Positions 1-60,251 of a stretch of 60,251 nucleotides of DNA are shown piece after piece. Each line of letters begins with the position of its first letter. Position 1 is the stretch's first letter. The translations under genes and the position numbers were made by a program. The notes beneath the pieces were generated by a model. It was not told the DNA's origin, did no database searches, and saw only the letters and a list, made by a program, of their open reading frames with translations. The DNA lies in the IMG/VR virus record IMGVR_UViG_3300037963_001896, positions 1 through 60,251 of that record; one strand, given 5' to 3'. This DNA is from a virus (taxonomy: Duplodnaviria; Caudoviricetes).

Positions 1-100
1 AAAGCACCTCACTAGACCGTGGTCGTGTACAGAACGAAGTTGAGCGAAGACTGCAAAGGTTAGCTGAATGGAACTTCAATCAGCACGCCGACCAGTCAGG
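1..100. repeat. Terminal direct repeat / circular assembly overlap, copy 1
   Basis: 1-100 matches 60152-60251 except position 99 (g) vs 60250 (a). Confidence 0.97.
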
Positions 101-167
101 TAAAGTTGCAAAAACTCTCAACAATGCTTCGGTTCAGCATTGTGAATCTGTCTTTGCTAACGCCTAG
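1..167 (+). CDS. 3' part of the junction-spanning 249-aa early protein (starts at 59569)
   Basis: Frame continues from 60151 through ...STSLDRGRVQNEVERRLQRLAEWNFNQHADQSGKVAKTLNNASVQHCESVFANA, TAG at 165-167. Confidence 0.85.
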   Translation, partial: STSLDRGRVQNEVERRLQRLAEWNFNQHADQSGKVAKTLNNASVQHCESVFANA

Positions 168-291
168 TGGCGCAAAGTTGCTTGGCATTCATTGAGGAAT
201 GCACTGCGGGAGCTAGCCCTCGGAGGAATTGGCTAGCAATCCATGGACCATGAAAAGACCTCATCAGCCCAACGGCTGGTGGGGTTTTTTT
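168..291 (+). ncRNA. Candidate structured 3'UTR or small RNA with GGA-rich hairpins
   Basis: Hairpins gcattc/gaatgc (185-202) and gctagcc/ggctagc (212-237); five GGA; ends in a terminator. Confidence 0.35.
253..291 (+). terminator. Intrinsic terminator
   Basis: aaaagacctcatcagcc-caac-ggctggtggggttttttt. Confidence 0.85.
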
Positions 292-303
292 ATGCTGTGA
301 GTA

Positions 304-427
304 GGCTCGCTATCACGCGGTCCGCACCCCGCCGATTTGTCGCGTACAAACCGCACTTCGTTTTGTCCGCTACAACCTTCGGTTGACAATACGGCCCGGG
401 TTCCGACCTAGCGTGACTACGCTCGCC
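304..427 (-). other. GC-rich branched hairpin element with ssDNA-type sheared GA pairs
   Basis: Nested pairings tcacgc/gcgtga, ggtc/gacc, accc/gggt, gccg/cggc, tttgt/acaaa, caacc/ggttg; minus strand closes with ggc-GA-gc...gc-GA-gcc. Confidence 0.55.
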
Positions 428-428
428 A

Positions 429-444
429 TGTTCCATGTGGAACA
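429..444. promoter_or_regulatory. parS-like palindrome
   Basis: TGTTCCATGTGGAACA, one mismatch from the chromosomal parS TGTTCCACGTGGAACA. Confidence 0.55.
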
Positions 445-551
445 TATGTATATGCGTCAGTAAATGACGCTACGTAGAGTACACTAGGTAATGTGCGAGT
501 TAAGTTTTTGCACTTTTTTTAGTAATTACACTTTACGTGGAGGAGTTAAAT

Positions 552-770
552 ATGAGTGACATTAAAAATATAGAAGAGCCTAAGCAACGCTATTATCGAG
601 CTACGTTCGTGGACGCAGCTTGTGTGGACATGCAAATAACTGTTGAGTTCGAAGCGCCGTTCCCTAGGGATGAGTCAATTGATTATAGCCAGTTAGCTTT
701 GCGCTCTTTTTTAGAGAAAGTGTCTGCGGAGCACATTAAGGTCCGTGACATTGAACCAATAGAAACATGA
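552..770 (+). CDS. Hypothetical early protein
   Basis: ORF; GGAGGAG RBS before ATG 552. Confidence 0.75.
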   Translation: MSDIKNIEEPKQRYYRATFVDAACVDMQITVEFEAPFPRDESIDYSQLALRSFLEKVSAEHIKVRDIEPIET

Positions 771-791
771 ATCATGAACGAGGAGTAAATT

Positions 792-1808
792 ATGCATTCA
801 ATCAAACCAACCCATCTCAAGTCAGAGATAAAACAAAATATGCAATCGGGCATCAACACCATGATCTGGGGTGGTCCCGGCATCGGTAAGTCAGAGATAC
901 CACAACAAATAGCTGACGAGACCAACAGGACGTTGTTAGATTTCAGGGCCAACTTGTTTGACCCAGTCGACGTCCGAGGTGTGCCGTACGTTGCACAACT
1001 CAAAGAGTCTGTTAAAAGATTTACACGTTGGGCTGTGCCTGATGTGTTTCCAATTGAAGACAGAGACGGTACAGAAGGTATTTTTCTTATTGACGAATTA
1101 CCAACTGCACCCCCAGCAACACAAAACGCATTTCTACAGCTATTGATAACCAGGGAGGTCGGTAACTACAGGTTACCAGACGGATGGTCAATCATTGCTG
1201 CTGGTAATCGTTTAACTGACGCTGCGGCTGTCTATCAAATGCCATCACCTGTTAGAAACAGATTGGCACACTACGAACTCGAAGCCGATCTGGATGATTG
1301 GTGTGAGTGGGCAGTATCCAATGGAGTGGATACGTCCCTTGTGTCGTTCCTACGATACAGACCCAACTTGCTATTCGATTTCAACGCTGAAAACTATGCT
1401 TTTCCAACTCCTCGAAGCTGGTCGTACGTTGACAAACGACTAAAGCTACCGGCCGTGGACGAAGAAACATTGTTCTACGGTGTATCTTCTCTGGTCGGAG
1501 ACGGTCCAGCAGGTGAGTACGTAGCGTTTAGAGAAATATATGAGGCTTTGCCTGATATAGATTATCTAATAGACAATCCGCAATCATACAAGTCAGACGA
1601 TAGTCCGGCTGTGTTGTACGCTCTATCAGGTGCTCTGGCAGCTCGAGCTTGTAACGAAAAGATGGAAAACATCATCAAGGTAATCAAGAAGTTACCTACA
1701 GAGTTCCAAGTTATTGCTGTCAAACAATCATTAATCAAAGATAAATCAGTTATTTCACACGACAGTGTAGATAAGTGGTTATCTGATAACTCAACTGTAA
1801 TTTTATAG
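792..1808 (+). CDS. MoxR-like AAA+ ATPase
   Basis: Walker A GGPGIGKS, Walker B FLIDE, AAGN sensor, arginine finger RNR, PTPRSW. Confidence 0.9.
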   Translation: MHSIKPTHLKSEIKQNMQSGINTMIWGGPGIGKSEIPQQIADETNRTLLDFRANLFDPVDVRGVPYVAQLKESVKRFTRWAVPDVFPIEDRDGTEGIFLIDELPTAPPATQNAFLQLLITREVGNYRLPDGWSIIAAGNRLTDAAAVYQMPSPVRNRLAHYELEADLDDWCEWAVSNGVDTSLVSFLRYRPNLLFDFNAENYAFPTPRSWSYVDKRLKLPAVDEETLFYGVSSLVGDGPAGEYVAFREIYEALPDIDYLIDNPQSYKSDDSPAVLYALSGALAARACNEKMENIIKVIKKLPTEFQVIAVKQSLIKDKSVISHDSVDKWLSDNSTVIL

Positions 1809-1816
1809 GAGGTAAT

Positions 1817-2527
1817 ATGAGTACAGTAAGAATGTCAGAATATCTCAAACGTGACATTGTAAAAAAGTTTGAGGAATCCCACAAAAAGTCCAAACCACAA
1901 ATGGAGTTGGACGTGGCTCGTGGAGATGCAATATACAACGAGTACATTGGATCCAAAATCAGTACTGCAATAGAACAGCTTTCTGAAACCTTTGGCGATA
2001 CAGTCGATGTCGAAGACTTATTTCCAAAGAAAAGCAGTATTGAGGTAACAGTTCCTGTTCATGTAACAAAACTACGATGGGATGGAGAAGAGTACGTCAA
2101 AGAAACAGAATTAGATGAGGACTATAATTTAACTGTTCCTTTATCTACAGAACGTAGAGTTTTCTATGGTTTTAGTAACGACGGCTATTACGGACGTCAA
2201 ATCAAATACAATTTTGACCGTTACGAAAACAAAGACCTTAATTATTTATGCGAAGTTGTAGAGTACAACAGTAAATTAAATTCTATTCGAGATCTTTCAG
2301 CTAGAAAAGTCGAAGAGCTATTAGACAAATTTACAACGCTAAATCAAGCACTTAAAGCATGGCCAGCCTTGTCCAAACTTGTTGAGCCTGAAAAGCTTGC
2401 CAAAGTGCATGAGAAACAACAACGCAAGCGTAAACAAGAACAACAGAAACAAATGGCAGACCAGGTTGTAGTAGATAACGACCTTAACAAAACCATTTTA
2501 TCTGCATCACTCATAGGAGATGAGTAA
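1817..2527 (+). CDS. Hypothetical protein of the AAA/vWA module
   Basis: 236-aa ORF, GGAGG RBS, coupled to the next gene. Confidence 0.8.
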   Translation: MSTVRMSEYLKRDIVKKFEESHKKSKPQMELDVARGDAIYNEYIGSKISTAIEQLSETFGDTVDVEDLFPKKSSIEVTVPVHVTKLRWDGEEYVKETELDEDYNLTVPLSTERRVFYGFSNDGYYGRQIKYNFDRYENKDLNYLCEVVEYNSKLNSIRDLSARKVEELLDKFTTLNQALKAWPALSKLVEPEKLAKVHEKQQRKRKQEQQKQMADQVVVDNDLNKTILSASLIGDE

Positions 2528-3645
2528 TGAATGAGTATACAAAAGCTAGATCTCAGCTGATTCTTGCTAACCCGTTCTTCGGGACGCTAGCTTTACGCTT
2601 AAAACCCATCGAAGACGAGTCCGTAGGTACTGCAGCAACCAATGGTGAGTACATAAAGTACAACCCAAAATGGTTTCTGAAACTAAGGGATCAGGAACGC
2701 ATTGGCTTAATCGCTCATGAAGTATTGCATGTTGCTCTCATGCATATGCTCAGGAGGAATGAGCGTGATCCACAAAAGTGGAACATTGCTGCAGACTACG
2801 TTATCAATCTTGCACTCAAGAAAAGTAATTTCATACTTCCACATACAGAACTGCTGGATGACCAGTACGACGGTATGTCTACCGAAGAAGTATACAATTT
2901 GCTGCCTGACGACATTATGGACGGCAATGGCCCGTTTAGTGTTTTACTACTAGACGGGGACGATCCCGGTGGATGTGGTGGAGTTATGGACCACCCATCT
3001 ATCGGTGATGGTTCAGCGTCAGGTAAATTCGAAGCAGAAATAGAAATTGCCGTGCAACAAGCAGCAGAAGCTGCTAAAGCAATGGGTAAGTTGCCTGGTC
3101 ATTTACAAACACTTATCGAAAAAGCGTTAGCTCCTAAAGTTGACTGGAAAATGACGTTGGCTCGGTTTCTGCGATCAAATAACAAATCTGATTTTACGTG
3201 GATACGCCCCAACCGCAGATTTATTGCTACTGGTAAGTATTTACCTTCTCTACATACACCCTGCCTGGAAGAGATAGCAGTTGCTGTAGATACTTCTGGT
3301 TCTGTCAGCGATGACGAGCTTGAACAGTTTACTGGCGAGATTACTTCTATCTTGCACGACACCAATCCTGAACGCATACATTTCTTGCAATGCGATACCG
3401 AAGTACGTAACGACGAGGAGTACACACGAGAAAGTTTACCACTCAAAGTTACTTACGAAGGTAGAGGTGGCACTGCTTTTAGACCAGTAATTAATTACAT
3501 CAACGAAACCCATCCTGGAGTATCTGCTCTTGTGTATCTTACCGATTTGGAGTCAAACGATTTCGGAGATCAACCGCATTATCCAGTTCTTTGGGTGTCA
3601 ACACATTTAGAGGAGGCACCTTATGGTGAAATCATCAAGATTTAA
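2527..3645 (+). CDS. Putative metallopeptidase plus vWA-like protein (DUF2201-type)
   Basis: HEVLH zinc motif, WNIAADYVIN, MIDAS DTSGS, GGT and LTD motifs. Confidence 0.88.
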   Translation: MNEYTKARSQLILANPFFGTLALRLKPIEDESVGTAATNGEYIKYNPKWFLKLRDQERIGLIAHEVLHVALMHMLRRNERDPQKWNIAADYVINLALKKSNFILPHTELLDDQYDGMSTEEVYNLLPDDIMDGNGPFSVLLLDGDDPGGCGGVMDHPSIGDGSASGKFEAEIEIAVQQAAEAAKAMGKLPGHLQTLIEKALAPKVDWKMTLARFLRSNNKSDFTWIRPNRRFIATGKYLPSLHTPCLEEIAVAVDTSGSVSDDELEQFTGEITSILHDTNPERIHFLQCDTEVRNDEEYTRESLPLKVTYEGRGGTAFRPVINYINETHPGVSALVYLTDLESNDFGDQPHYPVLWVSTHLEEAPYGEIIKI

Positions 3646-3799
3646 AAGTTTTCTAAAGGAGTACAAAGATTCGGTTCTTATCGGGTCTTGTGTTCTTTTA
3701 GGATTGGTCGCACTTGCATCAACAGTACACCACGTCATTCTTTTGACGTCTGTATTGTTTCTTGTAGGTGTATTTGTATATCTACTAATTAAGGAGTAA
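3623..3799 (+). CDS. Small two-TM membrane protein (58 aa; not in ORF track)
   Basis: GAGGAGG RBS; MVKSSRFKSFLKEYKDSVLIGSCVLLGLVALAS...VLFLVGVFVYLLIKE. Confidence 0.7.
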   Translation: MVKSSRFKSFLKEYKDSVLIGSCVLLGLVALASTVHHVILLTSVLFLVGVFVYLLIKE

Positions 3800-3952
3800 A
3801 TGATGAACGTAGTTTCAACGGCTACCACAATTCTGTGGATATTAATCGAAGCCATACAATTCGCTTATATGGCTTACCTTATGTGGAGGGAAAGAAATAA
3901 TGTTGCTAGTAGGAATATTCAGCGCATTAGGACTGCTTTTGCTAGCGCTTAA
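3800..3952 (+). CDS. Small membrane protein (50 aa; not in ORF track)
   Basis: AAGGAG RBS; MMNVVSTATTILWILIEAIQFAYMAYLMWRER... Confidence 0.6.
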   Translation: MMNVVSTATTILWILIEAIQFAYMAYLMWRERNNVASRNIQRIRTAFASA

Positions 3953-4217
3953 AGCTGGCGGACGCAAAGCGATTGGTCATGACATCTTTGTTGATGTCAT
4001 GATCACCGTCACCCTAATGGTCTGCTTTTACGGTACGTTTAGCGGTATGGCCGCAGCTATGGTAGGTGGTTTATGTGCATCTATTGTTTTGTTTGTTTTA
4101 AAGAAAACAATGCATCACGAAAAACTTGCCGTAGAAAAAAAGAAATATAAATTTTTTACAGTTGATGTATCGGGTCCAACTGTAAAATGGAAACAACATG
4201 ACCCGGATTGGAGGTAA
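3900..4217 (+). CDS. Membrane protein
   Basis: Three hydrophobic segments, GGAGG RBS. Confidence 0.75.
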   Translation: MLLVGIFSALGLLLLALKAGGRKAIGHDIFVDVMITVTLMVCFYGTFSGMAAAMVGGLCASIVLFVLKKTMHHEKLAVEKKKYKFFTVDVSGPTVKWKQHDPDWR

Positions 4218-4219
4218 TT

Positions 4220-4687
4220 ATGGGATTTGATGTATATGGGAGAAACCCACAGCTTGTAGGCAAGAAGCCAACTATTGATTGGAGTGAGCAACCATCTGAT
4301 GAAGAACGCGATAAGTTCTTTGAAGACTTAGCCAAGTTTGAACAAGACAATCCAGGCTACTACTTTCGTAACAATGTTTGGTGGTGGAGACCTTTATGGT
4401 CATACGTATGTGATTACATAGCGCCTGATATTTTAACTGATGAAGATAAAAGAGGAGGCGAGTTCAATGACAACCATCATATTAATGCTATTAAAGCTAA
4501 TTACATCGCGGACAAAATAGCTGAAGCTCACGAAAATGGCGAGTTACAAAAGTTTGCGGATCTATATGTAAAAAGTAGAGAGCAATTAGAAGACGACCAT
4601 TGGGCAAAGAGCTACCCGTTTGATGTAGACAACGTGGTAGAATTTGGTAAGTTTTGTAAAGCATCAGGAGGCTTTGAGATAGGATGA
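4220..4687 (+). CDS. Hypothetical phage protein
   Basis: GGAGG RBS; YFRNNVWWWRPLW motif, ends FCKASGGFEIG. Confidence 0.8.
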   Translation: MGFDVYGRNPQLVGKKPTIDWSEQPSDEERDKFFEDLAKFEQDNPGYYFRNNVWWWRPLWSYVCDYIAPDILTDEDKRGGEFNDNHHINAIKANYIADKIAEAHENGELQKFADLYVKSREQLEDDHWAKSYPFDVDNVVEFGKFCKASGGFEIG

Positions 4688-4860
4688 GCAAAAACAAAAA
4701 ACTCGAAGAGAGTGTAAAAAACAAACTCAAAAAAGACAGCGTTTCTGAATCGTGGATGAAAGACCACCTAATTGTAGATGGACTTGAGGACGAGGACGAC
4801 GAATGTGAATTTTGTGGCCCTAAAGAAAACTGCAGTGGTTACAAGTGCTGGATCCGGTAA
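4684..4860 (+). CDS. Small protein with C-terminal Cys cluster (58 aa; not in ORF track)
   Basis: ATGA overlap with the upstream stop; ...ECEFCGPKENCSGYKCWIR. Confidence 0.6.
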   Translation: MSKNKKLEESVKNKLKKDSVSESWMKDHLIVDGLEDEDDECEFCGPKENCSGYKCWIR

Positions 4861-4861
4861 A

Positions 4862-5062
4862 ATGCCTGCTAACGAAATATCTGTTCACAAAACCTATAAA
4901 GAGAACGGTGAAGAAGGCTTAATGAGAATGTTTGTGTATGTAAAAGGCGAGAAGATTGCTGACCATATGGTAGAAGACATACAAGATGCTTTAAGAATTA
5001 AAGAAAACTACGAATCTAGCTTGAATACTAGTTTCGAATTTACGTATACTACAAGTCCATAG
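4862..5062 (+). CDS. Hypothetical protein
   Basis: Start reassigned to ATG 4862 (MPANEISVHK), right after the upstream stop. Confidence 0.6.
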   Translation: MPANEISVHKTYKENGEEGLMRMFVYVKGEKIADHMVEDIQDALRIKENYESSLNTSFEFTYTTSP

Positions 5063-5132
5063 GTTCCTCCCCCTATTCAATGTCTGTTCGGGTGTTGCCT
5101 CCACAATATTACCACCTATGACATTGACCCTT

Positions 5133-5174
5133 GGGGGGCAATCAGTTCTGACGTACTGGTTGTTCCCCCTTTAT
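5133..5174 (+). terminator. Terminator-like hairpin with an alternative pairing partner
   Basis: ggggggcaatcagt-tctgacgt-actggttgttccccc-ttt; short U tail. Confidence 0.6.
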
Positions 5175-5201
5175 AAGGGTATTGAGGTAAACTATTAAAG
5201 T

Positions 5202-5345
5202 ATGCCTAAAGAAATAATTATTAAATTCAGCGAAGACGACGCTGAAGAGATTTTCGAGCTTCTCCGGGATCTCTTGGATCGAGTCAATAACGGCAGTGTT
5301 GATGATGGCCAAGATGGTTCCGGGGGAGACCAAGACGACCAGTAA
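5202..5345 (+). CDS. Small acidic protein (47 aa; not in ORF track)
   Basis: GAGGT RBS; MPKEIIIKFSEDDAEEIFELLRDLLDRVNNG... Confidence 0.55.
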   Translation: MPKEIIIKFSEDDAEEIFELLRDLLDRVNNGSVDDGQDGSGGDQDDQ

Positions 5346-5545
5346 CGACCGAGTGAACTCAGCTGCAGCACATTGGCGGTTTAGATGCCAGAGTTATCGC
5401 CCTCCTGACACACGGTCGTCTTGGAAACCTAATTCCTTGCAGGATAGGGGGTTACACCAAAATAGAAATGGCTAGCGTGTGTAATCAAATAGTCTAGCTG
5501 GTTAGCTAATCAATCAATGGCCAGAATGTTCATTGTTCCCCCGCT
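5320..5545 (+). ncRNA. Candidate structured RNA
   Basis: 11-bp perfect stem ccaagacgacc/ggtcgtcttgg, closing cggggg...cccccg, several internal stems. Confidence 0.35.
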
Positions 5546-5569
5546 TTTATTAATAACTAGGAGAGTTAT

Positions 5570-5860
5570 GTGAAATCAAACATATCAATCGAGCTGACAG
5601 ATGAGCAACGAAATCATCTCAACAACATATATCACAACAACAAATCATCTAAGCTACTGACACGTAAAGAATTAAGTGCGTTAGTTGACTTGATGATTCA
5701 AGAGCTTTTAGACTCTGATGTCGGTAACTTTACTGAAGTTACTAAAAATATTGCAGAAGAAGGCTATCGTTATTATTTCAATGACGTACGCGTAACTGCA
5801 GAAGAATACGAAGCAGGTATACATGTATGGCTAGAAAAACGAAAGAAACAACGTTCATAG
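5570..5860 (+). CDS. Hypothetical protein, possibly RHH-like DNA binding
   Basis: GGAG RBS, GTG start; ISIELTDEQ strand-helix pattern. Confidence 0.7.
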   Translation: MKSNISIELTDEQRNHLNNIYHNNKSSKLLTRKELSALVDLMIQELLDSDVGNFTEVTKNIAEEGYRYYFNDVRVTAEEYEAGIHVWLEKRKKQRS

Positions 5861-6051
5861 ATTATACATTCACATTATTACCTAATGGAGATATTAAGTT
5901 TGATAAAGAACTTGATGGCTCAGCGCTTGATTTAAAGCATGGAGATAAACTCGAAGTACAGAACCTTGAAGGTACTAAAAGTATAGTGCTAAAAAAAAGG
6001 GACTATCGCTCGAGAAACAATAGCCCCTTTATAAAGTTTCCTTTTCACTGA
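5827..6051 (+). CDS. AbrB/MazE-like small DNA-binding protein
   Basis: NGDIKFDKEL...LDLKHGDKLEV...SIVLKK resembles the swapped-hairpin pattern. Confidence 0.55.
   Translation: MARKTKETTFIDYTFTLLPNGDIKFDKELDGSALDLKHGDKLEVQNLEGTKSIVLKKRDYRSRNNSPFIKFPFH
5991..6030 (-). terminator. Intrinsic terminator for the 6087-6494 gene
   Basis: Minus strand aaaggggctattg-tttctcgag-cgatagtccctttttttt. Confidence 0.8.
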
Positions 6052-6086
6052 AGAGGGATCGAAGGAAATACCTGAGTTTCAGTATT

Positions 6087-6494
6087 TTACGATACTGTTA
6101 CCCAAATCTCAATGTCGCCAGTACCCCCGCCCCCTGGACCTACTTGAGCTAAAACATCAATTGTGTCATCAGCTGTATAAGTCTTTGGTGCAGTGTTTGC
6201 GTCTAGAGTATCTGTACCACCTGCTTGACCGATCGTAGATCCATCAATGTAGTAGTCAGTGTCAGAACCATCACCAACGTCAAGCACAAGTGCAGTACCT
6301 GTGTCTAAGTCGCCAGTTTTGATTACTACGTTATGCACAGTTTCACCTGCAAAAACGTCAACCATTTGGATAACGTCATTTACTGCGATTGCAGTAGTTG
6401 CTGTGAATTTAGCATACCTAACGCCAAGATTTCCGTCAGGAAACGGCTTAAAGGATTGATTCCCGTCTACGGGACCTGAAGTGTATGTTGCCAT
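6087..6494 (-). CDS. Putative virion structural protein (capsid decoration-like), isolated in the replication arm
   Basis: All-beta, G/T/D-rich, MAT start, LDVGDG...YID pattern, AGGTGG RBS, own terminator. Confidence 0.65.
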   Translation of the reverse strand: MATYTSGPVDGNQSFKPFPDGNLGVRYAKFTATTAIAVNDVIQMVDVFAGETVHNVVIKTGDLDTGTALVLDVGDGSDTDYYIDGSTIGQAGGTDTLDANTAPKTYTADDTIDVLAQVGPGGGGTGDIEIWVTVS

Positions 6495-6607
6495 ATTACC
6501 ACCTATTTTAGTTAAAATTAAAATTCAGCACTTTTTTGTGCTACCATTATTCGAACATAAGACGTTTTTTATAAATGTCAAGTTATTTGCCTAGATAAGG
6601 AGTATTG

Positions 6608-6808
6608 ATGGCTACGTACGTTTACGTCAAACGTAACAGCAAAAACCCCTATACGTACCCTGACGTAGATGCTCCTTATATAGAATTCAAATACGTACCT
6701 ATGGGTATGGCATTCAATATGGTTCACAGTAAGCGAATCGGTTGGGAGCGAGCCAAAAAAGGAGACTATGAACATTGGTGTAAATTAACAAAGAAGAAAA
6801 AACCATGA
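6608..6808 (+). CDS. Hypothetical protein
   Basis: AAGGAG RBS; overlaps the polymerase start. Confidence 0.7.
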   Translation: MATYVYVKRNSKNPYTYPDVDAPYIEFKYVPMGMAFNMVHSKRIGWERAKKGDYEHWCKLTKKKKP

Positions 6809-8613
6809 ACAAATTATATTTAGATTTTGAAACATTTTACGATGTGGGTTATTCGCTTACAAAGATGACCACAGCAGAATACGTACATTCCCCGGAGTTT
6901 AAAGTCTGGGGTGTAGGTGTTAAATGGAACGACGACCCTCAAAGTGAGTGGTACAGCGAAGACGAAATACCAGAACTGTTTGCACAATACGACTGGGAAG
7001 ATCTTGCTGTTGTATGTCATAACACTTTGTTTGACGCTTATATACTTACACAGATCTACCAGGTTCATCCAGCGTATTACTATGATACTGCTGCAATGAG
7101 TCGAGGTTTGTATCCAAACGAATCAGCAGCGCTTAAAAATGTATGCGAACGTTTATTTCCAGATGATAAGTCAATGCGCAAAGGTGAAGAATTAGTCAAT
7201 GCTAAAGGTATACGCGATCTTGACCCACAACTAGAAACTACAATTGCAGGTTACTGCATACAAGACGTAGATCTTACGTATGAAATCTTCAACAAAATGG
7301 CAGCAGGATATCCGCAAAGTGAACTTGACCTGATAGACCTGACGGTTCGTATGTTTGTCGAACCAAAAATTGTTCTGGACCGTGAACTTTTAATAGAGCA
7401 CAAAGAACAAATAGCAACTGAAACTGCACAGAAAATAGAAAACAGTGGCACCGATCGTGAGACATTAGCATCTCAACCTAAATTTGCAGCATACATTGAG
7501 TCCCTGGGGGTAGTTGTACCTACAAAGAAAAGCCCCAGGACAGGAGAAATGATTCCCGCGTTTAGTAAATCTGACCCTGCATACAATCAAATGATGGCAA
7601 TGCATCCAGAGCACGACAACGTATGGGCTGCTAGAGAAGCAGTGAAATCCCGTATCGAAGAAACAAGAGCAGAACGTTTTCTATCTTCTGCTAACCCAGA
7701 CGGTACGTTTTCCGTGCCGCTACGTTATTACACAGCACACACCGGTAGATTTGGTGGCGCAGAAAAATTAAACCTACAAAATTTACCACGAGGTTCTAAA
7801 TTACGTAGTGCACTCACAGCTCCTGTAGATAAGTATTTATACATTGCAGACTTATCAAACATCGAAGCTCGAATGCTGGCGTGGTTAGCTAACGAAGAGC
7901 CACTGCTCGAGGCGTTTGCAGCAGGAGATGATGTGTACAGTATTTTTGCTTCTGAAATATACAATAAACCTGTTACCAAAGCTGACAAGCTAGAAAGATA
8001 CGTAGGTAAAACAGCTATTTTAGGCCTTGGTTATGGTATGGGTGCCGAAAGATATCAAGGCACACTTAAACAAGGATCACCATCAGTCGACGTAACACTG
8101 ACTACAGCTCAAAGTATTGTTGCTCAATACAGAGGTATGTATCCCAACATCCCCAGGTTGTGGAATGTATGTAAACAATTTTTATATGGAATGATTGATC
8201 GTGCGCAATATGGCAATACATACGGACCTTTGACTGTGTCAAATAATGCCATTCAATTACCTAATAAAATGTTTCTAAAATACCCAAACTTATCTTTCAA
8301 CTCTGGAGAATTTTTATATCAGTCAAGTTATAACAAAGGTCCAATACGTACACACGGTCCCAGGTTGTGTGAAAACATTATCCAGGCTTTAGCTCGTATA
8401 GTTATTACAGATCAAATGCTTGCTATACAAAAACAGCTCGATGAGCTGGATGTCGTACTAACTGTACATGATGAAATTATATGTACAGGCCCTAAAAAAG
8501 ACCCAGATGTGACGTTAGACAAAATTATGGCTATAATGAAAAGTCCACCTGAGTGGTGCGAAAGGTTACCGTTAGATGCTGAAGGGGGTTATAGCGAGGT
8601 CTATGACAAATAA
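6805..8613 (+). CDS. polA: DNA polymerase family A with 3'-5' exonuclease
   Basis: ExoI LDFET, ExoII HNTLFD, TGRF, NLQNLP, motif A DLSNIEAR, motif B KTAILGLGYG, motif C VHDE. Confidence 0.96.
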   Translation: MNKLYLDFETFYDVGYSLTKMTTAEYVHSPEFKVWGVGVKWNDDPQSEWYSEDEIPELFAQYDWEDLAVVCHNTLFDAYILTQIYQVHPAYYYDTAAMSRGLYPNESAALKNVCERLFPDDKSMRKGEELVNAKGIRDLDPQLETTIAGYCIQDVDLTYEIFNKMAAGYPQSELDLIDLTVRMFVEPKIVLDRELLIEHKEQIATETAQKIENSGTDRETLASQPKFAAYIESLGVVVPTKKSPRTGEMIPAFSKSDPAYNQMMAMHPEHDNVWAAREAVKSRIEETRAERFLSSANPDGTFSVPLRYYTAHTGRFGGAEKLNLQNLPRGSKLRSALTAPVDKYLYIADLSNIEARMLAWLANEEPLLEAFAAGDDVYSIFASEIYNKPVTKADKLERYVGKTAILGLGYGMGAERYQGTLKQGSPSVDVTLTTAQSIVAQYRGMYPNIPRLWNVCKQFLYGMIDRAQYGNTYGPLTVSNNAIQLPNKMFLKYPNLSFNSGEFLYQSSYNKGPIRTHGPRLCENIIQALARIVITDQMLAIQKQLDELDVVLTVHDEIICTGPKKDPDVTLDKIMAIMKSPPEWCERLPLDAEGGYSEVYDK

Positions 8614-8799
8614 ATGAGCAATCTGATACTAACGAGAAAGAAGCAAGAATGTATTGTTATTTATGATAAAGATACACCTGACGCTATCTTGTGTGAGATT
8701 GTTGTTACCTCCCTTGGCACTAAACAGGTTAAGTTAGCTTTTGAAGCTGACCCTAATATTAAAATAGACCGAAAGGAAGTTTATGAAGAAAATAAATGA
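8614..8799 (+). CDS. csrA: Carbon storage regulator CsrA-like RNA-binding protein
   Basis: LILTRK...E.I.I...I.V......QVKLAFEA...IKIDRKEVY aligns with CsrA MLILTRR...QVRIGVNAP...VHREEIY. Confidence 0.85.
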   Translation: MSNLILTRKKQECIVIYDKDTPDAILCEIVVTSLGTKQVKLAFEADPNIKIDRKEVYEENK

Positions 8800-8814
8800 A
8801 GAGGGAGTTAAATT

Positions 8815-11295
8815 ATGGAAGTTGTTTTTCTTAAGGCTAAACAACGATTAATTAAAGAAATATCGTTAGAAGGTAAAAAGCCTTACCCATTAGTAAAAAA
8901 TTTTACGTCACATCATCACAAATTTGACAAGACCGAAGAAGGTTTTGACGAGTTTTTCAGTTTACTAAAACAATATGCAAAACAGGGAGCCGCATTACAT
9001 AAAGGGCTTCTGAAACGTAAGTTAAAAAACGAATCAAGAGCGATGCTTACAGACAGAGCCGCTCAAACAGATCTACTTGTATTAGATCTTGATGGAATTG
9101 AATTCCCAATATCATCCAACAAATCAACACTTAGCGAGTTTGATATACAAACTATTGCTGAGCAGTTTGTTACATATCTGCCCCCAGAGTTTCAGGATGT
9201 AAGTTACATTGCACAAGCATCTGCGTCCCTGGGCTTAAAAGGTAACAAAGTTTCTATGCATTTATTCTTTTTACTTAAATACCCCGTGTATCCAAAAGTA
9301 TTAAAAGAGTGGTTTAGGACTTTAAATTACGAAATAGATTTTCTTGCTAATCAATTAAATCTTTCAGCCAACGGTCAAAGCATAGCTTATCCTTTAGATG
9401 TCAGTCTTGCTGATAACTCAAAGTTAATCTATATAGCGCCACCTAAGTTTGTAGGTTTACAAGACCCGATCGCGGGAGACAGGTTTGTATGTATTACTCG
9501 TGGCGAACCGACCGTGGATATAGTTCCATTACTCAAGGATGTAAATCCTGAAAAAGTACACAATTTAGGTGTACAAATTAAAGATGGTTTACGTAAAAAA
9601 GCAGGACTAACTAAGAAAGCCGAACGTATTACTACAGTTAACGTAGGAGGTGAAGCTCAAGAAGTCTTGCAAAACCCAGACAGAATGACAATTGAAGTCT
9701 GTAGGGTTAGTGAACCTTATGTTAACTGCAATATAAACGGAGGAGATAGCGGTGCCTATTATTTCATTCTTACCAACCCTCACTATATGTACAATTTTAA
9801 AGGTGAGCCTGTATTTGAAATACAGAAAGCAGATCCAGAGTTCTACAAAAGCATATTCGACACTTTTGCAGACGAAATGGAAGGAGGTAAAGACGCACGA
9901 CCAGTAATACTTAGAGATTACTACACGGATACTTTTTACAACGGCGTATTTGATAAAGGTAAAGAACAATTTACCGATGACTTTCCACTTACACCTACAC
10001 AAAAAGGATCCCTGGAAGGGTTTATGCGTACACATAACCGTCCAATGCCAGACTTTGTTCCGGACGCCCAAGTTGTATTTGATCCATCTTCTGGCAAAGG
10101 TATTCAAATGGATACAGCTCCGTACTACGTTAATCTATTTAGAAAAACACAGTACATGCTAGCTGCAGAACAAGAACTACCTGAAGTTAAATACGGAGAA
10201 TCAGAAAACTTTAAGAAATATGTTCCTCTTTCTTACAAACTTATCCAACAGATACTCGGCGGCGGTGTAACAGAAACAGAACATTTCGTTAATTGGCTTG
10301 CTTATATTTACCAAAAGAAACAAAAAACCATGACTGCATGGATACTTACAGGTGTCCCTGGGACTGGTAAAGGTTTATTTGTACATAAAATACTTAAACC
10401 TTTGTTTGGTGAGTCGCAAGTTCCTATGCGTTCATTAGAAAACATAGAAGAACAATTTAATTTATATATGCGTATGGCTTTATTTTTAGTTGTTGATGAA
10501 TTTCGTATGGGAGACTCCGGCAACATAGGCCGTATGGCAGACAAACTTAAACATCAAATTACAGAACCAACGCTCACTGTACGTGCTATGCGTGCAAACC
10601 AAGTTGAGCTGCCCAGCTATTGTAATTTTTTGTTTCTTACAAACAGAGCTGACGCTGTCAAAATAGAAGACGGTGACAGACGTTACAACGTAGCTCCCAG
10701 GCAAGAACGTAAGTTAGAAAAAACATTCCCTGAATTACTTACACGACTGGAAGATCTGGATAAAGAATTGTATTTATTTGCAGGTCTTTTAGAAAAGTTT
10801 CAGGTAGACGAACGTATGGCACATACAGCATTAGATAATGATGCCAAGCGTGATATGAAGTTAGTCAGTATGTCTGTTCTAGAAGAATTTGCTAATGCAA
10901 TTAAACAAAACAACCTGGAGTACTTTGTAGAAATATTAGATATACCACTTACAAACACGTTTGATGCCGGTGGTATAAGTACATCACAAAGATACATTAA
11001 AAATTGGATTGCTACAGAAGGTGAAGAAACGATAATACCTATGCAGCATCTAAAAGTCGTGTATGATGTACTAACAGATAACAAAAAAGTGTTATCTATT
11101 AGAGACTTTACGAAGGCTATGAGTAGATTAAGCATCACAACCACCCGTAAAAGAATGGGCGAAGGTGAAAATAAATCAGCTCCAAGAGGTGTATTAATTA
11201 CTTGGGTCTTAGATAAAGAAGTAAAAGAGTCTGTTCTTAACGAACATTTCGATAAGAAAGACATGGAACTTACTAGGAATACAGCGACACACTAA
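8815..11295 (+). CDS. Primase-helicase (C-terminal SF3/DUF5906-like helicase)
   Basis: GVPGTGKG Walker A, VVDE, FLTN, DRRY; N-terminal LDLD and MHLFF motifs are AEP-like. Confidence 0.85.
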   Translation: MEVVFLKAKQRLIKEISLEGKKPYPLVKNFTSHHHKFDKTEEGFDEFFSLLKQYAKQGAALHKGLLKRKLKNESRAMLTDRAAQTDLLVLDLDGIEFPISSNKSTLSEFDIQTIAEQFVTYLPPEFQDVSYIAQASASLGLKGNKVSMHLFFLLKYPVYPKVLKEWFRTLNYEIDFLANQLNLSANGQSIAYPLDVSLADNSKLIYIAPPKFVGLQDPIAGDRFVCITRGEPTVDIVPLLKDVNPEKVHNLGVQIKDGLRKKAGLTKKAERITTVNVGGEAQEVLQNPDRMTIEVCRVSEPYVNCNINGGDSGAYYFILTNPHYMYNFKGEPVFEIQKADPEFYKSIFDTFADEMEGGKDARPVILRDYYTDTFYNGVFDKGKEQFTDDFPLTPTQKGSLEGFMRTHNRPMPDFVPDAQVVFDPSSGKGIQMDTAPYYVNLFRKTQYMLAAEQELPEVKYGESENFKKYVPLSYKLIQQILGGGVTETEHFVNWLAYIYQKKQKTMTAWILTGVPGTGKGLFVHKILKPLFGESQVPMRSLENIEEQFNLYMRMALFLVVDEFRMGDSGNIGRMADKLKHQITEPTLTVRAMRANQVELPSYCNFLFLTNRADAVKIEDGDRRYNVAPRQERKLEKTFPELLTRLEDLDKELYLFAGLLEKFQVDERMAHTALDNDAKRDMKLVSMSVLEEFANAIKQNNLEYFVEILDIPLTNTFDAGGISTSQRYIKNWIATEGEETIIPMQHLKVVYDVLTDNKKVLSIRDFTKAMSRLSITTTRKRMGEGENKSAPRGVLITWVLDKEVKESVLNEHFDKKDMELTRNTATH

Positions 11296-11298
11296 TAT

Positions 11299-12054
11299 AT
11301 GTCAAAGCTTGTACAAGACAAGCGTCCAGATCTAGAGAATGTAATAGCAACGGACGCCCCAAAGGAGTTGGGACTCATACCAGCCTGGTCTCACTCGACT
11401 TTAAAAACATTTGAAACATGCGCTTATCGTAGTTACATCGCTAAAGTCAAACGTGTACAAGAAGACTTTGGACCTGCTGCAGCTCGTGGTAGTGACATCC
11501 ATGAAAAAGCTGAACATTATGTCAACGGTACTCTTGGTGAGTTTCCACAAGAATTAAAAAAATTCGAAAGTCAATTTAAAACACTCAGACAACTTTTTAT
11601 AGAAGCTAAAGTAGAGCTAGAAGGAGAGTGGGGGTTTACAGTTGACTGGGAACCTTGCGGTTGGTTAGAGCCTGTTACCTGGGCACGTATTAAATTAGAC
11701 GCAATGGTACACGAAACTGAAACATCAGCTCGTGTAATTGATTACAAAACAGGTAAAAAATTTGGTAATGAGATAAGTCATTCACAGCAAGCATTGACTT
11801 ATGCTATCGGTAGTTTTTTTCGGTATCCAGAACTACAACACGTACAAACCGAGTTGTGGTATCTAGATCAAAATGAAACAACCATACAAGCTTATACTAG
11901 GGACGAAGCAATGTTGTTTATGCCTAAACTCCACCAGCGAGCTGTAGCTATGACAACTGCAACTAGTTTTCCTCCGAACCCATCTAATTATAATTGTAAA
12001 TGGTGTTCGTATAAGGAAGGCGAATACCCGCATTGCCAACACGGCATAACATAA
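11299..12054 (+). CDS. PD-(D/E)XK exonuclease (Cas4/RecB-like)
   Basis: WSHS...C, G..IH, LD...IDYKTG, Q...Y, C-terminal CKWC...C. Confidence 0.88.
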   Translation: MSKLVQDKRPDLENVIATDAPKELGLIPAWSHSTLKTFETCAYRSYIAKVKRVQEDFGPAAARGSDIHEKAEHYVNGTLGEFPQELKKFESQFKTLRQLFIEAKVELEGEWGFTVDWEPCGWLEPVTWARIKLDAMVHETETSARVIDYKTGKKFGNEISHSQQALTYAIGSFFRYPELQHVQTELWYLDQNETTIQAYTRDEAMLFMPKLHQRAVAMTTATSFPPNPSNYNCKWCSYKEGEYPHCQHGIT

Positions 12055-12062
12055 AGTATAAT
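12033..12062 (+). promoter_or_regulatory. Sigma70-like promoter
   Basis: TTGCCA-N18-TATAAT upstream of the helicase. Confidence 0.5.
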
Positions 12063-12069
12063 GAAATGA

Positions 12070-12109
12070 TAAATACAGTAATAAATACAGTACTAAATAA
12101 CAAATACAG
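12070..12109 (+). repeat. Short direct repeats AAATACAG x3
   Basis: Copies at 12071, 12083, 12102. Confidence 0.7.
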
Positions 12110-12117
12110 GATTAAAT

Positions 12118-13494
12118 ATGAAATTAAATTCAGCGCCCGCGTACGCCCATCAAACTGACACCACCGATTTTATTCTCAAAAACCCTAGATGTTTAATTAC
12201 ATCTGACCCTGGCACAGGTAAGACTCGCTCTGTATTAGACGCTATTGCTCAAACCGATAGTGTCACTTTAGTTATCGCTCCGCTGTCTATTCTCGAAGCA
12301 GCTTGGGTAGATGACATCAAAAAGTTTCAACCCACCCTAACTTATGGAGTAGCTTATGCTAAAAACCGTCAAAAAATATTCGCTGACCAAGACCTTGATG
12401 TGGTCATTACTAACTTCGAAGCTGTCAACTATCTATCTAAAGATCCATCAATACTTGCACGATTCAATACGTTGGTGGTTGATGAATTCACAGCCTTTAA
12501 AAACAAGGATTCAAAACGATCCAAAAATCTTAGAAAGATTGTGTCACATTTTGATACCCGTATTTTTATGTCTGGTACTCCTAACACCAATACTATTCTT
12601 GACGTCTGGCACCCCACACTGTGTGTAGATGACGGTAAACGATTAGGTGAGCGTTATTATTCTTTTAGACATCAAGTATGCACGCCTAAGTTCAATGGTT
12701 TTGCTAATGAATGGATAGACAAGCCAGGTATAGAAGAGACCGTGGCCCATAAACTTAGTGACATCAATATCCGATACGCACTAGAAGATTGTATAGATCT
12801 ACCCGATAACACGACTCGTGTAATGCATACAGATCTTACACCTGCTGTTCAGCGCATGTATAAAACGCTAGCAGAGGAGTCTGTTTTATACACCAAACAA
12901 GGCACAATTAACGCAGTTAACGCTGGAGCACGTGTTAAGAAGCTCCTGCAGCTAGTTTCAGGTGCAGTGTACGATGAGCTAGGTGATGCCAAATACATCC
13001 ATCAGCAAAGATATGACATGATTATAGATCTTGTAGATGTACGTAAACACACTTTAGTAGCATTCAACTGGCGTCACGAGCGTGATGCTTTAGTACAACT
13101 AGCCAAGAAAAAAGGTTTTAGTTACGCAGTTATTGATGGTGAGACAGATGCCCACAAACGTGTAGATATTGTACAACGGTTCCAAGCAGGACAAATCAAA
13201 GTACTGTTTGCACACCCACAATCCGCCAGCCACGGGTTAACACTAACAAAAGCTACTACCTGCATATGGTGCAGTCCCACCTACAATGCAGAACATTTTC
13301 AGCAGTTTAACCGACGTATACATAGGTCTGGTCAAACAAGTAAAACTGAAACAATACTTATTGCAGCACGTAATACCTGGGAAGAAACAGTGTATGAAAA
13401 GCTCAATGGGAAACTGGGCAAGATGGAAAATCTTCTCCATATTTTAAATCAATTACATAATCAGGAGGTTTGTAATGGAAAAGAATCTGAATGA
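12118..13494 (+). CDS. SNF2-like SF2 helicase
   Basis: DPGTGKT, VVDEFT, MSGTP, HGLTL, QFNRRIHRSGQ. Confidence 0.92.
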   Translation: MKLNSAPAYAHQTDTTDFILKNPRCLITSDPGTGKTRSVLDAIAQTDSVTLVIAPLSILEAAWVDDIKKFQPTLTYGVAYAKNRQKIFADQDLDVVITNFEAVNYLSKDPSILARFNTLVVDEFTAFKNKDSKRSKNLRKIVSHFDTRIFMSGTPNTNTILDVWHPTLCVDDGKRLGERYYSFRHQVCTPKFNGFANEWIDKPGIEETVAHKLSDINIRYALEDCIDLPDNTTRVMHTDLTPAVQRMYKTLAEESVLYTKQGTINAVNAGARVKKLLQLVSGAVYDELGDAKYIHQQRYDMIIDLVDVRKHTLVAFNWRHERDALVQLAKKKGFSYAVIDGETDAHKRVDIVQRFQAGQIKVLFAHPQSASHGLTLTKATTCIWCSPTYNAEHFQQFNRRIHRSGQTSKTETILIAARNTWEETVYEKLNGKLGKMENLLHILNQLHNQEVCNGKESE

Positions 13495-13846
13495 GCTAAT
13501 GGACGAATTAGCTTCTGTTCGCGGTGAAATTAAAACAATCCAAGAACAGGAGAAAGCCTTAAAGCTTAATCAAAACGATCTCGAAAGCGCAATCATGCAC
13601 AAGATGGAAGAGCAAGGTCTCGACCAGATTGCGAATGATGTATGTACTATTTCTAAAAAAATAGAAACAGTGCCTACAGTAGAAGACTGGGAAGCTGTGC
13701 ATAAACACATACTGGATACAAACCAGTTTGAGTTGTTACAGAAACGCATGTCTGCTACTGCTTGGAGAGAGCTTTCACAAATGGGACAAAATGTTCCAGG
13801 AGTAAAAGCAACGGAGCTTACCAAGATTAATTATCGAAGTAAGTAA
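13475..13846 (+). CDS. Coiled-coil replication-module protein
   Basis: AGGAGG RBS; helical ORF ending VPGV. Confidence 0.75.
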   Translation: MEKNLNELMDELASVRGEIKTIQEQEKALKLNQNDLESAIMHKMEEQGLDQIANDVCTISKKIETVPTVEDWEAVHKHILDTNQFELLQKRMSATAWRELSQMGQNVPGVKATELTKINYRSK

Positions 13847-13876
13847 ACATTAACCATGAAAGAAGGAAGGTGAACC

Positions 13877-14569
13877 ATGGCTGAAGAAAAAAGCACAGCT
13901 GTATCCTTAGTCTCTAAAGCCGTGCCAGCGCACGTAAAAGAGGCTTCGGGCCTTGGAAACGAAAATGTTTCCACCGAACACCTACAGACCCCTAGGGTAA
14001 AACTACTTCAACAAATGAATAGCGAGGTTGATGAAAATCACGACGCTTATGTTGAAGGGGCTAAACCCGGTGATCTGTTAAACACGGTGACCAACGAAAT
14101 CTACGGTAAAGAAATATACGTTATTAACGTACATTTCACCGAAGACTTTGTCGTTTGGAGAAAACGTGAGAAAGGTGGCGGTCTTGTAGCTAGTTGCGCG
14201 TCAAGGGTTGAAGCGGATGAAGCCATCTCTACACAGGACGGTAGTCCAGATGACTTTGAGATAATCCAAACTCAATCCCATTTGTTGATTCGCAAAGATG
14301 CTGAAACAGGAGAGATTGATTCTACTCCGTTCCTTATGGATTTCGCATCTTCTAAGCTAAGAGTATCTCGTGAATGGAACACGCAGATTGCTCAGCTTGG
14401 CGGCGACAGGTTTTCTACTCTTTGGAAAGTCTCTGCTGTGTCTACACAGAATAGAGCCGGTCAAAAATTTCAAAACCTTAGTGTTATGAAAGAAGGCTGG
14501 GTTACAGATGACGACTACGAAGTAGCTAAGAAAGTCTACAAGAGCGTTTCAGGTAACACAGGAGCCTAA
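13877..14569 (+). CDS. Putative ssDNA-binding protein
   Basis: Position in the replication module; PRVKLLQ...S.EV...GAKPGD pattern; function inferred. Confidence 0.55.
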   Translation: MAEEKSTAVSLVSKAVPAHVKEASGLGNENVSTEHLQTPRVKLLQQMNSEVDENHDAYVEGAKPGDLLNTVTNEIYGKEIYVINVHFTEDFVVWRKREKGGGLVASCASRVEADEAISTQDGSPDDFEIIQTQSHLLIRKDAETGEIDSTPFLMDFASSKLRVSREWNTQIAQLGGDRFSTLWKVSAVSTQNRAGQKFQNLSVMKEGWVTDDDYEVAKKVYKSVSGNTGA

Positions 14570-14577
14570 ATAACTGT

Positions 14578-14626
14578 GTGCGTACATGGTGCGACACCAC
14601 ATGTCGCATCGTGTACGTATTTTTTA
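14578..14626 (+). terminator. Long-stem terminator
   Basis: gtgcgtacatggtgcgaca-ccaca-tgtcgcatcgtgtacgtat followed by a T run. Confidence 0.75.
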
Positions 14627-14641
14627 TGTTATCCTAAAGCC

Positions 14642-15046
14642 GTGAACGAAACCGGCTTTATAAAAAAAGTTAATAGATCTTTATCTACTAACATATATAA
14701 GTGGAAGATTAACGATCCTTACCATGGAGGTGTGCCTGACGTTTACTACAGTGGTCCTGCTGGAATGTGCTTTGTAGAATACAAATACAAACCAAAACTA
14801 CCAGCTAGGCCTTCATCAAAATTAGACTTTGGACTATCTAAACAACAAGAACTTTGGCTTACAAACCAGGTAAAAAACCAGGTGTCCGTGTACGTATTAG
14901 CTGGGTGTGAAGATAAAGTAGTTAAAGTCAGCAATAATTTTGCAAAAGTAAATGAATACACCAAAGAAACATTTTTAGAAGACGCTATGGAATTTGAACA
15001 AGCAGTCTTTTTATTAAACACACGTTTAGGAGGAACGGATGAGTGA
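14642..15046 (+). CDS. VRR-NUC / Holliday junction resolvase-like nuclease
   Basis: E..F...V, GVPD, FVEYK, LSKQQELW; start moved to GTG 14642 downstream of the hairpin. Confidence 0.8.
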   Translation: MNETGFIKKVNRSLSTNIYKWKINDPYHGGVPDVYYSGPAGMCFVEYKYKPKLPARPSSKLDFGLSKQQELWLTNQVKNQVSVYVLAGCEDKVVKVSNNFAKVNEYTKETFLEDAMEFEQAVFLLNTRLGGTDE

Positions 15047-15263
15047 AATTGATATGGTCAATAGTCCACCGCATTACAACGACGGTGACATTGAATGCAT
15101 AGACGCAATTGAAGCATCAATGACAAAACAAGCATTTAGAGGCTATTTAAAAGGAAATATGCTAAAGTACATTTGGAGATACGAAAACAAAGGAGGCAAA
15201 GAGGACCTTGATAAAGCAGATTGGTACCTTACAAAGCTTAGAAGGTCATTCTTGGAAGAATAA
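15039..15263 (+). CDS. DUF3310 (SaV-like) protein
   Basis: DMVNSPPHY...IECID...GNMLKYIWRYENKGGKEDLDKADWYL. Confidence 0.9.
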   Translation: MSEIDMVNSPPHYNDGDIECIDAIEASMTKQAFRGYLKGNMLKYIWRYENKGGKEDLDKADWYLTKLRRSFLEE

Positions 15264-15692
15264 ATGTACGAATATAATTGCACGGTTGAACGAGTTGTTG
15301 ATGGGGACACTATTGATGTTGTTCTCGATCTTGGTTTTTCTGTGCTTTATAAGTCTAGGGTGCGTTTATATGCTATTGATACTCCCGAGTCACGTACTCG
15401 TGACAAAGACGAAAAAGTTCGTGGAAAAATGGCTAGCAAGTTTCTTTCAGATGCTGTTAGCAGTGGTTCTGTCGTTATAAGAACTCAATTAAAAGATTCT
15501 AAAGGTAAGTATGGGCGCGTGTTAGGCACAGTAGTGGTTGACGGCGTTGATATAAACCAGGCTATGTGCGATAACTTCTTAGCTGTGCCATATCACGGAC
15601 AAAACAAAGCTGCAGTAGAAGCTGCACATTTAGTTAATAGAGAAAAACTTATTGAATTAGGGCAGTTCGACCCTGCTACCGTTTCTTCCTAG
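15264..15692 (+). CDS. Thermonuclease (SNase-like) family protein
   Basis: RVVDGDTID, RVRLYAIDTPE, GKYGRVLG. Confidence 0.9.
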   Translation: MYEYNCTVERVVDGDTIDVVLDLGFSVLYKSRVRLYAIDTPESRTRDKDEKVRGKMASKFLSDAVSSGSVVIRTQLKDSKGKYGRVLGTVVVDGVDINQAMCDNFLAVPYHGQNKAAVEAAHLVNREKLIELGQFDPATVSS

Positions 15693-15924
15693 CTGTTTTT
15701 GTACGCGCAAAAGATCTATTGTGGCTTCTGTGCCGCACTACTGTATTACTTGGAGAATTATTAAAAGGGTTCCCATCTTTGTGATGTATGTCTTTATCAT
15801 CACCTTTTTTTACTATGCCAGCACGTAACGCGGCCCGCCTGGCGTTGTTACGTTTGGCACGTCTTTTTTTCTGAGCAGTACTCCCTTGGTAGTTATCGTA
15901 TTCTTTGCGATAATTTCTAGCCAC
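15676..15924 (-). CDS. Small HNH endonuclease-like protein
   Basis: KDIHHKDGNPFNNSPSN...HNRS. Confidence 0.75.
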   Translation of the reverse strand: MARNYRKEYDNYQGSTAQKKRRAKRNNARRAALRAGIVKKGDDKDIHHKDGNPFNNSPSNTVVRHRSHNRSFARTKTARKKR

Positions 15925-16086
15925 TTACTTGTCCTTTGCTTTTCCTATATTCAAAGCCAAGAAATCTATGACTTTATATAGCTTAGCTAAAAGTTTATCT
16001 CCTTGTGGGGTTGGTGTAATTGCTGCTACGAAAGACGCAATAGCAATAATAGACGTAATCCACATAAATATGTTGATATATAGCAT
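15925..16086 (-). CDS. Small membrane protein, possible holin (53 aa; not in ORF track)
   Basis: AGGAGG RBS; MLYINIFMWITSIIAIASFVAAITPTPQGDKLLAKLYKVIDFLALNIGKAKDK. Confidence 0.7.
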   Translation of the reverse strand: MLYINIFMWITSIIAIASFVAAITPTPQGDKLLAKLYKVIDFLALNIGKAKDK

Positions 16087-16108
16087 AAGTTCTTACCTCC
16101 TATTAACA

Positions 16109-17887
16109 TTATTCCATAAATGTGAATACTCTCAAAGGTTTTGCTTTACCTTTTACAGGCATAGGATCCAACTCTTGTAAGTAATAGCCACACAAAGATT
16201 CTGTCCGTTCACCTATAAGTATGTCTTTACCTGCTTCTTTAGTTGCTGACTCCAAGCGTGCACCACAGTTTACTGCATCTCCAATTGCTGTGTAATCGAA
16301 CCGTGATTCGCTGCCCATGTTTCCTATTACCGCTTCACCTGTGTTTACACCGATTCCGATCGCAATAGGGGGAAGTCCTTCAACTTGCAGTTCATTATTC
16401 AACTCTTTCATGTTTTTAACTATATCGTGCGCACAATCACATGCAGCTTTTGCATGACTAGGTATATCTAACGGAGCGTTAAATATAGCCATCATGGCAT
16501 CTCCAATGTACTTATCTACCATCCCACCGTGCTTTTGTACTGCTTCTTGTTGTGCTGTAAGAGCTTTATTCATTACGTACGTTACTTGTTCAGGTTCTAG
16601 CTTTTCAGACATAGAGGTAAAACCCCTAACGTCTGTAAATAAAAACGTAGCTTCTTTCTTTTCACCGCCTAACTTAAGTATATCTGGGTCATCTTGCAGA
16701 CGTTTTACCTGCCTAGGATCTAAGTAATGTTCAAATTGTTTCTTAATCTGCTGGCGAAGGAGTGATTGTTCTCTAAAGTTAAGCCAGAATTGCTGCCCTA
16801 ATATAAGCAACAGTGATATACCACTATAAGTAGTGTCTATTAATAAAGCTTTTTGACTTACAAGATACCACTCAAGTCCAGCTGTACTTACAAGAAGACC
16901 TGCAGCTCCAAGTGCCATGTACGCGTACGTACATTTACGCCCGAGCAGGAGACCCAATGTACACAAAACTAAAAATATAAGTAGCTCGTATACAAGCCTA
17001 TCTGCAGGTATTTGTGGGCTGTTAGGTAATAATAAACTCTCCGCCAGGGCTGCTTGTACGTGATGAGGGTTTAATAGACCGTCGGGCGTGGCTATTTGAG
17101 GCATAACACCAGCTGCTGTAACACCAATAAACACAAACTTTCCTTCTACCTGGGGGTCTTGTAACGTAGTTTTAGGTGTATCCACCCAAGAAATCCACTT
17201 TCTGCCGTATTTATCTGTAGGTATTACACCTAACGCAGGTATCCGAACCGCTTGTATACCACTTTCGTATGTTTTAATCTGATATGTTCCTTCCCCGGTT
17301 AAAACTTTTAGTACTTGTGTAGCAAATGAAGCAACCCAACCCTTGGGAGTTTGTACAATAAGAGGAACTCGTCTAACTAAGTTATCCACATCTGTTGGGG
17401 CTGATACAATACCTTGATAAGCCGCTTCTTCTAGCTGGTTTACGTTAGCTAAATGCCCTGACAATGTAATCATATCTACAGGGTTATCCCCAAGAACTAC
17501 AGTTCCATCAGTAGATGGATAGATTCGGTTTTCATATTCAGGTATTGCCAGTACGTTTGTGCCCTGCTGCAGACTCATTGCGAACTCGGCATCACCACCA
17601 AAACGATCTGCTTGTGGAAACATAATTACCCAACCCACGCCTAACGCTCCACGGTCGAGCAAGTCTGTTTGTATTTCTGCTAATCGCTGTCTTGGAAAAG
17701 GCCAACCGCCTTCTTTACTAATATCATTTTCAGTGATATCTAGTATTACAAAGTGGCCGCTGGGAGTTTGTTCTTGTACAAGTGCATCAAAGGTTTTAAG
17801 GCGAAGTACCTCTAAAGCTTTATAATCAAATATAAGTGGCAGTGATAATACTGCTACTGTAACTGCCCCTATTAACCACTTACTCAT
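16109..17887 (-). CDS. Membrane-bound CHASE2-domain class III adenylate cyclase
   Basis: N-terminal TM, CHASE2 (GGWPFPR, DVDNLVRRVPL), 3 TM helices, FTDVRGFT, DKYIGDAMM, DYTAIGDAVNCGARLE. Confidence 0.93.
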   Translation of the reverse strand: MSKWLIGAVTVAVLSLPLIFDYKALEVLRLKTFDALVQEQTPSGHFVILDITENDISKEGGWPFPRQRLAEIQTDLLDRGALGVGWVIMFPQADRFGGDAEFAMSLQQGTNVLAIPEYENRIYPSTDGTVVLGDNPVDMITLSGHLANVNQLEEAAYQGIVSAPTDVDNLVRRVPLIVQTPKGWVASFATQVLKVLTGEGTYQIKTYESGIQAVRIPALGVIPTDKYGRKWISWVDTPKTTLQDPQVEGKFVFIGVTAAGVMPQIATPDGLLNPHHVQAALAESLLLPNSPQIPADRLVYELLIFLVLCTLGLLLGRKCTYAYMALGAAGLLVSTAGLEWYLVSQKALLIDTTYSGISLLLILGQQFWLNFREQSLLRQQIKKQFEHYLDPRQVKRLQDDPDILKLGGEKKEATFLFTDVRGFTSMSEKLEPEQVTYVMNKALTAQQEAVQKHGGMVDKYIGDAMMAIFNAPLDIPSHAKAACDCAHDIVKNMKELNNELQVEGLPPIAIGIGVNTGEAVIGNMGSESRFDYTAIGDAVNCGARLESATKEAGKDILIGERTESLCGYYLQELDPMPVKGKAKPLRVFTFME

Positions 17888-18999
17888 CCTGAGTTCTGCT
17901 TAATAGTAATATTTGACCCGCCGCCATTAATAATAATTTGATTAGATTTCCCATCTTGTATAAGTATAACCGTATATCCCTGCGAAATGTTTAAATCCAC
18001 TCGTACTGTCTGACTTACAGATCTTCGCAAACTTAACATTTCTCCCTGGATAATAGTTGTAATTTGCGTTTGGGGGTCTTGTCCTATTTGTGTGCCTCTA
18101 ACTACTGTAGAACTAACATCGCTTTTTAACTCATCATCTTGAAGCACGTCTAGTTCTTCAATTACAGCAAGCAGATCTTCAAGAAAGTTAGTATCTAAAT
18201 AGTTTATATCTAGCTCGGTAAACTCTAAATCAGTTTCATTATCAAGAAAATCTTCGGCAAGAAAGTCTATATCTAAGTCATTAAAGTCCAAATAACTTGC
18301 ATTACTAGAAACAGCGTTCACCGTCTGTGCTTGTACGTCTTCTTCAGGAGGCGTTACAATTAACATGTTATCTATAAGCTCAAGTGTTATATCTAAAATA
18401 ACCGGTTTGCTAGGTGTAGTTTCAAACACACTTACAGTCGTAGCCTGGTAAGGTTTGTTTAACACAACATCGCCCATTGCAGTAGATACAAGTATTTCTC
18501 CTGAAGAAACACCATTAGCATCAGGTAGTAATATTATTAAAGATCTACCTAACTCATCTACGGTGCACGTAAAATCAGTCCCTCGAATTGCAATATTTGC
18601 AGTGGGAGTACGTATACTTATGTTTTCTTTACGGATTGTGTTTATTTTGCCAGATACATAACGGATGGTCCCGCTGGCAAATTGTAAAGCCATCTGTGAT
18701 TTAGATGGATCTGGGTCATAGATGTATTTATCTACAACAAGTTTAGAGTGCTCAGTTAAACGTACAACCGAATCATCTAAAAAACGAAGACCTATACGTC
18801 CATTACTAGTACGTACATCGTCCTGGGACTGTATTCCTAGTTTCAGTTCTGCATCATAAGGTTTATCCCGTATGACTTTGGCAAAACCTGTTAGTTCAGA
18901 TACATTCCCTATATCAACAACTTGTGCTAGTTCCGCCGTCGTTTTGAACGACGCAAACAGTACCGTTGTTGCCAGAAGAAATAATCTTAAGGTAGTCAT
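17884..18999 (-). CDS. Exported FecR-domain protein
   Basis: Signal peptide; D.VRT...F.DDS.VRL.E.S.L; IRTPTANIAIRGTDF. Confidence 0.85.
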   Translation of the reverse strand: MTTLRLFLLATTVLFASFKTTAELAQVVDIGNVSELTGFAKVIRDKPYDAELKLGIQSQDDVRTSNGRIGLRFLDDSVVRLTEHSKLVVDKYIYDPDPSKSQMALQFASGTIRYVSGKINTIRKENISIRTPTANIAIRGTDFTCTVDELGRSLIILLPDANGVSSGEILVSTAMGDVVLNKPYQATTVSVFETTPSKPVILDITLELIDNMLIVTPPEEDVQAQTVNAVSSNASYLDFNDLDIDFLAEDFLDNETDLEFTELDINYLDTNFLEDLLAVIEELDVLQDDELKSDVSSTVVRGTQIGQDPQTQITTIIQGEMLSLRRSVSQTVRVDLNISQGYTVILIQDGKSNQIIINGGGSNITIKQNSG

Positions 19000-19639
19000 T
19001 ATCCAATGTGCTTTGCTGCTCTATGTTAAACGTCCTGCTATTACCTGTTTGATCTAAGTAAAAATAACCACCCGCATAACCATCTGCATCAAAAGTAAGA
19101 GTGTTGCTGTCACCATCAACATCAACATAATTTGTTGCTCCGTCATAATCAATGTCTATAGTAAATGTGTTGCTGTCACCTTGAATGATCCAATCTAGAT
19201 CTAAACCGCTAGCTAACGCATTAGTGCCCTGGTCAAAAGTAAATGTGTTACTTGACCCTGTTACATCAACATTCCAATTGGAATTATCAATACCGTAGGT
19301 ATTTGTAGGATCACCTTGAAAAGTAAAGGTGTTACTGTCGCCATCGAATTCAAAAAACCCTGTAAGTGAGTCTCCCCAAATATCACCCAAGAATTTATTG
19401 CTGTCTCCAATTTGATTTATATCTAGAGTTAAACTAGTGCCGTCTAAATCTAAAGGAGTAAGTGTGCCTGCAATCGAATTCAGTCCTCCTATAATATTCC
19501 CTGATCCTAATTGCTCTAAGTCTATATTAGCTGTCGCTCCTGACTGATCTATATAAATCTCGTTATCCGCTGCAAACGTAACCAAAGGAAATAACAGAAA
19601 GATACTAAGAAGAAGGCTCTTGCTCTTGTTCTTTTTCAT
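18914..19639 (-). CDS. Secreted curlin-like beta-repeat protein
   Basis: Signal peptide; repeated Q/V-x-G-D/S-x-N units about 23 aa apart; C-terminal Cys pair. Confidence 0.75.
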   Translation of the reverse strand: MKKNKSKSLLLSIFLLFPLVTFAADNEIYIDQSGATANIDLEQLGSGNIIGGLNSIAGTLTPLDLDGTSLTLDINQIGDSNKFLGDIWGDSLTGFFEFDGDSNTFTFQGDPTNTYGIDNSNWNVDVTGSSNTFTFDQGTNALASGLDLDWIIQGDSNTFTIDIDYDGATNYVDVDGDSNTLTFDADGYAGGYFYLDQTGNSRTFNIEQQSTLDNDYLKIISSGNNGTVCVVQNDGGTSTSC

Positions 19640-20450
19640 CTTCTAATCTCCAAAAACCAGCGTTTTCACCCTCCTTGATTACTTCTAATACCGCTGTTTC
19701 GATAGCTGCACGTAATGCTAAATTTATAGATTCATTGCGTACTCTACCACTCTCAATTTCAACCAACTCAGTTCCTGTTGATATGAACCTAAAGACATCT
19801 TGACTTACCGAAGCACTTAAAATAGTCTTTGTAACCAAGACATCCAGTAATACTTTACCTGTAGCCACGGAAACAACGCGGAGGGAAACGGACACGGTGT
19901 CACGCCGATATTCTTTTGAGCCGCCAATCCCTAAATGACGTGCTCCTGCGCCTCCAGATTCAATATTACTCTCATATCCTACCACACCACCTTCTATTAT
20001 CAAACCAGCGAACAAAAGTGCGGGTAGTTTGTTCTTCTCATCAAACTCTTGGCGTGTGCTACGAATAAGCTGACGTTCTTTAGTAACGTGGTCTAAACCA
20101 ACCCGTTCGACAACTTCAAAAAATCCATTTTCGTTTGTTCCAGCGTGTTTAAGAGCGCGAATTAAATACACATACGGAGCTTGAGTAACTGCAGTAGAAA
20201 ATGTAGCAAACGAGCTGTTGCTTCTACGCTGACCTGTATCGTCCTTAAAACCATCTGCATACACAGCGACTACTGGTTTCTTTGTAGTTGCACTGCGCAC
20301 ATTCGCTAACTCAGTAAGAACAATTTGTTCGACTTGGGCTTCTTCTATGCGTTCAATTGGCCCTATGTTGTTTTCAATAGGGTCAAATAGTAACGCACAG
20401 CTAGAAAGTAAAGGAACCAATAGGAAGGGTAATTTCTGTAGTATTCCCAT
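19605..20450 (-). CDS. csgG: Curli secretion pore CsgG-like lipoprotein
   Basis: Lipobox LLSSC; VAVY..F.D.TGQR, FSTAVTQ, VVERVGL...KERQLIR, IIEGGVVGYESN. Confidence 0.9.
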   Translation of the reverse strand: MGILQKLPFLLVPLLSSCALLFDPIENNIGPIERIEEAQVEQIVLTELANVRSATTKKPVVAVYADGFKDDTGQRRSNSSFATFSTAVTQAPYVYLIRALKHAGTNENGFFEVVERVGLDHVTKERQLIRSTRQEFDEKNKLPALLFAGLIIEGGVVGYESNIESGGAGARHLGIGGSKEYRRDTVSVSLRVVSVATGKVLLDVLVTKTILSASVSQDVFRFISTGTELVEIESGRVRNESINLALRAAIETAVLEVIKEGENAGFWRLEDEKEQEQEPSS

Positions 20451-20940
20451 CAGCGTCTGTAATTTTAAGTGTGATATAGTCTCCATCTACTGAGTACTCA
20501 ATTGTGTTACCCATCAATTCTAACACACCGCTTTCGCTTGGCGTTTCTCCAAACAATTGTTCTACTAACTGCCTAGATAATTGAGCGTAGATTCTAGACT
20601 CTAAATTTCTAATAAATCTTGCAAGAGTAGTGTTTTCTTTCTCTCTTTCAAGTTCTTCTCGATAAGCTTTAATTTCTTCTTTAATCGCTTTTTTACGATT
20701 AAATTCTTGGTTTTCTATTGTGAGGTAGTGACTAGAAGTGCCTATGCCACTAAAAGAAGGGTTCTTAAACTTGTGCACCATTTCATCAGCGTTGAGCTGC
20801 GATGCAAAAATACCACCTAATAAAAAGATTCCAATAGCACAGATGATGTATAGAAGTCTTTGCTTATCCGCTTCTCTTTTCCTAAAAGCTAGTTCAGCGT
20901 TGCTGGGCCTTCCTCGCTTTTTAGTCTTTACGTTGGTCAT
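20401..20940 (-). CDS. csgF: Curli assembly protein CsgF-like
   Basis: After a hydrophobic signal, DEMVHKFKNPSFSG matches CsgF GTMTFQFRNPNFGG; LESRIYAQLSRQL. Confidence 0.85.
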   Translation of the reverse strand: MTNVKTKKRGRPSNAELAFRKREADKQRLLYIICAIGIFLLGGIFASQLNADEMVHKFKNPSFSGIGTSSHYLTIENQEFNRKKAIKEEIKAYREELEREKENTTLARFIRNLESRIYAQLSRQLVEQLFGETPSESGVLELMGNTIEYSVDGDYITLKITDADGNTTEITLPIGSFTF

Positions 20941-21271
20941 CTCTATCTGCTTTTGCTATTTTATCTGTATCTATTAAGTTAGGTACTCCTAAAATTGTTT
21001 TAATCATCGTGTCCTGACGTATGATTTCGTTGTCAAGACTACGAACTCTATCTATCAAGGCTACCAGTATACCGTGCTGTGAGTCAAGTTTTGTGCCAAG
21101 ACGTTGTTCCATCTGCTCTATCTGTTGAGCTACTTTATCGTCTACAACGTCTAGTTTTGACTCCATTCCATCTACAATCCGTATCACTAACTTGTAGATA
21201 AACCAGCCTAGACCACCGGCCGCAGCTATAGGGAAGCCAACTTCGTTAATAAACTTAATGGCTTCTTCCAT
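20921..21271 (-). CDS. Membrane-anchored coiled-coil protein heading the curli cassette
   Basis: VGFPIAAAGGLGWFIY TM followed by a coiled coil. Confidence 0.75.
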   Translation of the reverse strand: MEEAIKFINEVGFPIAAAGGLGWFIYKLVIRIVDGMESKLDVVDDKVAQQIEQMEQRLGTKLDSQHGILVALIDRVRSLDNEIIRQDTMIKTILGVPNLIDTDKIAKADRDDQRKD

Positions 21272-21275
21272 AGAA

Positions 21276-21440
21276 TCACATATTTATAGGTTTAGCTCTT
21301 TTCTTCGCTTGCCTAAGATTGTCGCCCATTAATATACGACGTTTTACAAACGCACGCTTGTCCTGGGGAAGTTTGTTAATAGAACGCTGTTGTCGTTTAG
21401 ACACTTTGCTCTTTTTTAGTTTCATTCCTGGTCTTTTCAT
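21276..21440 (-). CDS. Small basic protein (54 aa; not in ORF track)
   Basis: MKRPGMKLKKSKVSKRQQRSINKLPQDKRAFVKRR...; TGGTAGAAT extended -10 upstream. Confidence 0.6.
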   Translation of the reverse strand: MKRPGMKLKKSKVSKRQQRSINKLPQDKRAFVKRRILMGDNLRQAKKRAKPINM

Positions 21441-21461
21441 ATTTTTATTCTACCATATTAA

Positions 21462-21722
21462 TTAAGAAGGTCTTAAAGGCCATGACCATTCGCCACATGT
21501 TCCATCTAGCGGATTAGTTTTTTCTTCGCTTACAAAATCTGAATGTGCCTGTAAAGTAGCTGGTAAATCTCTTAAAGTTGCCCTATAAGTAGCCCACTCA
21601 GCTTTTTTAGAATTTGATAAAGGGCTATCTGCAGCTTGAGTCCAATCTGATTTTTGCAACAAAGCGTTTCTCTTCTCTCGTATAGAAGCCCATATTTGCG
21701 TAAAATCAGTCATCCCTACCAT
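21462..21722 (-). CDS. Tail fibre assembly chaperone-like protein
   Basis: IREKRNALLQKSDWTQAADSPL...WATYRATLRDLP...WP. Confidence 0.85.
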   Translation of the reverse strand: MVGMTDFTQIWASIREKRNALLQKSDWTQAADSPLSNSKKAEWATYRATLRDLPATLQAHSDFVSEEKTNPLDGTCGEWSWPLRPS

Positions 21723-21723
21723 T

Positions 21724-24183
21724 TTATTTATTTAACCCGTACACGTTTACTGTAACATCATAAAACTTATTACTACCACCTGTGTCATCAATAGCGCCAA
21801 ACACCCATACATAATATTGAGTGCTTGGAGCAAGATCTGCTTGAACAGCCAACTGATGCGCTCCTAATACAATTGCAGAACCTCCAGCAGATTTTGCTGT
21901 ATAAGCTACGTAATCTCCTAGTGTAGTAGAAGTGTAATTAGTAGATGAACTAGTAGCTCGCACAACCATAGCTAGTTCAAGCTCTTCATGGCCCGCTGTA
22001 GAACTACCACTAACATTACCCATACATTGTATGATATGTCTTCTATTACCACTGTAACCATAAGTAGTAAAAGTATAAGAAAGTAAAGGACTGCCCCCTA
22101 ATATAGTGCTACCTGCATATATTGCCGGTATAGACCCTGTTTCACCACTGTCGTTGCCCGTAGTTTGTGTAACACTAGCTATATGAGGAGGGTAATTATT
22201 ATCAATATTTCCAGAACCAAAAGCAGGTCTATATAATTCACTATAAACATATAAACTTAATGAAGCATAAGCTTGACCACCAATAGTTCCTATTGAATTT
22301 GCAAGAGATTTACCTGCAATATCTATACTATTAGCAGCAACACGATCAGCATTTAACGTACCTGTACTTATTGAGCTTGCGTTTATTGCTACTGCGTTTA
22401 CAAGAGTAGCACTAAGAGATCCGATTTGTGCTGCAGCGATAGAAGCATTTTTTATAAACGCTGTATCTATGTACACGCCCGCCGGGTTACCAGCTCCGTC
22501 TGTACTTGTAAGTACAGTAAACGGAACTATGTTATTGCCATGCGGGTTACGTATAGTTACCTGGCCTGCTTCAAATATTATGTTTGATGTAGAAGTATTG
22601 TTATTCAACGTGCCAGAACTATCTGCCATTAAGTACATACCAGCTACTGCGCCGTTAGCATTCACTGCTACACCATAGCCAGCTTGTGCAGACGTACCGT
22701 TAGTTAACGCGTTTTGTACTGCTGTTACCGAAGCAGTAGAAGCTTTTGTACCTAAAGCTGTGTTGGTGTTAGTTTCTAGCGTAGTTATCGCTGTAGCGTT
22801 TGCCGTGTCTGCAGTAGCACGAGTATTAGCTTCCGTAGTTATAGCAGCTTCGCTAGTTACATCACGTACTTCAACCCAGTTAGACCCGTCCCATCTATAT
22901 TGCTTATTAGCAGGACTGCTATTGGTATCAAACCAAATGTCTCCCGTATTGTTTGCGGTTGGTTGACTAGCTTGAGTAAACACCGTGGTTTTACCATCGT
23001 TAGCTGTATCTCTTACAACAACCCAACTAGACCCATTCCATCTGTACAGCTTGTTGTTGTCATTAGAATCTATCCAAAGGTCGCCAGTAGCTACAGCTGT
23101 AGGAGCATTGTTTTGTACAAAAGTCTGATTTTTATTGTCTACTGTACTAGTTAGATTAGTAATTGAAGTCGCATTAGCAGAGTCACCGTTCGCTCTAGCA
23201 GTAGCTTCAGAAGTTATAGCAGCAGCAATAGTACTAGAGTTACTATAACCAGTAGTAATTGCTTCTAGTTCAGTTATCTCACTAACACGAGCCGTATTCT
23301 CACTAGTTAAAGTTACTATATCACCTTGCGCTGAAGCTAAAGCAGCGGTAAGACTTGAACCTGTGTAAGACGCACTACCTACAATATTAACTAACGTAGC
23401 GTCTCGAGCTGCAACCCAACCATTATTAGCTGCGTTCCGGGTATACACTTGACCGTCGTCCGTGTCATACCAAATGTCGTTCGTGGTCAATGCATCTCCG
23501 CCATCACGTTGTGTAGGCGCAGAAGATGATTTAATAACCGTAGCTGCAGTACCAGCTGAACTGCTAATTAAAGAAGTTAGTGTGCTATACCCAGGTAAGT
23601 CAGCTAGCGTTTCACTTAAATTAGTCATAACTGCGGCTATATCAATAGATGTAGTGCCGTTACCAGAAGAACTATAAGCTCCAAAAACTTCTGCGTTACT
23701 TACATGACGCACCCAATAATAGTAAGTTTTGTTATACCCAACTTCTTCTGACCACACAAAAGCAGACGTAGTATCTACTTTTATTGCATCCCCTAATGAG
23801 CTGGTAGTACTTCGCCATACTTCAGTATTACCGAAGTTACTCATTTGTGGGTTATCCCAGGCTAATATAAAAGAAGTGTACGAAGCAGTAACACTAAAGC
23901 CTGTAGGTGTAGGAGGTATTGTAAAATCTGTATAGGGAGTAGTACCACCGAAGTCTGTTACACCCGTGCCCGCATTTGGATCAAAAGGATTGTCCAAAAG
24001 CTCTTGGGCCATACCACTATCAATCAACTCTCTAAGAGTAATAGCTCTATCTCGAGGGTCACCTCTACGACCAAGGCGTACCTCAAGTGCTTCTTTTACA
24101 GAGTTAGCAAACTGTTTTAGTTCTGGATCAGCTTTAGAAGGAACCTTATAGATAGAAGGGACTTTAGTACCTTTAGTAGCCAT
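21724..24183 (-). CDS. Tail fibre / host specificity protein
   Basis: FN3-like segment, three PT...GDIW.D...YRW.G..WV repeats, A/T-rich coiled segments, VYIDTAFIKNASI. Confidence 0.8.
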   Translation of the reverse strand: MATKGTKVPSIYKVPSKADPELKQFANSVKEALEVRLGRRGDPRDRAITLRELIDSGMAQELLDNPFDPNAGTGVTDFGGTTPYTDFTIPPTPTGFSVTASYTSFILAWDNPQMSNFGNTEVWRSTTSSLGDAIKVDTTSAFVWSEEVGYNKTYYYWVRHVSNAEVFGAYSSSGNGTTSIDIAAVMTNLSETLADLPGYSTLTSLISSSAGTAATVIKSSSAPTQRDGGDALTTNDIWYDTDDGQVYTRNAANNGWVAARDATLVNIVGSASYTGSSLTAALASAQGDIVTLTSENTARVSEITELEAITTGYSNSSTIAAAITSEATARANGDSANATSITNLTSTVDNKNQTFVQNNAPTAVATGDLWIDSNDNNKLYRWNGSSWVVVRDTANDGKTTVFTQASQPTANNTGDIWFDTNSSPANKQYRWDGSNWVEVRDVTSEAAITTEANTRATADTANATAITTLETNTNTALGTKASTASVTAVQNALTNGTSAQAGYGVAVNANGAVAGMYLMADSSGTLNNNTSTSNIIFEAGQVTIRNPHGNNIVPFTVLTSTDGAGNPAGVYIDTAFIKNASIAAAQIGSLSATLVNAVAINASSISTGTLNADRVAANSIDIAGKSLANSIGTIGGQAYASLSLYVYSELYRPAFGSGNIDNNYPPHIASVTQTTGNDSGETGSIPAIYAGSTILGGSPLLSYTFTTYGYSGNRRHIIQCMGNVSGSSTAGHEELELAMVVRATSSSTNYTSTTLGDYVAYTAKSAGGSAIVLGAHQLAVQADLAPSTQYYVWVFGAIDDTGGSNKFYDVTVNVYGLNK

Positions 24184-25941
24184 TTAAATCCCCCTTAGTT
24201 CATCTATAGATTCACCAATGCAGATTTCGTTAACAACTTTAGCTGACTCTACTTGAATCTCAAAAGTACTATGAAGTTTACTGGGAAGCCTTACTATAGG
24301 TTCAGGGATAGCAGTAGCACTAAAAGATGTAGGAGAACTACCAGTTACCGAGTAAGCGCTGCCAGAAGTGCTTATAGTAGCGTTGTAATACAAACTACCA
24401 TCTCCGTACACTTTTACTGTAACAGGATATTCTTCTGCTTGTACTTTAACAAAACCCATACTGGTAGGTTTAGGAGTAACAAACTCTTTTGTTTTCCAAG
24501 TAAACGTCTTATTAGTAGTAGCGCCTTGGAACTTTTGTATTCTTGGACCCGAACCAGTTTCTACTATTAAATAGAGTTCGTTATCTACTGGATTAGTAAA
24601 ACCACCAGAAGCATCTGTAGTACCAGTTTGAGTTAAAGTAGTAAGCGTATTCATTTGATCTCCTCGAGGATCAAATATAAACCCGCCATAATTAGAGCCA
24701 CTAGTATATAGCCCTACATAACGCCCCTCCCAAAGGAACCCACGTAATGAACTTGGGTAGTAGTCTGCTCTCCATTGTTCAGGAGAAATGATACCTTCGG
24801 TAACAACATTAACATCAGTACCTGCAGCTGCAACAAGCCCGTCGCCCCCTGCATATAAAACAAAAGGACCCATATCAACCATTGATGTTTTACTTTGACA
24901 CGCCTGGGCAGCTTCAATACGTACAACACTCATAGACTGCGGATCGGTACCAGCTATAAGGTAAGGTGTGCCTTTAGTTCCAACAATAAGACCTTGCCCC
25001 GCCATTTTTATGCCCACAATCTCTTCTTCAAGAGTTATTCTGTAAGCTACAGGCCATGCGTGTGGTAAAAACGGCTCAGAAAAACAAATTCTTTTACCTG
25101 TAAAGCCTGCAAATATACCGTTAGGCATTGCAGTCAAACCTTTCATTGGTCCATCAGGATAGTCAGCACTTACTTCGTTTGGAGGCCCTATCCAATAAGT
25201 GCTTGGTATAACTTCAGCAAGTTGCGAGTTATTTAAATTATCAGTTGTACTACCTGCAGACAGATTGACTTCTTTAACAAACTGAAATGCGGTGGTGTTT
25301 GAACCTGTGTTAGATCTATAGATACGTTTCTTTACAATATTGGTATTAGTACGACCGGCACCAGAACCTGCACTCGTATCCATATTATTTATAGTAACTG
25401 TCTGTCCATCTACTTTATCAAACACTGTAGATGCTGGAGAAGGGGGTCCTTCTTCTCCGTACGCAGACACAAAAGTGTACACGTACGATGTGCTGTACTT
25501 TGTTTGTGTACCGTCATCTGTTCCAGACACACTAGTACCAACAGTGCCAGTTGGAGCAGGAATACCTAAACGATAAGAAGTATTAGGGTAAGGAGCACCG
25601 CCTGTTGTAATAAGGCTATTATTAGACATACGAGCAAAAGATGCAGACTCGCCCGTCCAATATAAACGGTCAGTATTATCGCCAGCTATAGGACCAGGAA
25701 CTACATCAACTCCTTCGTCTGCCCATTCAAGCCAGTATTCATTACCGCCAGTTCTGTATTTATAGATTGAGTTTTGACCCGCTGTGTCCAACGTATAGTC
25801 GTTTGTATTGTCACGAATGGGTGTTAAACGACCGCTATCAAGGATAACGTCTTCAGCAGTTTGTGCCAAAGTGTCAGCTAGTAACCTGGGCGATAGTTGT
25901 GGAGCTATACCTCCAAATGTTACAAGCTTAAAATACGCCAC
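24184..25941 (-). CDS. Tail tubular/nozzle protein
   Basis: F.GIAP.LSPRLL N-terminus, YVYTFVSAYGEEGPPS, FSEPFLPHAWP. Confidence 0.75.
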   Translation of the reverse strand: MAYFKLVTFGGIAPQLSPRLLADTLAQTAEDVILDSGRLTPIRDNTNDYTLDTAGQNSIYKYRTGGNEYWLEWADEGVDVVPGPIAGDNTDRLYWTGESASFARMSNNSLITTGGAPYPNTSYRLGIPAPTGTVGTSVSGTDDGTQTKYSTSYVYTFVSAYGEEGPPSPASTVFDKVDGQTVTINNMDTSAGSGAGRTNTNIVKKRIYRSNTGSNTTAFQFVKEVNLSAGSTTDNLNNSQLAEVIPSTYWIGPPNEVSADYPDGPMKGLTAMPNGIFAGFTGKRICFSEPFLPHAWPVAYRITLEEEIVGIKMAGQGLIVGTKGTPYLIAGTDPQSMSVVRIEAAQACQSKTSMVDMGPFVLYAGGDGLVAAAGTDVNVVTEGIISPEQWRADYYPSSLRGFLWEGRYVGLYTSGSNYGGFIFDPRGDQMNTLTTLTQTGTTDASGGFTNPVDNELYLIVETGSGPRIQKFQGATTNKTFTWKTKEFVTPKPTSMGFVKVQAEEYPVTVKVYGDGSLYYNATISTSGSAYSVTGSSPTSFSATAIPEPIVRLPSKLHSTFEIQVESAKVVNEICIGESIDELRGI

Positions 25942-25942
25942 A

Positions 25943-26353
25943 TCACCCCTCCAAAACTAAATCTTTTAGTCGGGTGCTCCTCGGTCCTACTTGTACAGCC
26001 CACTTTGAATCTAACATCTCAACGCCAGCTGTCTCCCAGTCTCCTGCCTCCATGGCAGCTAAAAAGTTTTTGAACCCCATAAGCCTAGATAGACCTAAGT
26101 TGAAGCACATATTTACCATAACACGCTGTCTAGTGTCAGATAAATCTACAAACCAAGGGAAAGCGTTAGTAAGTTCTTCTATACAAATGTCAATGTCATT
26201 ACTTAATAAATAATCAGACTCGTCATCTGTAATGCCGCGATCGTCCAAATTTCTGCCCACGCCAATTGTATTTTTGCCTGCGCTGCATTGGTACAGAGTA
26301 AGAACTACCCCTTCGTCACGTTTTAACTCTTCGATTAACTGCTCTCTATTCAT
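25943..26353 (-). CDS. Endolysin, T4-type lysozyme (GH24)
   Basis: DEG....Y.CSAGKNTIGVGRN, NMCFNLG, DSKWAVQV..R. Confidence 0.9.
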   Translation of the reverse strand: MNREQLIEELKRDEGVVLTLYQCSAGKNTIGVGRNLDDRGITDDESDYLLSNDIDICIEELTNAFPWFVDLSDTRQRVMVNMCFNLGLSRLMGFKNFLAAMEAGDWETAGVEMLDSKWAVQVGPRSTRLKDLVLEG

Positions 26354-26828
26354 TATCTTTACCGCCCCCATGAGACGCACCAAAGTAAAAAGATATAACA
26401 GCAGACGCTAAACCACCTAAATATCCCAAAACAAGGTTAATTAGAGCTTCGCTGTTTTGCTCTGGCGGTTGTAGGGTTACTAAAAATATATACCCAAGAA
26501 AACCGCCTAACGTAGCAATACCCATAATACGGGTAGTCCAATCTTTAGAAAATTTACTTCTAGCATCTTGTATATCTTTAGTTTCTAAAGCAAATACATC
26601 TACTTCTAACTCGGCCATTTGCAATTCAAAAGCTTGTTCAGCTTTTTTAAGTTCTAGCATTTGTTCAGGTGTTGCAGCTTGAACTGCTTTTTGAATAGCT
26701 TTTGGGTTGTCATCGCACCCTAAAACACTTGCAATTGTTTTTGCAGCCATACCGCCCATAGGACCACCTAGTGCAGTCCCTAATGTAGGAGCTACTGCCC
26801 CTACAAGATTTTTTAATAATGCTTTCAC
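26346..26828 (-). CDS. Holin-like membrane protein
   Basis: APTLGTALGGP, two C-terminal TMs, FYFGAS; adjacent to the lysozyme. Confidence 0.7.
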   Translation of the reverse strand: MKALLKNLVGAVAPTLGTALGGPMGGMAAKTIASVLGCDDNPKAIQKAVQAATPEQMLELKKAEQAFELQMAELEVDVFALETKDIQDARSKFSKDWTTRIMGIATLGGFLGYIFLVTLQPPEQNSEALINLVLGYLGGLASAVISFYFGASHGGGKDNE

Positions 26829-27085
26829 TCGTCCTCCACAACGATTTCAGGCGCTGGTTTAATTTTATCTTCCGCAATCATATCTCCAATATCTTGCGAC
26901 ATTTTCTCCTGCGCTGCCTGGCTCTTTTTAAGCTGATAAGATTGCTCTACTACCTCACCTTGTAGCTTAATTAGCATGTTAAACCCTTCGACCACTCTAG
27001 GAGTTAGGTCCTCGGTGTTATATTGTTTCCCCTCAAAATTCACTGTCTTAATTTGAGGTTGCTCGTTTTTTACTTCTTCAGTCAT
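26825..27085 (-). CDS. Hypothetical protein
   Basis: AAGGAG RBS; TATAAT upstream. Confidence 0.75.
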   Translation of the reverse strand: MTEEVKNEQPQIKTVNFEGKQYNTEDLTPRVVEGFNMLIKLQGEVVEQSYQLKKSQAAQEKMSQDIGDMIAEDKIKPAPEIVVEDE

Positions 27086-27128
27086 AAATTACTCCTTAAA
27101 ATATGTAGTTAACTGATTATACCTAATT

Positions 27129-27287
27129 TTAGCCCTTATACGTCATAGACTTAAGCTTTTCCGGCTTATCACCATCTTTCTTAGGTATAGTATACAAGGT
27201 CACAATGTGCTTACCTTTTATATCTTTCTCCCAAACAAGGTTTACATCCCCACTTGAGATAGATCCTATTACTTGATTCTCATCCAT
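27129..27287 (-). CDS. Hypothetical protein (52 aa; not in ORF track)
   Basis: AGGAGG RBS; MDENQVIGSISSGDVNLVWEKDIKGK... Confidence 0.65.
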   Translation of the reverse strand: MDENQVIGSISSGDVNLVWEKDIKGKHIVTLYTIPKKDGDKPEKLKSMTYKG

Positions 27288-27299
27288 TTTTACCTCCTA

Positions 27300-27497
27300 T
27301 TAAGAAAAAAATCTGTCAATCCCAGACGCTACTACAATAAGTACGTATAGGCCTAAAATGTATTTTGTAAACTTGGCATCCATCGCGTCAAACTTTGCAT
27401 CACCTTTATCTAAACGCTTTTCTATGTTCTCATAGCGTATAGCACACTCCCTTTCGTGTGCCGCTAGTTTCTCCATAGATTGCTTTGCCGTTGTCAT
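27300..27497 (-). CDS. Coiled-coil plus TM protein (XhlA-like)
   Basis: HERECAIRY...coiled coil...C-terminal TM. Confidence 0.7.
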   Translation of the reverse strand: MTTAKQSMEKLAAHERECAIRYENIEKRLDKGDAKFDAMDAKFTKYILGLYVLIVVASGIDRFFS

Positions 27498-27498
27498 A

Positions 27499-27834
27499 TT
27501 AATCTAGTAATTCTTTTTCTATTGGGTTAACCCGCGTTGGTTCTTTTGAAAACATAGGATTTCCAGGTATTGAAGCTAAACCATCTTTATTAGCTTGCAA
27601 TTGATCTTCTCCTAAAGTTTCTTTAACCCATGTTTCTATTTGGCTTTTAGTCAATTTATCAAACTCAATAAAAGACCCCGAAGGTTCTTTTAATTCAATA
27701 GGCATAAACGACCTATAAGATTCTCCGTCCTGTGTTCCAATTATATGAAGTGTCGCTTGCTTTACTATGTCTTTATTAGACCCTTCGTTATAAACTTTTA
27801 TCTCGCTAATTTCATATGTAAATTCCATTGCCAT
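27499..27834 (-). CDS. Tail fibre-associated hypothetical protein
   Basis: FIEFDKLTKSQIETWV pattern; follows a fibre gene. Confidence 0.7.
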   Translation of the reverse strand: MAMEFTYEISEIKVYNEGSNKDIVKQATLHIIGTQDGESYRSFMPIELKEPSGSFIEFDKLTKSQIETWVKETLGEDQLQANKDGLASIPGNPMFSKEPTRVNPIEKELLD

Positions 27835-27846
27835 TTTAGCCTCCCA

Positions 27847-29553
27847 TTACGCCATTAATACTGAAACAAAAACACCCCAAGAGCTGTTACTTGTTCCTGC
27901 GGTGTGACTAATGCTCAAAGCGCCACCACCTGACGTTACTTGTATTCTAAATGATTCGTTTCCATCTCCTTGAGTGTCGACTGTAAAATCTACTCCTGTA
28001 TTATTGTAGACAGTACCAGTGTCAGGTCTTAACATGGAAAACTGGAAACCAACTCCTGAGCCTCCGTTAGCCACAAACAATACCTGAGAGTGACCATCTG
28101 TGTGATATATATCAATAATACCCATCTTGTAGTAGATGCTAGTTATTGAGTTGAAGGTGTTCATGTTCGTGTAGACATTAGACGAAACAACATTCATAGC
28201 TGTACCGTCTGCCCACGGATTAGTGTCAAATCTTATGCCACCATTTACGTGCAATAAAGCAGTGCTTCCAGGCGATTGGGTTCCGATCCCGACCTGGCCC
28301 CCGCTTTTTATCCTCATTCTCTCATGCTGTGTGCCGTCTACTGCGGTTGCAAAAGACATATACGAATCTCTTGTATCGTCTGTTACGTACACATTTTCTT
28401 TTCCTACAGCGATGTAAGCTGCGTTAGCATATGACTCTGCAGTACCGTCATCACCTGCATTAAACTGAATTCTCTGTTCCAGACTCGCGCTTGCACTGAG
28501 ATGTTCGTAGTTTAAAGTTAATACATTACCTGTGCTTGAGCTTCTTAGTGTTACGTTTAGTGGTGCACTATGCAGGCTGTCAGCGTTACCGCCTACAAGA
28601 TTATTATTTATACTGACTTTGTTGTCATCGGTAAGTGTCAGTTGGTGTTTGCTCGCTTGGTCATTATAAAAACTTATATAACTGTCGTCGGCTTTTTCAA
28701 AGACTCTCCATTTATCTGTTCCATTTCGTGCAAAAGCTAATGCTGTATATTCACCAGAGTTATGAGTGCCATCAATTTTTATAGTTTTATTCGTTGTTCC
28801 TTTAACGTGAAGTTGACCATCAATGGTTGTGCCTGTTCCAATACCTACTTCTTTCGTATCAGCTAGGCGCATAACCTCGGTGTTGCCATTTACAGAAAAC
28901 CTCATGTCGTTTGCGCTATGGTCGTAGCCTATCAATGCGACCGCTCTCGCATCTGCATCTGACCACAAAATAAGCCCTTGGTTTGATGAGGGAGTTCTAA
29001 TATCTATCGCTACCGAATCAGAGTTTTCAATTATAAAAGCATCTGCTCCGTCAGCCGTATAACTTGAACCTGAGTCTCCTGCGTGGACATGGAGCTTACC
29101 TTCTGCTTGCACAATCCCGATACCTAAGCCTGTAGTATCAAGCGTCATCGTTTCGCTATTATTGATAAAGAACTCTAAATGACCATCTGATTGCTCAATC
29201 CTTTCGTGTGTGTCGCCCCACTGCAAAGACATACCTGCGTCTAAGTTAAGGTGCCCACTATTTATAGTCACAGTGTTTGTGAATGTTGGAGTTGATAATG
29301 GAGCTTTTGTAGCGATGCTGTTAGTTATAGTTGTAGAAAAGTTAGCATCGTCCCCGATCGCTGCGGCTAGTTCATTAAGGGTGTCCAACGCTCCAGGGGC
29401 GGAGTCGATCGTAGCGTCAATGGCTGTTTTTACAAAGGCAGTAGTAGCGATCCTTGTGGTGTTATTACCTGCGGATTGCGTAGTCGTAGTCGGATTACCA
29501 CCTAGATTGATGTCATCCGATATTACGTTACTGGTTACCTTAGTGTTTGCCAT
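27847..29553 (-). CDS. Tail fibre/spike protein
   Basis: TRIATTAFV, APGALDTLNELAAAIGDD, repeated VGIGT...LHV units. Confidence 0.85.
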   Translation of the reverse strand: MANTKVTSNVISDDINLGGNPTTTTQSAGNNTTRIATTAFVKTAIDATIDSAPGALDTLNELAAAIGDDANFSTTITNSIATKAPLSTPTFTNTVTINSGHLNLDAGMSLQWGDTHERIEQSDGHLEFFINNSETMTLDTTGLGIGIVQAEGKLHVHAGDSGSSYTADGADAFIIENSDSVAIDIRTPSSNQGLILWSDADARAVALIGYDHSANDMRFSVNGNTEVMRLADTKEVGIGTGTTIDGQLHVKGTTNKTIKIDGTHNSGEYTALAFARNGTDKWRVFEKADDSYISFYNDQASKHQLTLTDDNKVSINNNLVGGNADSLHSAPLNVTLRSSSTGNVLTLNYEHLSASASLEQRIQFNAGDDGTAESYANAAYIAVGKENVYVTDDTRDSYMSFATAVDGTQHERMRIKSGGQVGIGTQSPGSTALLHVNGGIRFDTNPWADGTAMNVVSSNVYTNMNTFNSITSIYYKMGIIDIYHTDGHSQVLFVANGGSGVGFQFSMLRPDTGTVYNNTGVDFTVDTQGDGNESFRIQVTSGGGALSISHTAGTSNSSWGVFVSVLMA

Positions 29554-31541
29554 TATCCTTCTAGAGCCTCAATTCTTGATTTTAAATCATCTATTATTGT
29601 CTGTTGTTCTTTCATTGCCTCTACAAGTATCGGAATAATTCCTGATGTTTGTACTGATTTGGCGTACTCTGCATCCCCTTCGTAATTGATTATGTCATGT
29701 ATAGGGTTATCGTCTGAATCTATCTTACATAATCCCGAATCGTTATAGACTAAATCTGATGCTACTGGCTCAACTTCTTGAGCTATGAATCCATATTTTG
29801 TTCCTGAGGGCTGTTTTGATTCTGCCTTCCAAGTAAAAGTACGACCCTTCAATGCTTTAACTTTATCTAAAGCGTTAGGTATTGTGACTATGTTTTCTTT
29901 TAGTCTTTGGTCTGATATATCATTTGATGATGAACCCGTAAAATTGCCTGAAGAATCTATAGTTAATCTGTGTGCACCATTTCCATAATCATAAGCTGCA
30001 TACATAGTTCCATTACCAACTCCAATACTGAAATGTGTTGAACCTGCTTGCGAACCCAGTAGATTTAACACACCATAATTAGATGATGTTGGACTATTTC
30101 CACCATTACCAACAGTTAAATGCGTAGAGGTATTAGAACCCCAAGCCGACCAGCCTGTGGTCGTGTTGTTAAGAGCCATATTTTGGTCTGTGCCAAACCT
30201 TAAAATTTCATCTCCTGGACTAGATGCAGTAGGAGTTGTCCCGTTAGCCATGTAGAGAGTTAAAGGATAGCCACCATCGTTATGTCTGATGCCTAACCTC
30301 CACCCCATGTTTCCTTGTTGCCATGCAAGGAAATTAGAAGCATTCGTTAGCCCTTTGTATAATTGCAAACCATCTATTGCTTCACCTGCGGTGTTACCCA
30401 CTTCAGATATCGTAAGCAGTCCTTTACCTACATTTTGATTTCTGCCTATGGCTACATTACCTGTGTGGTCTATAACAAACGGCGTGGTATGTGTTCCTGA
30501 CGCCATTGGGTCGCCGTCTGCAGCGTTACTTAGTCCAATAGAAAAATGTCCGAATCCTGAACCTCCGTTCCCTATCGCCCAGTTTCTTCTTTCTGAATTA
30601 GAGGAAGTGTCGGTTAGGTAAATTTTTGACATTCCATCGTAGGTAGTTGTGTCTCCCTTAATGTCTAGTTTAGCTGCGGGCGATGTTTGATTGATACCGA
30701 CTAAGCCAGACTTGAGAGTAAGGGTGGCCTTCTGTGATCCTGCTTGGTAGGTATAAAGATCAAACGATGAATCCTCTGAACCATTACTGACATCAGTCAT
30801 CTTCCCTATGGCTAGGAATGCCTCTGTTACGTTACCCGCATCATCATCACCTAGGAAATAAATACGGCCTACTTCATCTCCATCTGCGGGAGAGCTTGAG
30901 TCTTTTTGTAGTATTAGTTGTGGAGCTTGTGCATCGGCATTCGTGTTCTTAATTCTAAACTGCGGGTCAGTTGAGTTAGCGGATTGGACAATGAAGTTGC
31001 TAGCGTTAAAAGTTGCGTCCCCTGTTACACCATCTATTCCAAACTTTAATCCGCTATCTTGATATAACTCAAAGATATTAGAACCTGAACTCACATCTGC
31101 AAGTCCTAGATAGTCCCCTGTATCAGCTGAACCTCCGAAGTGTATCTTGCCCGCCGTTCCTGAAAATTCAAAGTTCGTTGCTGTGACTATCCCAGTACTC
31201 GTAATAGCACCGCTAGCAATAGTTCCTGCATTCGTAATGTTCTGCGTACCCATGTTCAACGCACCAGTCATCGTGCCACCAGATAAAGGTAGCTTGGTGG
31301 CTATCGCATTATTAACAGTAGTAGTAAACGACGGATCATCGTTAAGAGCAGCTGCGATCTCATCAAGAGTATCGAGTGTGCCTGGAGCAGAGTTTATGAG
31401 ATTATTAATCGCGGTCGTAACAAAAGCCGTGGTCGCAATACGTGTGGTATTGTTCCCTGCGCCTTGAGTCGTAGTAGTTGGGTTACCCGCTAAGGCTACG
31501 TCATCTACTATTAACTCACTTTGTACTTTTGTTGTTGCCAT
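29553..31541 (-). CDS. Tail fibre/spike with C-terminal S74 intramolecular chaperone
   Basis: N-terminus paralogous to the 27847 gene; SDQRLKENI...YGFIAQEV...LVEAMKE. Confidence 0.88.
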   Translation of the reverse strand: MATTKVQSELIVDDVALAGNPTTTTQGAGNNTTRIATTAFVTTAINNLINSAPGTLDTLDEIAAALNDDPSFTTTVNNAIATKLPLSGGTMTGALNMGTQNITNAGTIASGAITSTGIVTATNFEFSGTAGKIHFGGSADTGDYLGLADVSSGSNIFELYQDSGLKFGIDGVTGDATFNASNFIVQSANSTDPQFRIKNTNADAQAPQLILQKDSSSPADGDEVGRIYFLGDDDAGNVTEAFLAIGKMTDVSNGSEDSSFDLYTYQAGSQKATLTLKSGLVGINQTSPAAKLDIKGDTTTYDGMSKIYLTDTSSNSERRNWAIGNGGSGFGHFSIGLSNAADGDPMASGTHTTPFVIDHTGNVAIGRNQNVGKGLLTISEVGNTAGEAIDGLQLYKGLTNASNFLAWQQGNMGWRLGIRHNDGGYPLTLYMANGTTPTASSPGDEILRFGTDQNMALNNTTTGWSAWGSNTSTHLTVGNGGNSPTSSNYGVLNLLGSQAGSTHFSIGVGNGTMYAAYDYGNGAHRLTIDSSGNFTGSSSNDISDQRLKENIVTIPNALDKVKALKGRTFTWKAESKQPSGTKYGFIAQEVEPVASDLVYNDSGLCKIDSDDNPIHDIINYEGDAEYAKSVQTSGIIPILVEAMKEQQTIIDDLKSRIEALEG

Positions 31542-31544
31542 AAT

Positions 31545-31784
31545 CTAACTCTTAGGTTTATCCTCTTTTACAGCTTTTAATGCTTTATAAAATTCGCCGT
31601 CTTTGTCTAGTTTACCATTATCTATATCGTGCCATAACTTATCTAATTGTTCGCCCACAGAAGGGTATGAGGCTTTTCTTTGGACTCCATACGGCATCTG
31701 CGGATCAATTCCTCCATTGTCCACTATGGCTTTTTGTATTGCCTCTTGCTCCTTCTTTTGTTTAGCTGTTAAATCGTCTGCCAT
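31545..31784 (-). CDS. Tail fibre-associated small protein
   Basis: RKASYPSVGEQLDKLWHD...KAVK..PK. Confidence 0.75.
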   Translation of the reverse strand: MADDLTAKQKKEQEAIQKAIVDNGGIDPQMPYGVQRKASYPSVGEQLDKLWHDIDNGKLDKDGEFYKALKAVKEDKPKS

Positions 31785-31785
31785 A

Positions 31786-34446
31786 TTAATAATCCGATGC
31801 GTTTGTTTTAGTTACTGTATAAGTTAGTGTACTGACTGTGTCTCCTACTGCTTCTGACTTTAAACTAGCAAATACAAAATCAGTTCCTCTTAGTGGCGTA
31901 ACTGATATATAAATACCAGAGTATACGCTACCTCCCGAAGACCCTCCTGTATTTTGGAAGTCTAACCAGCCACCTCCCGTTCCTGCGTTTGGAGCCGTAA
32001 ATCGTACAGCATAACTGTAACTACCCGCTGTTCCCTCGCTTACAGTTTTTACTGAAAGGCTGTTAGTGTAATTAGTATCAACTTTTATAGTATGCGCTGA
32101 AGGACCATACCAACCACCAGAAGTCCATATAGTAATCATGTAAGACGCTCTGTGATTTATCCAAAGCAACCTATTCCAACTAGCTGTACTCCCATCGGAC
32201 TTTGTACCATACATAGCCGAAGGGTGGGTGTAGGTTCCAAAAGTATAGGCTGTGCCAGTAGAGTTGTATTGGTGTCCTATTTTCCCGTAGTTAAGTGTAG
32301 TATGGCCTGAATTATTAGAGGTGTAGTTACCTATGTTAGAAGAAGATTGACCTAGAACCGCTTGCCCATGAAACGTACTGGTCTGATCTGGATTCATGTA
32401 CAAAGCTGGAGTATTGTTTAATTCTGCGAAGGTAGCATTAGCGTTTGTTGCGTGCGGATTTACATAGAATCTCAAACCACCATCGTAGTTCCCTGCGGGT
32501 GAATCTCTATAACCTGAAATTTTTCCTGTGTATGTGTCGTTATCTCCGTCAAAAAACGCTATAGATGCTTGTCTAGCTCCATCAGAGGTTGAGCCACCAT
32601 TCCTCATTATAGTAAGCATTTCTTGATCGTTAGCGCCAGTTACAGTTTTATGTATCGTAAGACTTTGATACATTTCAACAGCACCCGCAGAGGTGATAAG
32701 CATTCTTTCTGTATTCGTACCGCCACTAGGTCTTGTTAAAAATGCTAAATCACCATAAGTAGCACCCTTATATTTAGCCCTTAACCCTGCTATCGGGTTT
32801 TGACCATTTGCTCCAAGCGAAATCCTACCCCCTGTATCGGTAGTAGTTCCTGATTGTGATACAACTAAGTGACCCCAATTCAAATCATTGACACCACCGC
32901 CTTCTATATAAGCAACTGTTCCATAGGGTGAACCACTACTCCAACCTGTATCTTCCACGTGAAGTTTAGAAAAAGGATCCGTGTCTCCAATCCCGACGTT
33001 TTTGCTTGTATCAATAGTTAGTGCAGTAGCATCATTTTGAATAAGCCTAAGCTCATTATTAGATGTTGTGCCTATGTACACATGTGAGTTGTTAGTTTGA
33101 TACGCTGCTACTACTGACGAGCCTCTTGTGCTTCTCCATATATTTCCTGCTGAAGGGGTCATTTCTAAAAGGTAGTCATTTGCTACTGTTGCACCACCTA
33201 ATGCCACACTACCTGAGTACGTACCAGTTCCTGTAACAGATATACCACCTGATGTTGTTTCTATTTTTTTACTGCCTGCGTGATAAAGTTCTACAGCACC
33301 ACCAGCAATAAATTTAGAAAGCCACCCGCTGTTCGCTGTGTCATACATATTGACTTGCGAATCTGTATTGATTGACAAATTACCTGTGCCTGCATCTTTT
33401 ATGTACGAATGACCTGCTGAAGCATCGTGGTAAATTTGTAAGTCATCTCCTGTACCTAACTTAATAATTGCATCATCAGGCATATCCAGATGGCTGGAGA
33501 TATGAACCTCTCCAACTACATCTAAAGCCCCAGAAGCAGGGGACGCGGTACCTATACCAACACGAGAGTTAGAGTTATCTACAACAAACGTAGGAGAATC
33601 GAAGGCTACGTCATACGATCCCACGGTTAGGGATCCAGGTAATGTAATGTTGCCTGAAAGTTTTGCACTGGTTACGGTGTTATCGCTTGGTGTGCCTATG
33701 TTTACAGGGTTTATGGTATATACAGTTACACTACGTCCTACAACTACGCCCGTGTCGAACGTAAGAGTATTTGAACTTAGCGTAAATGACGCTTGATTTT
33801 GGAAAACACCATCTATAAAAGCTAGTACATTTGATTCGCCTCCAGGTGCGTCAGAAAGCGTAAACGCTGTCTGGCCACTTGTAGCTGTAAATGTATCAAC
33901 AGTAAGGTTAGAACTTTGAAGGTTTATTAAGTTATCTACTACTACCTCGATTTTAGTGCCATTCGTTGGAGCTGCGTCAAACGTCAGGGTGGATCCACTA
34001 AAACTAAACGTATCGTGGTGTTGGTATACACCATCTAGAAAAACACTAGCGTTTGCTTCTACACCAGGGTCTACACCGATGTTGTAATCGGTTGCATTAG
34101 ACGCTGCAGTTGCAGAGTAAACGGTTTGGTTAGCAGACTTAGCTGCTATATTTTCTTGTATTTCAGTTAGTACGGCGGCAATAACACGCAGTTCAGCTGA
34201 ATCTCCAGTACTGAACGCACGAGCTGACGTATTGTCCTGTGCTCGAACAATAGTCAAAGCGTTACCACTTCTTGCCGTAACCTTTGCTATCTCATTGTTG
34301 CTTCCATCATCAAAGGTGATGTAGAAATATTCTCCCGCTCCAAGAGAGGGAAAGACTGACCCATCAGTAACAGTTGCACTTGTCGCTGAGTTGGTTAGCC
34401 CACTAGCAAGGGTTGTTTTGGCATTGTTAGTATATTTAACAGCCAC
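31786..34446 (-). CDS. Tail fibre / long virion protein
   Basis: NNAKTTLASG...IVRAQDNT head, two VF.DGV.Q Ig-like repeats, VGIG repeats. Confidence 0.85.
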   Translation of the reverse strand: MAVKYTNNAKTTLASGLTNSATSATVTDGSVFPSLGAGEYFYITFDDGSNNEIAKVTARSGNALTIVRAQDNTSARAFSTGDSAELRVIAAVLTEIQENIAAKSANQTVYSATAASNATDYNIGVDPGVEANASVFLDGVYQHHDTFSFSGSTLTFDAAPTNGTKIEVVVDNLINLQSSNLTVDTFTATSGQTAFTLSDAPGGESNVLAFIDGVFQNQASFTLSSNTLTFDTGVVVGRSVTVYTINPVNIGTPSDNTVTSAKLSGNITLPGSLTVGSYDVAFDSPTFVVDNSNSRVGIGTASPASGALDVVGEVHISSHLDMPDDAIIKLGTGDDLQIYHDASAGHSYIKDAGTGNLSINTDSQVNMYDTANSGWLSKFIAGGAVELYHAGSKKIETTSGGISVTGTGTYSGSVALGGATVANDYLLEMTPSAGNIWRSTRGSSVVAAYQTNNSHVYIGTTSNNELRLIQNDATALTIDTSKNVGIGDTDPFSKLHVEDTGWSSGSPYGTVAYIEGGGVNDLNWGHLVVSQSGTTTDTGGRISLGANGQNPIAGLRAKYKGATYGDLAFLTRPSGGTNTERMLITSAGAVEMYQSLTIHKTVTGANDQEMLTIMRNGGSTSDGARQASIAFFDGDNDTYTGKISGYRDSPAGNYDGGLRFYVNPHATNANATFAELNNTPALYMNPDQTSTFHGQAVLGQSSSNIGNYTSNNSGHTTLNYGKIGHQYNSTGTAYTFGTYTHPSAMYGTKSDGSTASWNRLLWINHRASYMITIWTSGGWYGPSAHTIKVDTNYTNSLSVKTVSEGTAGSYSYAVRFTAPNAGTGGGWLDFQNTGGSSGGSVYSGIYISVTPLRGTDFVFASLKSEAVGDTVSTLTYTVTKTNASDY

Positions 34447-34467
34447 TGACTAACTCCTTACTTATTT

Positions 34468-34899
34468 CTAACTAACAGTTACAGTCCACGTAATAGTCAT
34501 TGAGTCTGAACTTCCTTTGTTTACTACATTGAATTCAGTTCTACACAATAAAGTACCACTAGAAGATGCATTAAGAATACCTGCTTCGGTTACTGCTCCA
34601 GTACCTGTACCAGCTGCAAAAGTAGCTACGTAAGTAACAACAGCACCAGAAACAGAAGTACTAGTAAGAGATACTCTTCCTAATTCAGTTTCTAACGCAG
34701 TATCATTAGCTGCGGGGTTAGTAGTACCAGAACCAATAGCCATGTGTGACATAGCAGTAGCTGATGCGTCTTTCATTCTAGACGCTACATAGCCTTTACC
34801 TGCTGTAACCACAAGGTTATCAACATCTTGGACAACTTCATCATTAAGGGTTATAGTTAGCCTACCCTTAAGTTTCAGATCATCATTTACATTCGACAT
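34468..34899 (-). CDS. Virion structural protein (tail fibre collar-like)
   Basis: NLVVTAG, MAIGSGT...DTALETE, TEAGI. Confidence 0.75.
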   Translation of the reverse strand: MSNVNDDLKLKGRLTITLNDEVVQDVDNLVVTAGKGYVASRMKDASATAMSHMAIGSGTTNPAANDTALETELGRVSLTSTSVSGAVVTYVATFAAGTGTGAVTEAGILNASSSGTLLCRTEFNVVNKGSSDSMTITWTVTVS

Positions 34900-34911
34900 A
34901 ATTTACTCCGT

Positions 34912-36618
34912 TTAATTTAAAACACTAGTATTTAAAGCCGCTGTGTTCAAGATACCTGATCCACCAGGTATAAATAGAACACTAATCGACTCACTCATTG
35001 TAGCACTATCTGATAAACTTTTGGTAAAGCTATCAGCTAATACTTCGCTTACACCAACAGTGTCCGATTTTCCTAATGCTATCAAACTAGAAAGCTGGTC
35101 TGATATGGACGTAGTGTCTTGTTGCAAATCAGCAGCAAAAAGGTTGTTAAGCTCTTGCATAACTATCTGATCTGAAAAGACCTTCTGTCCTGCAACAGAA
35201 AGGGTTTCGGTCACAGTCAATGAATCTGTAGGGGCTAACGAAATGCTAAAGGTCTGCGAATCTGCAGTACTTAAGCTATCGGCCCTTGGTATAGATGTCC
35301 CTAAAGATGCCGTTTCTTGCATCGTATAGGAATCAGTCAACCCAGGCATAGTAAAACTAAACGCTGGAGCATCTGAGACTGACACAATATTACTTTTATT
35401 TAATCCTGATTCAGTAGCTAACTCATCGGTAGCACTAGCTAAATCGTCTAATGTGTATGCATCTGCAAAAGTTCGCACATACACTACTGTTCTAGCTAAA
35501 GACTCTGTTATAGACATAGCTGCAATAGCACCAGAACCTGCAGTGATCCCGGCTTGGCCCCCCATACCCGAGTGAATACTACAGTAGTAATGCAGCGTGC
35601 TAGGTGTAGATCCTGTTACTTGTATTTCAGTGTACGCACCTGAATTACCTGGAGTGCCGCTTGTAGTGACGTTTGTTGTATATTCACTACCACTGTTATG
35701 AGTACCATTAGAAGTAGTAGAAAACCTAAACGGATGACCAGAATTAGAAGAATCAGATTGGTCAAACGTATAAGTAATACCTGTTTCTAGAGCTAAAGTA
35801 GGGCTTACAGTCCCGTCTATGTAGTATTTATTACCAGAACCAAAACTATTAGACCCAGATGCAACCGTTACCGTAAAAGTTTTGCTTGTTACAGTACCTT
35901 CTGCGAGTGCTTTACCTACAGCTTTTACATCGCTTTCAGATAGGTTTAAGGTCTCCGTTTTAGGTAATGAAGTTAAAAGAGCTGCAGATTCCGTAGGTGT
36001 AATAGAATCTGACTTGTTTAAACTTGTATCAATAGAGGTAATAGCTTCTGATAAAGTAGGAGTATCCGCTTTAACTAAACTAGCTAACAAAACAGCAGAC
36101 TCAGAAATAGTAGTAGAATCAGTCTTAGCGAGGTTTACAGCTAAAGCTGTTTGTTCCGATATAGTAGGCGTATCAGCTAAAACTTTCGTTACATCTAAGG
36201 TCTGACCGTCTGTGAACGCGTATGAATCTGTAAAACTACGCACATAAGACACAACACGGCTAAAATTGTCGCTCAATGTAGGTGTATCAGAAACCCCTTT
36301 ATTTAAGTGTTTCGCTATAAGTTCTTCTATTGTGGGGGTGTCAGATAGAGCTTTGCTAAAATCTATAGCAGAAACATCGGCTGACATAGTAACTGATAGC
36401 GCATTTGGACTATCGAATTGAGCGGTAAAGTAAAGGTTTTTAGTGTCTGGATCTACATATACGTCTGAAAAAGACATAAGTGTGTACGCGGACACAGCTT
36501 CGGCGTGTGTGTATGTAACGGAAGACTGAGCATAAATAAAAGTCGTAGTAGGTTCGGTAGCATCTGTTTCTACTACTAACGATAACTTATTAAAGTCTAC
36601 TGTTAATTTAAATGCCAT
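34912..36618 (-). CDS. S/T-rich repetitive virion protein with an inserted cupredoxin-like domain
   Basis: Periodic D-x-x-T-x-S-E/D repeats; HPFRF...YYCSIHSGMGG. Confidence 0.7.
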   Translation of the reverse strand: MAFKLTVDFNKLSLVVETDATEPTTTFIYAQSSVTYTHAEAVSAYTLMSFSDVYVDPDTKNLYFTAQFDSPNALSVTMSADVSAIDFSKALSDTPTIEELIAKHLNKGVSDTPTLSDNFSRVVSYVRSFTDSYAFTDGQTLDVTKVLADTPTISEQTALAVNLAKTDSTTISESAVLLASLVKADTPTLSEAITSIDTSLNKSDSITPTESAALLTSLPKTETLNLSESDVKAVGKALAEGTVTSKTFTVTVASGSNSFGSGNKYYIDGTVSPTLALETGITYTFDQSDSSNSGHPFRFSTTSNGTHNSGSEYTTNVTTSGTPGNSGAYTEIQVTGSTPSTLHYYCSIHSGMGGQAGITAGSGAIAAMSITESLARTVVYVRTFADAYTLDDLASATDELATESGLNKSNIVSVSDAPAFSFTMPGLTDSYTMQETASLGTSIPRADSLSTADSQTFSISLAPTDSLTVTETLSVAGQKVFSDQIVMQELNNLFAADLQQDTTSISDQLSSLIALGKSDTVGVSEVLADSFTKSLSDSATMSESISVLFIPGGSGILNTAALNTSVLN

Positions 36619-36992
36619 TAGTCGAAATCGTCACGCACTACAAACTTAACTAAATCATGTACAGTTTGTATTCCCCCATTAGACTTGGTGAACTCAACTT
36701 CTCCTTCAAACGTCCCAGACTTCGTCCAAGTACCCGAAGGGAATATAGTTTTACACTCTCCAGATGATGGAGTAGTTAAAGACATTGTAATAGTTGAAAG
36801 TACTGTAGTTTCTCCGACTTCTCGGATTCTAAGTTTTACAGTACCACCGGTTACGTCTATGGGTGCCCACGTGTTCGAATCTTCTGGATCTAATGTCTGT
36901 CCAGAAGCAGCAGTATTGCTGTCTTTCAGTGTGAAGTTAAGCTCTGGGAGCGTATCTCCTACGACTAATTTTATTGTTGATGCATAAGCCAT
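36618..36992 (-). CDS. BppU-like baseplate/adaptor domain protein
   Basis: GDTLPEL.FTL.D, G.F.GEVE, FVVRDDF. Confidence 0.65.
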   Translation of the reverse strand: MAYASTIKLVVGDTLPELNFTLKDSNTAASGQTLDPEDSNTWAPIDVTGGTVKLRIREVGETTVLSTITMSLTTPSSGECKTIFPSGTWTKSGTFEGEVEFTKSNGGIQTVHDLVKFVVRDDFD

Positions 36993-37022
36993 AATTATTA
37001 CCTCAAAATATTATATACCATA

Positions 37023-40000
37023 TTACCTAATTGCTGCGTATCCAGGCAGATAATCAGATAACTTGGCGTTACCTCGTACTAAATCTTCTAACCTTTCGGC
37101 AGAAGGACCTAAAGCTGGTGTAATAAAGGAATTATCATATCTACCGGCTTCTAGCATAGGTATAATTAAACCGTATGGCCCCAACACTCCAGCTCTATCT
37201 ATAATCTCTCCTGTATAAGGAAGCCAGTCCATATTATCGCTTCTAAACGCGTTATCATCAAAACCACGCCCTACGTATTTAAGCCACTCTCTCATTTCCA
37301 AACCCAGCATAGTCAATGGTAGTAAGGTGAGAGCAGCTAGTGCTAAAGGAACAGCTCCACTAGAAATAGTTCCGTCTTCAGAATATCTATTGCCAGATTC
37401 GCGCATTGCTCCGCCTACAATGTTTTTACCGTAAGCATAGAAGAAAGACTTAAGCTGCCAAATAAGTGCTGTATAAGGGTTAGAAGCCCAAACAGGTCTT
37501 TCTGCAGCATTCGGACGTACAATAGATTCCTCTACAAACCTACCAATCGCCATTTGTACTCTTTGTCCCTCTGGAGTACTAAAACTACGACCACTAGCAT
37601 CCCAAGCTTTTATATCTTCTCTACTTACTTGTAGTTCGCGTAAGAACCTATTAGACCTATCGCTGTTTGCGTTTGCTTGGCGAATTAAAAACTGTTCGCC
37701 CATACCAGCAGCAAAAACTCTAGTAAAGTTTGTATACCACTCTAAACCAATAGCTTTAAAGAAAAGATCTGAATACTTTTGCGCTGTAGGGGTCATAAAG
37801 CCCATTTCATTAGCTTGCATAATACTGGTATTAAGAGAGTCATAGGTTATTACACCTACGTCCCTAGCAAACTGTTGCATTTCTTTTGTATCGGTAAAGT
37901 ACCTACGTACCTGAGTAAATCCTTCCTGTAGATTCTGCCAAGACAAATCTTTAGACCTTAATACAGGTCCTGCTAAGTCTGGTAACGAGGCAAGAGTAGC
38001 AAAGGTCAAATATGTCACAATGTTCACAGAAAGAAGCACACTGTTGATTTGGCGCATTGCAGGGGACATGTTTAACCCCGACTTACCTAACATAGCTTTT
38101 AAAGCATCTCTGGCAGCAGCCCTATTAGTCTCATCTGGCACTCTAAGTAACAATGCTTCTACTGCTTGCCAACCATCTACTACGTCTCCAACCTTTTTGC
38201 CCTGAAAAGACTGCCTAAAAGCTACAGCTTGGTTTTTGATGTTAGCCATATCCTGTTTAGTAAGCGTAGTTTGGAACTTTTCTTTGTAGTCTAAACGCTT
38301 AGTCATATCCTGTACGTACCTACGTATAGCAGTATTGGCATCCTCGAGTGCGCCTATATCGCGAAGCCTCTCATTAGGAATATCTTTAAAGTATTTAGCA
38401 CGAGATTCGTTTGTACCTATTGCAACATCCGCTACATCAGGTCTTGGGTTATCTGTATTGTCTTCTCCCTCCCGAATCATAGCCTCTACTACTTTATTAA
38501 AGTCTCCGGGGGTTCGGCTCATTTCTTCCCCCTTCAGGTTGTAGATAACAATGTCATCAGGGCCGTCTGGGTTAAATTCTTCTAATAACGCAACTAGGTC
38601 TGCTCTAACTTGTTCATTAGCTTGAAGTTCAGCAATAGCAATAATACGAGGATAGAAATGTTTTCGTTTAAATACATCATCCCTGCCTCTAATATAATCC
38701 TCATAGAAATCATCTAAGTACTTACGTACTGCCCTAGCTTGAGGGCTTCTAAGTTCACTAATAGGAACTTTCCGTTCTGCATCACGTAAAATAGACTCAA
38801 AGGCATCTAGATCAGGAACTACTTTCCCAGTAATAGTAGTTTTAGTAGGCGCTAGTTTATGTAAGTCGTTAAGTCTCTGATACATAAGAAGAACACGAGC
38901 ATTTAAATGTCCAGTTTTTTCTTCTGATTGCGACATAGAATAAATGCCATTGGCTAATTCAGGCGCGTACTTACCTACTAATCCCCTTAAATAGTTGTGA
39001 GCGGGCTGTAAAAAATACCCAACAGACCAATGCCTTCTGTCGTTTGGCATTAATTCTCTGCCTGCTTCCAAATTTTCAGTAATCAGTCGTCTTATCTGTT
39101 GGACTGCCTTCCTGGGCATAAAACTCTTTAAGGTAGTAGAAGCCTCATCCACCATATTTCGCACTACAACCCTGTCACTATATGTCATAGGTGCGTTACG
39201 TTGCTTACCATTTTGATAAGACTTTATAACTTCTTGTACATAATCATTAAAAGCCGGACTAGTCGGTCCTTCACTAAACCTAAGTCTTAATGTTGAATCT
39301 AGGCTTTTAAATACATCTCTAATCTTATCTGCTAGGCGTTTAAAGAAACTTTCAACCCCGTTAGTAGGCTTCTTAGCTTCGTTTAAAAGCCAAGTCCCCA
39401 TTTTATCGGAGAACCATTCTTCAAATCCAAACTCGCCTTCGTACTGACGTCCCCCGATACCGGCCTCTTTATCTTTTTGAAAAGCTGCTTCCAAATCTTT
39501 ACGCAACTTAGGATTAGCTAAAGAACGATTTAATTCTTGATGGAAGATAGCGTGACCTAATTCATGCCCTAAAGTTAGAATGGCTTTTACTTGCTGTACA
39601 GGATTAGGGTTTGCAGGCACATCTATTACAATAAGATCAGTGTCACCAAACCTTATGTATTTACCTGACTCCCCTTTTTCACGCATATTGGCTACTGTCT
39701 GTTTAACCAAATCAGGGATAGCGTACTGTTTACCCTCAAAAGTAACAGTCTCGACCATTTTATTTTTAGGTCGTAAAAATTTATCGTCTTTTAAAACATT
39801 TTCAGCTGTAGTAATACGAGTAGTCCGTCCTCCATACCCTAACTTATTAGAAATAAGACTAGATAACTGAGGCCACAAACCCCCCATAACAGAGTTCCAA
39901 CTTGCATCTATTTCAACTTTGCCTTTTTTAGCCCCAGGCTTACGCTTCATTTGTTCGCTTTGTAGCGTATCCATAATAGGATCCGCAGTAGGACGCCCTT

Positions 40001-43000
40001 CTATGTTTAACCCTGTAAGAGGTAATTTTTCTAAATTATCTTCACTTTTTATATCTTGCTGGGCAAACTCATCTCCGATACCTTCTTCTTCAAATTCAGC
40101 TTTATCTATGTACTTTTCGTCTTCTTGCCTTTGTATTTCATTTAATCTAGTACGCGGGTTTGAGCTAAAGTTTCTCCATTTTGGTCCTGAGTTAACAGTA
40201 GGAGCAACGTAAGGAGCTTTAATCCGTAGCGCCACTCTATTCATTCTGTCTTCGTATTCAGCTTTAGTCTCTGCTTCAACAGTAAATCCAGCTTCGTTTA
40301 CATATTCTTCTCGAATAGGGTACTTAGCGTGTGCCTGCTCATGGCGTATAATAAACTCTCTGAACTGTTCTAAAGTTGTAAACTGATCTTCTGGCAAGGG
40401 TGTAACCCCTTCTACATTTGGCTTAGTCCAAGCTTTATCTTCAAACTTCTGCCTAAGCGTCTGCATGTTGACATAGATCTCTTTAGTCTGCCTGTTATAT
40501 CTGGCCCACGCCTTACCTCGCGGCGTTTTCTCTTCTCTGTTTATTTTAGGTTCGGGTAGACTAAAAGGGTCAAAAGTTGCTCCTATCTCACTTGCCCCCG
40601 AAGCTTCTTCTGCTTCTTTGTATATATCGCGTTCCCTAAAATAAACTCTTTGAGCATCTAACTCAGCTTCTAACTTAGACTTTTCAATGTTCATTTCTCG
40701 CGAAGTAGGTTGCATAGAAGCAGGACCTTCTCCTTCCCTTTCTGGAATAGCACGGCCTTGCTCAGCTCTCTTAAACGATATAGGTGTACCACCTTTTAAT
40801 TGATATATAGGAGCGTTTTGCCAATTTTGAGACGCATTTAGGGGCTGACCTTGGTAAAGAAGTTCATAACCATTTTCCGCTAACGCTTCAAACATACGTG
40901 TAAAGCCATCTGAAATACGACTAGTGTCTGCAGTAAATGTTTGGGGTTCGTTTAAACCTAAATTCATACCAAACTGAACTAAATTACCTAAATAAACAGC
41001 TCTACCCGAATCATTTTGCCCAACTTCTCTGACAGACCAACCTTTTGTTATATTCCTAAGAGCGGGTTTAGCTCTAGAAGCTTGTGTTACTACATCCCCA
41101 ATACGTTCTGCTGCATTTATTCTGTCTCCCGGTAACACGTCTCTAGGAGAAGTAGCAATAGTCCACTCTCCATTTTCATTCTGCCTAGGAGTTAAAATAA
41201 GATTGGGGTTAGTCCTAGCTTGAGCTTTAAAAGCTTCAAGGAACGCAGTAGGTAAAGTATCTAAAAGAGCTTCAATATCCGGAGAAGCTTCTATTTCGTT
41301 TATTTCTAAAAAGCCATTCTTACCAAATATTAAATCTTCTCTTTTATCTAGCTCTGCATTTGTCTGTTCATCAGTCATTCCTTCAAACGCGTTCTCAGCG
41401 TTTCTTGCAGGCCAAGTTAAAACAGGACGATTTTGTCTAGCCTCGAGGATTTCTTCCTCAGTCATGTTTGCCTGTTCTGCTTTAGTAAGAGGTTTAGTAA
41501 TAAAACTTTCTCTGCTCGCGTCGAAAGTAGTACCCCCTTCACTAAACGCAATATCGTCCCCCTGCTCTTGCGTAACTGGGTCTGCAAGGCTTGTTGGGCT
41601 AGTGGGGTCTTGAGGACCCCCCTCTACTATCATGCTGCGGTCAGTAAAATCAAACTCTTGTTGCTGAGGAGCGGGACCTTCTTCTTGAGTCGGTTGTTGC
41701 GTCTGCTCTGCTTGCGGAGTAGGTTGCGCTTGTGGCCCTTGTTGGTCTCCAAAATCAAACGCTTGTTGCCTTTCATTAAAAGCTGCTTCTCTAGTAACTC
41801 CTTCAATGCTGTACTTCCCTTCATTAGGAAAACGTGTACGTGCGTGCAGTTTTACAGCATCTACATTTCCTTCAGTTGTAGTTTGTTGCCAAACAACATT
41901 ACCCGCAGAATCTTTTACCTGTACAACAGCATCATGTGAAGGATCTGAAACTTCTGTGTAACCTAAAATCTGCTGAAGAAAAGTTTCAGAAAAACCAGAA
42001 TCAATAGCGTCTTTAGCGTCAGTTTCAAAGTTCTTATTAGCCCTATCTAAAATTAAAAACCCTGAATTATTGGCGGTGTCATATACTATGCCGAACTTTT
42101 CTTCTATTTGAGCTGCGGTATATCCTTCTTCTACAAGGTCTTGTAAAAAATCATTAAGAGTATTAGCAGTATCTGCTTCATTTAAACCGTCAGTAGGAAG
42201 CCAAACTGCTTTAGTTTCTGTATCTTCATCTAAAAGAGATTGTATTTGAGCTTGAGACCATTCTTTTGGCTCAGGGATAACTCTACCATCCGACTGCCCT
42301 TTTTTACTTGCGATCGAAGCTTCTTCAGCTACATCAGCACCTTCTTGTGCCAACCCTCTAGCTTTACCAATAACATTAGCGACAGCCCCTGTAGGAGCTG
42401 ATCTGCCAGCTCCAGCCCAAAACCCAGCAAAAGCAGACTCGGCTCTTCTTAAATTCGCTTCTCTGTCGGAGTAGTCTGGATCAATTGCAAATCGTTGCTG
42501 AATAAAAAGTTCTTCTTGTATAGTTTCAGTAGTTCCTTCAACAAGTCCTCCTTTAAGTAATCCACCTCCAAAACCTTTCGCCGCTTCTTTTAGCCAACCC
42601 GCTGCTTCTTGGTCTCCTGTTTTAGCGTACTTACCTGCCATACGCTTAAACAAAGCCCCAACAAATAATTTTTCGCCTAATGTACCGATAACAGCTTGGG
42701 GTATACCAAGACCTAACGCTGCTGCAGCTTCTTCATTAGTTAATTTATAGCCAGCTTCTTCGTACTCACCTAACGCTTGTGACGAGCCGACTACATATTC
42801 TTGCCCACCTGCTCCAGCCCAAAAACCTGCGGATATAAAAGGAAAATTAGAAGGTACGCTACCTGTTCTAGCTAAATTTACAAAGTTAGGGTACTGCCCC
42901 ATACGTTTAACAGACTCGTACGCCCCAGCCAATATAGCTTCTTCAGATTCATCTAACGCTTCCCCCAATCCTTTTTTATGAGCTACTTTTTTCTTTAAAA

Positions 43001-44192
43001 TATCGGAAATAACTTCTCGTGTTACTTTCTTAGACGTTGCACTCAATACCCCTTTACCTACCGCAGCTACCGCAGCTCCTGTAAATCCAGAACCTATCGA
43101 ACTAATAGCCATGGGAGTAAATTGGCCTATAGACTTAATTACTTGGTCATAAAAACCTTCAAAAGATGGTTCTTCTAAGAAACTTTCAAAAGTACCTATA
43201 GAATTTAAAATAGAACTAGCGTCTTGTTGTAGACGTTTAGCACGATTAAGTTTTATTTGTGCTGCTTCTTCGTCTCCTTGTAAAAGATTAAAGATTGCTC
43301 CAAATTGATAAACATCAGAAACTAACTGGTCTCCGCCTGCTTGTACCGCACCAGACCAAATGTCTCCTGTAGTGGAACGAAGTGTGGGAGTACGGTCTAT
43401 GGGCATACTTTGGACTAAAGCTTGGTTCCTTTCCCTACGCGCATCAGAATAAAGTTTTGCTGCCAATGCCCCTTCTACTTCAAAACCAGCGCCAGTAGCC
43501 CCGCTTAATTCAAGCGGCGTAGTTTGAGGTTGACCCGCAGGAGTAGGCTGTGGGGCAGAAGCAAAACTAGTCATGGGGGTGTAAGTAGTACTAGGTCTAG
43601 ATTGTGCACGAGAACGAGGAGTACTTGAACGAGGAGTGCTTGGCATTACAGTGTCAAGTAAGGGGTTAGCTGCTCCCCTGTTTTCTTGTCCAGAAGTAAA
43701 TCCCCCTGGTATTTGACCTGTAGAATTGCCTAAAGAACCTAAAAGATTAGCAAATTTAGCAGCTCTAGTAGGAGTTTGTTCTCTAGCCCATTTTGAATCC
43801 ATAGCCTCTTTAGAAGCTGCTTCAAAATCCCCGTCCTGCATCAACTTCCAAGTATCTACAAACTTAGTATTCCAAGCTGTGCCTAACTGAAAGTTAACTG
43901 AAGTAAGTCGTTCTAAAAACGCTTGTCTTTGAGTGGGGTCTAATTCTTGAAATCTAGGTAAGCTATTAGCTTGAGTTTGTGCAGCTCTATAGCTTTTATC
44001 TAAATCTTCTTCATACCATTTATCTAGCTGCGCTTGGGGTACAGCAGTACCAGGGGGGTAAAGTTTTAGCTCATCATCAGACAAAAAGTGCCCGTGCCCA
44101 ACGGAATACCCCGAGGCATCTGAGTAAACCTTGTTGCTAAATCCTTCTTCATTCTTAACAAGGTCATATATGTTTTTAGGTACACTTGCCAC
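37023..44192 (-). CDS. Giant internal virion (ejection) protein with N-terminal lysozyme
   Basis: 2389 aa; EEG....Y.D..GYSVGHGH and DSKWAREQTP.RA; HEQAH and HELGH motifs. Confidence 0.8.
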   Translation of the reverse strand: MASVPKNIYDLVKNEEGFSNKVYSDASGYSVGHGHFLSDDELKLYPPGTAVPQAQLDKWYEEDLDKSYRAAQTQANSLPRFQELDPTQRQAFLERLTSVNFQLGTAWNTKFVDTWKLMQDGDFEAASKEAMDSKWAREQTPTRAAKFANLLGSLGNSTGQIPGGFTSGQENRGAANPLLDTVMPSTPRSSTPRSRAQSRPSTTYTPMTSFASAPQPTPAGQPQTTPLELSGATGAGFEVEGALAAKLYSDARRERNQALVQSMPIDRTPTLRSTTGDIWSGAVQAGGDQLVSDVYQFGAIFNLLQGDEEAAQIKLNRAKRLQQDASSILNSIGTFESFLEEPSFEGFYDQVIKSIGQFTPMAISSIGSGFTGAAVAAVGKGVLSATSKKVTREVISDILKKKVAHKKGLGEALDESEEAILAGAYESVKRMGQYPNFVNLARTGSVPSNFPFISAGFWAGAGGQEYVVGSSQALGEYEEAGYKLTNEEAAAALGLGIPQAVIGTLGEKLFVGALFKRMAGKYAKTGDQEAAGWLKEAAKGFGGGLLKGGLVEGTTETIQEELFIQQRFAIDPDYSDREANLRRAESAFAGFWAGAGRSAPTGAVANVIGKARGLAQEGADVAEEASIASKKGQSDGRVIPEPKEWSQAQIQSLLDEDTETKAVWLPTDGLNEADTANTLNDFLQDLVEEGYTAAQIEEKFGIVYDTANNSGFLILDRANKNFETDAKDAIDSGFSETFLQQILGYTEVSDPSHDAVVQVKDSAGNVVWQQTTTEGNVDAVKLHARTRFPNEGKYSIEGVTREAAFNERQQAFDFGDQQGPQAQPTPQAEQTQQPTQEEGPAPQQQEFDFTDRSMIVEGGPQDPTSPTSLADPVTQEQGDDIAFSEGGTTFDASRESFITKPLTKAEQANMTEEEILEARQNRPVLTWPARNAENAFEGMTDEQTNAELDKREDLIFGKNGFLEINEIEASPDIEALLDTLPTAFLEAFKAQARTNPNLILTPRQNENGEWTIATSPRDVLPGDRINAAERIGDVVTQASRAKPALRNITKGWSVREVGQNDSGRAVYLGNLVQFGMNLGLNEPQTFTADTSRISDGFTRMFEALAENGYELLYQGQPLNASQNWQNAPIYQLKGGTPISFKRAEQGRAIPEREGEGPASMQPTSREMNIEKSKLEAELDAQRVYFRERDIYKEAEEASGASEIGATFDPFSLPEPKINREEKTPRGKAWARYNRQTKEIYVNMQTLRQKFEDKAWTKPNVEGVTPLPEDQFTTLEQFREFIIRHEQAHAKYPIREEYVNEAGFTVEAETKAEYEDRMNRVALRIKAPYVAPTVNSGPKWRNFSSNPRTRLNEIQRQEDEKYIDKAEFEEEGIGDEFAQQDIKSEDNLEKLPLTGLNIEGRPTADPIMDTLQSEQMKRKPGAKKGKVEIDASWNSVMGGLWPQLSSLISNKLGYGGRTTRITTAENVLKDDKFLRPKNKMVETVTFEGKQYAIPDLVKQTVANMREKGESGKYIRFGDTDLIVIDVPANPNPVQQVKAILTLGHELGHAIFHQELNRSLANPKLRKDLEAAFQKDKEAGIGGRQYEGEFGFEEWFSDKMGTWLLNEAKKPTNGVESFFKRLADKIRDVFKSLDSTLRLRFSEGPTSPAFNDYVQEVIKSYQNGKQRNAPMTYSDRVVVRNMVDEASTTLKSFMPRKAVQQIRRLITENLEAGRELMPNDRRHWSVGYFLQPAHNYLRGLVGKYAPELANGIYSMSQSEEKTGHLNARVLLMYQRLNDLHKLAPTKTTITGKVVPDLDAFESILRDAERKVPISELRSPQARAVRKYLDDFYEDYIRGRDDVFKRKHFYPRIIAIAELQANEQVRADLVALLEEFNPDGPDDIVIYNLKGEEMSRTPGDFNKVVEAMIREGEDNTDNPRPDVADVAIGTNESRAKYFKDIPNERLRDIGALEDANTAIRRYVQDMTKRLDYKEKFQTTLTKQDMANIKNQAVAFRQSFQGKKVGDVVDGWQAVEALLLRVPDETNRAAARDALKAMLGKSGLNMSPAMRQINSVLLSVNIVTYLTFATLASLPDLAGPVLRSKDLSWQNLQEGFTQVRRYFTDTKEMQQFARDVGVITYDSLNTSIMQANEMGFMTPTAQKYSDLFFKAIGLEWYTNFTRVFAAGMGEQFLIRQANANSDRSNRFLRELQVSREDIKAWDASGRSFSTPEGQRVQMAIGRFVEESIVRPNAAERPVWASNPYTALIWQLKSFFYAYGKNIVGGAMRESGNRYSEDGTISSGAVPLALAALTLLPLTMLGLEMREWLKYVGRGFDDNAFRSDNMDWLPYTGEIIDRAGVLGPYGLIIPMLEAGRYDNSFITPALGPSAERLEDLVRGNAKLSDYLPGYAAIR

Positions 44193-44207
44193 ACTTCTTT
44201 CTATCTA

Positions 44208-46919
44208 TTAAAGACCTCTTGCTTTTCTGTAAGCATCATTATTACCTAAGCTCATGCCGAGTAAAATTTGCCTACCCCCTAAACTACCAAACACATCTTC
44301 TAGTGAAGTAGCAGGTATCTCACTCCCTAGTTCTTGAAAAGTCCTAGGATCTATTTGTTTGTAAGCCGTAACCTGACTAGGGTCATCTGTCGGAAGGCCA
44401 TCCCTACCGATTGCAATTAATTGAGCTGCATAATCGTAAGCCCTAACGCCTACAGATTTATCCGCGCCAAAGAAAGACAAGAACCTATCCCACATGCTTG
44501 CATTTTCTTCAGACATTTTCTTAAGCATTACATTACTAGCAGTAGCTAAATCATGTTTTATTGACTGATAATTAGTAAAGTCTTGCGCCGTCCATTGATC
44601 TGTAGGTTTAGCAGTAATAGTAGCTAAGCTTTGTAAACCTAGATTCGTATAAGCCGCAAAATCACCCTCATTAAAAGCTGTCACATCATCCAAAGAAGAT
44701 GGCCCTTCTCCTGTCCCGTACATCATTTTATAAAAATTAGTCTGTTTTTTAGCGCTGTTATATTCAGTTAGAGTACTGCCTCTTTCTGCATTAACAGCAT
44801 TCCTCAACTTCAGGTTATAGTCTTGTTGCCACTGAAAATCTAAAGTTGAATACCTACTTTTTTGTGTCTCTAACTCTTCCCAACGTAACTCTAACCCTTG
44901 TTCTTGAAGGAAAAGACTTGTATCAGTTTGGTCTGCTCTCCTCTGCTCTAAAGCAAACTTCTCGCTAAAATCATCCCAACGGCCTCTTTCTACCAAAGCT
45001 GACCCGGAATTAGCAATCATGCTAAACAATTGCGTACCTCTCGCATCGCCTTGAGGGAAAGAAGAAGCAAGAGCTAACCACGTTGCAGCTCTATCCTCTT
45101 TGTCTAGCTGCTGCATATTGCCATCAAACTTATTAATAAAATCAACAACGGCTTGTTGATCTCTTTGGGTTAGAGTATCTAACCTAGCTACTTCTGCTTC
45201 TAATACTGCAATATGAGAAGGCATTAAAGTTCCCGTAGGACGTTCCATAGCCTCAATAACTTTGTCAATATCTGCTTGGCTTTTTATTTTGGCCATAGGC
45301 GTATCTTTTAAGTCTTCTGGCTTAGGTTCCATGCCTATAAAAGCAGTAAAAGCTGCTTCGTCATTCATATACTTTTCAGCAAACCTAAAAGGGCTTTCTC
45401 TAAACAAAGCTAAGTCCTCGGGGCTGTTACGCAATGCTTCCCAGAATTTATCTTTATTGACTTTTTTATTTTGAGTTTTATAAAAAGCCTCTACATCATT
45501 AGCTACTTTATCGTATTGAGACGCAGTAATATCTTGCGGCACATCCGTCTCACGATATTCTTTTAACTCAGCACGAAGTGCACTTTGCCTATCTCCACTG
45601 TTTAAGGTTACTTGATCCCGCCAAAGTGTTTGCAAATTCCTATTAATTAAATCTTCGTCCCTAACTTCTATTTTTGCCCGCTGCTCACTAGTTAAGCTTT
45701 TATGCTGAGCCTCAGTTAAATTCATAGGGGTATGACTTCTAGGAGCAATATAGTCCTTCAGGTTATCCGGTACTTCAATATCAACAGCTTGCGCACCCAG
45801 AGGAGCATAACCGCCCCCTACTAGATAATAGCCAGGCAATTGTTCATACAACTCGTCCCCCATAGGAAGCATAGGAGTGCCGTAAGCATAATTTGCAACG
45901 GCTGTACCATAACCAGTACCTTCTGTTGGGTTTGTATTTGCAGCTGTTATGGCGTCTTCCGCCATTTGTTTCTTTAAAACTTTGTTTTCTGCTTCAAGTT
46001 GTGCTCGCCTTTCTTGTTTATCTTTAGCAAACTGCGTATCAATATCTGCTTCTTGTTTAGTATAAGCCGCTTGAGTATCTTGTAGTTCTTGCAAAGCCGT
46101 GTCGTACACACCTTGACTACCATCTCGTACGGCTTGTAGGGCTGCAAGTTCGTTTTGTACACGCCCCGGAACAAAGCCCTGTAAATTAGAGTCTTGAAAA
46201 CCTAGAGTACGTACAGCAGAACTAGCTCCTGGGACACGTTGGTACAAGTCTGCTATGCCACTAAAAAAGGCTTGATCCCTAGCTGCATCAGGTATTGGAG
46301 GCCAGCTCCCTGCTTCTACTGCAGCATCACCACCTTCCGCCTGTAATTGAGCTACAGGTTTACCTCCAAAAGTAGGGTTAGCGTCATAGATTTGACCTGT
46401 CTCGGGGTCTACAGTACGAACTTGATAATTTATCCCAGGGCCAAAGTCTGTATCTACCTGTTCAGAAGTAACAGGGTTCATAAACTTACCGTCCCCTAAA
46501 ATCTTGCCCCACAGCCCAGAAAGATTTTCATATTGAATCGCAGCGTCTTTACCATACATACGCTGTATATCACTAGGAGCATAATTTTTATTTACTCCAA
46601 AATTCTGTCTGGCTTGAAAATAAGCAGCTTCGTAATCTTTAGGCGTTCCTGTAAACCCTTCCGGTAATTTAATTGGAGACTCTGTGTCTGTTAAACTTCG
46701 GTTATATGCGTCCCAATCGTTTTTTACTTTTACTTTCCAAGTATCTAATTGAGATACGGCTCTATCTAAATTAGAAAAATCTTTTTCATCAGTTTGTTCT
46801 TTAGCAGCTTGTGCTATACGAAAATCATTCGAACGCCCATATCCTGCTCCACGGGCCATAGCTTGAAATCTACTATAAGTAGGAGGGTTAAAAGATCCTA
46901 ATGTGTCGTTAGTAGCCAT
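44208..46919 (-). CDS. Putative internal virion protein
   Basis: 903-aa helical ORF upstream of the giant protein. Confidence 0.7.
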   Translation of the reverse strand: MATNDTLGSFNPPTYSRFQAMARGAGYGRSNDFRIAQAAKEQTDEKDFSNLDRAVSQLDTWKVKVKNDWDAYNRSLTDTESPIKLPEGFTGTPKDYEAAYFQARQNFGVNKNYAPSDIQRMYGKDAAIQYENLSGLWGKILGDGKFMNPVTSEQVDTDFGPGINYQVRTVDPETGQIYDANPTFGGKPVAQLQAEGGDAAVEAGSWPPIPDAARDQAFFSGIADLYQRVPGASSAVRTLGFQDSNLQGFVPGRVQNELAALQAVRDGSQGVYDTALQELQDTQAAYTKQEADIDTQFAKDKQERRAQLEAENKVLKKQMAEDAITAANTNPTEGTGYGTAVANYAYGTPMLPMGDELYEQLPGYYLVGGGYAPLGAQAVDIEVPDNLKDYIAPRSHTPMNLTEAQHKSLTSEQRAKIEVRDEDLINRNLQTLWRDQVTLNSGDRQSALRAELKEYRETDVPQDITASQYDKVANDVEAFYKTQNKKVNKDKFWEALRNSPEDLALFRESPFRFAEKYMNDEAAFTAFIGMEPKPEDLKDTPMAKIKSQADIDKVIEAMERPTGTLMPSHIAVLEAEVARLDTLTQRDQQAVVDFINKFDGNMQQLDKEDRAATWLALASSFPQGDARGTQLFSMIANSGSALVERGRWDDFSEKFALEQRRADQTDTSLFLQEQGLELRWEELETQKSRYSTLDFQWQQDYNLKLRNAVNAERGSTLTEYNSAKKQTNFYKMMYGTGEGPSSLDDVTAFNEGDFAAYTNLGLQSLATITAKPTDQWTAQDFTNYQSIKHDLATASNVMLKKMSEENASMWDRFLSFFGADKSVGVRAYDYAAQLIAIGRDGLPTDDPSQVTAYKQIDPRTFQELGSEIPATSLEDVFGSLGGRQILLGMSLGNNDAYRKARGL

Positions 46920-46920
46920 A

Positions 46921-47670
46921 TTATATTAAAAAGGCTGCAAGCATCGCTCCTGCAGATCCTATCATGCTGTATGTTTGTTGTTTATGGGCAGATTTTGCTT
47001 GCTGGTACGCATTCTTACGAGCTACTGCGTTTTCTCCTGCAGCCCCTAGCTGACTTAGTGAACTTCTATTAACGCCTTGTCCGATATTAATTAAATCCGA
47101 CAACAGTCTCGTATTTGCATCCCTTTGAGCTAAACGGGCTTCGTTCAAACCCCCTGCTAAATTTATTGCTTCCCCTCGTTGCGAAGCTCTTTCAGACTCC
47201 CTAGCTTCAACCGCAGTTTGCGTAAGCCCGTACCTACTACGCTGTCTTTCTGCTACTTCTCTAGCAATTCTTGCTTGCTCTGGAGCATCTTCTCTAGCAG
47301 CATCTATCAAAGAAGTATCATCTCTAGCTGCAATAAGAGCTTCTTCAAAACCTCTAAAGTTTCTTATGTAACGCTCGTGCTGACTCCTAGCTACATTTCC
47401 CATAGTTTTATCTGGGTCAGTTACTTGTGGCAATTGACTAGCTGAATAACTTTGATTTGAGGTAGGGTCATAGTTAAGCGTACCAATACCCGGCCCTGCG
47501 TTTCCAGTAGCAGTAGTATTCACTCTAGTAACATCCCCTACGGGTTGCTTAACAGGGTTCCTTCCTGGAATCCTACCGGTGTTAAATTCCCTCGGATCGA
47601 AGCCGTACTTCTCCATGAGATGAACGGGCATCTCGCTTAAGTGGGATATTGCTCCTCCGAACGCTTGCAT
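46921..47670 (-). CDS. Putative internal virion protein
   Basis: A/Q/R-rich helices, hydrophobic C-terminus. Confidence 0.7.
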   Translation of the reverse strand: MQAFGGAISHLSEMPVHLMEKYGFDPREFNTGRIPGRNPVKQPVGDVTRVNTTATGNAGPGIGTLNYDPTSNQSYSASQLPQVTDPDKTMGNVARSQHERYIRNFRGFEEALIAARDDTSLIDAAREDAPEQARIAREVAERQRSRYGLTQTAVEARESERASQRGEAINLAGGLNEARLAQRDANTRLLSDLINIGQGVNRSSLSQLGAAGENAVARKNAYQQAKSAHKQQTYSMIGSAGAMLAAFLI

Positions 47671-47671
47671 A

Positions 47672-48304
47672 TTATGTCACCGGCTTCCATTGTTGATTAC
47701 GCCCAAACGGCCCGGTCGTACCAATCATAAATTGTTTCTTATCCGGGTCGTAATACTCACCAATCTTAGATTCAAACATATTCCCCGTTTCGCCAAGATT
47801 CTTTAACATTTTTTCTCCGCCAGCTGAAGCAATCTTAAAAGCTGCTGCTCTACGGGCTAGCCTAACATCCTGTTTAGCTTTCGCTTTGGTCAAACCTTCA
47901 GACCTAGCTAGTTTAGAAGCTTTAGCCAAAGCGTCTCCGGCGTCTGCTTGTTGTCCTCTAGCAGTACCTAACACTCCTACTTGTTGGGTAGTTTTTGCGT
48001 CTTTAGCTACTTTGTTTGCATCTAGCATTTGTCCTGTAGCCCCCACGGCTAAATTAGCTGCAGTGCCGACATCTTGAGCAACAGCTAAACTTGCCCCATC
48101 TCCAGTCAAAGCTTGATAGGTGTCTGCTCCCGCCCTGCCTCGCAAAGTAGAACTTATATCTTCTTTGGCTGCTTTATCCCGCATCTCTACAAGCAAAGGA
48201 TCATACGTCTTTGCAAAATAATCTGCGTCCGCTTTTGCTATTGCCGCTTGAGTTTTTTCTGTCTCAGACGGCTTGTATTCTTGTTGTTTTGGTTTACTGC
48301 CCAT
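47672..48304 (-). CDS. Putative internal virion protein
   Basis: MG start, Ala-rich; position typical of small ejection proteins. Confidence 0.7.
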   Translation of the reverse strand: MGSKPKQQEYKPSETEKTQAAIAKADADYFAKTYDPLLVEMRDKAAKEDISSTLRGRAGADTYQALTGDGASLAVAQDVGTAANLAVGATGQMLDANKVAKDAKTTQQVGVLGTARGQQADAGDALAKASKLARSEGLTKAKAKQDVRLARRAAAFKIASAGGEKMLKNLGETGNMFESKIGEYYDPDKKQFMIGTTGPFGRNQQWKPVT

Positions 48305-48749
48305 CGTTAATAACCTCTCTTGTATAAACTCTTGTATCTAACTGCCACCCATTAGCTAGAGCATATTCTTCCATCTCCGGGACAGAAGAACGCGCTTCTA
48401 TAAAACTACACTCTAATGCCCTGGCAACTTGATCAAACCACTTATAGTGATTTATCCAATTATGTTTACCTTGCTCATAAGTATACGCTATCCAGATAAG
48501 CAAAGTCTTATTTCCTGTAAATTGATCCACCTCAGTAGTCAAAACTAAAAACCCTATAGAAGACATAAACAAAGTAGCTCTTTCGTTTACGCACTCACTA
48601 AAAACATCTTCGGGTAAAAACGTAAGTTGGGGGTTTTCAGATAAAATTTCTTGCACGCCATCTCTTACAGTAGGCCAAGCCTCTCGTATGTCTACAACTT
48701 GAGGGGCTGAAAACTTCTTATTATGAAGGGGCACTACTGTTTCAGTCAT
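48294..48749 (-). CDS. GNAT-like protein of the morphogenesis module
   Basis: GFLVL...LLIWIAY...ALECSFIE; typical position between adaptor and ejection genes. Confidence 0.55.
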   Translation of the reverse strand: MTETVVPLHNKKFSAPQVVDIREAWPTVRDGVQEILSENPQLTFLPEDVFSECVNERATLFMSSIGFLVLTTEVDQFTGNKTLLIWIAYTYEQGKHNWINHYKWFDQVARALECSFIEARSSVPEMEEYALANGWQLDTRVYTREVINDGQ

Positions 48750-48750
48750 A

Positions 48751-49434
48751 TTAATAATCTACCTCTTTACCGTATCTTTTGTATCTGTTTCTAGAACTAA
48801 GCCCTACTCCTTTGTATTTAACTAGCCTTTTAACGCCTAAATCTCCACTACGCGCACGAAGTTCAGCGTTGCTAACTTGTTCATTAAACAAAGACAGATA
48901 GTCTCTTGCTGCAGCAGGATCACTCCACTCTCTAGAAGGTATTCGTAGTAATCTGTACAAAGTACCAAAAATAATTCCATCCCTGTAATCATTCGAAAAC
49001 GCAGTACTAATATTCTTAGTCGTACGTGTTGGCTTTAAAGCAACAGACAAATGTATGCCGTTTACAATTTTAGAGTTAGGAATAGGTACTACCCAAAAAG
49101 TGTCTGCACTTTTTTGTAAATATACCTGGGGTTTAGTAGAACGATCGCGCCAGTCTGGATAATTAAGCTCTAAACTTCGTGGGCTTATGGGGTCTAAGTC
49201 ATCGCCATCATGAGTCATCCAAAGGATGCTATGGACTGAAGTACCGGTAGGTTGATCAAAATCATACTCGTAAACCCCAGAAATAGTAGTTATGGGATCT
49301 AGATCCTGCACATATGCTTTTGTTTTCTCACAAAATTCAATGGTTGCAGAACGTAAATTAGATTCTACTACCGAATCAGGACAACCTGGAACATAAGGTA
49401 GTATTTCTTTTACAAGTGACTCATACGACGCCAT
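48751..49434 (-). CDS. Head-tail adaptor-like protein
   Basis: PYVPGCP...IEFCEKT, ALKPT, WSDP. Confidence 0.7.
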   Translation of the reverse strand: MASYESLVKEILPYVPGCPDSVVESNLRSATIEFCEKTKAYVQDLDPITTISGVYEYDFDQPTGTSVHSILWMTHDGDDLDPISPRSLELNYPDWRDRSTKPQVYLQKSADTFWVVPIPNSKIVNGIHLSVALKPTRTTKNISTAFSNDYRDGIIFGTLYRLLRIPSREWSDPAAARDYLSLFNEQVSNAELRARSGDLGVKRLVKYKGVGLSSRNRYKRYGKEVDY

Positions 49435-49437
49435 CCA

Positions 49438-50163
49438 TTACCCCGTTACTGCAGGTGCAGGAATTGCTGCTGTGCTCATTTGATCTTGGTTAGGACTAAG
49501 ATTAAATTGCGCTTGCCCTCCGGCTCCTAAGCTACCTGTAAATAATTGATAATGAGTACCCGCTCTTTGTTGGTTACCCGCGTATTCTGCATCTTTCAAG
49601 TAACACCTAAACAATACATAGTCGATAATCGCATTCCCAAAAATATCGTCTACAAAAATAGTTGCGCTTGTATTAGCTAAATCCGTAGGTGCTGTGGAAT
49701 AGACAATTTCCAAGAATGTGCTTGTGCTAGATGCTCCTGGGTAAACATAAAATGACCTAGGGTCATCTTCGTCAAAAATATAATGTTTTACCGTAGTGGA
49801 ATGTGCTGCGTCCGTACCAGCAGATGCAGATGCATCATGCCAATTAGGTTCTTGTGTATTTAATATATCTGCATCTACTAGTCGTACCGCCCTTTTACCG
49901 GTAGCCCCACCAGAAGCATCAGACATATTTCTTGTTACTTTAATAAGCCTAAGCCCACCCGCAGGTAAAGACTGTTTAGTGCCAACCACTAAGGCTATAT
50001 TCTCAGTTTTTGCCGTAGACTCGGGTCGGAGATTGCAAACTTCTCTCTGTGCGTCATTAATATATCGTAGCAACTCCGCTTCAGGCCAACGTATACTCGT
50101 TGTATCCTGAAGGATGTCTTGTATACGAGATATTAAGTTGGCACCTGTTAATGTACCTGCCAT
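49438..50163 (-). CDS. Head-tail adaptor / tail tubular protein
   Basis: LQD...RWPEAELLRYINDAQ...RP, FYVYP, KDAEYA. Confidence 0.75.
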   Translation of the reverse strand: MAGTLTGANLISRIQDILQDTTSIRWPEAELLRYINDAQREVCNLRPESTAKTENIALVVGTKQSLPAGGLRLIKVTRNMSDASGGATGKRAVRLVDADILNTQEPNWHDASASAGTDAAHSTTVKHYIFDEDDPRSFYVYPGASSTSTFLEIVYSTAPTDLANTSATIFVDDIFGNAIIDYVLFRCYLKDAEYAGNQQRAGTHYQLFTGSLGAGGQAQFNLSPNQDQMSTAAIPAPAVTG

Positions 50164-50178
50164 AATTTACCTCGTTAA

Positions 50179-50481
50179 TTACTCAGCTTTTTCTTCTTCC
50201 CCTGCTTCTTCTTCTTGTACGTAAGCTTCGTTTACGTCTGGTGTGCTAGGATCGTCGGCTACAAAATGCCCGTCTTCGTTCCTAGCTCTTTTCTTTTTTG
50301 CAGCGGGTCTACCTCGTTTCTTCGGTGCTGGCTTAGTTTCTTCTTTAACTTCAGCAGCGCCTTGCTGCAAAGCTTGAAGTCCTAAATCATCACCTACTTC
50401 ACGTTCTTCACCTGCTTTCAAAAAGATAGATGCACCCCAAGTAGTAGTAACATGGAGATCTGTTTCTGATTTAATTTTCAC
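50179..50481 (-). CDS. Hypothetical protein after the MCP
   Basis: AGGAG RBS, GTG start; RARNEDGHFVADDPSTPDVNEAY. Confidence 0.75.
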   Translation of the reverse strand: MKIKSETDLHVTTTWGASIFLKAGEEREVGDDLGLQALQQGAAEVKEETKPAPKKRGRPAAKKKRARNEDGHFVADDPSTPDVNEAYVQEEEAGEEEKAE

Positions 50482-50506
50482 TCTTTTTTCTCCTAAAAAA
50501 GATGGT

Positions 50507-50540
50507 TAATAAAAGCGGGTAGCCCCGAAGGACTACCCAC
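50507..50540 (-). terminator. Terminator after the MCP
   Basis: Minus strand gtgggtagtc-c(ttcg)g-ggctacccgc-ttttatt. Confidence 0.85.
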
Positions 50541-50548
50541 ACCATGCT

Positions 50549-51697
50549 TTAGTAAGCTACGTCCAACCTTACGATACCAAAGTCTTCAGCTTGTCCTGAG
50601 ACATCTGAATGATAGACTGGTTTCTTAAAGCCGAAAATCTTACCAATGGAAATACCGTTCTGGTTTCCATAGTCGAAAGTATCTTCAACAATTTCTGGAA
50701 GACCGATATCAGCCATCGCAAGCCCTTGCGCTCCAACGAATAGACATGCAGAGCCATCAATATCAGCATTGGCCCCCCACTTATATCCATTAGAACCAGC
50801 ATTACCGGAAGCTCCTGAAGTCGCGCCACTTGTATTAAACACGTGTCTGAATTCATGAACCATAATGCCGTCAACCATTAAGCTTGAAGAACCTGAGAAC
50901 AATTCGTTACCTGGTCCTCTTACTCCAGCATTTCTGACGTTAGCCAAGAAGTCTGAATCAAGTTTAAGGTCTGCCATCACTTGAGGTGATACAAACAAGT
51001 GGTATACCTCTTCGTTTCCTGCGCCTCTCATGCCTCTGATGTAATTATCTTTAGCATAAGCTTTAAGCTGGACGATAGCTTTGTAGTTAAGAGTGTCAGC
51101 TGCTACTGTCGCAGTAACATCTCCAGCTACAATACCGCCGGTTCCAGCATCCCACCTTCTATGTCTATTAGTGGTAGGGGCGGTTACGTCGCCAGAGAAT
51201 GCAAGATCACTAAGATTTTGCCCTGAACCCAGAGTGCTTCTTAGTGCGCCGTTATTCTTAACGCCGTATGAAACACCAGCCATCGTTAAAAACGCCAACT
51301 GGTCAATACGATCTGCCATTGCATAAGCAAGTGCATCTCTTGAGTGCTCACGGAAGTTGACAACTGATTTCTGATCAGCAAGCCTACCAGCTAGTCTGTT
51401 TGCAAATCTAAGTTGATCTAGTTGAACAACGATGTCGTACGCCCTTAATGCTTCTTCATTACCCTCAAGAGTGTTATCACCAACGATACCGTCTCCAGTC
51501 ATGTCAGCTAAAAGAGTTATTACAGCTCTTGCGCCTTTCTCTGACTGAGTTAGTTCAGATATTCTCTGAACCATAGCGTTAGGACCACTTCCTGCGAATT
51601 GGTTAATGAAGGACATATTTCGGGCAACACGCCAAAAATCACGTGACCAGATCGTAAGCTGTTCGCTGGTCAGTGCGCTAAAGTTAGTATTAGCCAT
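50549..51697 (-). CDS. Major capsid protein (N4-gp56/DUF4043-like)
   Basis: GDNTLEGNEEAL, DQLRFA, DYGNQNGISI, EDFGIV; follows portal and scaffold; own terminator. Confidence 0.9.
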   Translation of the reverse strand: MANTNFSALTSEQLTIWSRDFWRVARNMSFINQFAGSGPNAMVQRISELTQSEKGARAVITLLADMTGDGIVGDNTLEGNEEALRAYDIVVQLDQLRFANRLAGRLADQKSVVNFREHSRDALAYAMADRIDQLAFLTMAGVSYGVKNNGALRSTLGSGQNLSDLAFSGDVTAPTTNRHRRWDAGTGGIVAGDVTATVAADTLNYKAIVQLKAYAKDNYIRGMRGAGNEEVYHLFVSPQVMADLKLDSDFLANVRNAGVRGPGNELFSGSSSLMVDGIMVHEFRHVFNTSGATSGASGNAGSNGYKWGANADIDGSACLFVGAQGLAMADIGLPEIVEDTFDYGNQNGISIGKIFGFKKPVYHSDVSGQAEDFGIVRLDVAY

Positions 51698-51760
51698 TTA
51701 TGTACTCCAATTTAAGTTAACAAAATTTAACCGACTTTTGGGGCGATATTTTACCCGTAT

Positions 51761-51887
51761 ACCCTTTATCGTTGGGGCTACGACATCGTATTTTTAACGA
51801 GAACGACCTCGGTCAGATTTACGCCATGACGGGCGAATACGTTTTTTATCCTAAACGACTAGGGTTAGATATCGTTCTAACAGACGA
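51761..51887 (-). ncRNA. Array of five tandem H-type pseudoknots in the MCP 5' leader
   Basis: Five units of 23-26 nt, each with 4-bp S1, 4-6-bp S2 and (in four) an A-rich loop 3; see findings. Confidence 0.7.
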
Positions 51888-51912
51888 AGTTATATAACAT
51901 CCTATCACAATT

Positions 51913-52995
51913 TTACCCAAAGTCACCACGCATCCGTTTTAATGTGTCTTCTGGTAACGCACTAAACTCATCGTCAGATAAAACATTTATGTCTGCTACT
52001 GGCTTTCGTTTAGCGGTACTTTCCCCTTTCATTTTAGGGGGTTGCGATTTAGACGCTTGTAATTTCTTTTTAACTGTTGTCTTTTTTCTTTTTTCTACAA
52101 CGGCTTTATTTTGTTGATTAGTTTGTAATGCAGCTGCTTCATCAGACCCTTGTAACAGCTCCGGATGTTTTGCAGCGAGCGTATATTCAGTTGCTCTAGC
52201 TAAAGAATCTGCAGGTTCATACCCTTGGATTATAAAAGCATCCCTTAGCTCCATAACTTCTTTAGTTAAGTCTTCATCGAAATCAGCGCTTTCTTCATTT
52301 AAAACAGTAAAAGTAGTAGCTATTTCTACTGCTTTAGCTTGTAGTTCTTGAGCTGCTCTGTCTTGTTGTACAGTTTGACCCATCTGTTGTTGTACTTCGA
52401 ACATCATCTGCTCTTTTTCTGCAGCACGAATCTCATTACGCAATTTAGTAGCGTTTTCAGAATCGCCATCTAGCACAAACTGCTGGTATTCTTGTTCCTT
52501 AAGATCAAAATCATACTTAGGAGCTTCGGCTTGTGCTTCGGCTTCTTTTTGTTGAATTTCATCTAGCTGTTTTTGCATTTTTTTATTCTTCGCAAGTACT
52601 TCATCTAACCTAGACTTAGGCACCATAGGAGCTTTTTCTGGCTCTTTTGGTTTTTCTATTTCTTCCTCTTCGAGGGCAGCGGTTGGGTCGTCAACGGTCT
52701 CCTCTTCTTCAGATTCTCCTGGTACTTCAACCTCATCTTGATCCTCTCCGTCTTCGGGATCCTCGGCATCTTCCTCCTCCTCGACTTCATCCGTGGTCTC
52801 TTCCACTTCTTCTACAACTTCTTCGGAAGGGAATTCTACTTCCTCTTCTTCAGAATCTTCTTCTACAACTTCTTCTTCCGCAGGAACTTCATCTTCAAAG
52901 TTCAAATCTACTTCAAAAGGTTTTGCTTCTTCTTCAGTTATGGGGTCTGCTCCAGGCATACCGTCCATAATTACATCTTTCTTTTCCTCAGCCAT
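51913..52995 (-). CDS. Capsid scaffolding protein
   Basis: Very acidic N-terminus, VPKSRLDEV, coiled coil, LSDDEFSALP...MRGD. Confidence 0.85.
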   Translation of the reverse strand: MAEEKKDVIMDGMPGADPITEEEAKPFEVDLNFEDEVPAEEEVVEEDSEEEEVEFPSEEVVEEVEETTDEVEEEEDAEDPEDGEDQDEVEVPGESEEEETVDDPTAALEEEEIEKPKEPEKAPMVPKSRLDEVLAKNKKMQKQLDEIQQKEAEAQAEAPKYDFDLKEQEYQQFVLDGDSENATKLRNEIRAAEKEQMMFEVQQQMGQTVQQDRAAQELQAKAVEIATTFTVLNEESADFDEDLTKEVMELRDAFIIQGYEPADSLARATEYTLAAKHPELLQGSDEAAALQTNQQNKAVVEKRKKTTVKKKLQASKSQPPKMKGESTAKRKPVADINVLSDDEFSALPEDTLKRMRGDFG

Positions 52996-55100
52996 TATTT
53001 ACCTCCTGTAGGTTTCATAGCAGCAACGGCTATTTTTGATGCTGCCTGGGTTTCACTCTGACCAGTCCTAACGGTATTAGTCATCTCTGATAACCTTTCA
53101 CGTAGGGCTAATTCTTCTCGCTTAGTCTGAATCTTACTTTGCATATCTGCTACTTTAATTTGCTGATCATTAACAGTACCTTCAGCTTTAGCTTGATTAA
53201 GAGCTGCTTCAGACTGAAGTCTTTGTACTTCGGCTTCCATCTGCGCAATCTCAAGTTGAGTCTTTCTAATTTCAGCTTCGGCTTGAAACTGCATAAGTTG
53301 CGCTTGCTCTTCACTTGGCGGTTCCATGCCTTGCATCTGGCGTATTCTTTGTGCAATTTCGCCTTTACGCGCAAGATGCGAGTATTCAACAATAAGGTCA
53401 TCTGGTATAGGTACACCTGCCTGACGTAGCGCGATAGCCTCTGCGAACTGAATTTCTTCAAAATTGTCTCTAGCTGGAGCAGTTCCGACAATAACATCGT
53501 ACTCTCCAAGCGTTAAATCATTAATAATCATGCCTTCTGAAGTTATTTCATTTATTTTCATAGGCATTCTACGTTTTAACGGGTCAGTTTCGTCCGTAAT
53601 TTGGATCAAACGCTCTTCTGTATAGTAGGCTTGTACTAAATTTAGTACTTTTTCCGCTAAATACTGCCTAGTTTTAGTTAAATTATCTAATGGAACCTGA
53701 ATCATCATGGCTCCACGGTTTTGTTTGGCTTGAATTGCTACACCAGATACTTCTGGACTATCAGTACCAAGCATTGCGTCACTAATACCACTAATTTGTT
53801 TGATATTAATAGCTGCTTTTTGGCTAATCCTGTCTAATCCAGTAGGTATCTGATTAGGAGGGATCTTAGCAGGGGGACTAGACCCTCGATTAAACTCTAG
53901 TACAAGGCCCGTTTCTGCACCGTGTTCCTCGAGATCATCTGCAGTCATCCCGTTTAAAGAGCCAGTTTCAACTATCCAACCACTATTGGCTGTGGTGTTT
54001 ACAATATGTAACTCTTGTGAGGATATTTTGTTGAGCTGTTCTTGTGGCGAGATAAGATTTCGCACCATGCCAAACGGACGACCTCTTCTCCAATAAGGAA
54101 AATAGGGTACTAGAGTAAAAGTATCGTACGGAGACCACTCATCGTGCAGTACAACAAGGTCCGCGGTTGTAGTCCAGCGTACTTTTTTCGTAAATTTCGT
54201 TAAAATCTCTAATCCAAACTGATCCGCGAAGGATTCGCGCTTCTTTTTGCTCCAATTATAAGGAACTTCGCGCATATCGCCGGTAACAGAGTCTACATAG
54301 AACATACATTCTTTTAATTTGTAGTATTGACGTTCGATTACGCGTATCGCACGCAATTGTCTGTTTTCTTCGGGGTTTGTAGTGTTACCTTGGTTGTATT
54401 CTACGCTAGCACTAGTGTCACCATAGCGTTGTTCTTCATATTCGACCGAATCCGTACCTAATTGTGAGCCTTGTTCGACTGTAATACGCAATTTATCGGC
54501 TTTATCTTGCCCATATTGCTCTTCTATCTCGTCTAAAGTCATCCAACGCGACTCAAAAATCTCGTTCCACGACCTTGGGTCGTATTCTTTAGCGTCTGGG
54601 TCAATAAGTATATCCAGAGGGTCTTTAGGGGTGACTCTAACTTCCCCCTGGATATGATCATCGAAGTCTATACGTACATCAAACCAACCTCTATCTTGAA
54701 TAAGCCCATCAGCAAACACTTGAGACTCTATCCAATCGAGCTTGTTGTTGTCAGAAATCTGCATAAATAGCTTAGTTAGTACGTCGGCTATCTCTTGTTG
54801 CCCTCTACCGCGTGGTTTAAAGGCAATATCCATCCTCCGGGTAGTCTGTTCTCCCAGAACGGCGTTAATAGTAGGTAAAATAGTATTGATTGTTAGAGCT
54901 GGTCGCCCTTGGTCATCTAACGCAGCCATATCGGCTTCGTCCCATTGGTGCCCACGGTAAAACGCATCACATTGCTGGGCAATATCTATGTAATCTTCGT
55001 GTCCATTGTCACGCGCTCGCGTGTAACAGTTCCATTGTTCTTTAGCCAGCTCGTGTTGCTCTGCTTTAGAGAGCCTCTTTTCTTTTTTACCGTATGCCAT
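52995..55100 (-). CDS. Portal protein (P22-like)
   Basis: FYRGHQW, GRPALTIN, GMVRNLISPQ...N, SGVAI, C-terminal Q-rich coiled coil. Confidence 0.9.
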   Translation of the reverse strand: MAYGKKEKRLSKAEQHELAKEQWNCYTRARDNGHEDYIDIAQQCDAFYRGHQWDEADMAALDDQGRPALTINTILPTINAVLGEQTTRRMDIAFKPRGRGQQEIADVLTKLFMQISDNNKLDWIESQVFADGLIQDRGWFDVRIDFDDHIQGEVRVTPKDPLDILIDPDAKEYDPRSWNEIFESRWMTLDEIEEQYGQDKADKLRITVEQGSQLGTDSVEYEEQRYGDTSASVEYNQGNTTNPEENRQLRAIRVIERQYYKLKECMFYVDSVTGDMREVPYNWSKKKRESFADQFGLEILTKFTKKVRWTTTADLVVLHDEWSPYDTFTLVPYFPYWRRGRPFGMVRNLISPQEQLNKISSQELHIVNTTANSGWIVETGSLNGMTADDLEEHGAETGLVLEFNRGSSPPAKIPPNQIPTGLDRISQKAAINIKQISGISDAMLGTDSPEVSGVAIQAKQNRGAMMIQVPLDNLTKTRQYLAEKVLNLVQAYYTEERLIQITDETDPLKRRMPMKINEITSEGMIINDLTLGEYDVIVGTAPARDNFEEIQFAEAIALRQAGVPIPDDLIVEYSHLARKGEIAQRIRQMQGMEPPSEEQAQLMQFQAEAEIRKTQLEIAQMEAEVQRLQSEAALNQAKAEGTVNDQQIKVADMQSKIQTKREELALRERLSEMTNTVRTGQSETQAASKIAVAAMKPTGGK

Positions 55101-56747
55101 TTATGCGCTCATTGCTGTTTTCTTGTTGTCACCTTTCGCTATTTTCTGTAATCTATCCCTCCAAGAAGGAATGTGTTCTTCTCGCTCAAAATAAGTAGCA
55201 AATTCTGTCATCATTAAACCTACCCATGCCAAAGCATCTACTTGGTCATCGTGTACCCCATTTGGGAAACGCAATAATTCTGCAACTAATGGCCCTACCC
55301 AAATAGGATCTCTTGGAAAGTATACCATGCCTTGTTGCATTCTACCCTGAATTGCTCTAGCTCTTGCTTCTTTATCTCTCCTTCCTGTTTTTAAGTCACG
55401 AAAATACGCCTCATGTAATTTTCTTTCTCTAACTCTTTTCTCTAGAAACGGACCAATCGCCATTTCTATATGACCTTTCTCTATACCTATTACACTAGGT
55501 CTCCAGGTCTCATACAAATCTAATATTTGCTCTACAAGTTCGAAGCCGTCCCAACGTCCTCGTACGCAGTCTACCACGTACATATTATCATATTCATCAA
55601 TACCTACTACTATTCCTACAGAGTAGTCGTTACGTTCTCTTTGTCCGATCGCTAAGTCCCACGAGCAATAGTACTTTAACTTATGAAAATCTAAATCAGC
55701 TTCATCGTAATAATTAATCATGTCACGATTAAAATAGTCACCTTCGTCCGCAACAGGGTTCTGCTGATACAGAGCTGACCAGTCTCTAGGCCCGATCGCT
55801 TTTTGTATTTTTTCTAACGAAGCTACATTATATCTTTCCGGATGTAACGCTTCCCCTTGGTCTCTATATTCTTCATCTTGTTCTGCGAGCGCAGGATATT
55901 TAACTACTTCCCATTCATCCGCGCCATTGTTCGCAGCTTGTAATAATCTTCCTGCTAAATCGTCATCATGCCATCTCGTTAAAATAACAAGTATTCCGCC
56001 TCCAGGAGCAAGACGGGTATAAGCCGTTGATGTATACCAATCCCACACTGAATCGCGGCTGTATTCAGATTCGGCATCGTCTCTGTTTTTAACTGGATCG
56101 TCGATCACCAACACGTGAGCACCTTTACCTGTAATACCACCACCTACACCAGCGGCTACATAACCACCACCTTTGGTCGTTAACCATGACTCTACAGACT
56201 GAGATGTTGGGTCTAGGATTGCTCCGTTAAATATATTTTTATAATTAGGCTCTCTTAATTGATGTCTTACCTTCCTTGAAAAAGACATAGCTAAGGATCC
56301 TGAATAGGAACAGCTGATAAATTCGTGTTCGGGATTTCTTCCTAAATGCCACGCGGGAAACGCAACACTGGCCAAGGTCGATTTTCCATGTCGAGGGGGC
56401 ATGAACAGCATTAATCTTGGCGATTCACGGTTCGCTACATCCTCACTAAACTTCTCTAACCTTCGACAAATGTCCTTGTGTACCCAACCAGCTTGGTAGT
56501 TAGAGTCAAAACGCTCTACAAAAGGCAACATGTGTTTACGTGCAAGTACACGTTTAGCTAGCTCTTGTTGTGCAGCCTCTTCCTGAGATATCCGTTTCTC
56601 TTCTTCTTTAGTAAGCTTTGGCTCGGGCGGCTCTAATCGTTCAGCTTCTTCGGCTTTACAGTACACACAAATACCGTCGTCGGACGGAAACAGAGTGTCA
56701 GGATGTAATGCTTTACAAACCTCACACTCTTGTTTGTCTATTTGCAT
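55101..56747 (-). CDS. terL: Terminase large subunit
   Basis: MPPRHGKS, ITGKGA..LVIDDP, TRWH.DDLAG, YQQ.P, WDLA, HDDQVDA; N-terminal CxxC...CxxC. Confidence 0.95.
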   Translation of the reverse strand: MQIDKQECEVCKALHPDTLFPSDDGICVYCKAEEAERLEPPEPKLTKEEEKRISQEEAAQQELAKRVLARKHMLPFVERFDSNYQAGWVHKDICRRLEKFSEDVANRESPRLMLFMPPRHGKSTLASVAFPAWHLGRNPEHEFISCSYSGSLAMSFSRKVRHQLREPNYKNIFNGAILDPTSQSVESWLTTKGGGYVAAGVGGGITGKGAHVLVIDDPVKNRDDAESEYSRDSVWDWYTSTAYTRLAPGGGILVILTRWHDDDLAGRLLQAANNGADEWEVVKYPALAEQDEEYRDQGEALHPERYNVASLEKIQKAIGPRDWSALYQQNPVADEGDYFNRDMINYYDEADLDFHKLKYYCSWDLAIGQRERNDYSVGIVVGIDEYDNMYVVDCVRGRWDGFELVEQILDLYETWRPSVIGIEKGHIEMAIGPFLEKRVRERKLHEAYFRDLKTGRRDKEARARAIQGRMQQGMVYFPRDPIWVGPLVAELLRFPNGVHDDQVDALAWVGLMMTEFATYFEREEHIPSWRDRLQKIAKGDNKKTAMSA

Positions 56748-56750
56748 GTA

Positions 56751-56855
56751 TTAGCACTTGCCTTTCTTCATTTTTCTTTTGGTAGTTTTTTTCTTACCTT
56801 TTTTCTTAGGGGGTCTCCCTCTTTTACTACCGTAAGTTCCTGGTCCGTATGGCAT
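56751..56855 (-). CDS. Very basic micro-protein (34 aa; not in ORF track)
   Basis: AGGAGG RBS; MPYGPGTYGSKRGRPPKKKGKKKTTKRKMRKGKC. Confidence 0.7.
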   Translation of the reverse strand: MPYGPGTYGSKRGRPPKKKGKKKTTKRKMKKGKC

Positions 56856-56998
56856 TATTTCCTCCTTTTCTTAGTGGACTTTTTCTTCTTCCAACCTCTT
56901 TTCATAGCAGCATATGCTTTTTTAGAGATTGTAGAATTCTTTTTGGAACGACTAGTTCCAGCTTTTTTTCGTTTATTTATATTTCTTACTAAACTCAT
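56855..56998 (-). CDS. Very basic micro-protein (47 aa; not in ORF track)
   Basis: MSLVRNINKRKKAGTSRSKKNSTISKKAYAAMKRGWKKKKSTKKRRK; TAATG coupling. Confidence 0.7.
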   Translation of the reverse strand: MSLVRNINKRKKAGTSRSKKNSTISKKAYAAMKRGWKKKKSTKKRRK

Positions 56999-56999
56999 A

Positions 57000-57296
57000 T
57001 CAACACTTCCACCTCCTCCTAGCTTGTCGAATCCTTGAGTTCGGATTATTTCTAGTTTTAGCAGAACTGCGTTTCAATTGTCCTAATGACCTAGCGCAAT
57101 AGGACTTACGTCTTTTAGCAGCTTTGCTGCCTTTTTTAACTTTACCTGTAACCGCAGTCTTTAACTTTGAACCGGGGTTCGCCTTTCTATAAGCTTTGAC
57201 ACCTTTACGTGTCATTCCCGCACCTTTCTTTGTAGGGCGATAATTACCGCCTTTACCAGTGGTGCGTCGTATAGATTTAGCTTTCTTTCTTGGCAT
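57000..57296 (-). CDS. Basic phage protein
   Basis: K/R-rich; RRKSYCARS...RQARRRWKC. Confidence 0.8.
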   Translation of the reverse strand: MPRKKAKSIRRTTGKGGNYRPTKKGAGMTRKGVKAYRKANPGSKLKTAVTGKVKKGSKAAKRRKSYCARSLGQLKRSSAKTRNNPNSRIRQARRRWKC

Positions 57297-57426
57297 TTGA
57301 ATCTGAGTCCTTGTGTACTTTTACAGGAGTTAAAGTAAACATTCCTTTATTGTCCTGTTTAAGCTCTGCTCTGTAAATTGTCCTTTTGTTATTAGTAGCT
57401 TGCGCCTGTTGATGATACTTAGTCAT
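57277..57426 (-). CDS. Hypothetical protein (49 aa; not in ORF track)
   Basis: GGAGG RBS; fills the gap between terS and the basic proteins. Confidence 0.55.
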   Translation of the reverse strand: MTKYHQQAQATNNKRTIYRAELKQDNKGMFTLTPVKVHKDSDSNAKKES

Positions 57427-57943
57427 CAGTACCTCCCTTACCACTCTTTGGTATTAAATATTGGTTATCAACTCCTGCTATTTTTAAAAGCTCGGAGTCT
57501 GGTAGCTTTTCAAGTTGTTCTATTGAATCAACATTGATATTAATCTGGGTTGCGTTTTCTGGAGTAAATAGACCGTGGAGCTTGCACAAAGAATCAACAA
57601 CATTCTTTTCTTCGGTTGACGTTACAGACTTACGGTGCGCTTCCAGGTACATGTTTGTCGCGGTGCTTTTATCAAACTTAATCTCTTCACGAAATTCTTT
57701 ACGAAGATGATCAAGTGCTTTTTGCACTACAGGCTTTTTAAAAATTTTGTACACATGTTCTGCATCTGCGTACCCGGCTGCACGACCTGCAGCAGCTTTT
57801 GTCATCCCTCGCAAATGGAACAGGAGTAGACGTTCTTCTTGTACAGACAGCTCGTTAAGTTTCACGTCCATGTACGGATAATGGGACTGAAGCTCAGCTC
57901 TGTCAGTATCGGAGAGTTCTATTTTCTCTAAGACTTTTGACAT
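57419..57943 (-). CDS. terS: Terminase small subunit
   Basis: HTH AAGRAAGY, LCKLHGL, QININV; first gene of the late arm. Confidence 0.75.
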   Translation of the reverse strand: MSKVLEKIELSDTDRAELQSHYPYMDVKLNELSVQEERLLLFHLRGMTKAAAGRAAGYADAEHVYKIFKKPVVQKALDHLRKEFREEIKFDKSTATNMYLEAHRKSVTSTEEKNVVDSLCKLHGLFTPENATQININVDSIEQLEKLPDSELLKIAGVDNQYLIPKSGKGGTDD

Positions 57944-57952
57944 AATTTTACC

Positions 57953-57958
57953 ATTATA
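57953..57958 (-). promoter_or_regulatory. -10 box just upstream of terS
   Basis: TATAAT 9 nt before the ATG with no RBS, so possibly a leaderless transcript. Confidence 0.45.
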
Positions 57959-58095
57959 GGGTCAATATACGCGATTTTGGAAATTTTTACCAAAAAAAGC
58001 AACTCAGAAAATTTTTTAGAAAAATATATGAGGCTATCGCTCACTCAGTGGCCCCCTCCCGGCTGTCTGCGACACCCCTTTCCCCTTTTTTCGAA

Positions 58096-58135
58096 TTGGA
58101 ACCTTGTTTCAGTAATTCGACCTTTGGAACCTTGT
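58096..58135 (+). repeat. 12-bp direct repeat TTGGAACCTTGT
   Basis: Copies at 58096 and 58124 in the divergent intergenic region. Confidence 0.7.
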
Positions 58136-58259
58136 CTGAAAACCACAAGCACCATACTACTATCATTATCCCAAGGCACACGACCTTCGGTCGTGGATAA
58201 AAGTCATTATGAAATCTATGAATGGTTCATGGATTATAACCAAGCCAAAGGAGGCAACA

Positions 58260-58487
58260 ATGAGTGATGTATATTCACTAAAGGTTAACCGAGGATACCA
58301 AGTTAAAGACTCGGACGATAATACTATCACCAAAAACAGGTGGGTTCAGATCGGCACTATGTCCAAGAATAAAAAGAATGGCCATACGATGCACCTCGAT
58401 CTATTACCATTAGTAGTCAACGGATCTGTCGAGAAGATACAAGTCTTCAAGATAGAGAAGAAGGAGGAGAACAACGATGCGATCTAA
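58260..58487 (+). CDS. Early hypothetical protein
   Basis: AAGGAGG RBS before ATG 58260; RWVQIG...LDLLP. Confidence 0.75.
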   Translation: MSDVYSLKVNRGYQVKDSDDNTITKNRWVQIGTMSKNKKNGHTMHLDLLPLVVNGSVEKIQVFKIEKKEENNDAI

Positions 58488-58797
58488 AGTAAAACAACAC
58501 TTAAGCAAAGCGTCTAACATGTCCTTCACCGACATCGTTAAAGGTACAACCAGGCTAACAGGTAACGCTGTTAGTCTTGGCTTCAAAGCTATCGGCGCAA
58601 CAGTCTATGTAGCAGACAAAGCAATCAACGCTGGTCTTCAAGTAGGCAAAGCCGCATACGATGAAACCAAGAAAGGTTACCATCAAACAGATGACTTACT
58701 ATCATCACCTAAACAAGAGCAACAACAACGCTCTTACCCAGTAGGCTCTGACGCCGTTAAACGTCACCCTCAACAGTTAGAACTCGATCTCGAGTAA
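58477..58797 (+). CDS. Early hypothetical protein
   Basis: GGAGGAG RBS; followed by a terminator. Confidence 0.75.
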   Translation: MRSKVKQHLSKASNMSFTDIVKGTTRLTGNAVSLGFKAIGATVYVADKAINAGLQVGKAAYDETKKGYHQTDDLLSSPKQEQQQRSYPVGSDAVKRHPQQLELDLE

Positions 58798-58808
58798 CTA
58801 ACATCTCC

Positions 58809-58842
58809 AAAGGTGGAGGGCTTCGGCTCTTCACCTTTTTTT
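58809..58842 (+). terminator. Intrinsic terminator
   Basis: aaaggtggaggg-c(ttcg)g-ctcttcacc-ttttttt. Confidence 0.88.
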
Positions 58843-59060
58843 ATACCATCGACTCTCCGCCCGCTTCGCGCCCGGAATCCACCCGAAAGCCAAATGTCAA
58901 ACTCACTCCGTTCGTTTGTCTTTTTATATCAGACAAGGCCCCGACAACCACGCTCGCTGCGCTCGCTACAAAAACGTGTGCCGTACTACTATCATCAGTA
59001 TGATGATGGACCGACAATGCAGCGCGTATTGGCCTTGGCCAGCCAACAACGTGTGCTGAC

Positions 59061-59396
59061 TGTACCGACTGTACCAGGTGTGTACCACCTGTACCACGAC
59101 CGACCGGTACAGCTGTAAGCGTTGTGCCAGCTGGGCTAGCCAATGATTAGCCTGCTTTGTACCGGCTGTACCAGTAGACTCTGGGAGATAACAGTAATCG
59201 ACCTTGGACCGTAGTTATAGATTTTAGGTTTAATATCCATAGTTCACGGTACATCTGGTACAGATACGCCTCTAAGCCTTACGCCGAGAGGCTTCTGGCC
59301 TGTACCACTACTTTTATCGTCCTGGTACAGTTATCCATAAAACCTTGTTATATCAATACGTTAGCCCTGTACCACTAGTTTACGACAAGCGGTACA
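59061..59396. repeat. TGTACC iteron array, candidate replication origin
   Basis: 8 TGTACC plus 5 inverted GGTACA in 336 bp of non-coding DNA. Confidence 0.7.
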
Positions 59397-59568
59397 GCTT
59401 ACCCTGTAGCACGAGCGTAGCTCGTGAGTATTGGTCTTTGTGTAATTATTGATTATTGGCTTTGTAGCAAGGCCACTAGACGTATCAATTGTTATCCAAG
59501 AGTGTTGACGCGAACAGTCAGTAATCATGATTACATTTATTAATTAATAAACGCCAAAGGAGGCAACT

Positions 59569-60251
59569 ATGTCAAATAATGACGATCTATTTGATCCAGC
59601 GGATCAAGAAACGGAAGAATTACTTCCACCTAACTTCACCGAAGAGTCAGCGTTCGTACCTGATACAAACGGTGATCCAGAAGGCTCGGAAGCACGCTCG
59701 GAGAAACCGGCGATTGCTCTACCAGACTTCTTCTTCAAGCGTTACAGACTTGATGACGAAGGTAAACCTACCTTCAACGAGTCAGTAGTTGGCAGCATCA
59801 TGTCCGTGTTCGACATGAAAGCTGATTCCAATATGACGTTCAAAGGCGACAACGCCGACGACGAGGAGAAATATTACGACAGTCAAGTTAATACGATCGT
59901 AGATGGTATTAGCCAGCTGTTGGAGGTTGACCCTCAATCGACTGGTATCAACTTCTTATCGTTGAGCACCAGGACATGGGCAGAGTTCGTTAGTATCGCA
60001 TACGAATACAACGACTCTTTGACCAGCATCAGTGCAAATGACGAGATACCTGATTGGCTCATCCAACGAGAAGAAAAGATGATGCAGCTAGGTAGAAAGG
60101 CTCGTATGTTGCGTGATGCAATTAGCGCTATAGACGACAAGTTCGGACTGAAAAGCACCTCACTAGACCGTGGTCGTGTACAGAACGAAGTTGAGCGAAG
60201 ACTGCAAAGGTTAGCTGAATGGAACTTCAATCAGCACGCCGACCAGTCAAG
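59569..60251 (+). CDS. Early acidic 249-aa protein spanning the junction (continues 1-167; missing from ORF track)
   Basis: AAGGAGG RBS; MSNNDDLFDPADQETEELLPPNF...; open frame through the overlap. Confidence 0.85.
   Translation, partial: MSNNDDLFDPADQETEELLPPNFTEESAFVPDTNGDPEGSEARSEKPAIALPDFFFKRYRLDDEGKPTFNESVVGSIMSVFDMKADSNMTFKGDNADDEEKYYDSQVNTIVDGISQLLEVDPQSTGINFLSLSTRTWAEFVSIAYEYNDSLTSISANDEIPDWLIQREEKMMQLGRKARMLRDAISAIDDKFGLKSTSLDRGRVQNEVERRLQRLAEWNFNQHADQS
60152..60251. repeat. Terminal direct repeat / circular assembly overlap, copy 2
   Basis: Matches 1-100 with one mismatch. Confidence 0.97.

Follow-up and report, generated by a model that had tools for sequence, protein, structure and literature searches.

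A block of six overlapping genes on the minus strand of the window (the whole stretch of 60,251 nucleotides analysed here, which is a complete virus record) is almost certainly a member of the published viral module that combines type VIII (curli) secretion genes with FecR and an adenylate cyclase. This identity is based on Pfam and PDB matches for CsgF, CsgG, FecR, CHASE2, and the cyclase, together with the conserved gene order. The block is real, intact, and already known; the phage backbone that carries it differs from the published one.

Gene content and products of the cassette

An earlier note on this DNA had placed six overlapping genes at the end of the late arm, and the ORF list bore this out in coordinates (16109–21271), strand, and overlaps. 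The cassette shares its strand with the tail-fibre genes, which it follows, and lies ahead of the convergent replication arm. It takes 5163 of 60251 bases (8.6%), close to the earlier figure of about 8.5% of a podovirus genome. Overlaps of the longest ORFs, from the first gene to the cyclase, are 20, 86, 35, 86, and 4 nt; these five overlaps of 4–86 nt argue for an operon. The genes and their 3' neighbour are as follows:

20921..21271, minus strand: small membrane-anchored coiled-coil protein, 116 aa (ORF; phrog_18771)
20401..20940, minus strand: CsgF-like protein, 179 aa (Pfam CsgF, phrog_35372)
19605..20486, minus strand: CsgG-like outer-membrane lipoprotein pore subunit, 293 aa as the longest ORF (Pfam CsgG)
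18914..19639, minus strand: secreted repeat protein of the curlin-like beta-solenoid type, 241 aa; Cys pair at the C-terminus (alignment, model)
17884..18999, minus strand: exported FecR-domain protein, 371 aa (Pfam FecR, phrog_37870)
16109..17887, minus strand: CHASE2 receptor adenylate cyclase, 592 aa (Pfam CHASE2 and Guanylate_cyc)
15925..16086, minus strand: small hydrophobic protein, 53 aa, just 3' of the cyclase (phrog_9685)

The functions assigned in the earlier note stood for five of the six genes; the first gene is no part of a pore, substrate, or sensor. Its 116-aa product matched no Pfam family at E<=0.01 and nothing in the PDB below E 0.3, and was assigned to phrog_18771 (7.8e-16) and weakly to a holin PHROG (2.9e-4). 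Alignment of 13 homologues revealed conservation of a hydrophobic stretch at the N-terminus, with a coiled coil and a charged tail. The label "histidine kinase", given to this position in PMC9599517, is unsupported: no invariant His was present in this alignment, and none of the 13 members matched HisKA or HATPase. One or two copies of the small gene precede CsgF in 19/19 loci with room.

The 179-aa protein matched Pfam CsgF (E 2.2e-18; 67 bits at a cut-off of 25.8) and phrog_35372 (2e-43), and has a long charged leader with a hydrophobic segment at residues 27–51. Its motif FKxPSFxG is conserved, residues F58, K59, P61, S62, F63, and G65 showing no variation among 10 viral homologues; the viral profile reached E. 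coli CsgF at E 0.74 only. The 293-aa protein matched Pfam CsgG (E 8.8e-45) and the E. coli CsgG chains 3x2r/6l7a (145 bits, E 1.8e-41, residues 65–289). Its hydrophobic leader is followed by LLSSC, a lipobox by sequence inspection. In the hydropathy scan, the CsgF, CsgG, and repeat proteins each showed a hydrophobic segment at the N-terminal end.

The repeat protein begins with such a hydrophobic leader. In a 31-sequence alignment, its G-x-x-N ladder (G45/N48, G78/N81, G100/N103, G128/N131, G154/N157, and G176/N179) and C241 are invariant. The best PDB match of the profile was 8c50_A, a curlin associated repeat protein (E 0.0014). The AF2 model is all-beta (pLDDT 83.4), and VIA-align related it to SufB/SufD-type beta-helices (Z 15–18) and to adhesin, TPS, and autotransporter helices (Z 10–13), so that among the matches listed it is closer to generic beta-helices than to any solved curli subunit. 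The leader, the ladder, the solenoid model, and the curlin-repeat profile match make it a candidate export substrate. Pfam gave DUF3060 alone, below its cut-off, and no Curlin_rpt match, unlike E. coli curli.

E. coli curli (csgBAC–csgDEFG, type VIII secretion) and the viral cassette share CsgG, CsgF, and a secreted repeat protein built on a Q/x-x-G-x-x-N ladder. E. coli also has CsgE, CsgC, and CsgD, families with no match among the 61 window proteins scanned, whereas the viral cassette adds FecR and a CHASE2 cyclase and is a phage-borne late operon.

The FecR protein matched Pfam FecR at residues 60–149 (E 5e-11) and phrog_37870 (3.9e-71). It consists of a leader, the FecR beta-domain, an acidic disordered linker of ~80 aa, and a small C-terminal beta-domain; the leader was taken from the sequence and was not flagged by the hydropathy scan at threshold. 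In the AF2 model, pLDDT exceeds 80 at residues 60–205 and 300–368 and falls below 50 at 215–296. Top Foldseek matches of the model were the C-terminal cell-surface signalling domain of PupR (6ovk_R, E 2e-4) and the anti-sigma factor 4m0h. The PupR signalling domain binds an outer-membrane transducer. The FecR-domain fold is thus shared with FecA–FecR–FecI and PupB–PupR signalling; however, the viral protein has neither the cytoplasmic anti-sigma domain nor the membrane helix, because its leader is followed directly by the FecR domain. The window proteins scanned include neither an ECF sigma factor nor a TonB-dependent transducer. The C-terminal domain gave a weak Foldseek match to the cell-surface anchoring domain 5ix9 (E 0.21, probability 0.99, 61 columns) and carries a motif, NGGG-S-x-I-x-I-x-Q, resembling the rungs of the repeat protein.

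The start of the cyclase gene and the stop of the FecR gene overlap by 4 nt. The cyclase matched Pfam CHASE2 (E 3.7e-32, residues 13–314), Guanylate_cyc (E 9e-22, 410–584), and PDB entries 6fht, 2w01, and 3r5g (114–127 bits). A first membrane helix is followed by CHASE2, a hydrophobic block starting near residue 293, and the class III domain. The catalytic residues, which the earlier note had described as intact, are so: D419, R421, K459, D463, T533, N540, and R544 were placed by alignment to CyaB 3r5g and to 2w01. Across 32 viral cyclases, T533 is retained in 90% or more and the other six residues never vary, so the enzyme is predicted to be active.

The 53-aa protein downstream has a hydrophobic segment at residues 1–26 and belongs to phrog_9685 (1.5e-10). 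Of 76 loci in which 400 nt or more lie 3' of the cyclase, 21 gave a tblastn match to it. The lineage of the window (L004–L006) is the only one where the gene adjoins the cyclase (36–96 nt); elsewhere it lies 0.8–1.1 kb downstream or 6–7 kb upstream. It is a loosely linked neighbour rather than a fixed member of the cassette.

Co-inheritance and carrier phages

FecR was present in 42/42 CsgG-centred viral loci with room and in 49/49 cyclase-centred ones. The cyclase was found in 36 of the 42 CsgG-centred loci and missing in 6; these six keep the repeat protein and FecR, and their next genes lie on the opposite strand. Co-inheritance with csgFG, on which the earlier note had staked its relay, thus holds throughout for FecR and in most loci for the cyclase, which the six loci mark as accessory to the cassette. 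Since these loci retain FecR, it must, judging by gene content, have a role independent of cAMP. Gene order was the same in 19/19 cyclase-centred IMG/VR loci (at least 5.3 kb upstream). In six of the 19, another curlin-repeat gene separates FecR from the cyclase; the window has none there. L200 and L237 also have an 86-nt overlap between the gene for the repeat protein and that for FecR.

Wittmers et al. 2022 (PMC9599517) describe the whole block in pelagimyophages and in podoviruses of the HTVC023P type, with both FecR and the adenylate cyclase. The order given there is HK–CsgF–CsgG–CsgA/B–FecR–(second CsgA/B)–AC, the block takes 7.8 +/- 1.6% of podovirus genomes, and the authors report transcripts of its genes in ocean metatranscriptomes. 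The published pelagiphage cassette takes a similar share of a ~60-kb podovirus genome and likewise has no CsgE or CsgD. The occurrence of csgF/csgG in HTVC008M (KC465899.1) and Melnitz (MZ577097.1), stated in the earlier note, was confirmed but is incomplete, FecR and the cyclase being also in print in that paper. Both myophages have the gene order of the window, except for a second curlin-repeat gene between FecR and cyclase. Cassette proteins of the window are 57–84% identical to those of the HTVC023P-type records G001 and G002 (29% for the first gene in G002) and 32–47% identical to those of HTVC008M and Melnitz; the repeat protein had no tblastn match in Melnitz.

The carrier is more distant. 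Only 4/70 genes are common with HTVC023P (TerL 35%; capsid and portal unmatched), versus 10/70 with Pseudomonas phage KPP25 (capsid 55%, portal 43%, TerL 40%), and the GC content is 41.1% in the window versus 35.0–37.1% in the published-type records compared. By these gene comparisons the carrier is a KPP25-like marine podovirus backbone, which is one of the new aspects of the cassette here, although a clade of PMC9599517 might already include such a backbone.

Cellular relatives

In the genome collection, no clearly cellular contig carried the full cassette; the full copies there all look like phage contigs binned into MAGs. Among six cellular relatives of the viral FecR, three lie directly upstream of a CHASE2 protein, a cyclase in L168 and kinases in L261 and L262. 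In some relatives (1199–1343 aa), the FecR domain is N-terminal and RTX or cadherin/Ig surface repeats come after it. FecR adjoins the cyclase in 4 of the 21 cellular CHASE2 cyclase loci scanned and is not a neighbour in 17; other neighbours include T1SS (5/21), CsgG-domain lipoproteins (2/21), and a two-partner secretion pair with FecR (1/21). Cellular CHASE2 cyclases often adjoin envelope secretion systems.

A LysM–FecR and CHASE2-kinase operon has been described in Burkholderiales and Pseudomonas (PMC5192318). Such bacterial operons (Burkholderia "BiofilmReg", PMC5192318; L168, L261, L262, L126, L128, L132, L133) share with the cassette an exported FecR adjoining a membrane protein with periplasmic CHASE2. 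They differ in kinase output (Burkholderia, L261, L262), in having no CsgG, CsgF, or curlin-like gene, and in the LysM, RTX, or cadherin parts of the FecR partner, in place of which the viral protein has an acidic linker and C-domain.

Possible function of the cassette

Our tentative reading, to which we give somewhat less than an even chance, is that the cassette fuses two cellular units, curli-type export and a FecR/CHASE2 periplasmic sensor pair setting cAMP. CsgG would form a lipoprotein pore in the outer membrane, CsgF would plug or extend its channel from outside, and the curlin-like protein would be exported to form a surface fibre or cap. The exported FecR protein would partner the periplasmic CHASE2 of the inner-membrane ATP-specific class III cyclase and couple cAMP synthesis to pore or fibre state, or to an external cue reaching FecR.

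The earlier note had set such a relay against a biofilm system, a distinction that is not supported, given the strong conservation of the curlin-like ladder and the six loci with FecR and no cyclase. Fibre formation or adhesion alone, with curli-like fibres serving "sibling capture" aggregation or a block to superinfection as suggested in PMC9599517 and PMC7029224, seems rather unlikely. FecR would then be a periplasmic helper replacing CsgE/CsgC, and the cyclase a regulator of expression or a passenger. CsgG, CsgF, and the conserved curlin-like protein always occur together, FecR is kept even where the cyclase is missing, the missing Csg families leave a vacancy for a periplasmic adaptor, and the reported ocean transcripts are consistent with it. 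However, the presence of the cyclase in 36/42 loci, its 4-nt translational coupling to FecR, and its conserved catalytic residues argue against a mere passenger, and a late operon regulating itself would make little sense in a lytic phage. Moreover, the partners of the cellular FecR relatives are CHASE2 sensors rather than curli genes, and clumping was not seen by the Melnitz authors in cytograms or by TEM (PMC9004378).

It is improbable that CsgG also takes the FecR protein as a substrate, with the C-domain of the latter at the surface or in the fibre, the acidic linker threaded through the channel, and the FecR domain held on CHASE2 in the periplasm, so that pulling or loss would change cAMP. 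The modelled domains flanking the disordered linker, the rung-like motif, the 5ix9 match, and the cellular relatives with surface repeats are compatible with this arrangement; nevertheless, it rests wholly on predicted structure and domain order, and the 5ix9 match is not significant. Least probable, and indeed very doubtful, is a gated secretin- or pinholin-like CsgG–CsgF hole for lysis timing (PMC9004378) or an import conduit (PMC7029224, PMC9599517), with the other genes accessory. The late-arm site near a lysozyme gene (25943–26383; Phage_lysozyme E 2.6e-11) and the holin match of the first gene fit this idea, but that match is weaker than those to families of unknown function. Holins act on the inner membrane but CsgG is an outer-membrane protein, and the universal repeat protein and FecR, as well as the cyclase, would be left unexplained.

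Returning to the fusion of export and sensing units, a surface-sensor-to-cAMP relay is plausible. The roles that the earlier note attached to it, in superinfection sensing, lysis timing, and CRP control, are guesses. The sensor pair is suggested by the PupR-domain match, the cellular FecR genes upstream of CHASE2, and the operon of PMC5192318. According to PMC13001267 and PMC7529298, activation of the S. meliloti CHASE2 cyclases CyaD1/CyaD2/CyaK, with cAMP as output, needs the outer-membrane beta-barrel NsrA. The likeness is one of description: NsrA is outside the CsgG family, the signal is a plant protein, and the cAMP receptor Clr known in that pathway is absent from the window phage. No cNMP-binding or CRP-type protein was found among the scanned window proteins, and because the phage encodes no cAMP receptor, the cAMP produced would act on receptors of the host.

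Gene block in the window

The window is a complete virus record of 60,251 bases, in which a tRNA scan found no tRNA genes. The cassette is situated on the minus strand directly after the tail-fibre and tail-fibre-assembly genes (21462-24183, minus strand). Its six ORFs overlap successively by 20, 86, 35, 86, and 4 nt.

Genes of the cassette (coordinates, strand, product)
20921-21271, minus strand: first gene, 116 aa; no Pfam family
20401-20940, minus strand: CsgF, 179 aa; Pfam E 2.2e-18
19605-20486, minus strand: CsgG, 293 aa; Pfam E 8.8e-45, 145 bits to E. coli CsgG
18914-19639, minus strand: repeat protein, 241 aa; sub-threshold match to DUF3060
17884-18999, minus strand: FecR, 371 aa; Pfam E 5e-11
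16109-17887, minus strand: CHASE2 cyclase, 592 aa; CHASE2 E 3.7e-32 and Guanylate_cyc E 9e-22

The six-gene cassette with CsgF, CsgG, a repeat protein, FecR, and a cyclase, as described in the earlier note, was confirmed by ORFs, Pfam matches, and catalytic residues. The five functions named there apply to five genes; the first gene (116 aa) fits none of them. PHROG families were matched by five of the six proteins, strongly by four of the five named ones (E 2e-43 to 1.9e-132) and with E 7.8e-16 by the 116-aa protein; the repeat protein matched no PHROG family. Because PHROG families match, the cassette genes are already present in sequenced phages. With the cassette as query, blastn gave no match in the phage collection. 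Within 15200-22000, promoter-like sites numbered 9 (17.6 expected) and terminator-like sites 8 (4.2 expected), and nothing usable was obtained from either.

The same gene order, CsgF-CsgG-curlin-FecR-(second curlin)-cyclase, is found in the culturable myophages HTVC008M (SAR11) and Melnitz (OM43). Of the block, only csgF and csgG are discussed in PMC7029224 and PMC9004378, in the main texts of which the words "cyclase" and "FecR" are absent. The whole block is described in the accessible text of PMC9599517, which reports it from nine HTVC023P-type podovirus genomes and from pelagimyophages, in the order HK, CsgF, CsgG, CsgA/B, FecR, often a second CsgA/B, and adenylate cyclase. According to the same text, it makes up 7.8 +/- 1.6% of the genome, occurs at all 65 GOV2.0 stations, and is transcribed in metatranscriptomes, and its transfer between viral families is argued. 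The window has the CsgF-CsgG-curlin-like order of this module, with FecR next and the cyclase last; the end position of the cyclase is frequent in the module, not universal. Since the module was published in 2022, its occurrence in the window is not a discovery: the cassette is real and intact and is the published module on another phage backbone. Titles and abstracts from 2022 on revealed no later functional work on phage T8SS, CsgG, or adenylate cyclase.

The protein of the first gene has a conserved N-terminal hydrophobic stretch, followed in the alignment by a coiled coil and a charged tail. The accessible text of PMC9599517 names the gene at this position "histidine kinase", and a small conserved gene does occupy it in the window. 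HisKA, HATPase, and an invariant His were all absent from the protein by family scan and alignment, and with no kinase signal of any sort the label is not supported by these scans. The 53-aa gene after the cyclase varies in position among loci and was rejected as a seventh cassette member for this reason.

Export proteins, FecR protein, and cyclase

The CsgF match exceeded the Pfam cut-off, and the protein carries an invariant F-K-x-P-S-F-x-G motif after a hydrophobic leader; the viral CsgF profile reached E. coli CsgF in PDB at E 0.74 only. CsgG matched E. coli CsgG at E 1.8e-41 and contains an LLSSC motif, and it is predicted to be an outer-membrane lipoprotein channel as in canonical curli. 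The window has CsgG and CsgF in common with canonical curli, but the periplasmic adaptor CsgE and the regulator CsgD of that system were absent among the 61 window proteins (Pfam).

The repeat protein consists of a hydrophobic leader and an invariant G-x-x-N ladder whose rungs recur every ~22-28 residues, and its C-terminal Cys pair is conserved. The AF2 model is an all-beta solenoid (pLDDT 83.4). Its structural alignment with VIA-align gave Z 15-18 to beta-helices of the SufB/SufD type and Z 10-13 to the helices of adhesins, two-partner-secretion proteins, and autotransporters; CsgA-type chains were absent from the 50 rows shown, which does not exclude a CsgA-type fold. Foldseek of the same model against PDB yielded nothing at E<=0.001. 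The best PDB match of the sequence profile was a curlin associated repeat protein (8c50_A, E 0.0014), and Pfam Curlin_rpt did not match. The label "curlin-like" is therefore reasonable but not proven. At 18914-18999, the final 28 codons of the repeat-protein gene are at the same time the first 28 codons of FecR in a different frame. This 86-nt overlap recurs in L200 and L237, two other cassette loci, and both protein ends are conserved.

In the FecR protein, a leader precedes the FecR domain, which is joined by ~80 acidic, disordered linker residues to a compact beta-domain at the C-terminus. The FecR domain model matched the cell-surface signalling domain of PupR (6ovk_R, E 2e-4) as well as a Bacteroidetes anti-sigma factor. 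FecR cell-surface signalling comprises an anti-sigma domain, a membrane helix, an ECF sigma factor, and a TonB-dependent transducer, whereas the window has only the FecR domain, which stands alone after the leader; Pfam found neither an ECF sigma factor nor a TonB-dependent transducer in the window. Because the cytoplasmic anti-sigma part is missing, the protein does not qualify as an anti-sigma factor of the FecR type.

Both P. aeruginosa CyaB (3r5g) and Cya2 (2w01) could be aligned to the cyclase, and residues D419, R421, K459, D463, T533, N540, and R544 are present in the alignment to 3r5g. Six of them are invariant in 32 viral cyclases, and T533 is at least 90% conserved. Following the class III cyclase literature, we take D419 and D463 to be metal-binding, K459 and T533 substrate-specifying, and N540 and R544 transition-state residues; Lys and Thr at the specificity positions mark an ATP-using class III enzyme. 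The CHASE2 domain covers residues 13-314 (Pfam), and hydrophobic segments lie at 1-23 and 293-321, which corresponds to the layout of CHASE2 receptors, with the domain between an N-terminal helix and a C-terminal membrane block. Complex prediction for FecR 25-215 with CHASE2 24-296 scored 0.00 against a mark of 0.32, which is evidence neither way.

Co-inheritance and carriers of the block

Co-inheritance was examined in two sets of viral loci, the cyclase-centred set with profiles built from viral homologues. The cyclase had relatives in at least 594 IMG/VR stretches, and 287 relatives of CsgG were found; the best-scoring 80 of each were kept, so both sets are not random draws. Among the best 80 cyclase-centred loci, FecR was present in 49/49 with at least 1.25 kb upstream, CsgG in 31/31 with at least 3.6 kb, and the whole block in the same order in 19/19 with at least 5.3 kb. 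A second repeat gene was present in six of these 19 loci and absent in 13. The best 80 of the 287 CsgG relatives included 42 loci with at least 4.8 kb downstream. All 42 carried the repeat protein and FecR, the latter directly after the repeat gene, and 36 carried the cyclase at the end of the block. The other six stop at FecR, and their next genes are on the opposite strand. Co-inheritance with csgFG, which the earlier note had predicted for both signalling genes, was thus complete for FecR and predominant for the cyclase. Because FecR occurs in 42/42 and the cyclase in 36/42 loci, the pore genes have an obligate partner in FecR and a frequent accessory in the cyclase.

The carrier of the window cassette is neither of the HTVC023P type nor a pelagimyophage, which bears on the carrier and not on the identity of the module. 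The window capsid protein resembles its counterparts in the Pseudomonas phages KPP25 (54-55% identity) and phiR18 (54%) and in Aeromonas phage phiA008 (45%). For TerL, identity is 53% with phiA008 and 40% with KPP25. The whole KPP25 record has 10 of the 70 window genes in common, including capsid (54-55%), portal (43%), TerL (40%), polymerase, primase, helicase, and exonuclease. With HTVC023P only four of 70 are in common (TerL 35%; capsid and portal unmatched). The records G001 and G002, both complete and both with the cassette, belong to the HTVC023P type (capsid 69-70% and TerL 52% to HTVC023P), and the window capsid had no match in either. GC content is 41.1% in the window, 35.0% in HTVC023P, and 36.0-37.1% in G001 and G002.

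In 11 of 12 comparisons, the cassette proteins of the window are 57-84% identical to those of G001 and G002; the exception is the first gene of G002, with 29%. Core genes, by contrast, are unmatched or do not exceed 35% identity. This difference points to selection on the whole block, which by these comparisons travels as a unit between unrelated podovirus backbones. The backbone of the window may already be included in one of the clades of PMC9599517.

The window's own phage lineage is common too. It includes loci L171-L176 and, as more distant members, L184, L187, and L207. In the near relatives, the cassette and its other flanks are mostly 75-97% identical; identity of the tail-fibre and tail-fibre-assembly genes is 35-74% and 54-55%, respectively. 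The divergence of the fibre genes suggests host-range swapping beside a stable cassette. L004, a 12,498-base IMG/VR contig, belongs to the same lineage (helicase 82%, primase 89%) and has a mosaic cassette: the cyclase is 74% identical, and FecR 47%, CsgG 52%, and the repeat protein 30%. The cyclase value against those of FecR and CsgG points to recombination inside the block. A gap of ~750 nt between FecR and the cyclase in L004 leaves room for a second repeat gene.

Several genes outside the cassette were also recognized. At 8614-8799 (plus strand), between the DNA polymerase and primase genes, there is a 61-aa homologue of CsrA (Pfam E 6.6e-12), a phage-borne global RNA-binding regulator unrelated to CsgA. 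A 2389-aa virion protein (37023-44192, minus strand) matches lysozyme-like families at its N-terminus (phrog_2083, phrog_7) and large virion structural proteins at its C-terminus, and one portion shares 26% identity with a protein of KPP25. The left end (792-3645, plus strand) encodes an AAA-type ATPase (phrog_1297), a 236-aa unmatched protein, and a DUF2201 metallopeptidase/VWA-like protein.

Cellular relatives and possible role

The full cassette was not found in cellular genomes of the genome collection, and the viral gene combination in full was absent from all cellular loci examined. Full-cassette copies in that collection were on short contigs, on ~60-kb contigs, or on contigs resembling myophages in MAGs whose taxon labels disagree (Neomarinimicrobiota, Pelagibacter, Maricaulis, Parvibaculum, Nisaea, Sphingobacteriales, and Rhodobacterales). 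We took them for binned phage DNA and assigned no hosts from them. Contig PBPT01000002.1 (60,834 bases; L085/L164/L167/L251/L255) of a Neomarinimicrobiota MAG carries the cassette, and the FecR gene is present at each of its ends; the contig resembles the complete genome of a terminally redundant phage that was binned into the MAG.

Relatives of the cyclase that are truly cellular have 26-36% identity, and their neighbours were Pfam-scanned in 21 loci. FecR adjoins the cyclase in four of them (L126, L128, L132, and L133), inside a two-partner-secretion pair in L132 and after a 2474-aa protein in L133. Directly upstream of the cyclase, a TolC-ABC(C39)-HlyD type I system occurs in 5/21 loci (L104, L106, L120, L123, and L138, from Alphaproteobacteria/Micavibrio-like MAGs), four of which also have a divergent EAL protein with cNMP-binding. 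This cluster of C39 exporter and CHASE2 cyclase may form a circuit from secreted peptide to cAMP to c-di-GMP. Neighbours of the cAMP phosphodiesterase or CRP-like type were found in 2/21 loci. In another two, L092 and L156 from Deferribacterales MAGs, a CHASE2 cyclase is immediately preceded by a CsgG-domain lipoprotein of 400 aa and a FlgT_N-like protein, so that a member of the CsgG family adjoins a CHASE2 sensor in cells as well.

Searches with the viral FecR alignment and with the single protein yielded six clearly cellular relatives with a profile match. In L168, a 1007-aa FecR protein overlaps the start of a CHASE2 cyclase. The FecR/CHASE2 pair also has cellular counterparts with kinase outputs: CHASE2 histidine kinases directly follow FecR proteins in L261 and L262. 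The FecR domain is the head of giant surface-repeat proteins in L260 (5946-9974; 1343 aa, N-terminal FecR domain followed by RTX repeats) and L169 (8839-12435; 1199 aa, followed by cadherin/Big_9 (Ig) repeats). Around the FecR protein of L259 there is only a TPR-cyclase, at a distance of 4.6 kb. As given in the accessible text of PMC5192318, an operon of LysM-FecR and CHASE2-kinase is conserved in Burkholderiales and P. aeruginosa, and a strain with its response-regulator gene interrupted is without biofilm.

We propose from comparative data, with fair but less than even confidence, that the block would be a curli-type export unit fused with a cellular-type FecR/CHASE2 sensor pair with cAMP output. 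Such a relay fits the FecR domain fold, the cellular FecR/CHASE2 pairings, and the precedent in S. meliloti; it also fits the way FecR and cyclase are translationally coupled and the conservation of the catalytic residues. The earlier note had seen a surface-sensor-to-cAMP relay rather than a biofilm system, and this opposition was not upheld: the curlin-like protein occurs universally and with strong conservation, the cyclase is missing from six loci that have FecR, and no cAMP receptor is encoded in the window. In a bolder variant, the FecR protein itself would be threaded through the pore with its C-terminal domain outside. Such threading, which we regard as quite improbable, is consistent with the domain plan of the protein, with a C-terminal motif that resembles a rung, and with the surface repeats in its cellular relatives; an adhesin anchoring domain was also matched, although not significantly.

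The relay could also be one instance of a wider arrangement, which we put forward tentatively as a rather unlikely one: FecR and CHASE2 would be a general trans-envelope sensor pair reporting on outer-membrane secretion machinery (type VIII, two-partner, and type I), with the phage FecR threaded through or docked on CsgG/CsgF and signalling to cAMP. The infected cell would then sense its own surface fibre, or contact with a particle or a cell, via cAMP, and at a late stage of infection this signal would reprogramme the host, with lysis timing or exclusion of other phages as examples. The ligand of CHASE2 is stated to be unknown in the accessible text of PMC5192318, and this arrangement, if true, would provide the first defined input for CHASE2.

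Ocean viruses carry the module very commonly, and part of the window is contained in marine metagenomes of 10 studies; among the sequencing runs listed for it, none was an RNA data set. FecR as the obligate partner of the pore, the cyclase as an add-on, and cellular counterparts with kinase outputs pose a sharper question for bench work. If the general reading is true, marine phages would possess a surface-sensing second-messenger circuit.

What the first reader, a model, noticed from the sequence alone, without database searches (positions are those of the whole stretch)
51728..51899. Five tandem H-type RNA pseudoknots forming the major capsid mRNA leader
Seen on the minus strand, starting just after a -10-like TGTTATATAAC. 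PK1 51887-51864: UCGU-cu-GUUAGA-ACGA-ua-UCUAAC. PK2 51863-51840: CCUA-gu-CGUU-UAGG-auaaaa-AACG. PK3 51835-51812: CGCC-c-GUCA-u-GGCG-uaaauc-UGAC. PK4 51811-51786: CGAG-g-UCGU-u-CUCG-uuaaaaau-ACGA. PK5 51783-51761: UCGU-a-GCCC-ca-ACGA-uaaa-GGGU. A weaker sixth may follow. The sequences differ but the topology repeats (4-bp S1, 1-2-nt L1, short or absent L2, mostly A-rich L3), so this is a structural repeat that sequence-repeat finders would miss. Inference: a cis element for mRNA stabilisation, S1-dependent translation enhancement, or feedback by capsid/scaffold protein. I know of no named family with this architecture.
Basis: partly seen in the sequence, partly recalled or inferred. Interest (0 to 1): 0.9.

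Follow-up and report, generated by a model that had tools for sequence, protein, structure and literature searches.

The report
Six-pseudoknot leader of capsid mRNA
The untranslated stretch in front of the major capsid gene of this marine phage folds into six small RNA pseudoknots in a row, a conserved and apparently undescribed RNA element that most likely keeps the capsid message stable and highly translated.

Summary
In the single sequence a chain of 5 exceeds all 2000 dinucleotide shuffles, and it is the only such place in the 60-kb genome. In 108 distinct related leaders, aligned by sequence alone, 94.7% of cells pair against 30-42% in slid controls. 33 of 47 pairs change on both sides, which needs at least 54 independent double substitutions, and G.U outnumbers A.C 156 to 24. 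PK5 is invariant, so it is untested by covariation. A second clade, about 55% identical in capsid protein, has different sequences but the same design. The array reads as three copies of a two-pseudoknot module. Rfam 15 has no match. A conserved -10-like box lies just upstream and a terminator follows the capsid gene. Function is inferred, not shown: most likely a 5'-terminal stabiliser and expression leader of a dedicated capsid mRNA. A protein-bound translational operator is the main rival. No transcript 5' end could be mapped.

The parts
51913..52995 (-). Upstream gene: 360-aa very acidic protein between portal and capsid genes. 'Scaffold' is by position and composition only.
   Evidence: ORF list. 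No PHROG family at E<=1e-4. Its C-terminal motif is conserved in 71 related loci.
51899..51907 (-). Conserved -10-like box (TG, one base, then a TAnnnT hexamer); putative promoter or processing site that would set the mRNA 5' end just before PK1
   Evidence: A TAnnnT hexamer lies 4-12 nt (mostly 7-10) upstream of PK1 in 94 of 103 distinct leaders. A 4-of-6 -35 match inside the last codons of the upstream gene lies 16-17 nt further up in 46. Not called by the sigma-70 scan tool, because it scores 8 of 12.
51864..51887 (-). PK1 (A-type): S1 51887-51884 / 51875-51872; S2 51881-51876 / 51869-51864
   Evidence: S2 has 6 of 6 pairs with changes on both sides. S1 has three invariant pairs and one pair with three Watson-Crick types. 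98% of cells pair.
51840..51863 (-). PK2 (B-type): S1 51863-51860 / 51853-51850; S2 51857-51854 / 51843-51840
   Evidence: S1 has 4 of 4 covarying pairs and S2 has 3 of 4. The third S2 pair is U.U in about half of the sequences.
51812..51835 (-). PK3 (A-type): S1 51835-51832 / 51825-51822; S2 51830-51827 / 51815-51812
   Evidence: S1 has 3 of 4 covarying pairs and S2 has 4 of 4.
51786..51811 (-). PK4 (B-type): S1 51811-51808 / 51801-51798; S2 51806-51803 / 51789-51786
   Evidence: S1 has 4 of 4 covarying pairs and S2 has 2 of 4. It follows PK3 without any linker in 108 of 108 sequences.
51762..51782 (-). PK5 (A-type, nearly invariant): S1 51782-51780 / 51772-51770; S2 51776-51774 / 51764-51762
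   Evidence: Stems are invariant in 108 sequences except one pair with 3 double changes. An alternative nested partner for the first stem lies at 51758-51756. The structure is consistent with the data but not proven.
51730..51756 (-). PK6 (B-type, long L1): S1 51756-51754 / 51742-51740; S2 51747-51744 / 51733-51730
   Evidence: S2 has 4 of 4 covarying pairs and S1 has 1 of 3 (G-C to A-U in 40 sequences). 99.7-99.8% of cells pair.
51698..51729 (-). A+U-rich, poorly conserved spacer with the Shine-Dalgarno GGAG (51708-51705), ending at the capsid AUG (51697-51695)
   Evidence: Spacer from PK6 to AUG is 28-44 nt and 75% A+U on average in 108 leaders. Coordinates.
50549..51697 (-). Major capsid protein gene (382 aa)
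   Evidence: phrog_334 major head protein, E 4e-74. 54% identical to the major head protein of Pseudomonas phage KPP25.
50515..50540 (-). Intrinsic terminator-like hairpin (11 pairs, 7 G-C) with a T run, 8 nt after the capsid stop codon
   Evidence: A hairpin plus T run lies within 90 nt of the capsid stop in 60 of 80 distinct-leader loci that reach that far.

Best explanation
SHOWN: the minus-strand spacer in front of the major capsid gene encodes a conserved structured RNA of six tandem, compact H-type pseudoknots (51887-51730).
- The units are 21-27 nt long, with stems of 3-6 bp.
- L1 is 1-3 nt (2-8 in PK6) and L2 is 0-1 nt (2 in a few sequences).
- L3 is A-rich, 5-8 nt as a rule and 2 nt in PK1.
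- Linkers are 0-8 nt.

The array reads as three copies of a two-pseudoknot module. An 'A-type' unit has a first stem with a C-G/G-C core. A 'B-type' unit follows, whose first-stem loop carries a UCG that pairs downstream.

INFERRED, architecture: the capsid gene is its own transcription unit. A conserved -10-like box 7-10 nt upstream of PK1 puts the 5' end of the message at or within a few bases of PK1. An RNase cut in the same A+U-rich stretch would do the same. A terminator closes the unit right after the gene.

INFERRED, mechanism: the array acts in cis as a 5'-terminal stabiliser and expression leader.
1. A stack of fast-folding local pseudoknots at the 5' end denies 5'-end-dependent decay enzymes (RppH and RNase E, or RNase J in hosts that have it) a single-stranded entry.
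2. It keeps the downstream A+U-rich ribosome-binding region free of long-range pairing.
3. The most needed virion protein is therefore made from a long-lived, well-translated mRNA.

The nearly invariant PK5-PK6 core may in addition be a specific binding site.
For: Structure:
- 108 distinct leaders aligned by MAFFT, not fitted to any structure. 47 pairs, 94.7% of 5040 cells paired against 30-42% when partners are slid by 1-3 columns.
- 33 pairs change on both sides (10-19 when slid), in 645 cells (30-122 when slid). 0 of 500 shuffles reach the observed value on any of five measures. The smaller set gives the same picture.
- At least 54 independent double substitutions are needed (Watson-Crick pair types minus one, summed over pairs).
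- G.U 156 against A.C 24 fixes the RNA to the gene strand.
- RNAalifold, blind to my model, recovers one stem of PK1, PK2, PK3, PK5 and PK6.
- Loop lengths are almost fixed and L3 is 51-75% A, as in classical H-type knots.

Single sequence: a chain of 5 against at most 3 in 2000 shuffles. It is unique in the genome. A-then-B modules occur on the gene strand only here.

Depth:
- A second clade has capsid proteins about 55% identical.
- It carries 3.29 compact knots per 185-nt leader, against 1.24 in coding controls and 1.20 in shuffles.
- It carries CG-cored A-type knots at 1.79 per leader against 0.52 and 0.42, with 57 of 58 leaders holding at least one.
- Its second stems are wholly different at the same slot.

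Position:
- The -10-like hexamer is present in 94 of 103 leaders.
- In clade 2, in the rows of the alignment view that reach far enough upstream, a terminator hairpin with a T run precedes a -10-like box and the first knot. This is by eye and was not counted.
- A terminator follows the capsid gene in the window and in 60 of 80 loci.
- The spacer is A+U-rich and unpaired.

Analogy: in T4 gene 32 a 5' pseudoknot, A+U-rich UUAA(A) repeats and an RNase E cut just 5' of the knot go with the most stable T4 mRNA (PMC3014915, passages read).
Against: - No 5' end was mapped. The RNA runs were assembled contigs at low depth. The only informative piece is one 232-nt identical contig of one metatranscriptome spanning 51593-51824, which shows only that coding sequence and leader lie on one contig in an RNA library, and DNA carry-over is not excluded.
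- The tool's sigma-70 scan does not call a promoter in front of PK1. The -35 match is weak and lies in conserved codons.
- In the marine clade no terminator separates the upstream gene from the array, so read-through transcripts would carry the array internally.
- A single 5' hairpin suffices to stabilise bacterial mRNAs (recalled knowledge). Stabilisation alone therefore does not explain six knots, the fixed loop lengths or the near-invariance of PK5-PK6, which point to a specific partner.
- PK1's 2-nt L3 across a 4-bp stem is tight.
- PK5 has no covariation and has a nested alternative.
- Cultured relatives KPP25 and phiA008 show no array above chance, so the element is not indispensable in the lineage.
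Confidence: 0.5

Rival explanations
1. Translational operator. A phage protein (capsid, scaffold or another RNA binder) or a host protein recognises the invariant PK5-PK6 core. It then represses or activates capsid translation, as gp32 does on its own leader. The other knots serve as spacers or extra binding units.
For: - The PK5-PK6 region is nearly invariant in sequence over 108 leaders, while PK1-PK4 vary freely. That is typical of a specific contact surface.
- The layout of knot(s), then A+U-rich spacer with UUAAA, then ribosome-binding site copies the gene 32 operator.
- The 3' side of PK6 is weakly more complementary to its own Shine-Dalgarno region than to those of other members: -6.62 against -6.15 kcal/mol, 0 of 2000 permutations. 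A PK5 control shows nothing, 384 of 2000.
Against: - No partner is known, and no binding test was possible.
- The complementarity is small and largely compositional. A C-rich PK5 control scores -6.1 against -7.6. A fixed-register helix pairs 53% against 47-50% at the negative offsets and 29-42% at the positive ones.
- The Shine-Dalgarno sequence lies 21 nt beyond PK6 in the window and is not part of any supported helix.
Confidence: 0.2
2. Stand-alone or trans-acting RNA. The array is cut out, or made as a short transcript, and acts away from the capsid message, for instance as a decoy for a host nuclease or defence protein or as an assembly cofactor.
For: - The size (about 160 nt), rigid modular build and strong conservation resemble free structured RNAs.
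- A conserved A+U-rich stretch on either side could be a processing site.
Against: - It always lies directly upstream of the capsid gene, with no terminator between them, in all full-length leaders seen.
- It is found only there in the genome.
- No evidence of a separate RNA species (one search is uninformative).
Confidence: 0.08
3. Processive antitermination or RNA-polymerase-modifying RNA, like the put RNAs of phage HK022 (recalled). The nascent array binds the transcribing polymerase just after the late promoter and alters pausing or termination over the roughly 35 kb of late genes downstream.
For: It lies directly behind a promoter-like box, at the head of a long run of same-strand structural genes from 51697 down to 16109. 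A strong terminator follows the capsid gene and must be partly read through, unless other promoters serve the tail genes.
Against: - No similarity to any Rfam family.
- The conserved terminator right after the capsid gene fits differential expression by termination better than its suppression.
- The portal, terminase and scaffold-position genes lie upstream of the element.
Confidence: 0.07
4. Ligand-sensing riboswitch or riboswitch array. Each compact knot with an A-rich tail resembles preQ1-I or SAM-II-type aptamers, and the invariant PK5-PK6 core would be the sensor.
For: The knots are small H-type with an A-rich L3. One sequence-invariant core exists. There is a weak hint of an alternative pairing with the ribosome-binding region and of an alternative partner for PK5's first stem.
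Against: - No match to any riboswitch model, even at E up to 10 in the window or 0.05 in 9 members.
- PK1-PK4 have no conserved unpaired nucleotides that could form a pocket.
- A capsid gene is an odd target for metabolite control.
Confidence: 0.05
5. Chance or non-RNA feature: protein-binding DNA repeats, a replication or packaging site, or a small gene on either strand.
For: Short ORFs of 41 and 63 codons overlap the region on the plus strand. A UCG/CGA core recurs in the units.
Against: - Compensatory changes in interleaved helices and a 156:24 excess of G.U over A.C.
- Loop indels of 1-2 nt that break any frame.
- Shuffle tests.
- Read-through of the upstream stop meets another stop 12 codons on (sequence).
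Confidence: 0.01

Closest known systems
Leader pseudoknot of phage T4/T2/RB69 gene 32 mRNA (translational operator and part of the most stable T4 mRNA)
   Same: - An H-type pseudoknot with coaxial stems far upstream in a phage mRNA leader.
- It is followed by an unstructured A+U-rich stretch with UUAA(A) repeats that runs into the ribosome-binding site.
- The 5' end of the mature message lies just before the knot.
(PMC3014915, passages read. The window spacer has two UUAAA.)
   Different: - One knot there, six here in a modular (A+B)x3 array.
- The regulated gene is the single-strand-binding protein that itself binds the leader, whereas here it is the capsid gene.
- No sequence similarity. Neither element has an Rfam model. 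PMC10690425 states that none exists for gene 32, and this array matches none.
- Binding partner and processing are unknown here.
Upstream pseudoknot domain of tobamovirus (TMV) 3' untranslated regions
   Same: Several small H-type pseudoknots set head to tail with little or no linker, able to stack into a rod. That the domain has three knots and enhances translation is recalled. Its binding of eEF1A is stated in PMC8518580 (passages and reference list).
   Different: It is a eukaryotic plus-strand RNA virus element in a 3' UTR next to a tRNA-like end. Here the element is in a 5' leader of a DNA phage mRNA, and ARAGORN finds no tRNA-like element. There is no sequence or Rfam relation.
Compact H-type aptamer and recoding pseudoknots (preQ1-I riboswitch, luteovirus frameshift knots)
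   Same: Unit size (about 21-28 nt), 3-5-bp first stem, 1-2-nt L1 and an A-rich last loop fit to lie in the minor groove of the first stem. The comparison values are recalled.
   Different: No covariance-model match. There is no slippery site or open frame through the array. PK1-PK4 have no conserved pocket nucleotides.
Candidate structured RNAs mined from IMG/VR intergenic regions (PMC10690425, 'DNAVirus_' models)
   Same: Same data source and method family. That catalogue lists 8495 models of 29-151 nt, among them five typically upstream of genes with the major-capsid-protein domain PHA00201 (passages read). Pieces of this leader may be among them.
   Different: The main text describes no tandem pseudoknot array.

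Membership tests
H-type pseudoknot (structural class) | Two helices whose strands interleave (S1a, S2a, S1b, S2b), each supported on its own | tested here: met
   PK1-PK4 and PK6: both helices of each unit have pairs with changes on both sides. PK5: invariant, so inconclusive, with a nested alternative.
H-type pseudoknot (structural class) | Short first loop across the deep groove, and a longer, often A-rich last loop across the shallow groove | tested here: met
   L1 is 1-3 nt in PK1-PK5. L3 is 5-8 nt as a rule and 51-75% A. Exceptions are PK1's L3 of 2 nt and PK6's L1 of 2-8 nt.
T4-type gene 32 leader operator | Lies upstream of, and is bound by the product of, the single-strand-binding protein gene | tested here: not met
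   The downstream gene is the major head protein (phrog_334). Binding could not be tested.
T4-type gene 32 leader operator | 5' pseudoknot followed by an unstructured A+U-rich stretch reaching the ribosome-binding site | tested here: met
   The spacer is 28-44 nt, 75% A+U, with no supported helix. There are six knots here, not one.
Tobamovirus upstream pseudoknot domain | Consecutive pseudoknots in a 3' UTR next to a tRNA-like structure of an RNA virus | tested here: not met
   Consecutive knots are present. However, the element is in a 5' leader of a DNA phage gene, ARAGORN finds no tRNA-like element, and there is no Rfam match.
Any Rfam 15 family (including preQ1, SAM-II/V, fluoride and guanidine riboswitches, small ribozymes, xrRNA, tmRNA) | Covariance-model score at or near the family's gathering threshold | tested here: not met
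   Window 51000-52600: the best three matches have E 4.7-9.3 and lie 26-69 bits below gathering. Nine other members, 34.8 kb: no match at E<=0.05.
Sigma-70 promoter in front of PK1 | -35 and -10 hexamers at 16-18 nt, at least 9 of 12 matches | tested here: inconclusive
   The tool does not call it in the window. A TAnnnT hexamer is conserved in 94 of 103 leaders, and a 4-of-6 -35 match in 48 of those 94.
IMG/VR 'DNAVirus_' candidate structured RNAs (PMC10690425) | Match to one of the published models | not testable with these tools

The most novel reading that the evidence does not exclude
The array is a new class of phage RNA device. It would be a modular rod of three double-pseudoknot units acting as a multivalent platform at the 5' end of the capsid message. 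Either it is a nuclease-proof 'cap substitute' that stalls 5'-end-dependent decay enzymes, the way tandem knotted RNAs of flaviviruses stall Xrn1. Or it is a counting or feedback site that couples capsid synthesis to the assembly state by binding capsid or scaffold protein through the invariant PK5-PK6 core.
Probability: 0.3. Interest if true: 0.9.

Novelty: new variant of a known kind. Interest (0 to 1): 0.8.

Why it matters
- It would add an abundant, deeply conserved and architecturally unusual RNA family to the few structured RNAs known in DNA phages. At least 588 capsid-gene relatives were found in IMG/VR and 104 distinct full leaders were fetched.
- Six tandem pseudoknots are, to my knowledge, without precedent in a bacterial or phage mRNA leader.
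- Sequence-repeat finders and nested-fold programs miss the element. Similar arrays may therefore be widely overlooked.
- If it stabilises or boosts a message, it is a compact, modular part for synthetic biology. It would also be a handle on how phages set the large excess of capsid protein over other virion proteins.
- If it binds a protein, it opens a testable case of assembly-coupled gene control.

Tried and rejected
- Nested folding of the single sequence: z = 0.02, uninformative for pseudoknots.
- Cultured relatives: blastn against cultured phages found only a 92-nt capsid-gene piece. The leaders of KPP25, phiA008 and AP1 show no pseudoknot chain above shuffles. By eye AP1 has two abutting knots that resemble PK3/PK4. 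This is a lead only.
- Transcript ends: one search for RNA runs and one laying of four metatranscriptome runs from four studies. All were assembled contigs at low depth, and no start, end or strand could be read. Stretches without cover are not evidence.
- Recoding: rejected. The array lies after the stop codon, and read-through meets another stop 12 codons on.
- 3'-end protection of the upstream message: unlikely, because in the clade-2 rows of the view that reach far enough upstream a terminator hairpin separates the upstream gene from the array (by eye, not counted).
- Anti-Shine-Dalgarno switch through PK6: weak and inconclusive.
- General late-gene leader: rejected for this genome, because A-then-B modules occur on the gene strand only at the capsid leader. 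The three other chain-4 places look like chance.
- Host: MAG-binned relatives sit in bins of at least five phyla, so no host can be inferred. The genome has no tRNA.
- Automatic detection of the upstream gene end failed in GC-richer clade 2. I used fixed windows instead.
- One search had a bug (12 of 58 sequences) and was replaced.
- The supplements of PMC10690425 could not be read and may hold models that overlap this leader.

Full report
**What is there**

The window is a complete 60,251-bp virus record. Replication genes lie on the plus strand. A long run of structural genes lies on the minus strand.

On the minus strand the order is terminase large subunit, portal, a 360-aa very acidic protein with no PHROG family, a 215-nt spacer (51912-51698), the major capsid gene (phrog_334, E 4e-74), and a strong terminator-like hairpin 8 nt after the capsid stop. 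I call the acidic protein scaffold by position and composition only. The finding lies in the spacer.

**The observation**

The five units are present letter for letter.

- Single sequence: a search for compact H-type pseudoknots finds a chain of five in the 161-nt array. None of 2000 dinucleotide-preserving shuffles exceeds three.
- Whole window: among all 161-nt windows of both strands, only this place reaches five.
- Other programs: Tandem Repeats Finder sees nothing and the nested fold is no better than shuffles. This is what one expects of a repeat in structure built from pseudoknots.

**Comparative test**

The capsid protein has at least 588 relatives in IMG/VR. The best 80 (81-95% identical) were fetched. 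In the 71 loci that reach the upstream gene, the spacer is 208-230 nt long.

A motif scan and a profile search raised the set to 181 hits, of which 165 are full length and 104 are distinct leaders. I aligned 108 distinct leaders, including four divergent ones, with MAFFT by sequence alone (A2). I then counted the six-knot model on that alignment.

| Measure | Model | Partners slid by 1-3 columns |
|---|---|---|
| Cells paired (47 pairs, 5040 cells) | 94.7% | 30-42% |
| Pairs changed on both sides | 33 | 10-19 |
| Cells with a change on both sides | 645 | 30-122 |

- No shuffle of 500 reaches the observed value on any of the five measures.
- Counting Watson-Crick pair types minus one over all pairs gives at least 54 independent double substitutions. 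This bound needs no tree.
- G.U pairs outnumber A.C mismatches 156 to 24, so the RNA is on the gene strand.
- The smaller first alignment gave the same picture.
- RNAalifold cannot draw pseudoknots and did not know my model. It recovers one stem each of PK1, PK2, PK3, PK5 and PK6.

Weak points:
- PK5's stems are invariant, so untested. Its first stem has an equally invariant nested alternative partner at 51758-51756.
- The third pair of PK2's second stem is U.U in about half of the sequences.
- PK1 has only 2 nt in its last loop.

**Anatomy**

Coordinates are in the parts list.

- Loop lengths are almost fixed across the 108 leaders. L1 is 2, 2, 1, 1, 2-3 and 2-8 nt for PK1 to PK6. L2 is 0-1 nt (2 in a few sequences). 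L3 is 2, 6, 6, 7-8, 5 and 6-7 nt, and is 51-75% A.
- PK2 follows PK1 with no linker in 93 of 108 sequences. PK4 follows PK3 with none in 108 of 108.
- The units alternate between two types. In A-type units (PK1, PK3, PK5) the first stem starts with a UCG or CG core. In B-type units (PK2, PK4, PK6) a variable first stem encloses a loop with UCG that pairs with a downstream CG-containing strand.
- The array is therefore three copies of a two-knot module. Modules 1 and 2 are identical at 34 of 52 aligned positions.
- After PK6 comes a 28-44-nt spacer, 75% A+U and poorly conserved, then GGAG and the AUG.
- PK1-PK4 vary freely in sequence, whereas the PK5-PK6 stretch is nearly invariant.

**Depth of the family**

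- Marine relatives binned into MAGs of several phyla carry full or partial arrays.
- A second clade has capsid proteins about 55% identical to the window's. It was fetched with the capsid protein of L208. It has different, GC-richer leaders.
- Those leaders hold 3.29 compact knots per 185 nt, against 1.24 in a coding control and 1.20 in shuffles (58 distinct leaders).
- They hold 1.79 CG-cored A-type knots per leader, against 0.52 and 0.42. 57 of 58 leaders have at least one.
- In the alignment view the same slots recur with wholly different second stems.
- A contig of a cultured Pasteurella testudinis strain has units like PK1 and PK5.
- Cultured phages KPP25 and phiA008 show nothing above chance, and AP1 shows only two abutting knots.

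**Where the RNA starts and ends (inferred)**

- A TAnnnT hexamer lies 4-12 nt, mostly 7-10, upstream of PK1 in 94 of 103 distinct leaders. It is often preceded by TG. A 4-of-6 -35 match inside the last codons of the upstream gene sits 16-17 nt further up in 46.
- The tool's stricter sigma-70 scan does not call this site in the window.
- In the clade-2 rows of the view that reach far enough upstream, a terminator hairpin with a T run precedes a similar box and the first knot. This is by eye and was not counted.
- A terminator-like hairpin follows the capsid stop in 60 of 80 loci.
- Together these suggest a discrete capsid transcript that begins at the array. An RNase cut in the same A+U-rich stretch would give the same end, as happens just 5' of the gene 32 knot.
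- The public RNA data available were contigs and could not show ends.

**Mechanism**

I commit to a cis-acting 5'-terminal stabiliser and expression leader, at 0.5.

- The array is unique to the capsid gene in this genome.
- It sits at the predicted 5' end of a terminator-closed unit.
- It is followed by an open A+U-rich ribosome-binding region.
- The closest studied case, the T4 gene 32 leader, combines these same features with exceptional mRNA stability.

Six knots, fixed loops and an invariant core are more than simple end protection needs. A protein-bound operator is therefore the main rival, at 0.2. Its only computational hint is a small excess of complementarity between PK6's 3' side and its own Shine-Dalgarno region. 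That hint fades in register-anchored and composition controls. The remaining rivals are a trans-acting RNA, antitermination, a riboswitch, and chance or a DNA feature. They are set out with their tests in the Rival explanations section.

**Novelty**

- Rfam 15 has no match in the window region, even at E up to 10. It has none in nine other members at E up to 0.05. ARAGORN finds no tRNA or tmRNA.
- Full-text searches found no description of a pseudoknot array in a phage capsid leader. The searches covered tandem pseudoknots with bacteriophage, pseudoknots with capsid, untranslated region and covariation, gene 32 and RNA motifs upstream of capsid genes.
- Two 2026 preprints on non-coding elements do not mention capsid (term searches only).
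- The IMG/VR catalogue of candidate structured RNAs (PMC10690425, passages read) may contain fragments of this leader in supplements I could not open.
- I therefore rate it a new variant of a known kind, a structured pseudoknotted mRNA leader, with a real chance of being more.

Noticed in passing
window 50505-50540 (-): Strong intrinsic terminator-like hairpin (11 pairs, T run) 8 nt after the capsid stop. It is conserved in 60 of 80 related loci. The capsid gene therefore looks like a separately closed transcription unit inside the late gene run.
   Followed up: partly
window 51782-51780 with 51772-51770 or 51758-51756 (-): The first strand of PK5's first stem has two invariant possible partners. 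One gives the pseudoknot. The other gives a nested hairpin that overlaps the first base of PK6. This could be a conformational switch in the only sequence-invariant part of the array.
   Followed up: partly
window 51742-51734 and 51729-51700 (-): The 3' side of PK6 is slightly more complementary to its own Shine-Dalgarno region than to those of other family members (0 of 2000 permutations), but the effect is 0.5 kcal/mol and mostly compositional.
   Followed up: yes
window 59511-59681, 34221-34391, 6381-6571 (-): Three other places reach a chain of four compact pseudoknot-like motifs. Their stems are A+U-rich and irregularly spaced, and the place at 34221-34391 lies inside a gene. They look like chance. 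Conservation was not checked.
   Followed up: partly
L201-L205, L207-L210 (genome contigs): Close and distant relatives of this phage's capsid region sit in metagenome-assembled genomes labelled as Gammaproteobacteria, Dehalococcoidales, Neomarinimicrobiota, Poseidoniales (archaea), Verrucomicrobiales, Patescibacteria and others. This is most simply phage contigs mis-binned into MAGs.
   Followed up: no
L211:1240-1500: A 72.5-kb contig of the cultured strain Pasteurella testudinis DSM 23072 encodes a capsid protein 52% identical to the window's. Upstream are a terminator hairpin and units like PK1 and PK5. It is possibly a prophage member of the wider family.
   Followed up: no
window 37023-44192 (-): A 2389-aa virion protein. 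Its N-terminal part matches internal-virion-lysozyme and endolysin families, and its C-terminal part matches virion structural protein families.
   Followed up: no
window 52864 joined to 50335 in RNA contigs: Contigs of three metatranscriptome runs from three studies join 52864 to 50335 with the same 11 letters between. Both sides lie in glutamate-rich coding stretches, so these are probably contigs of other phages or low-complexity matches.
   Followed up: no
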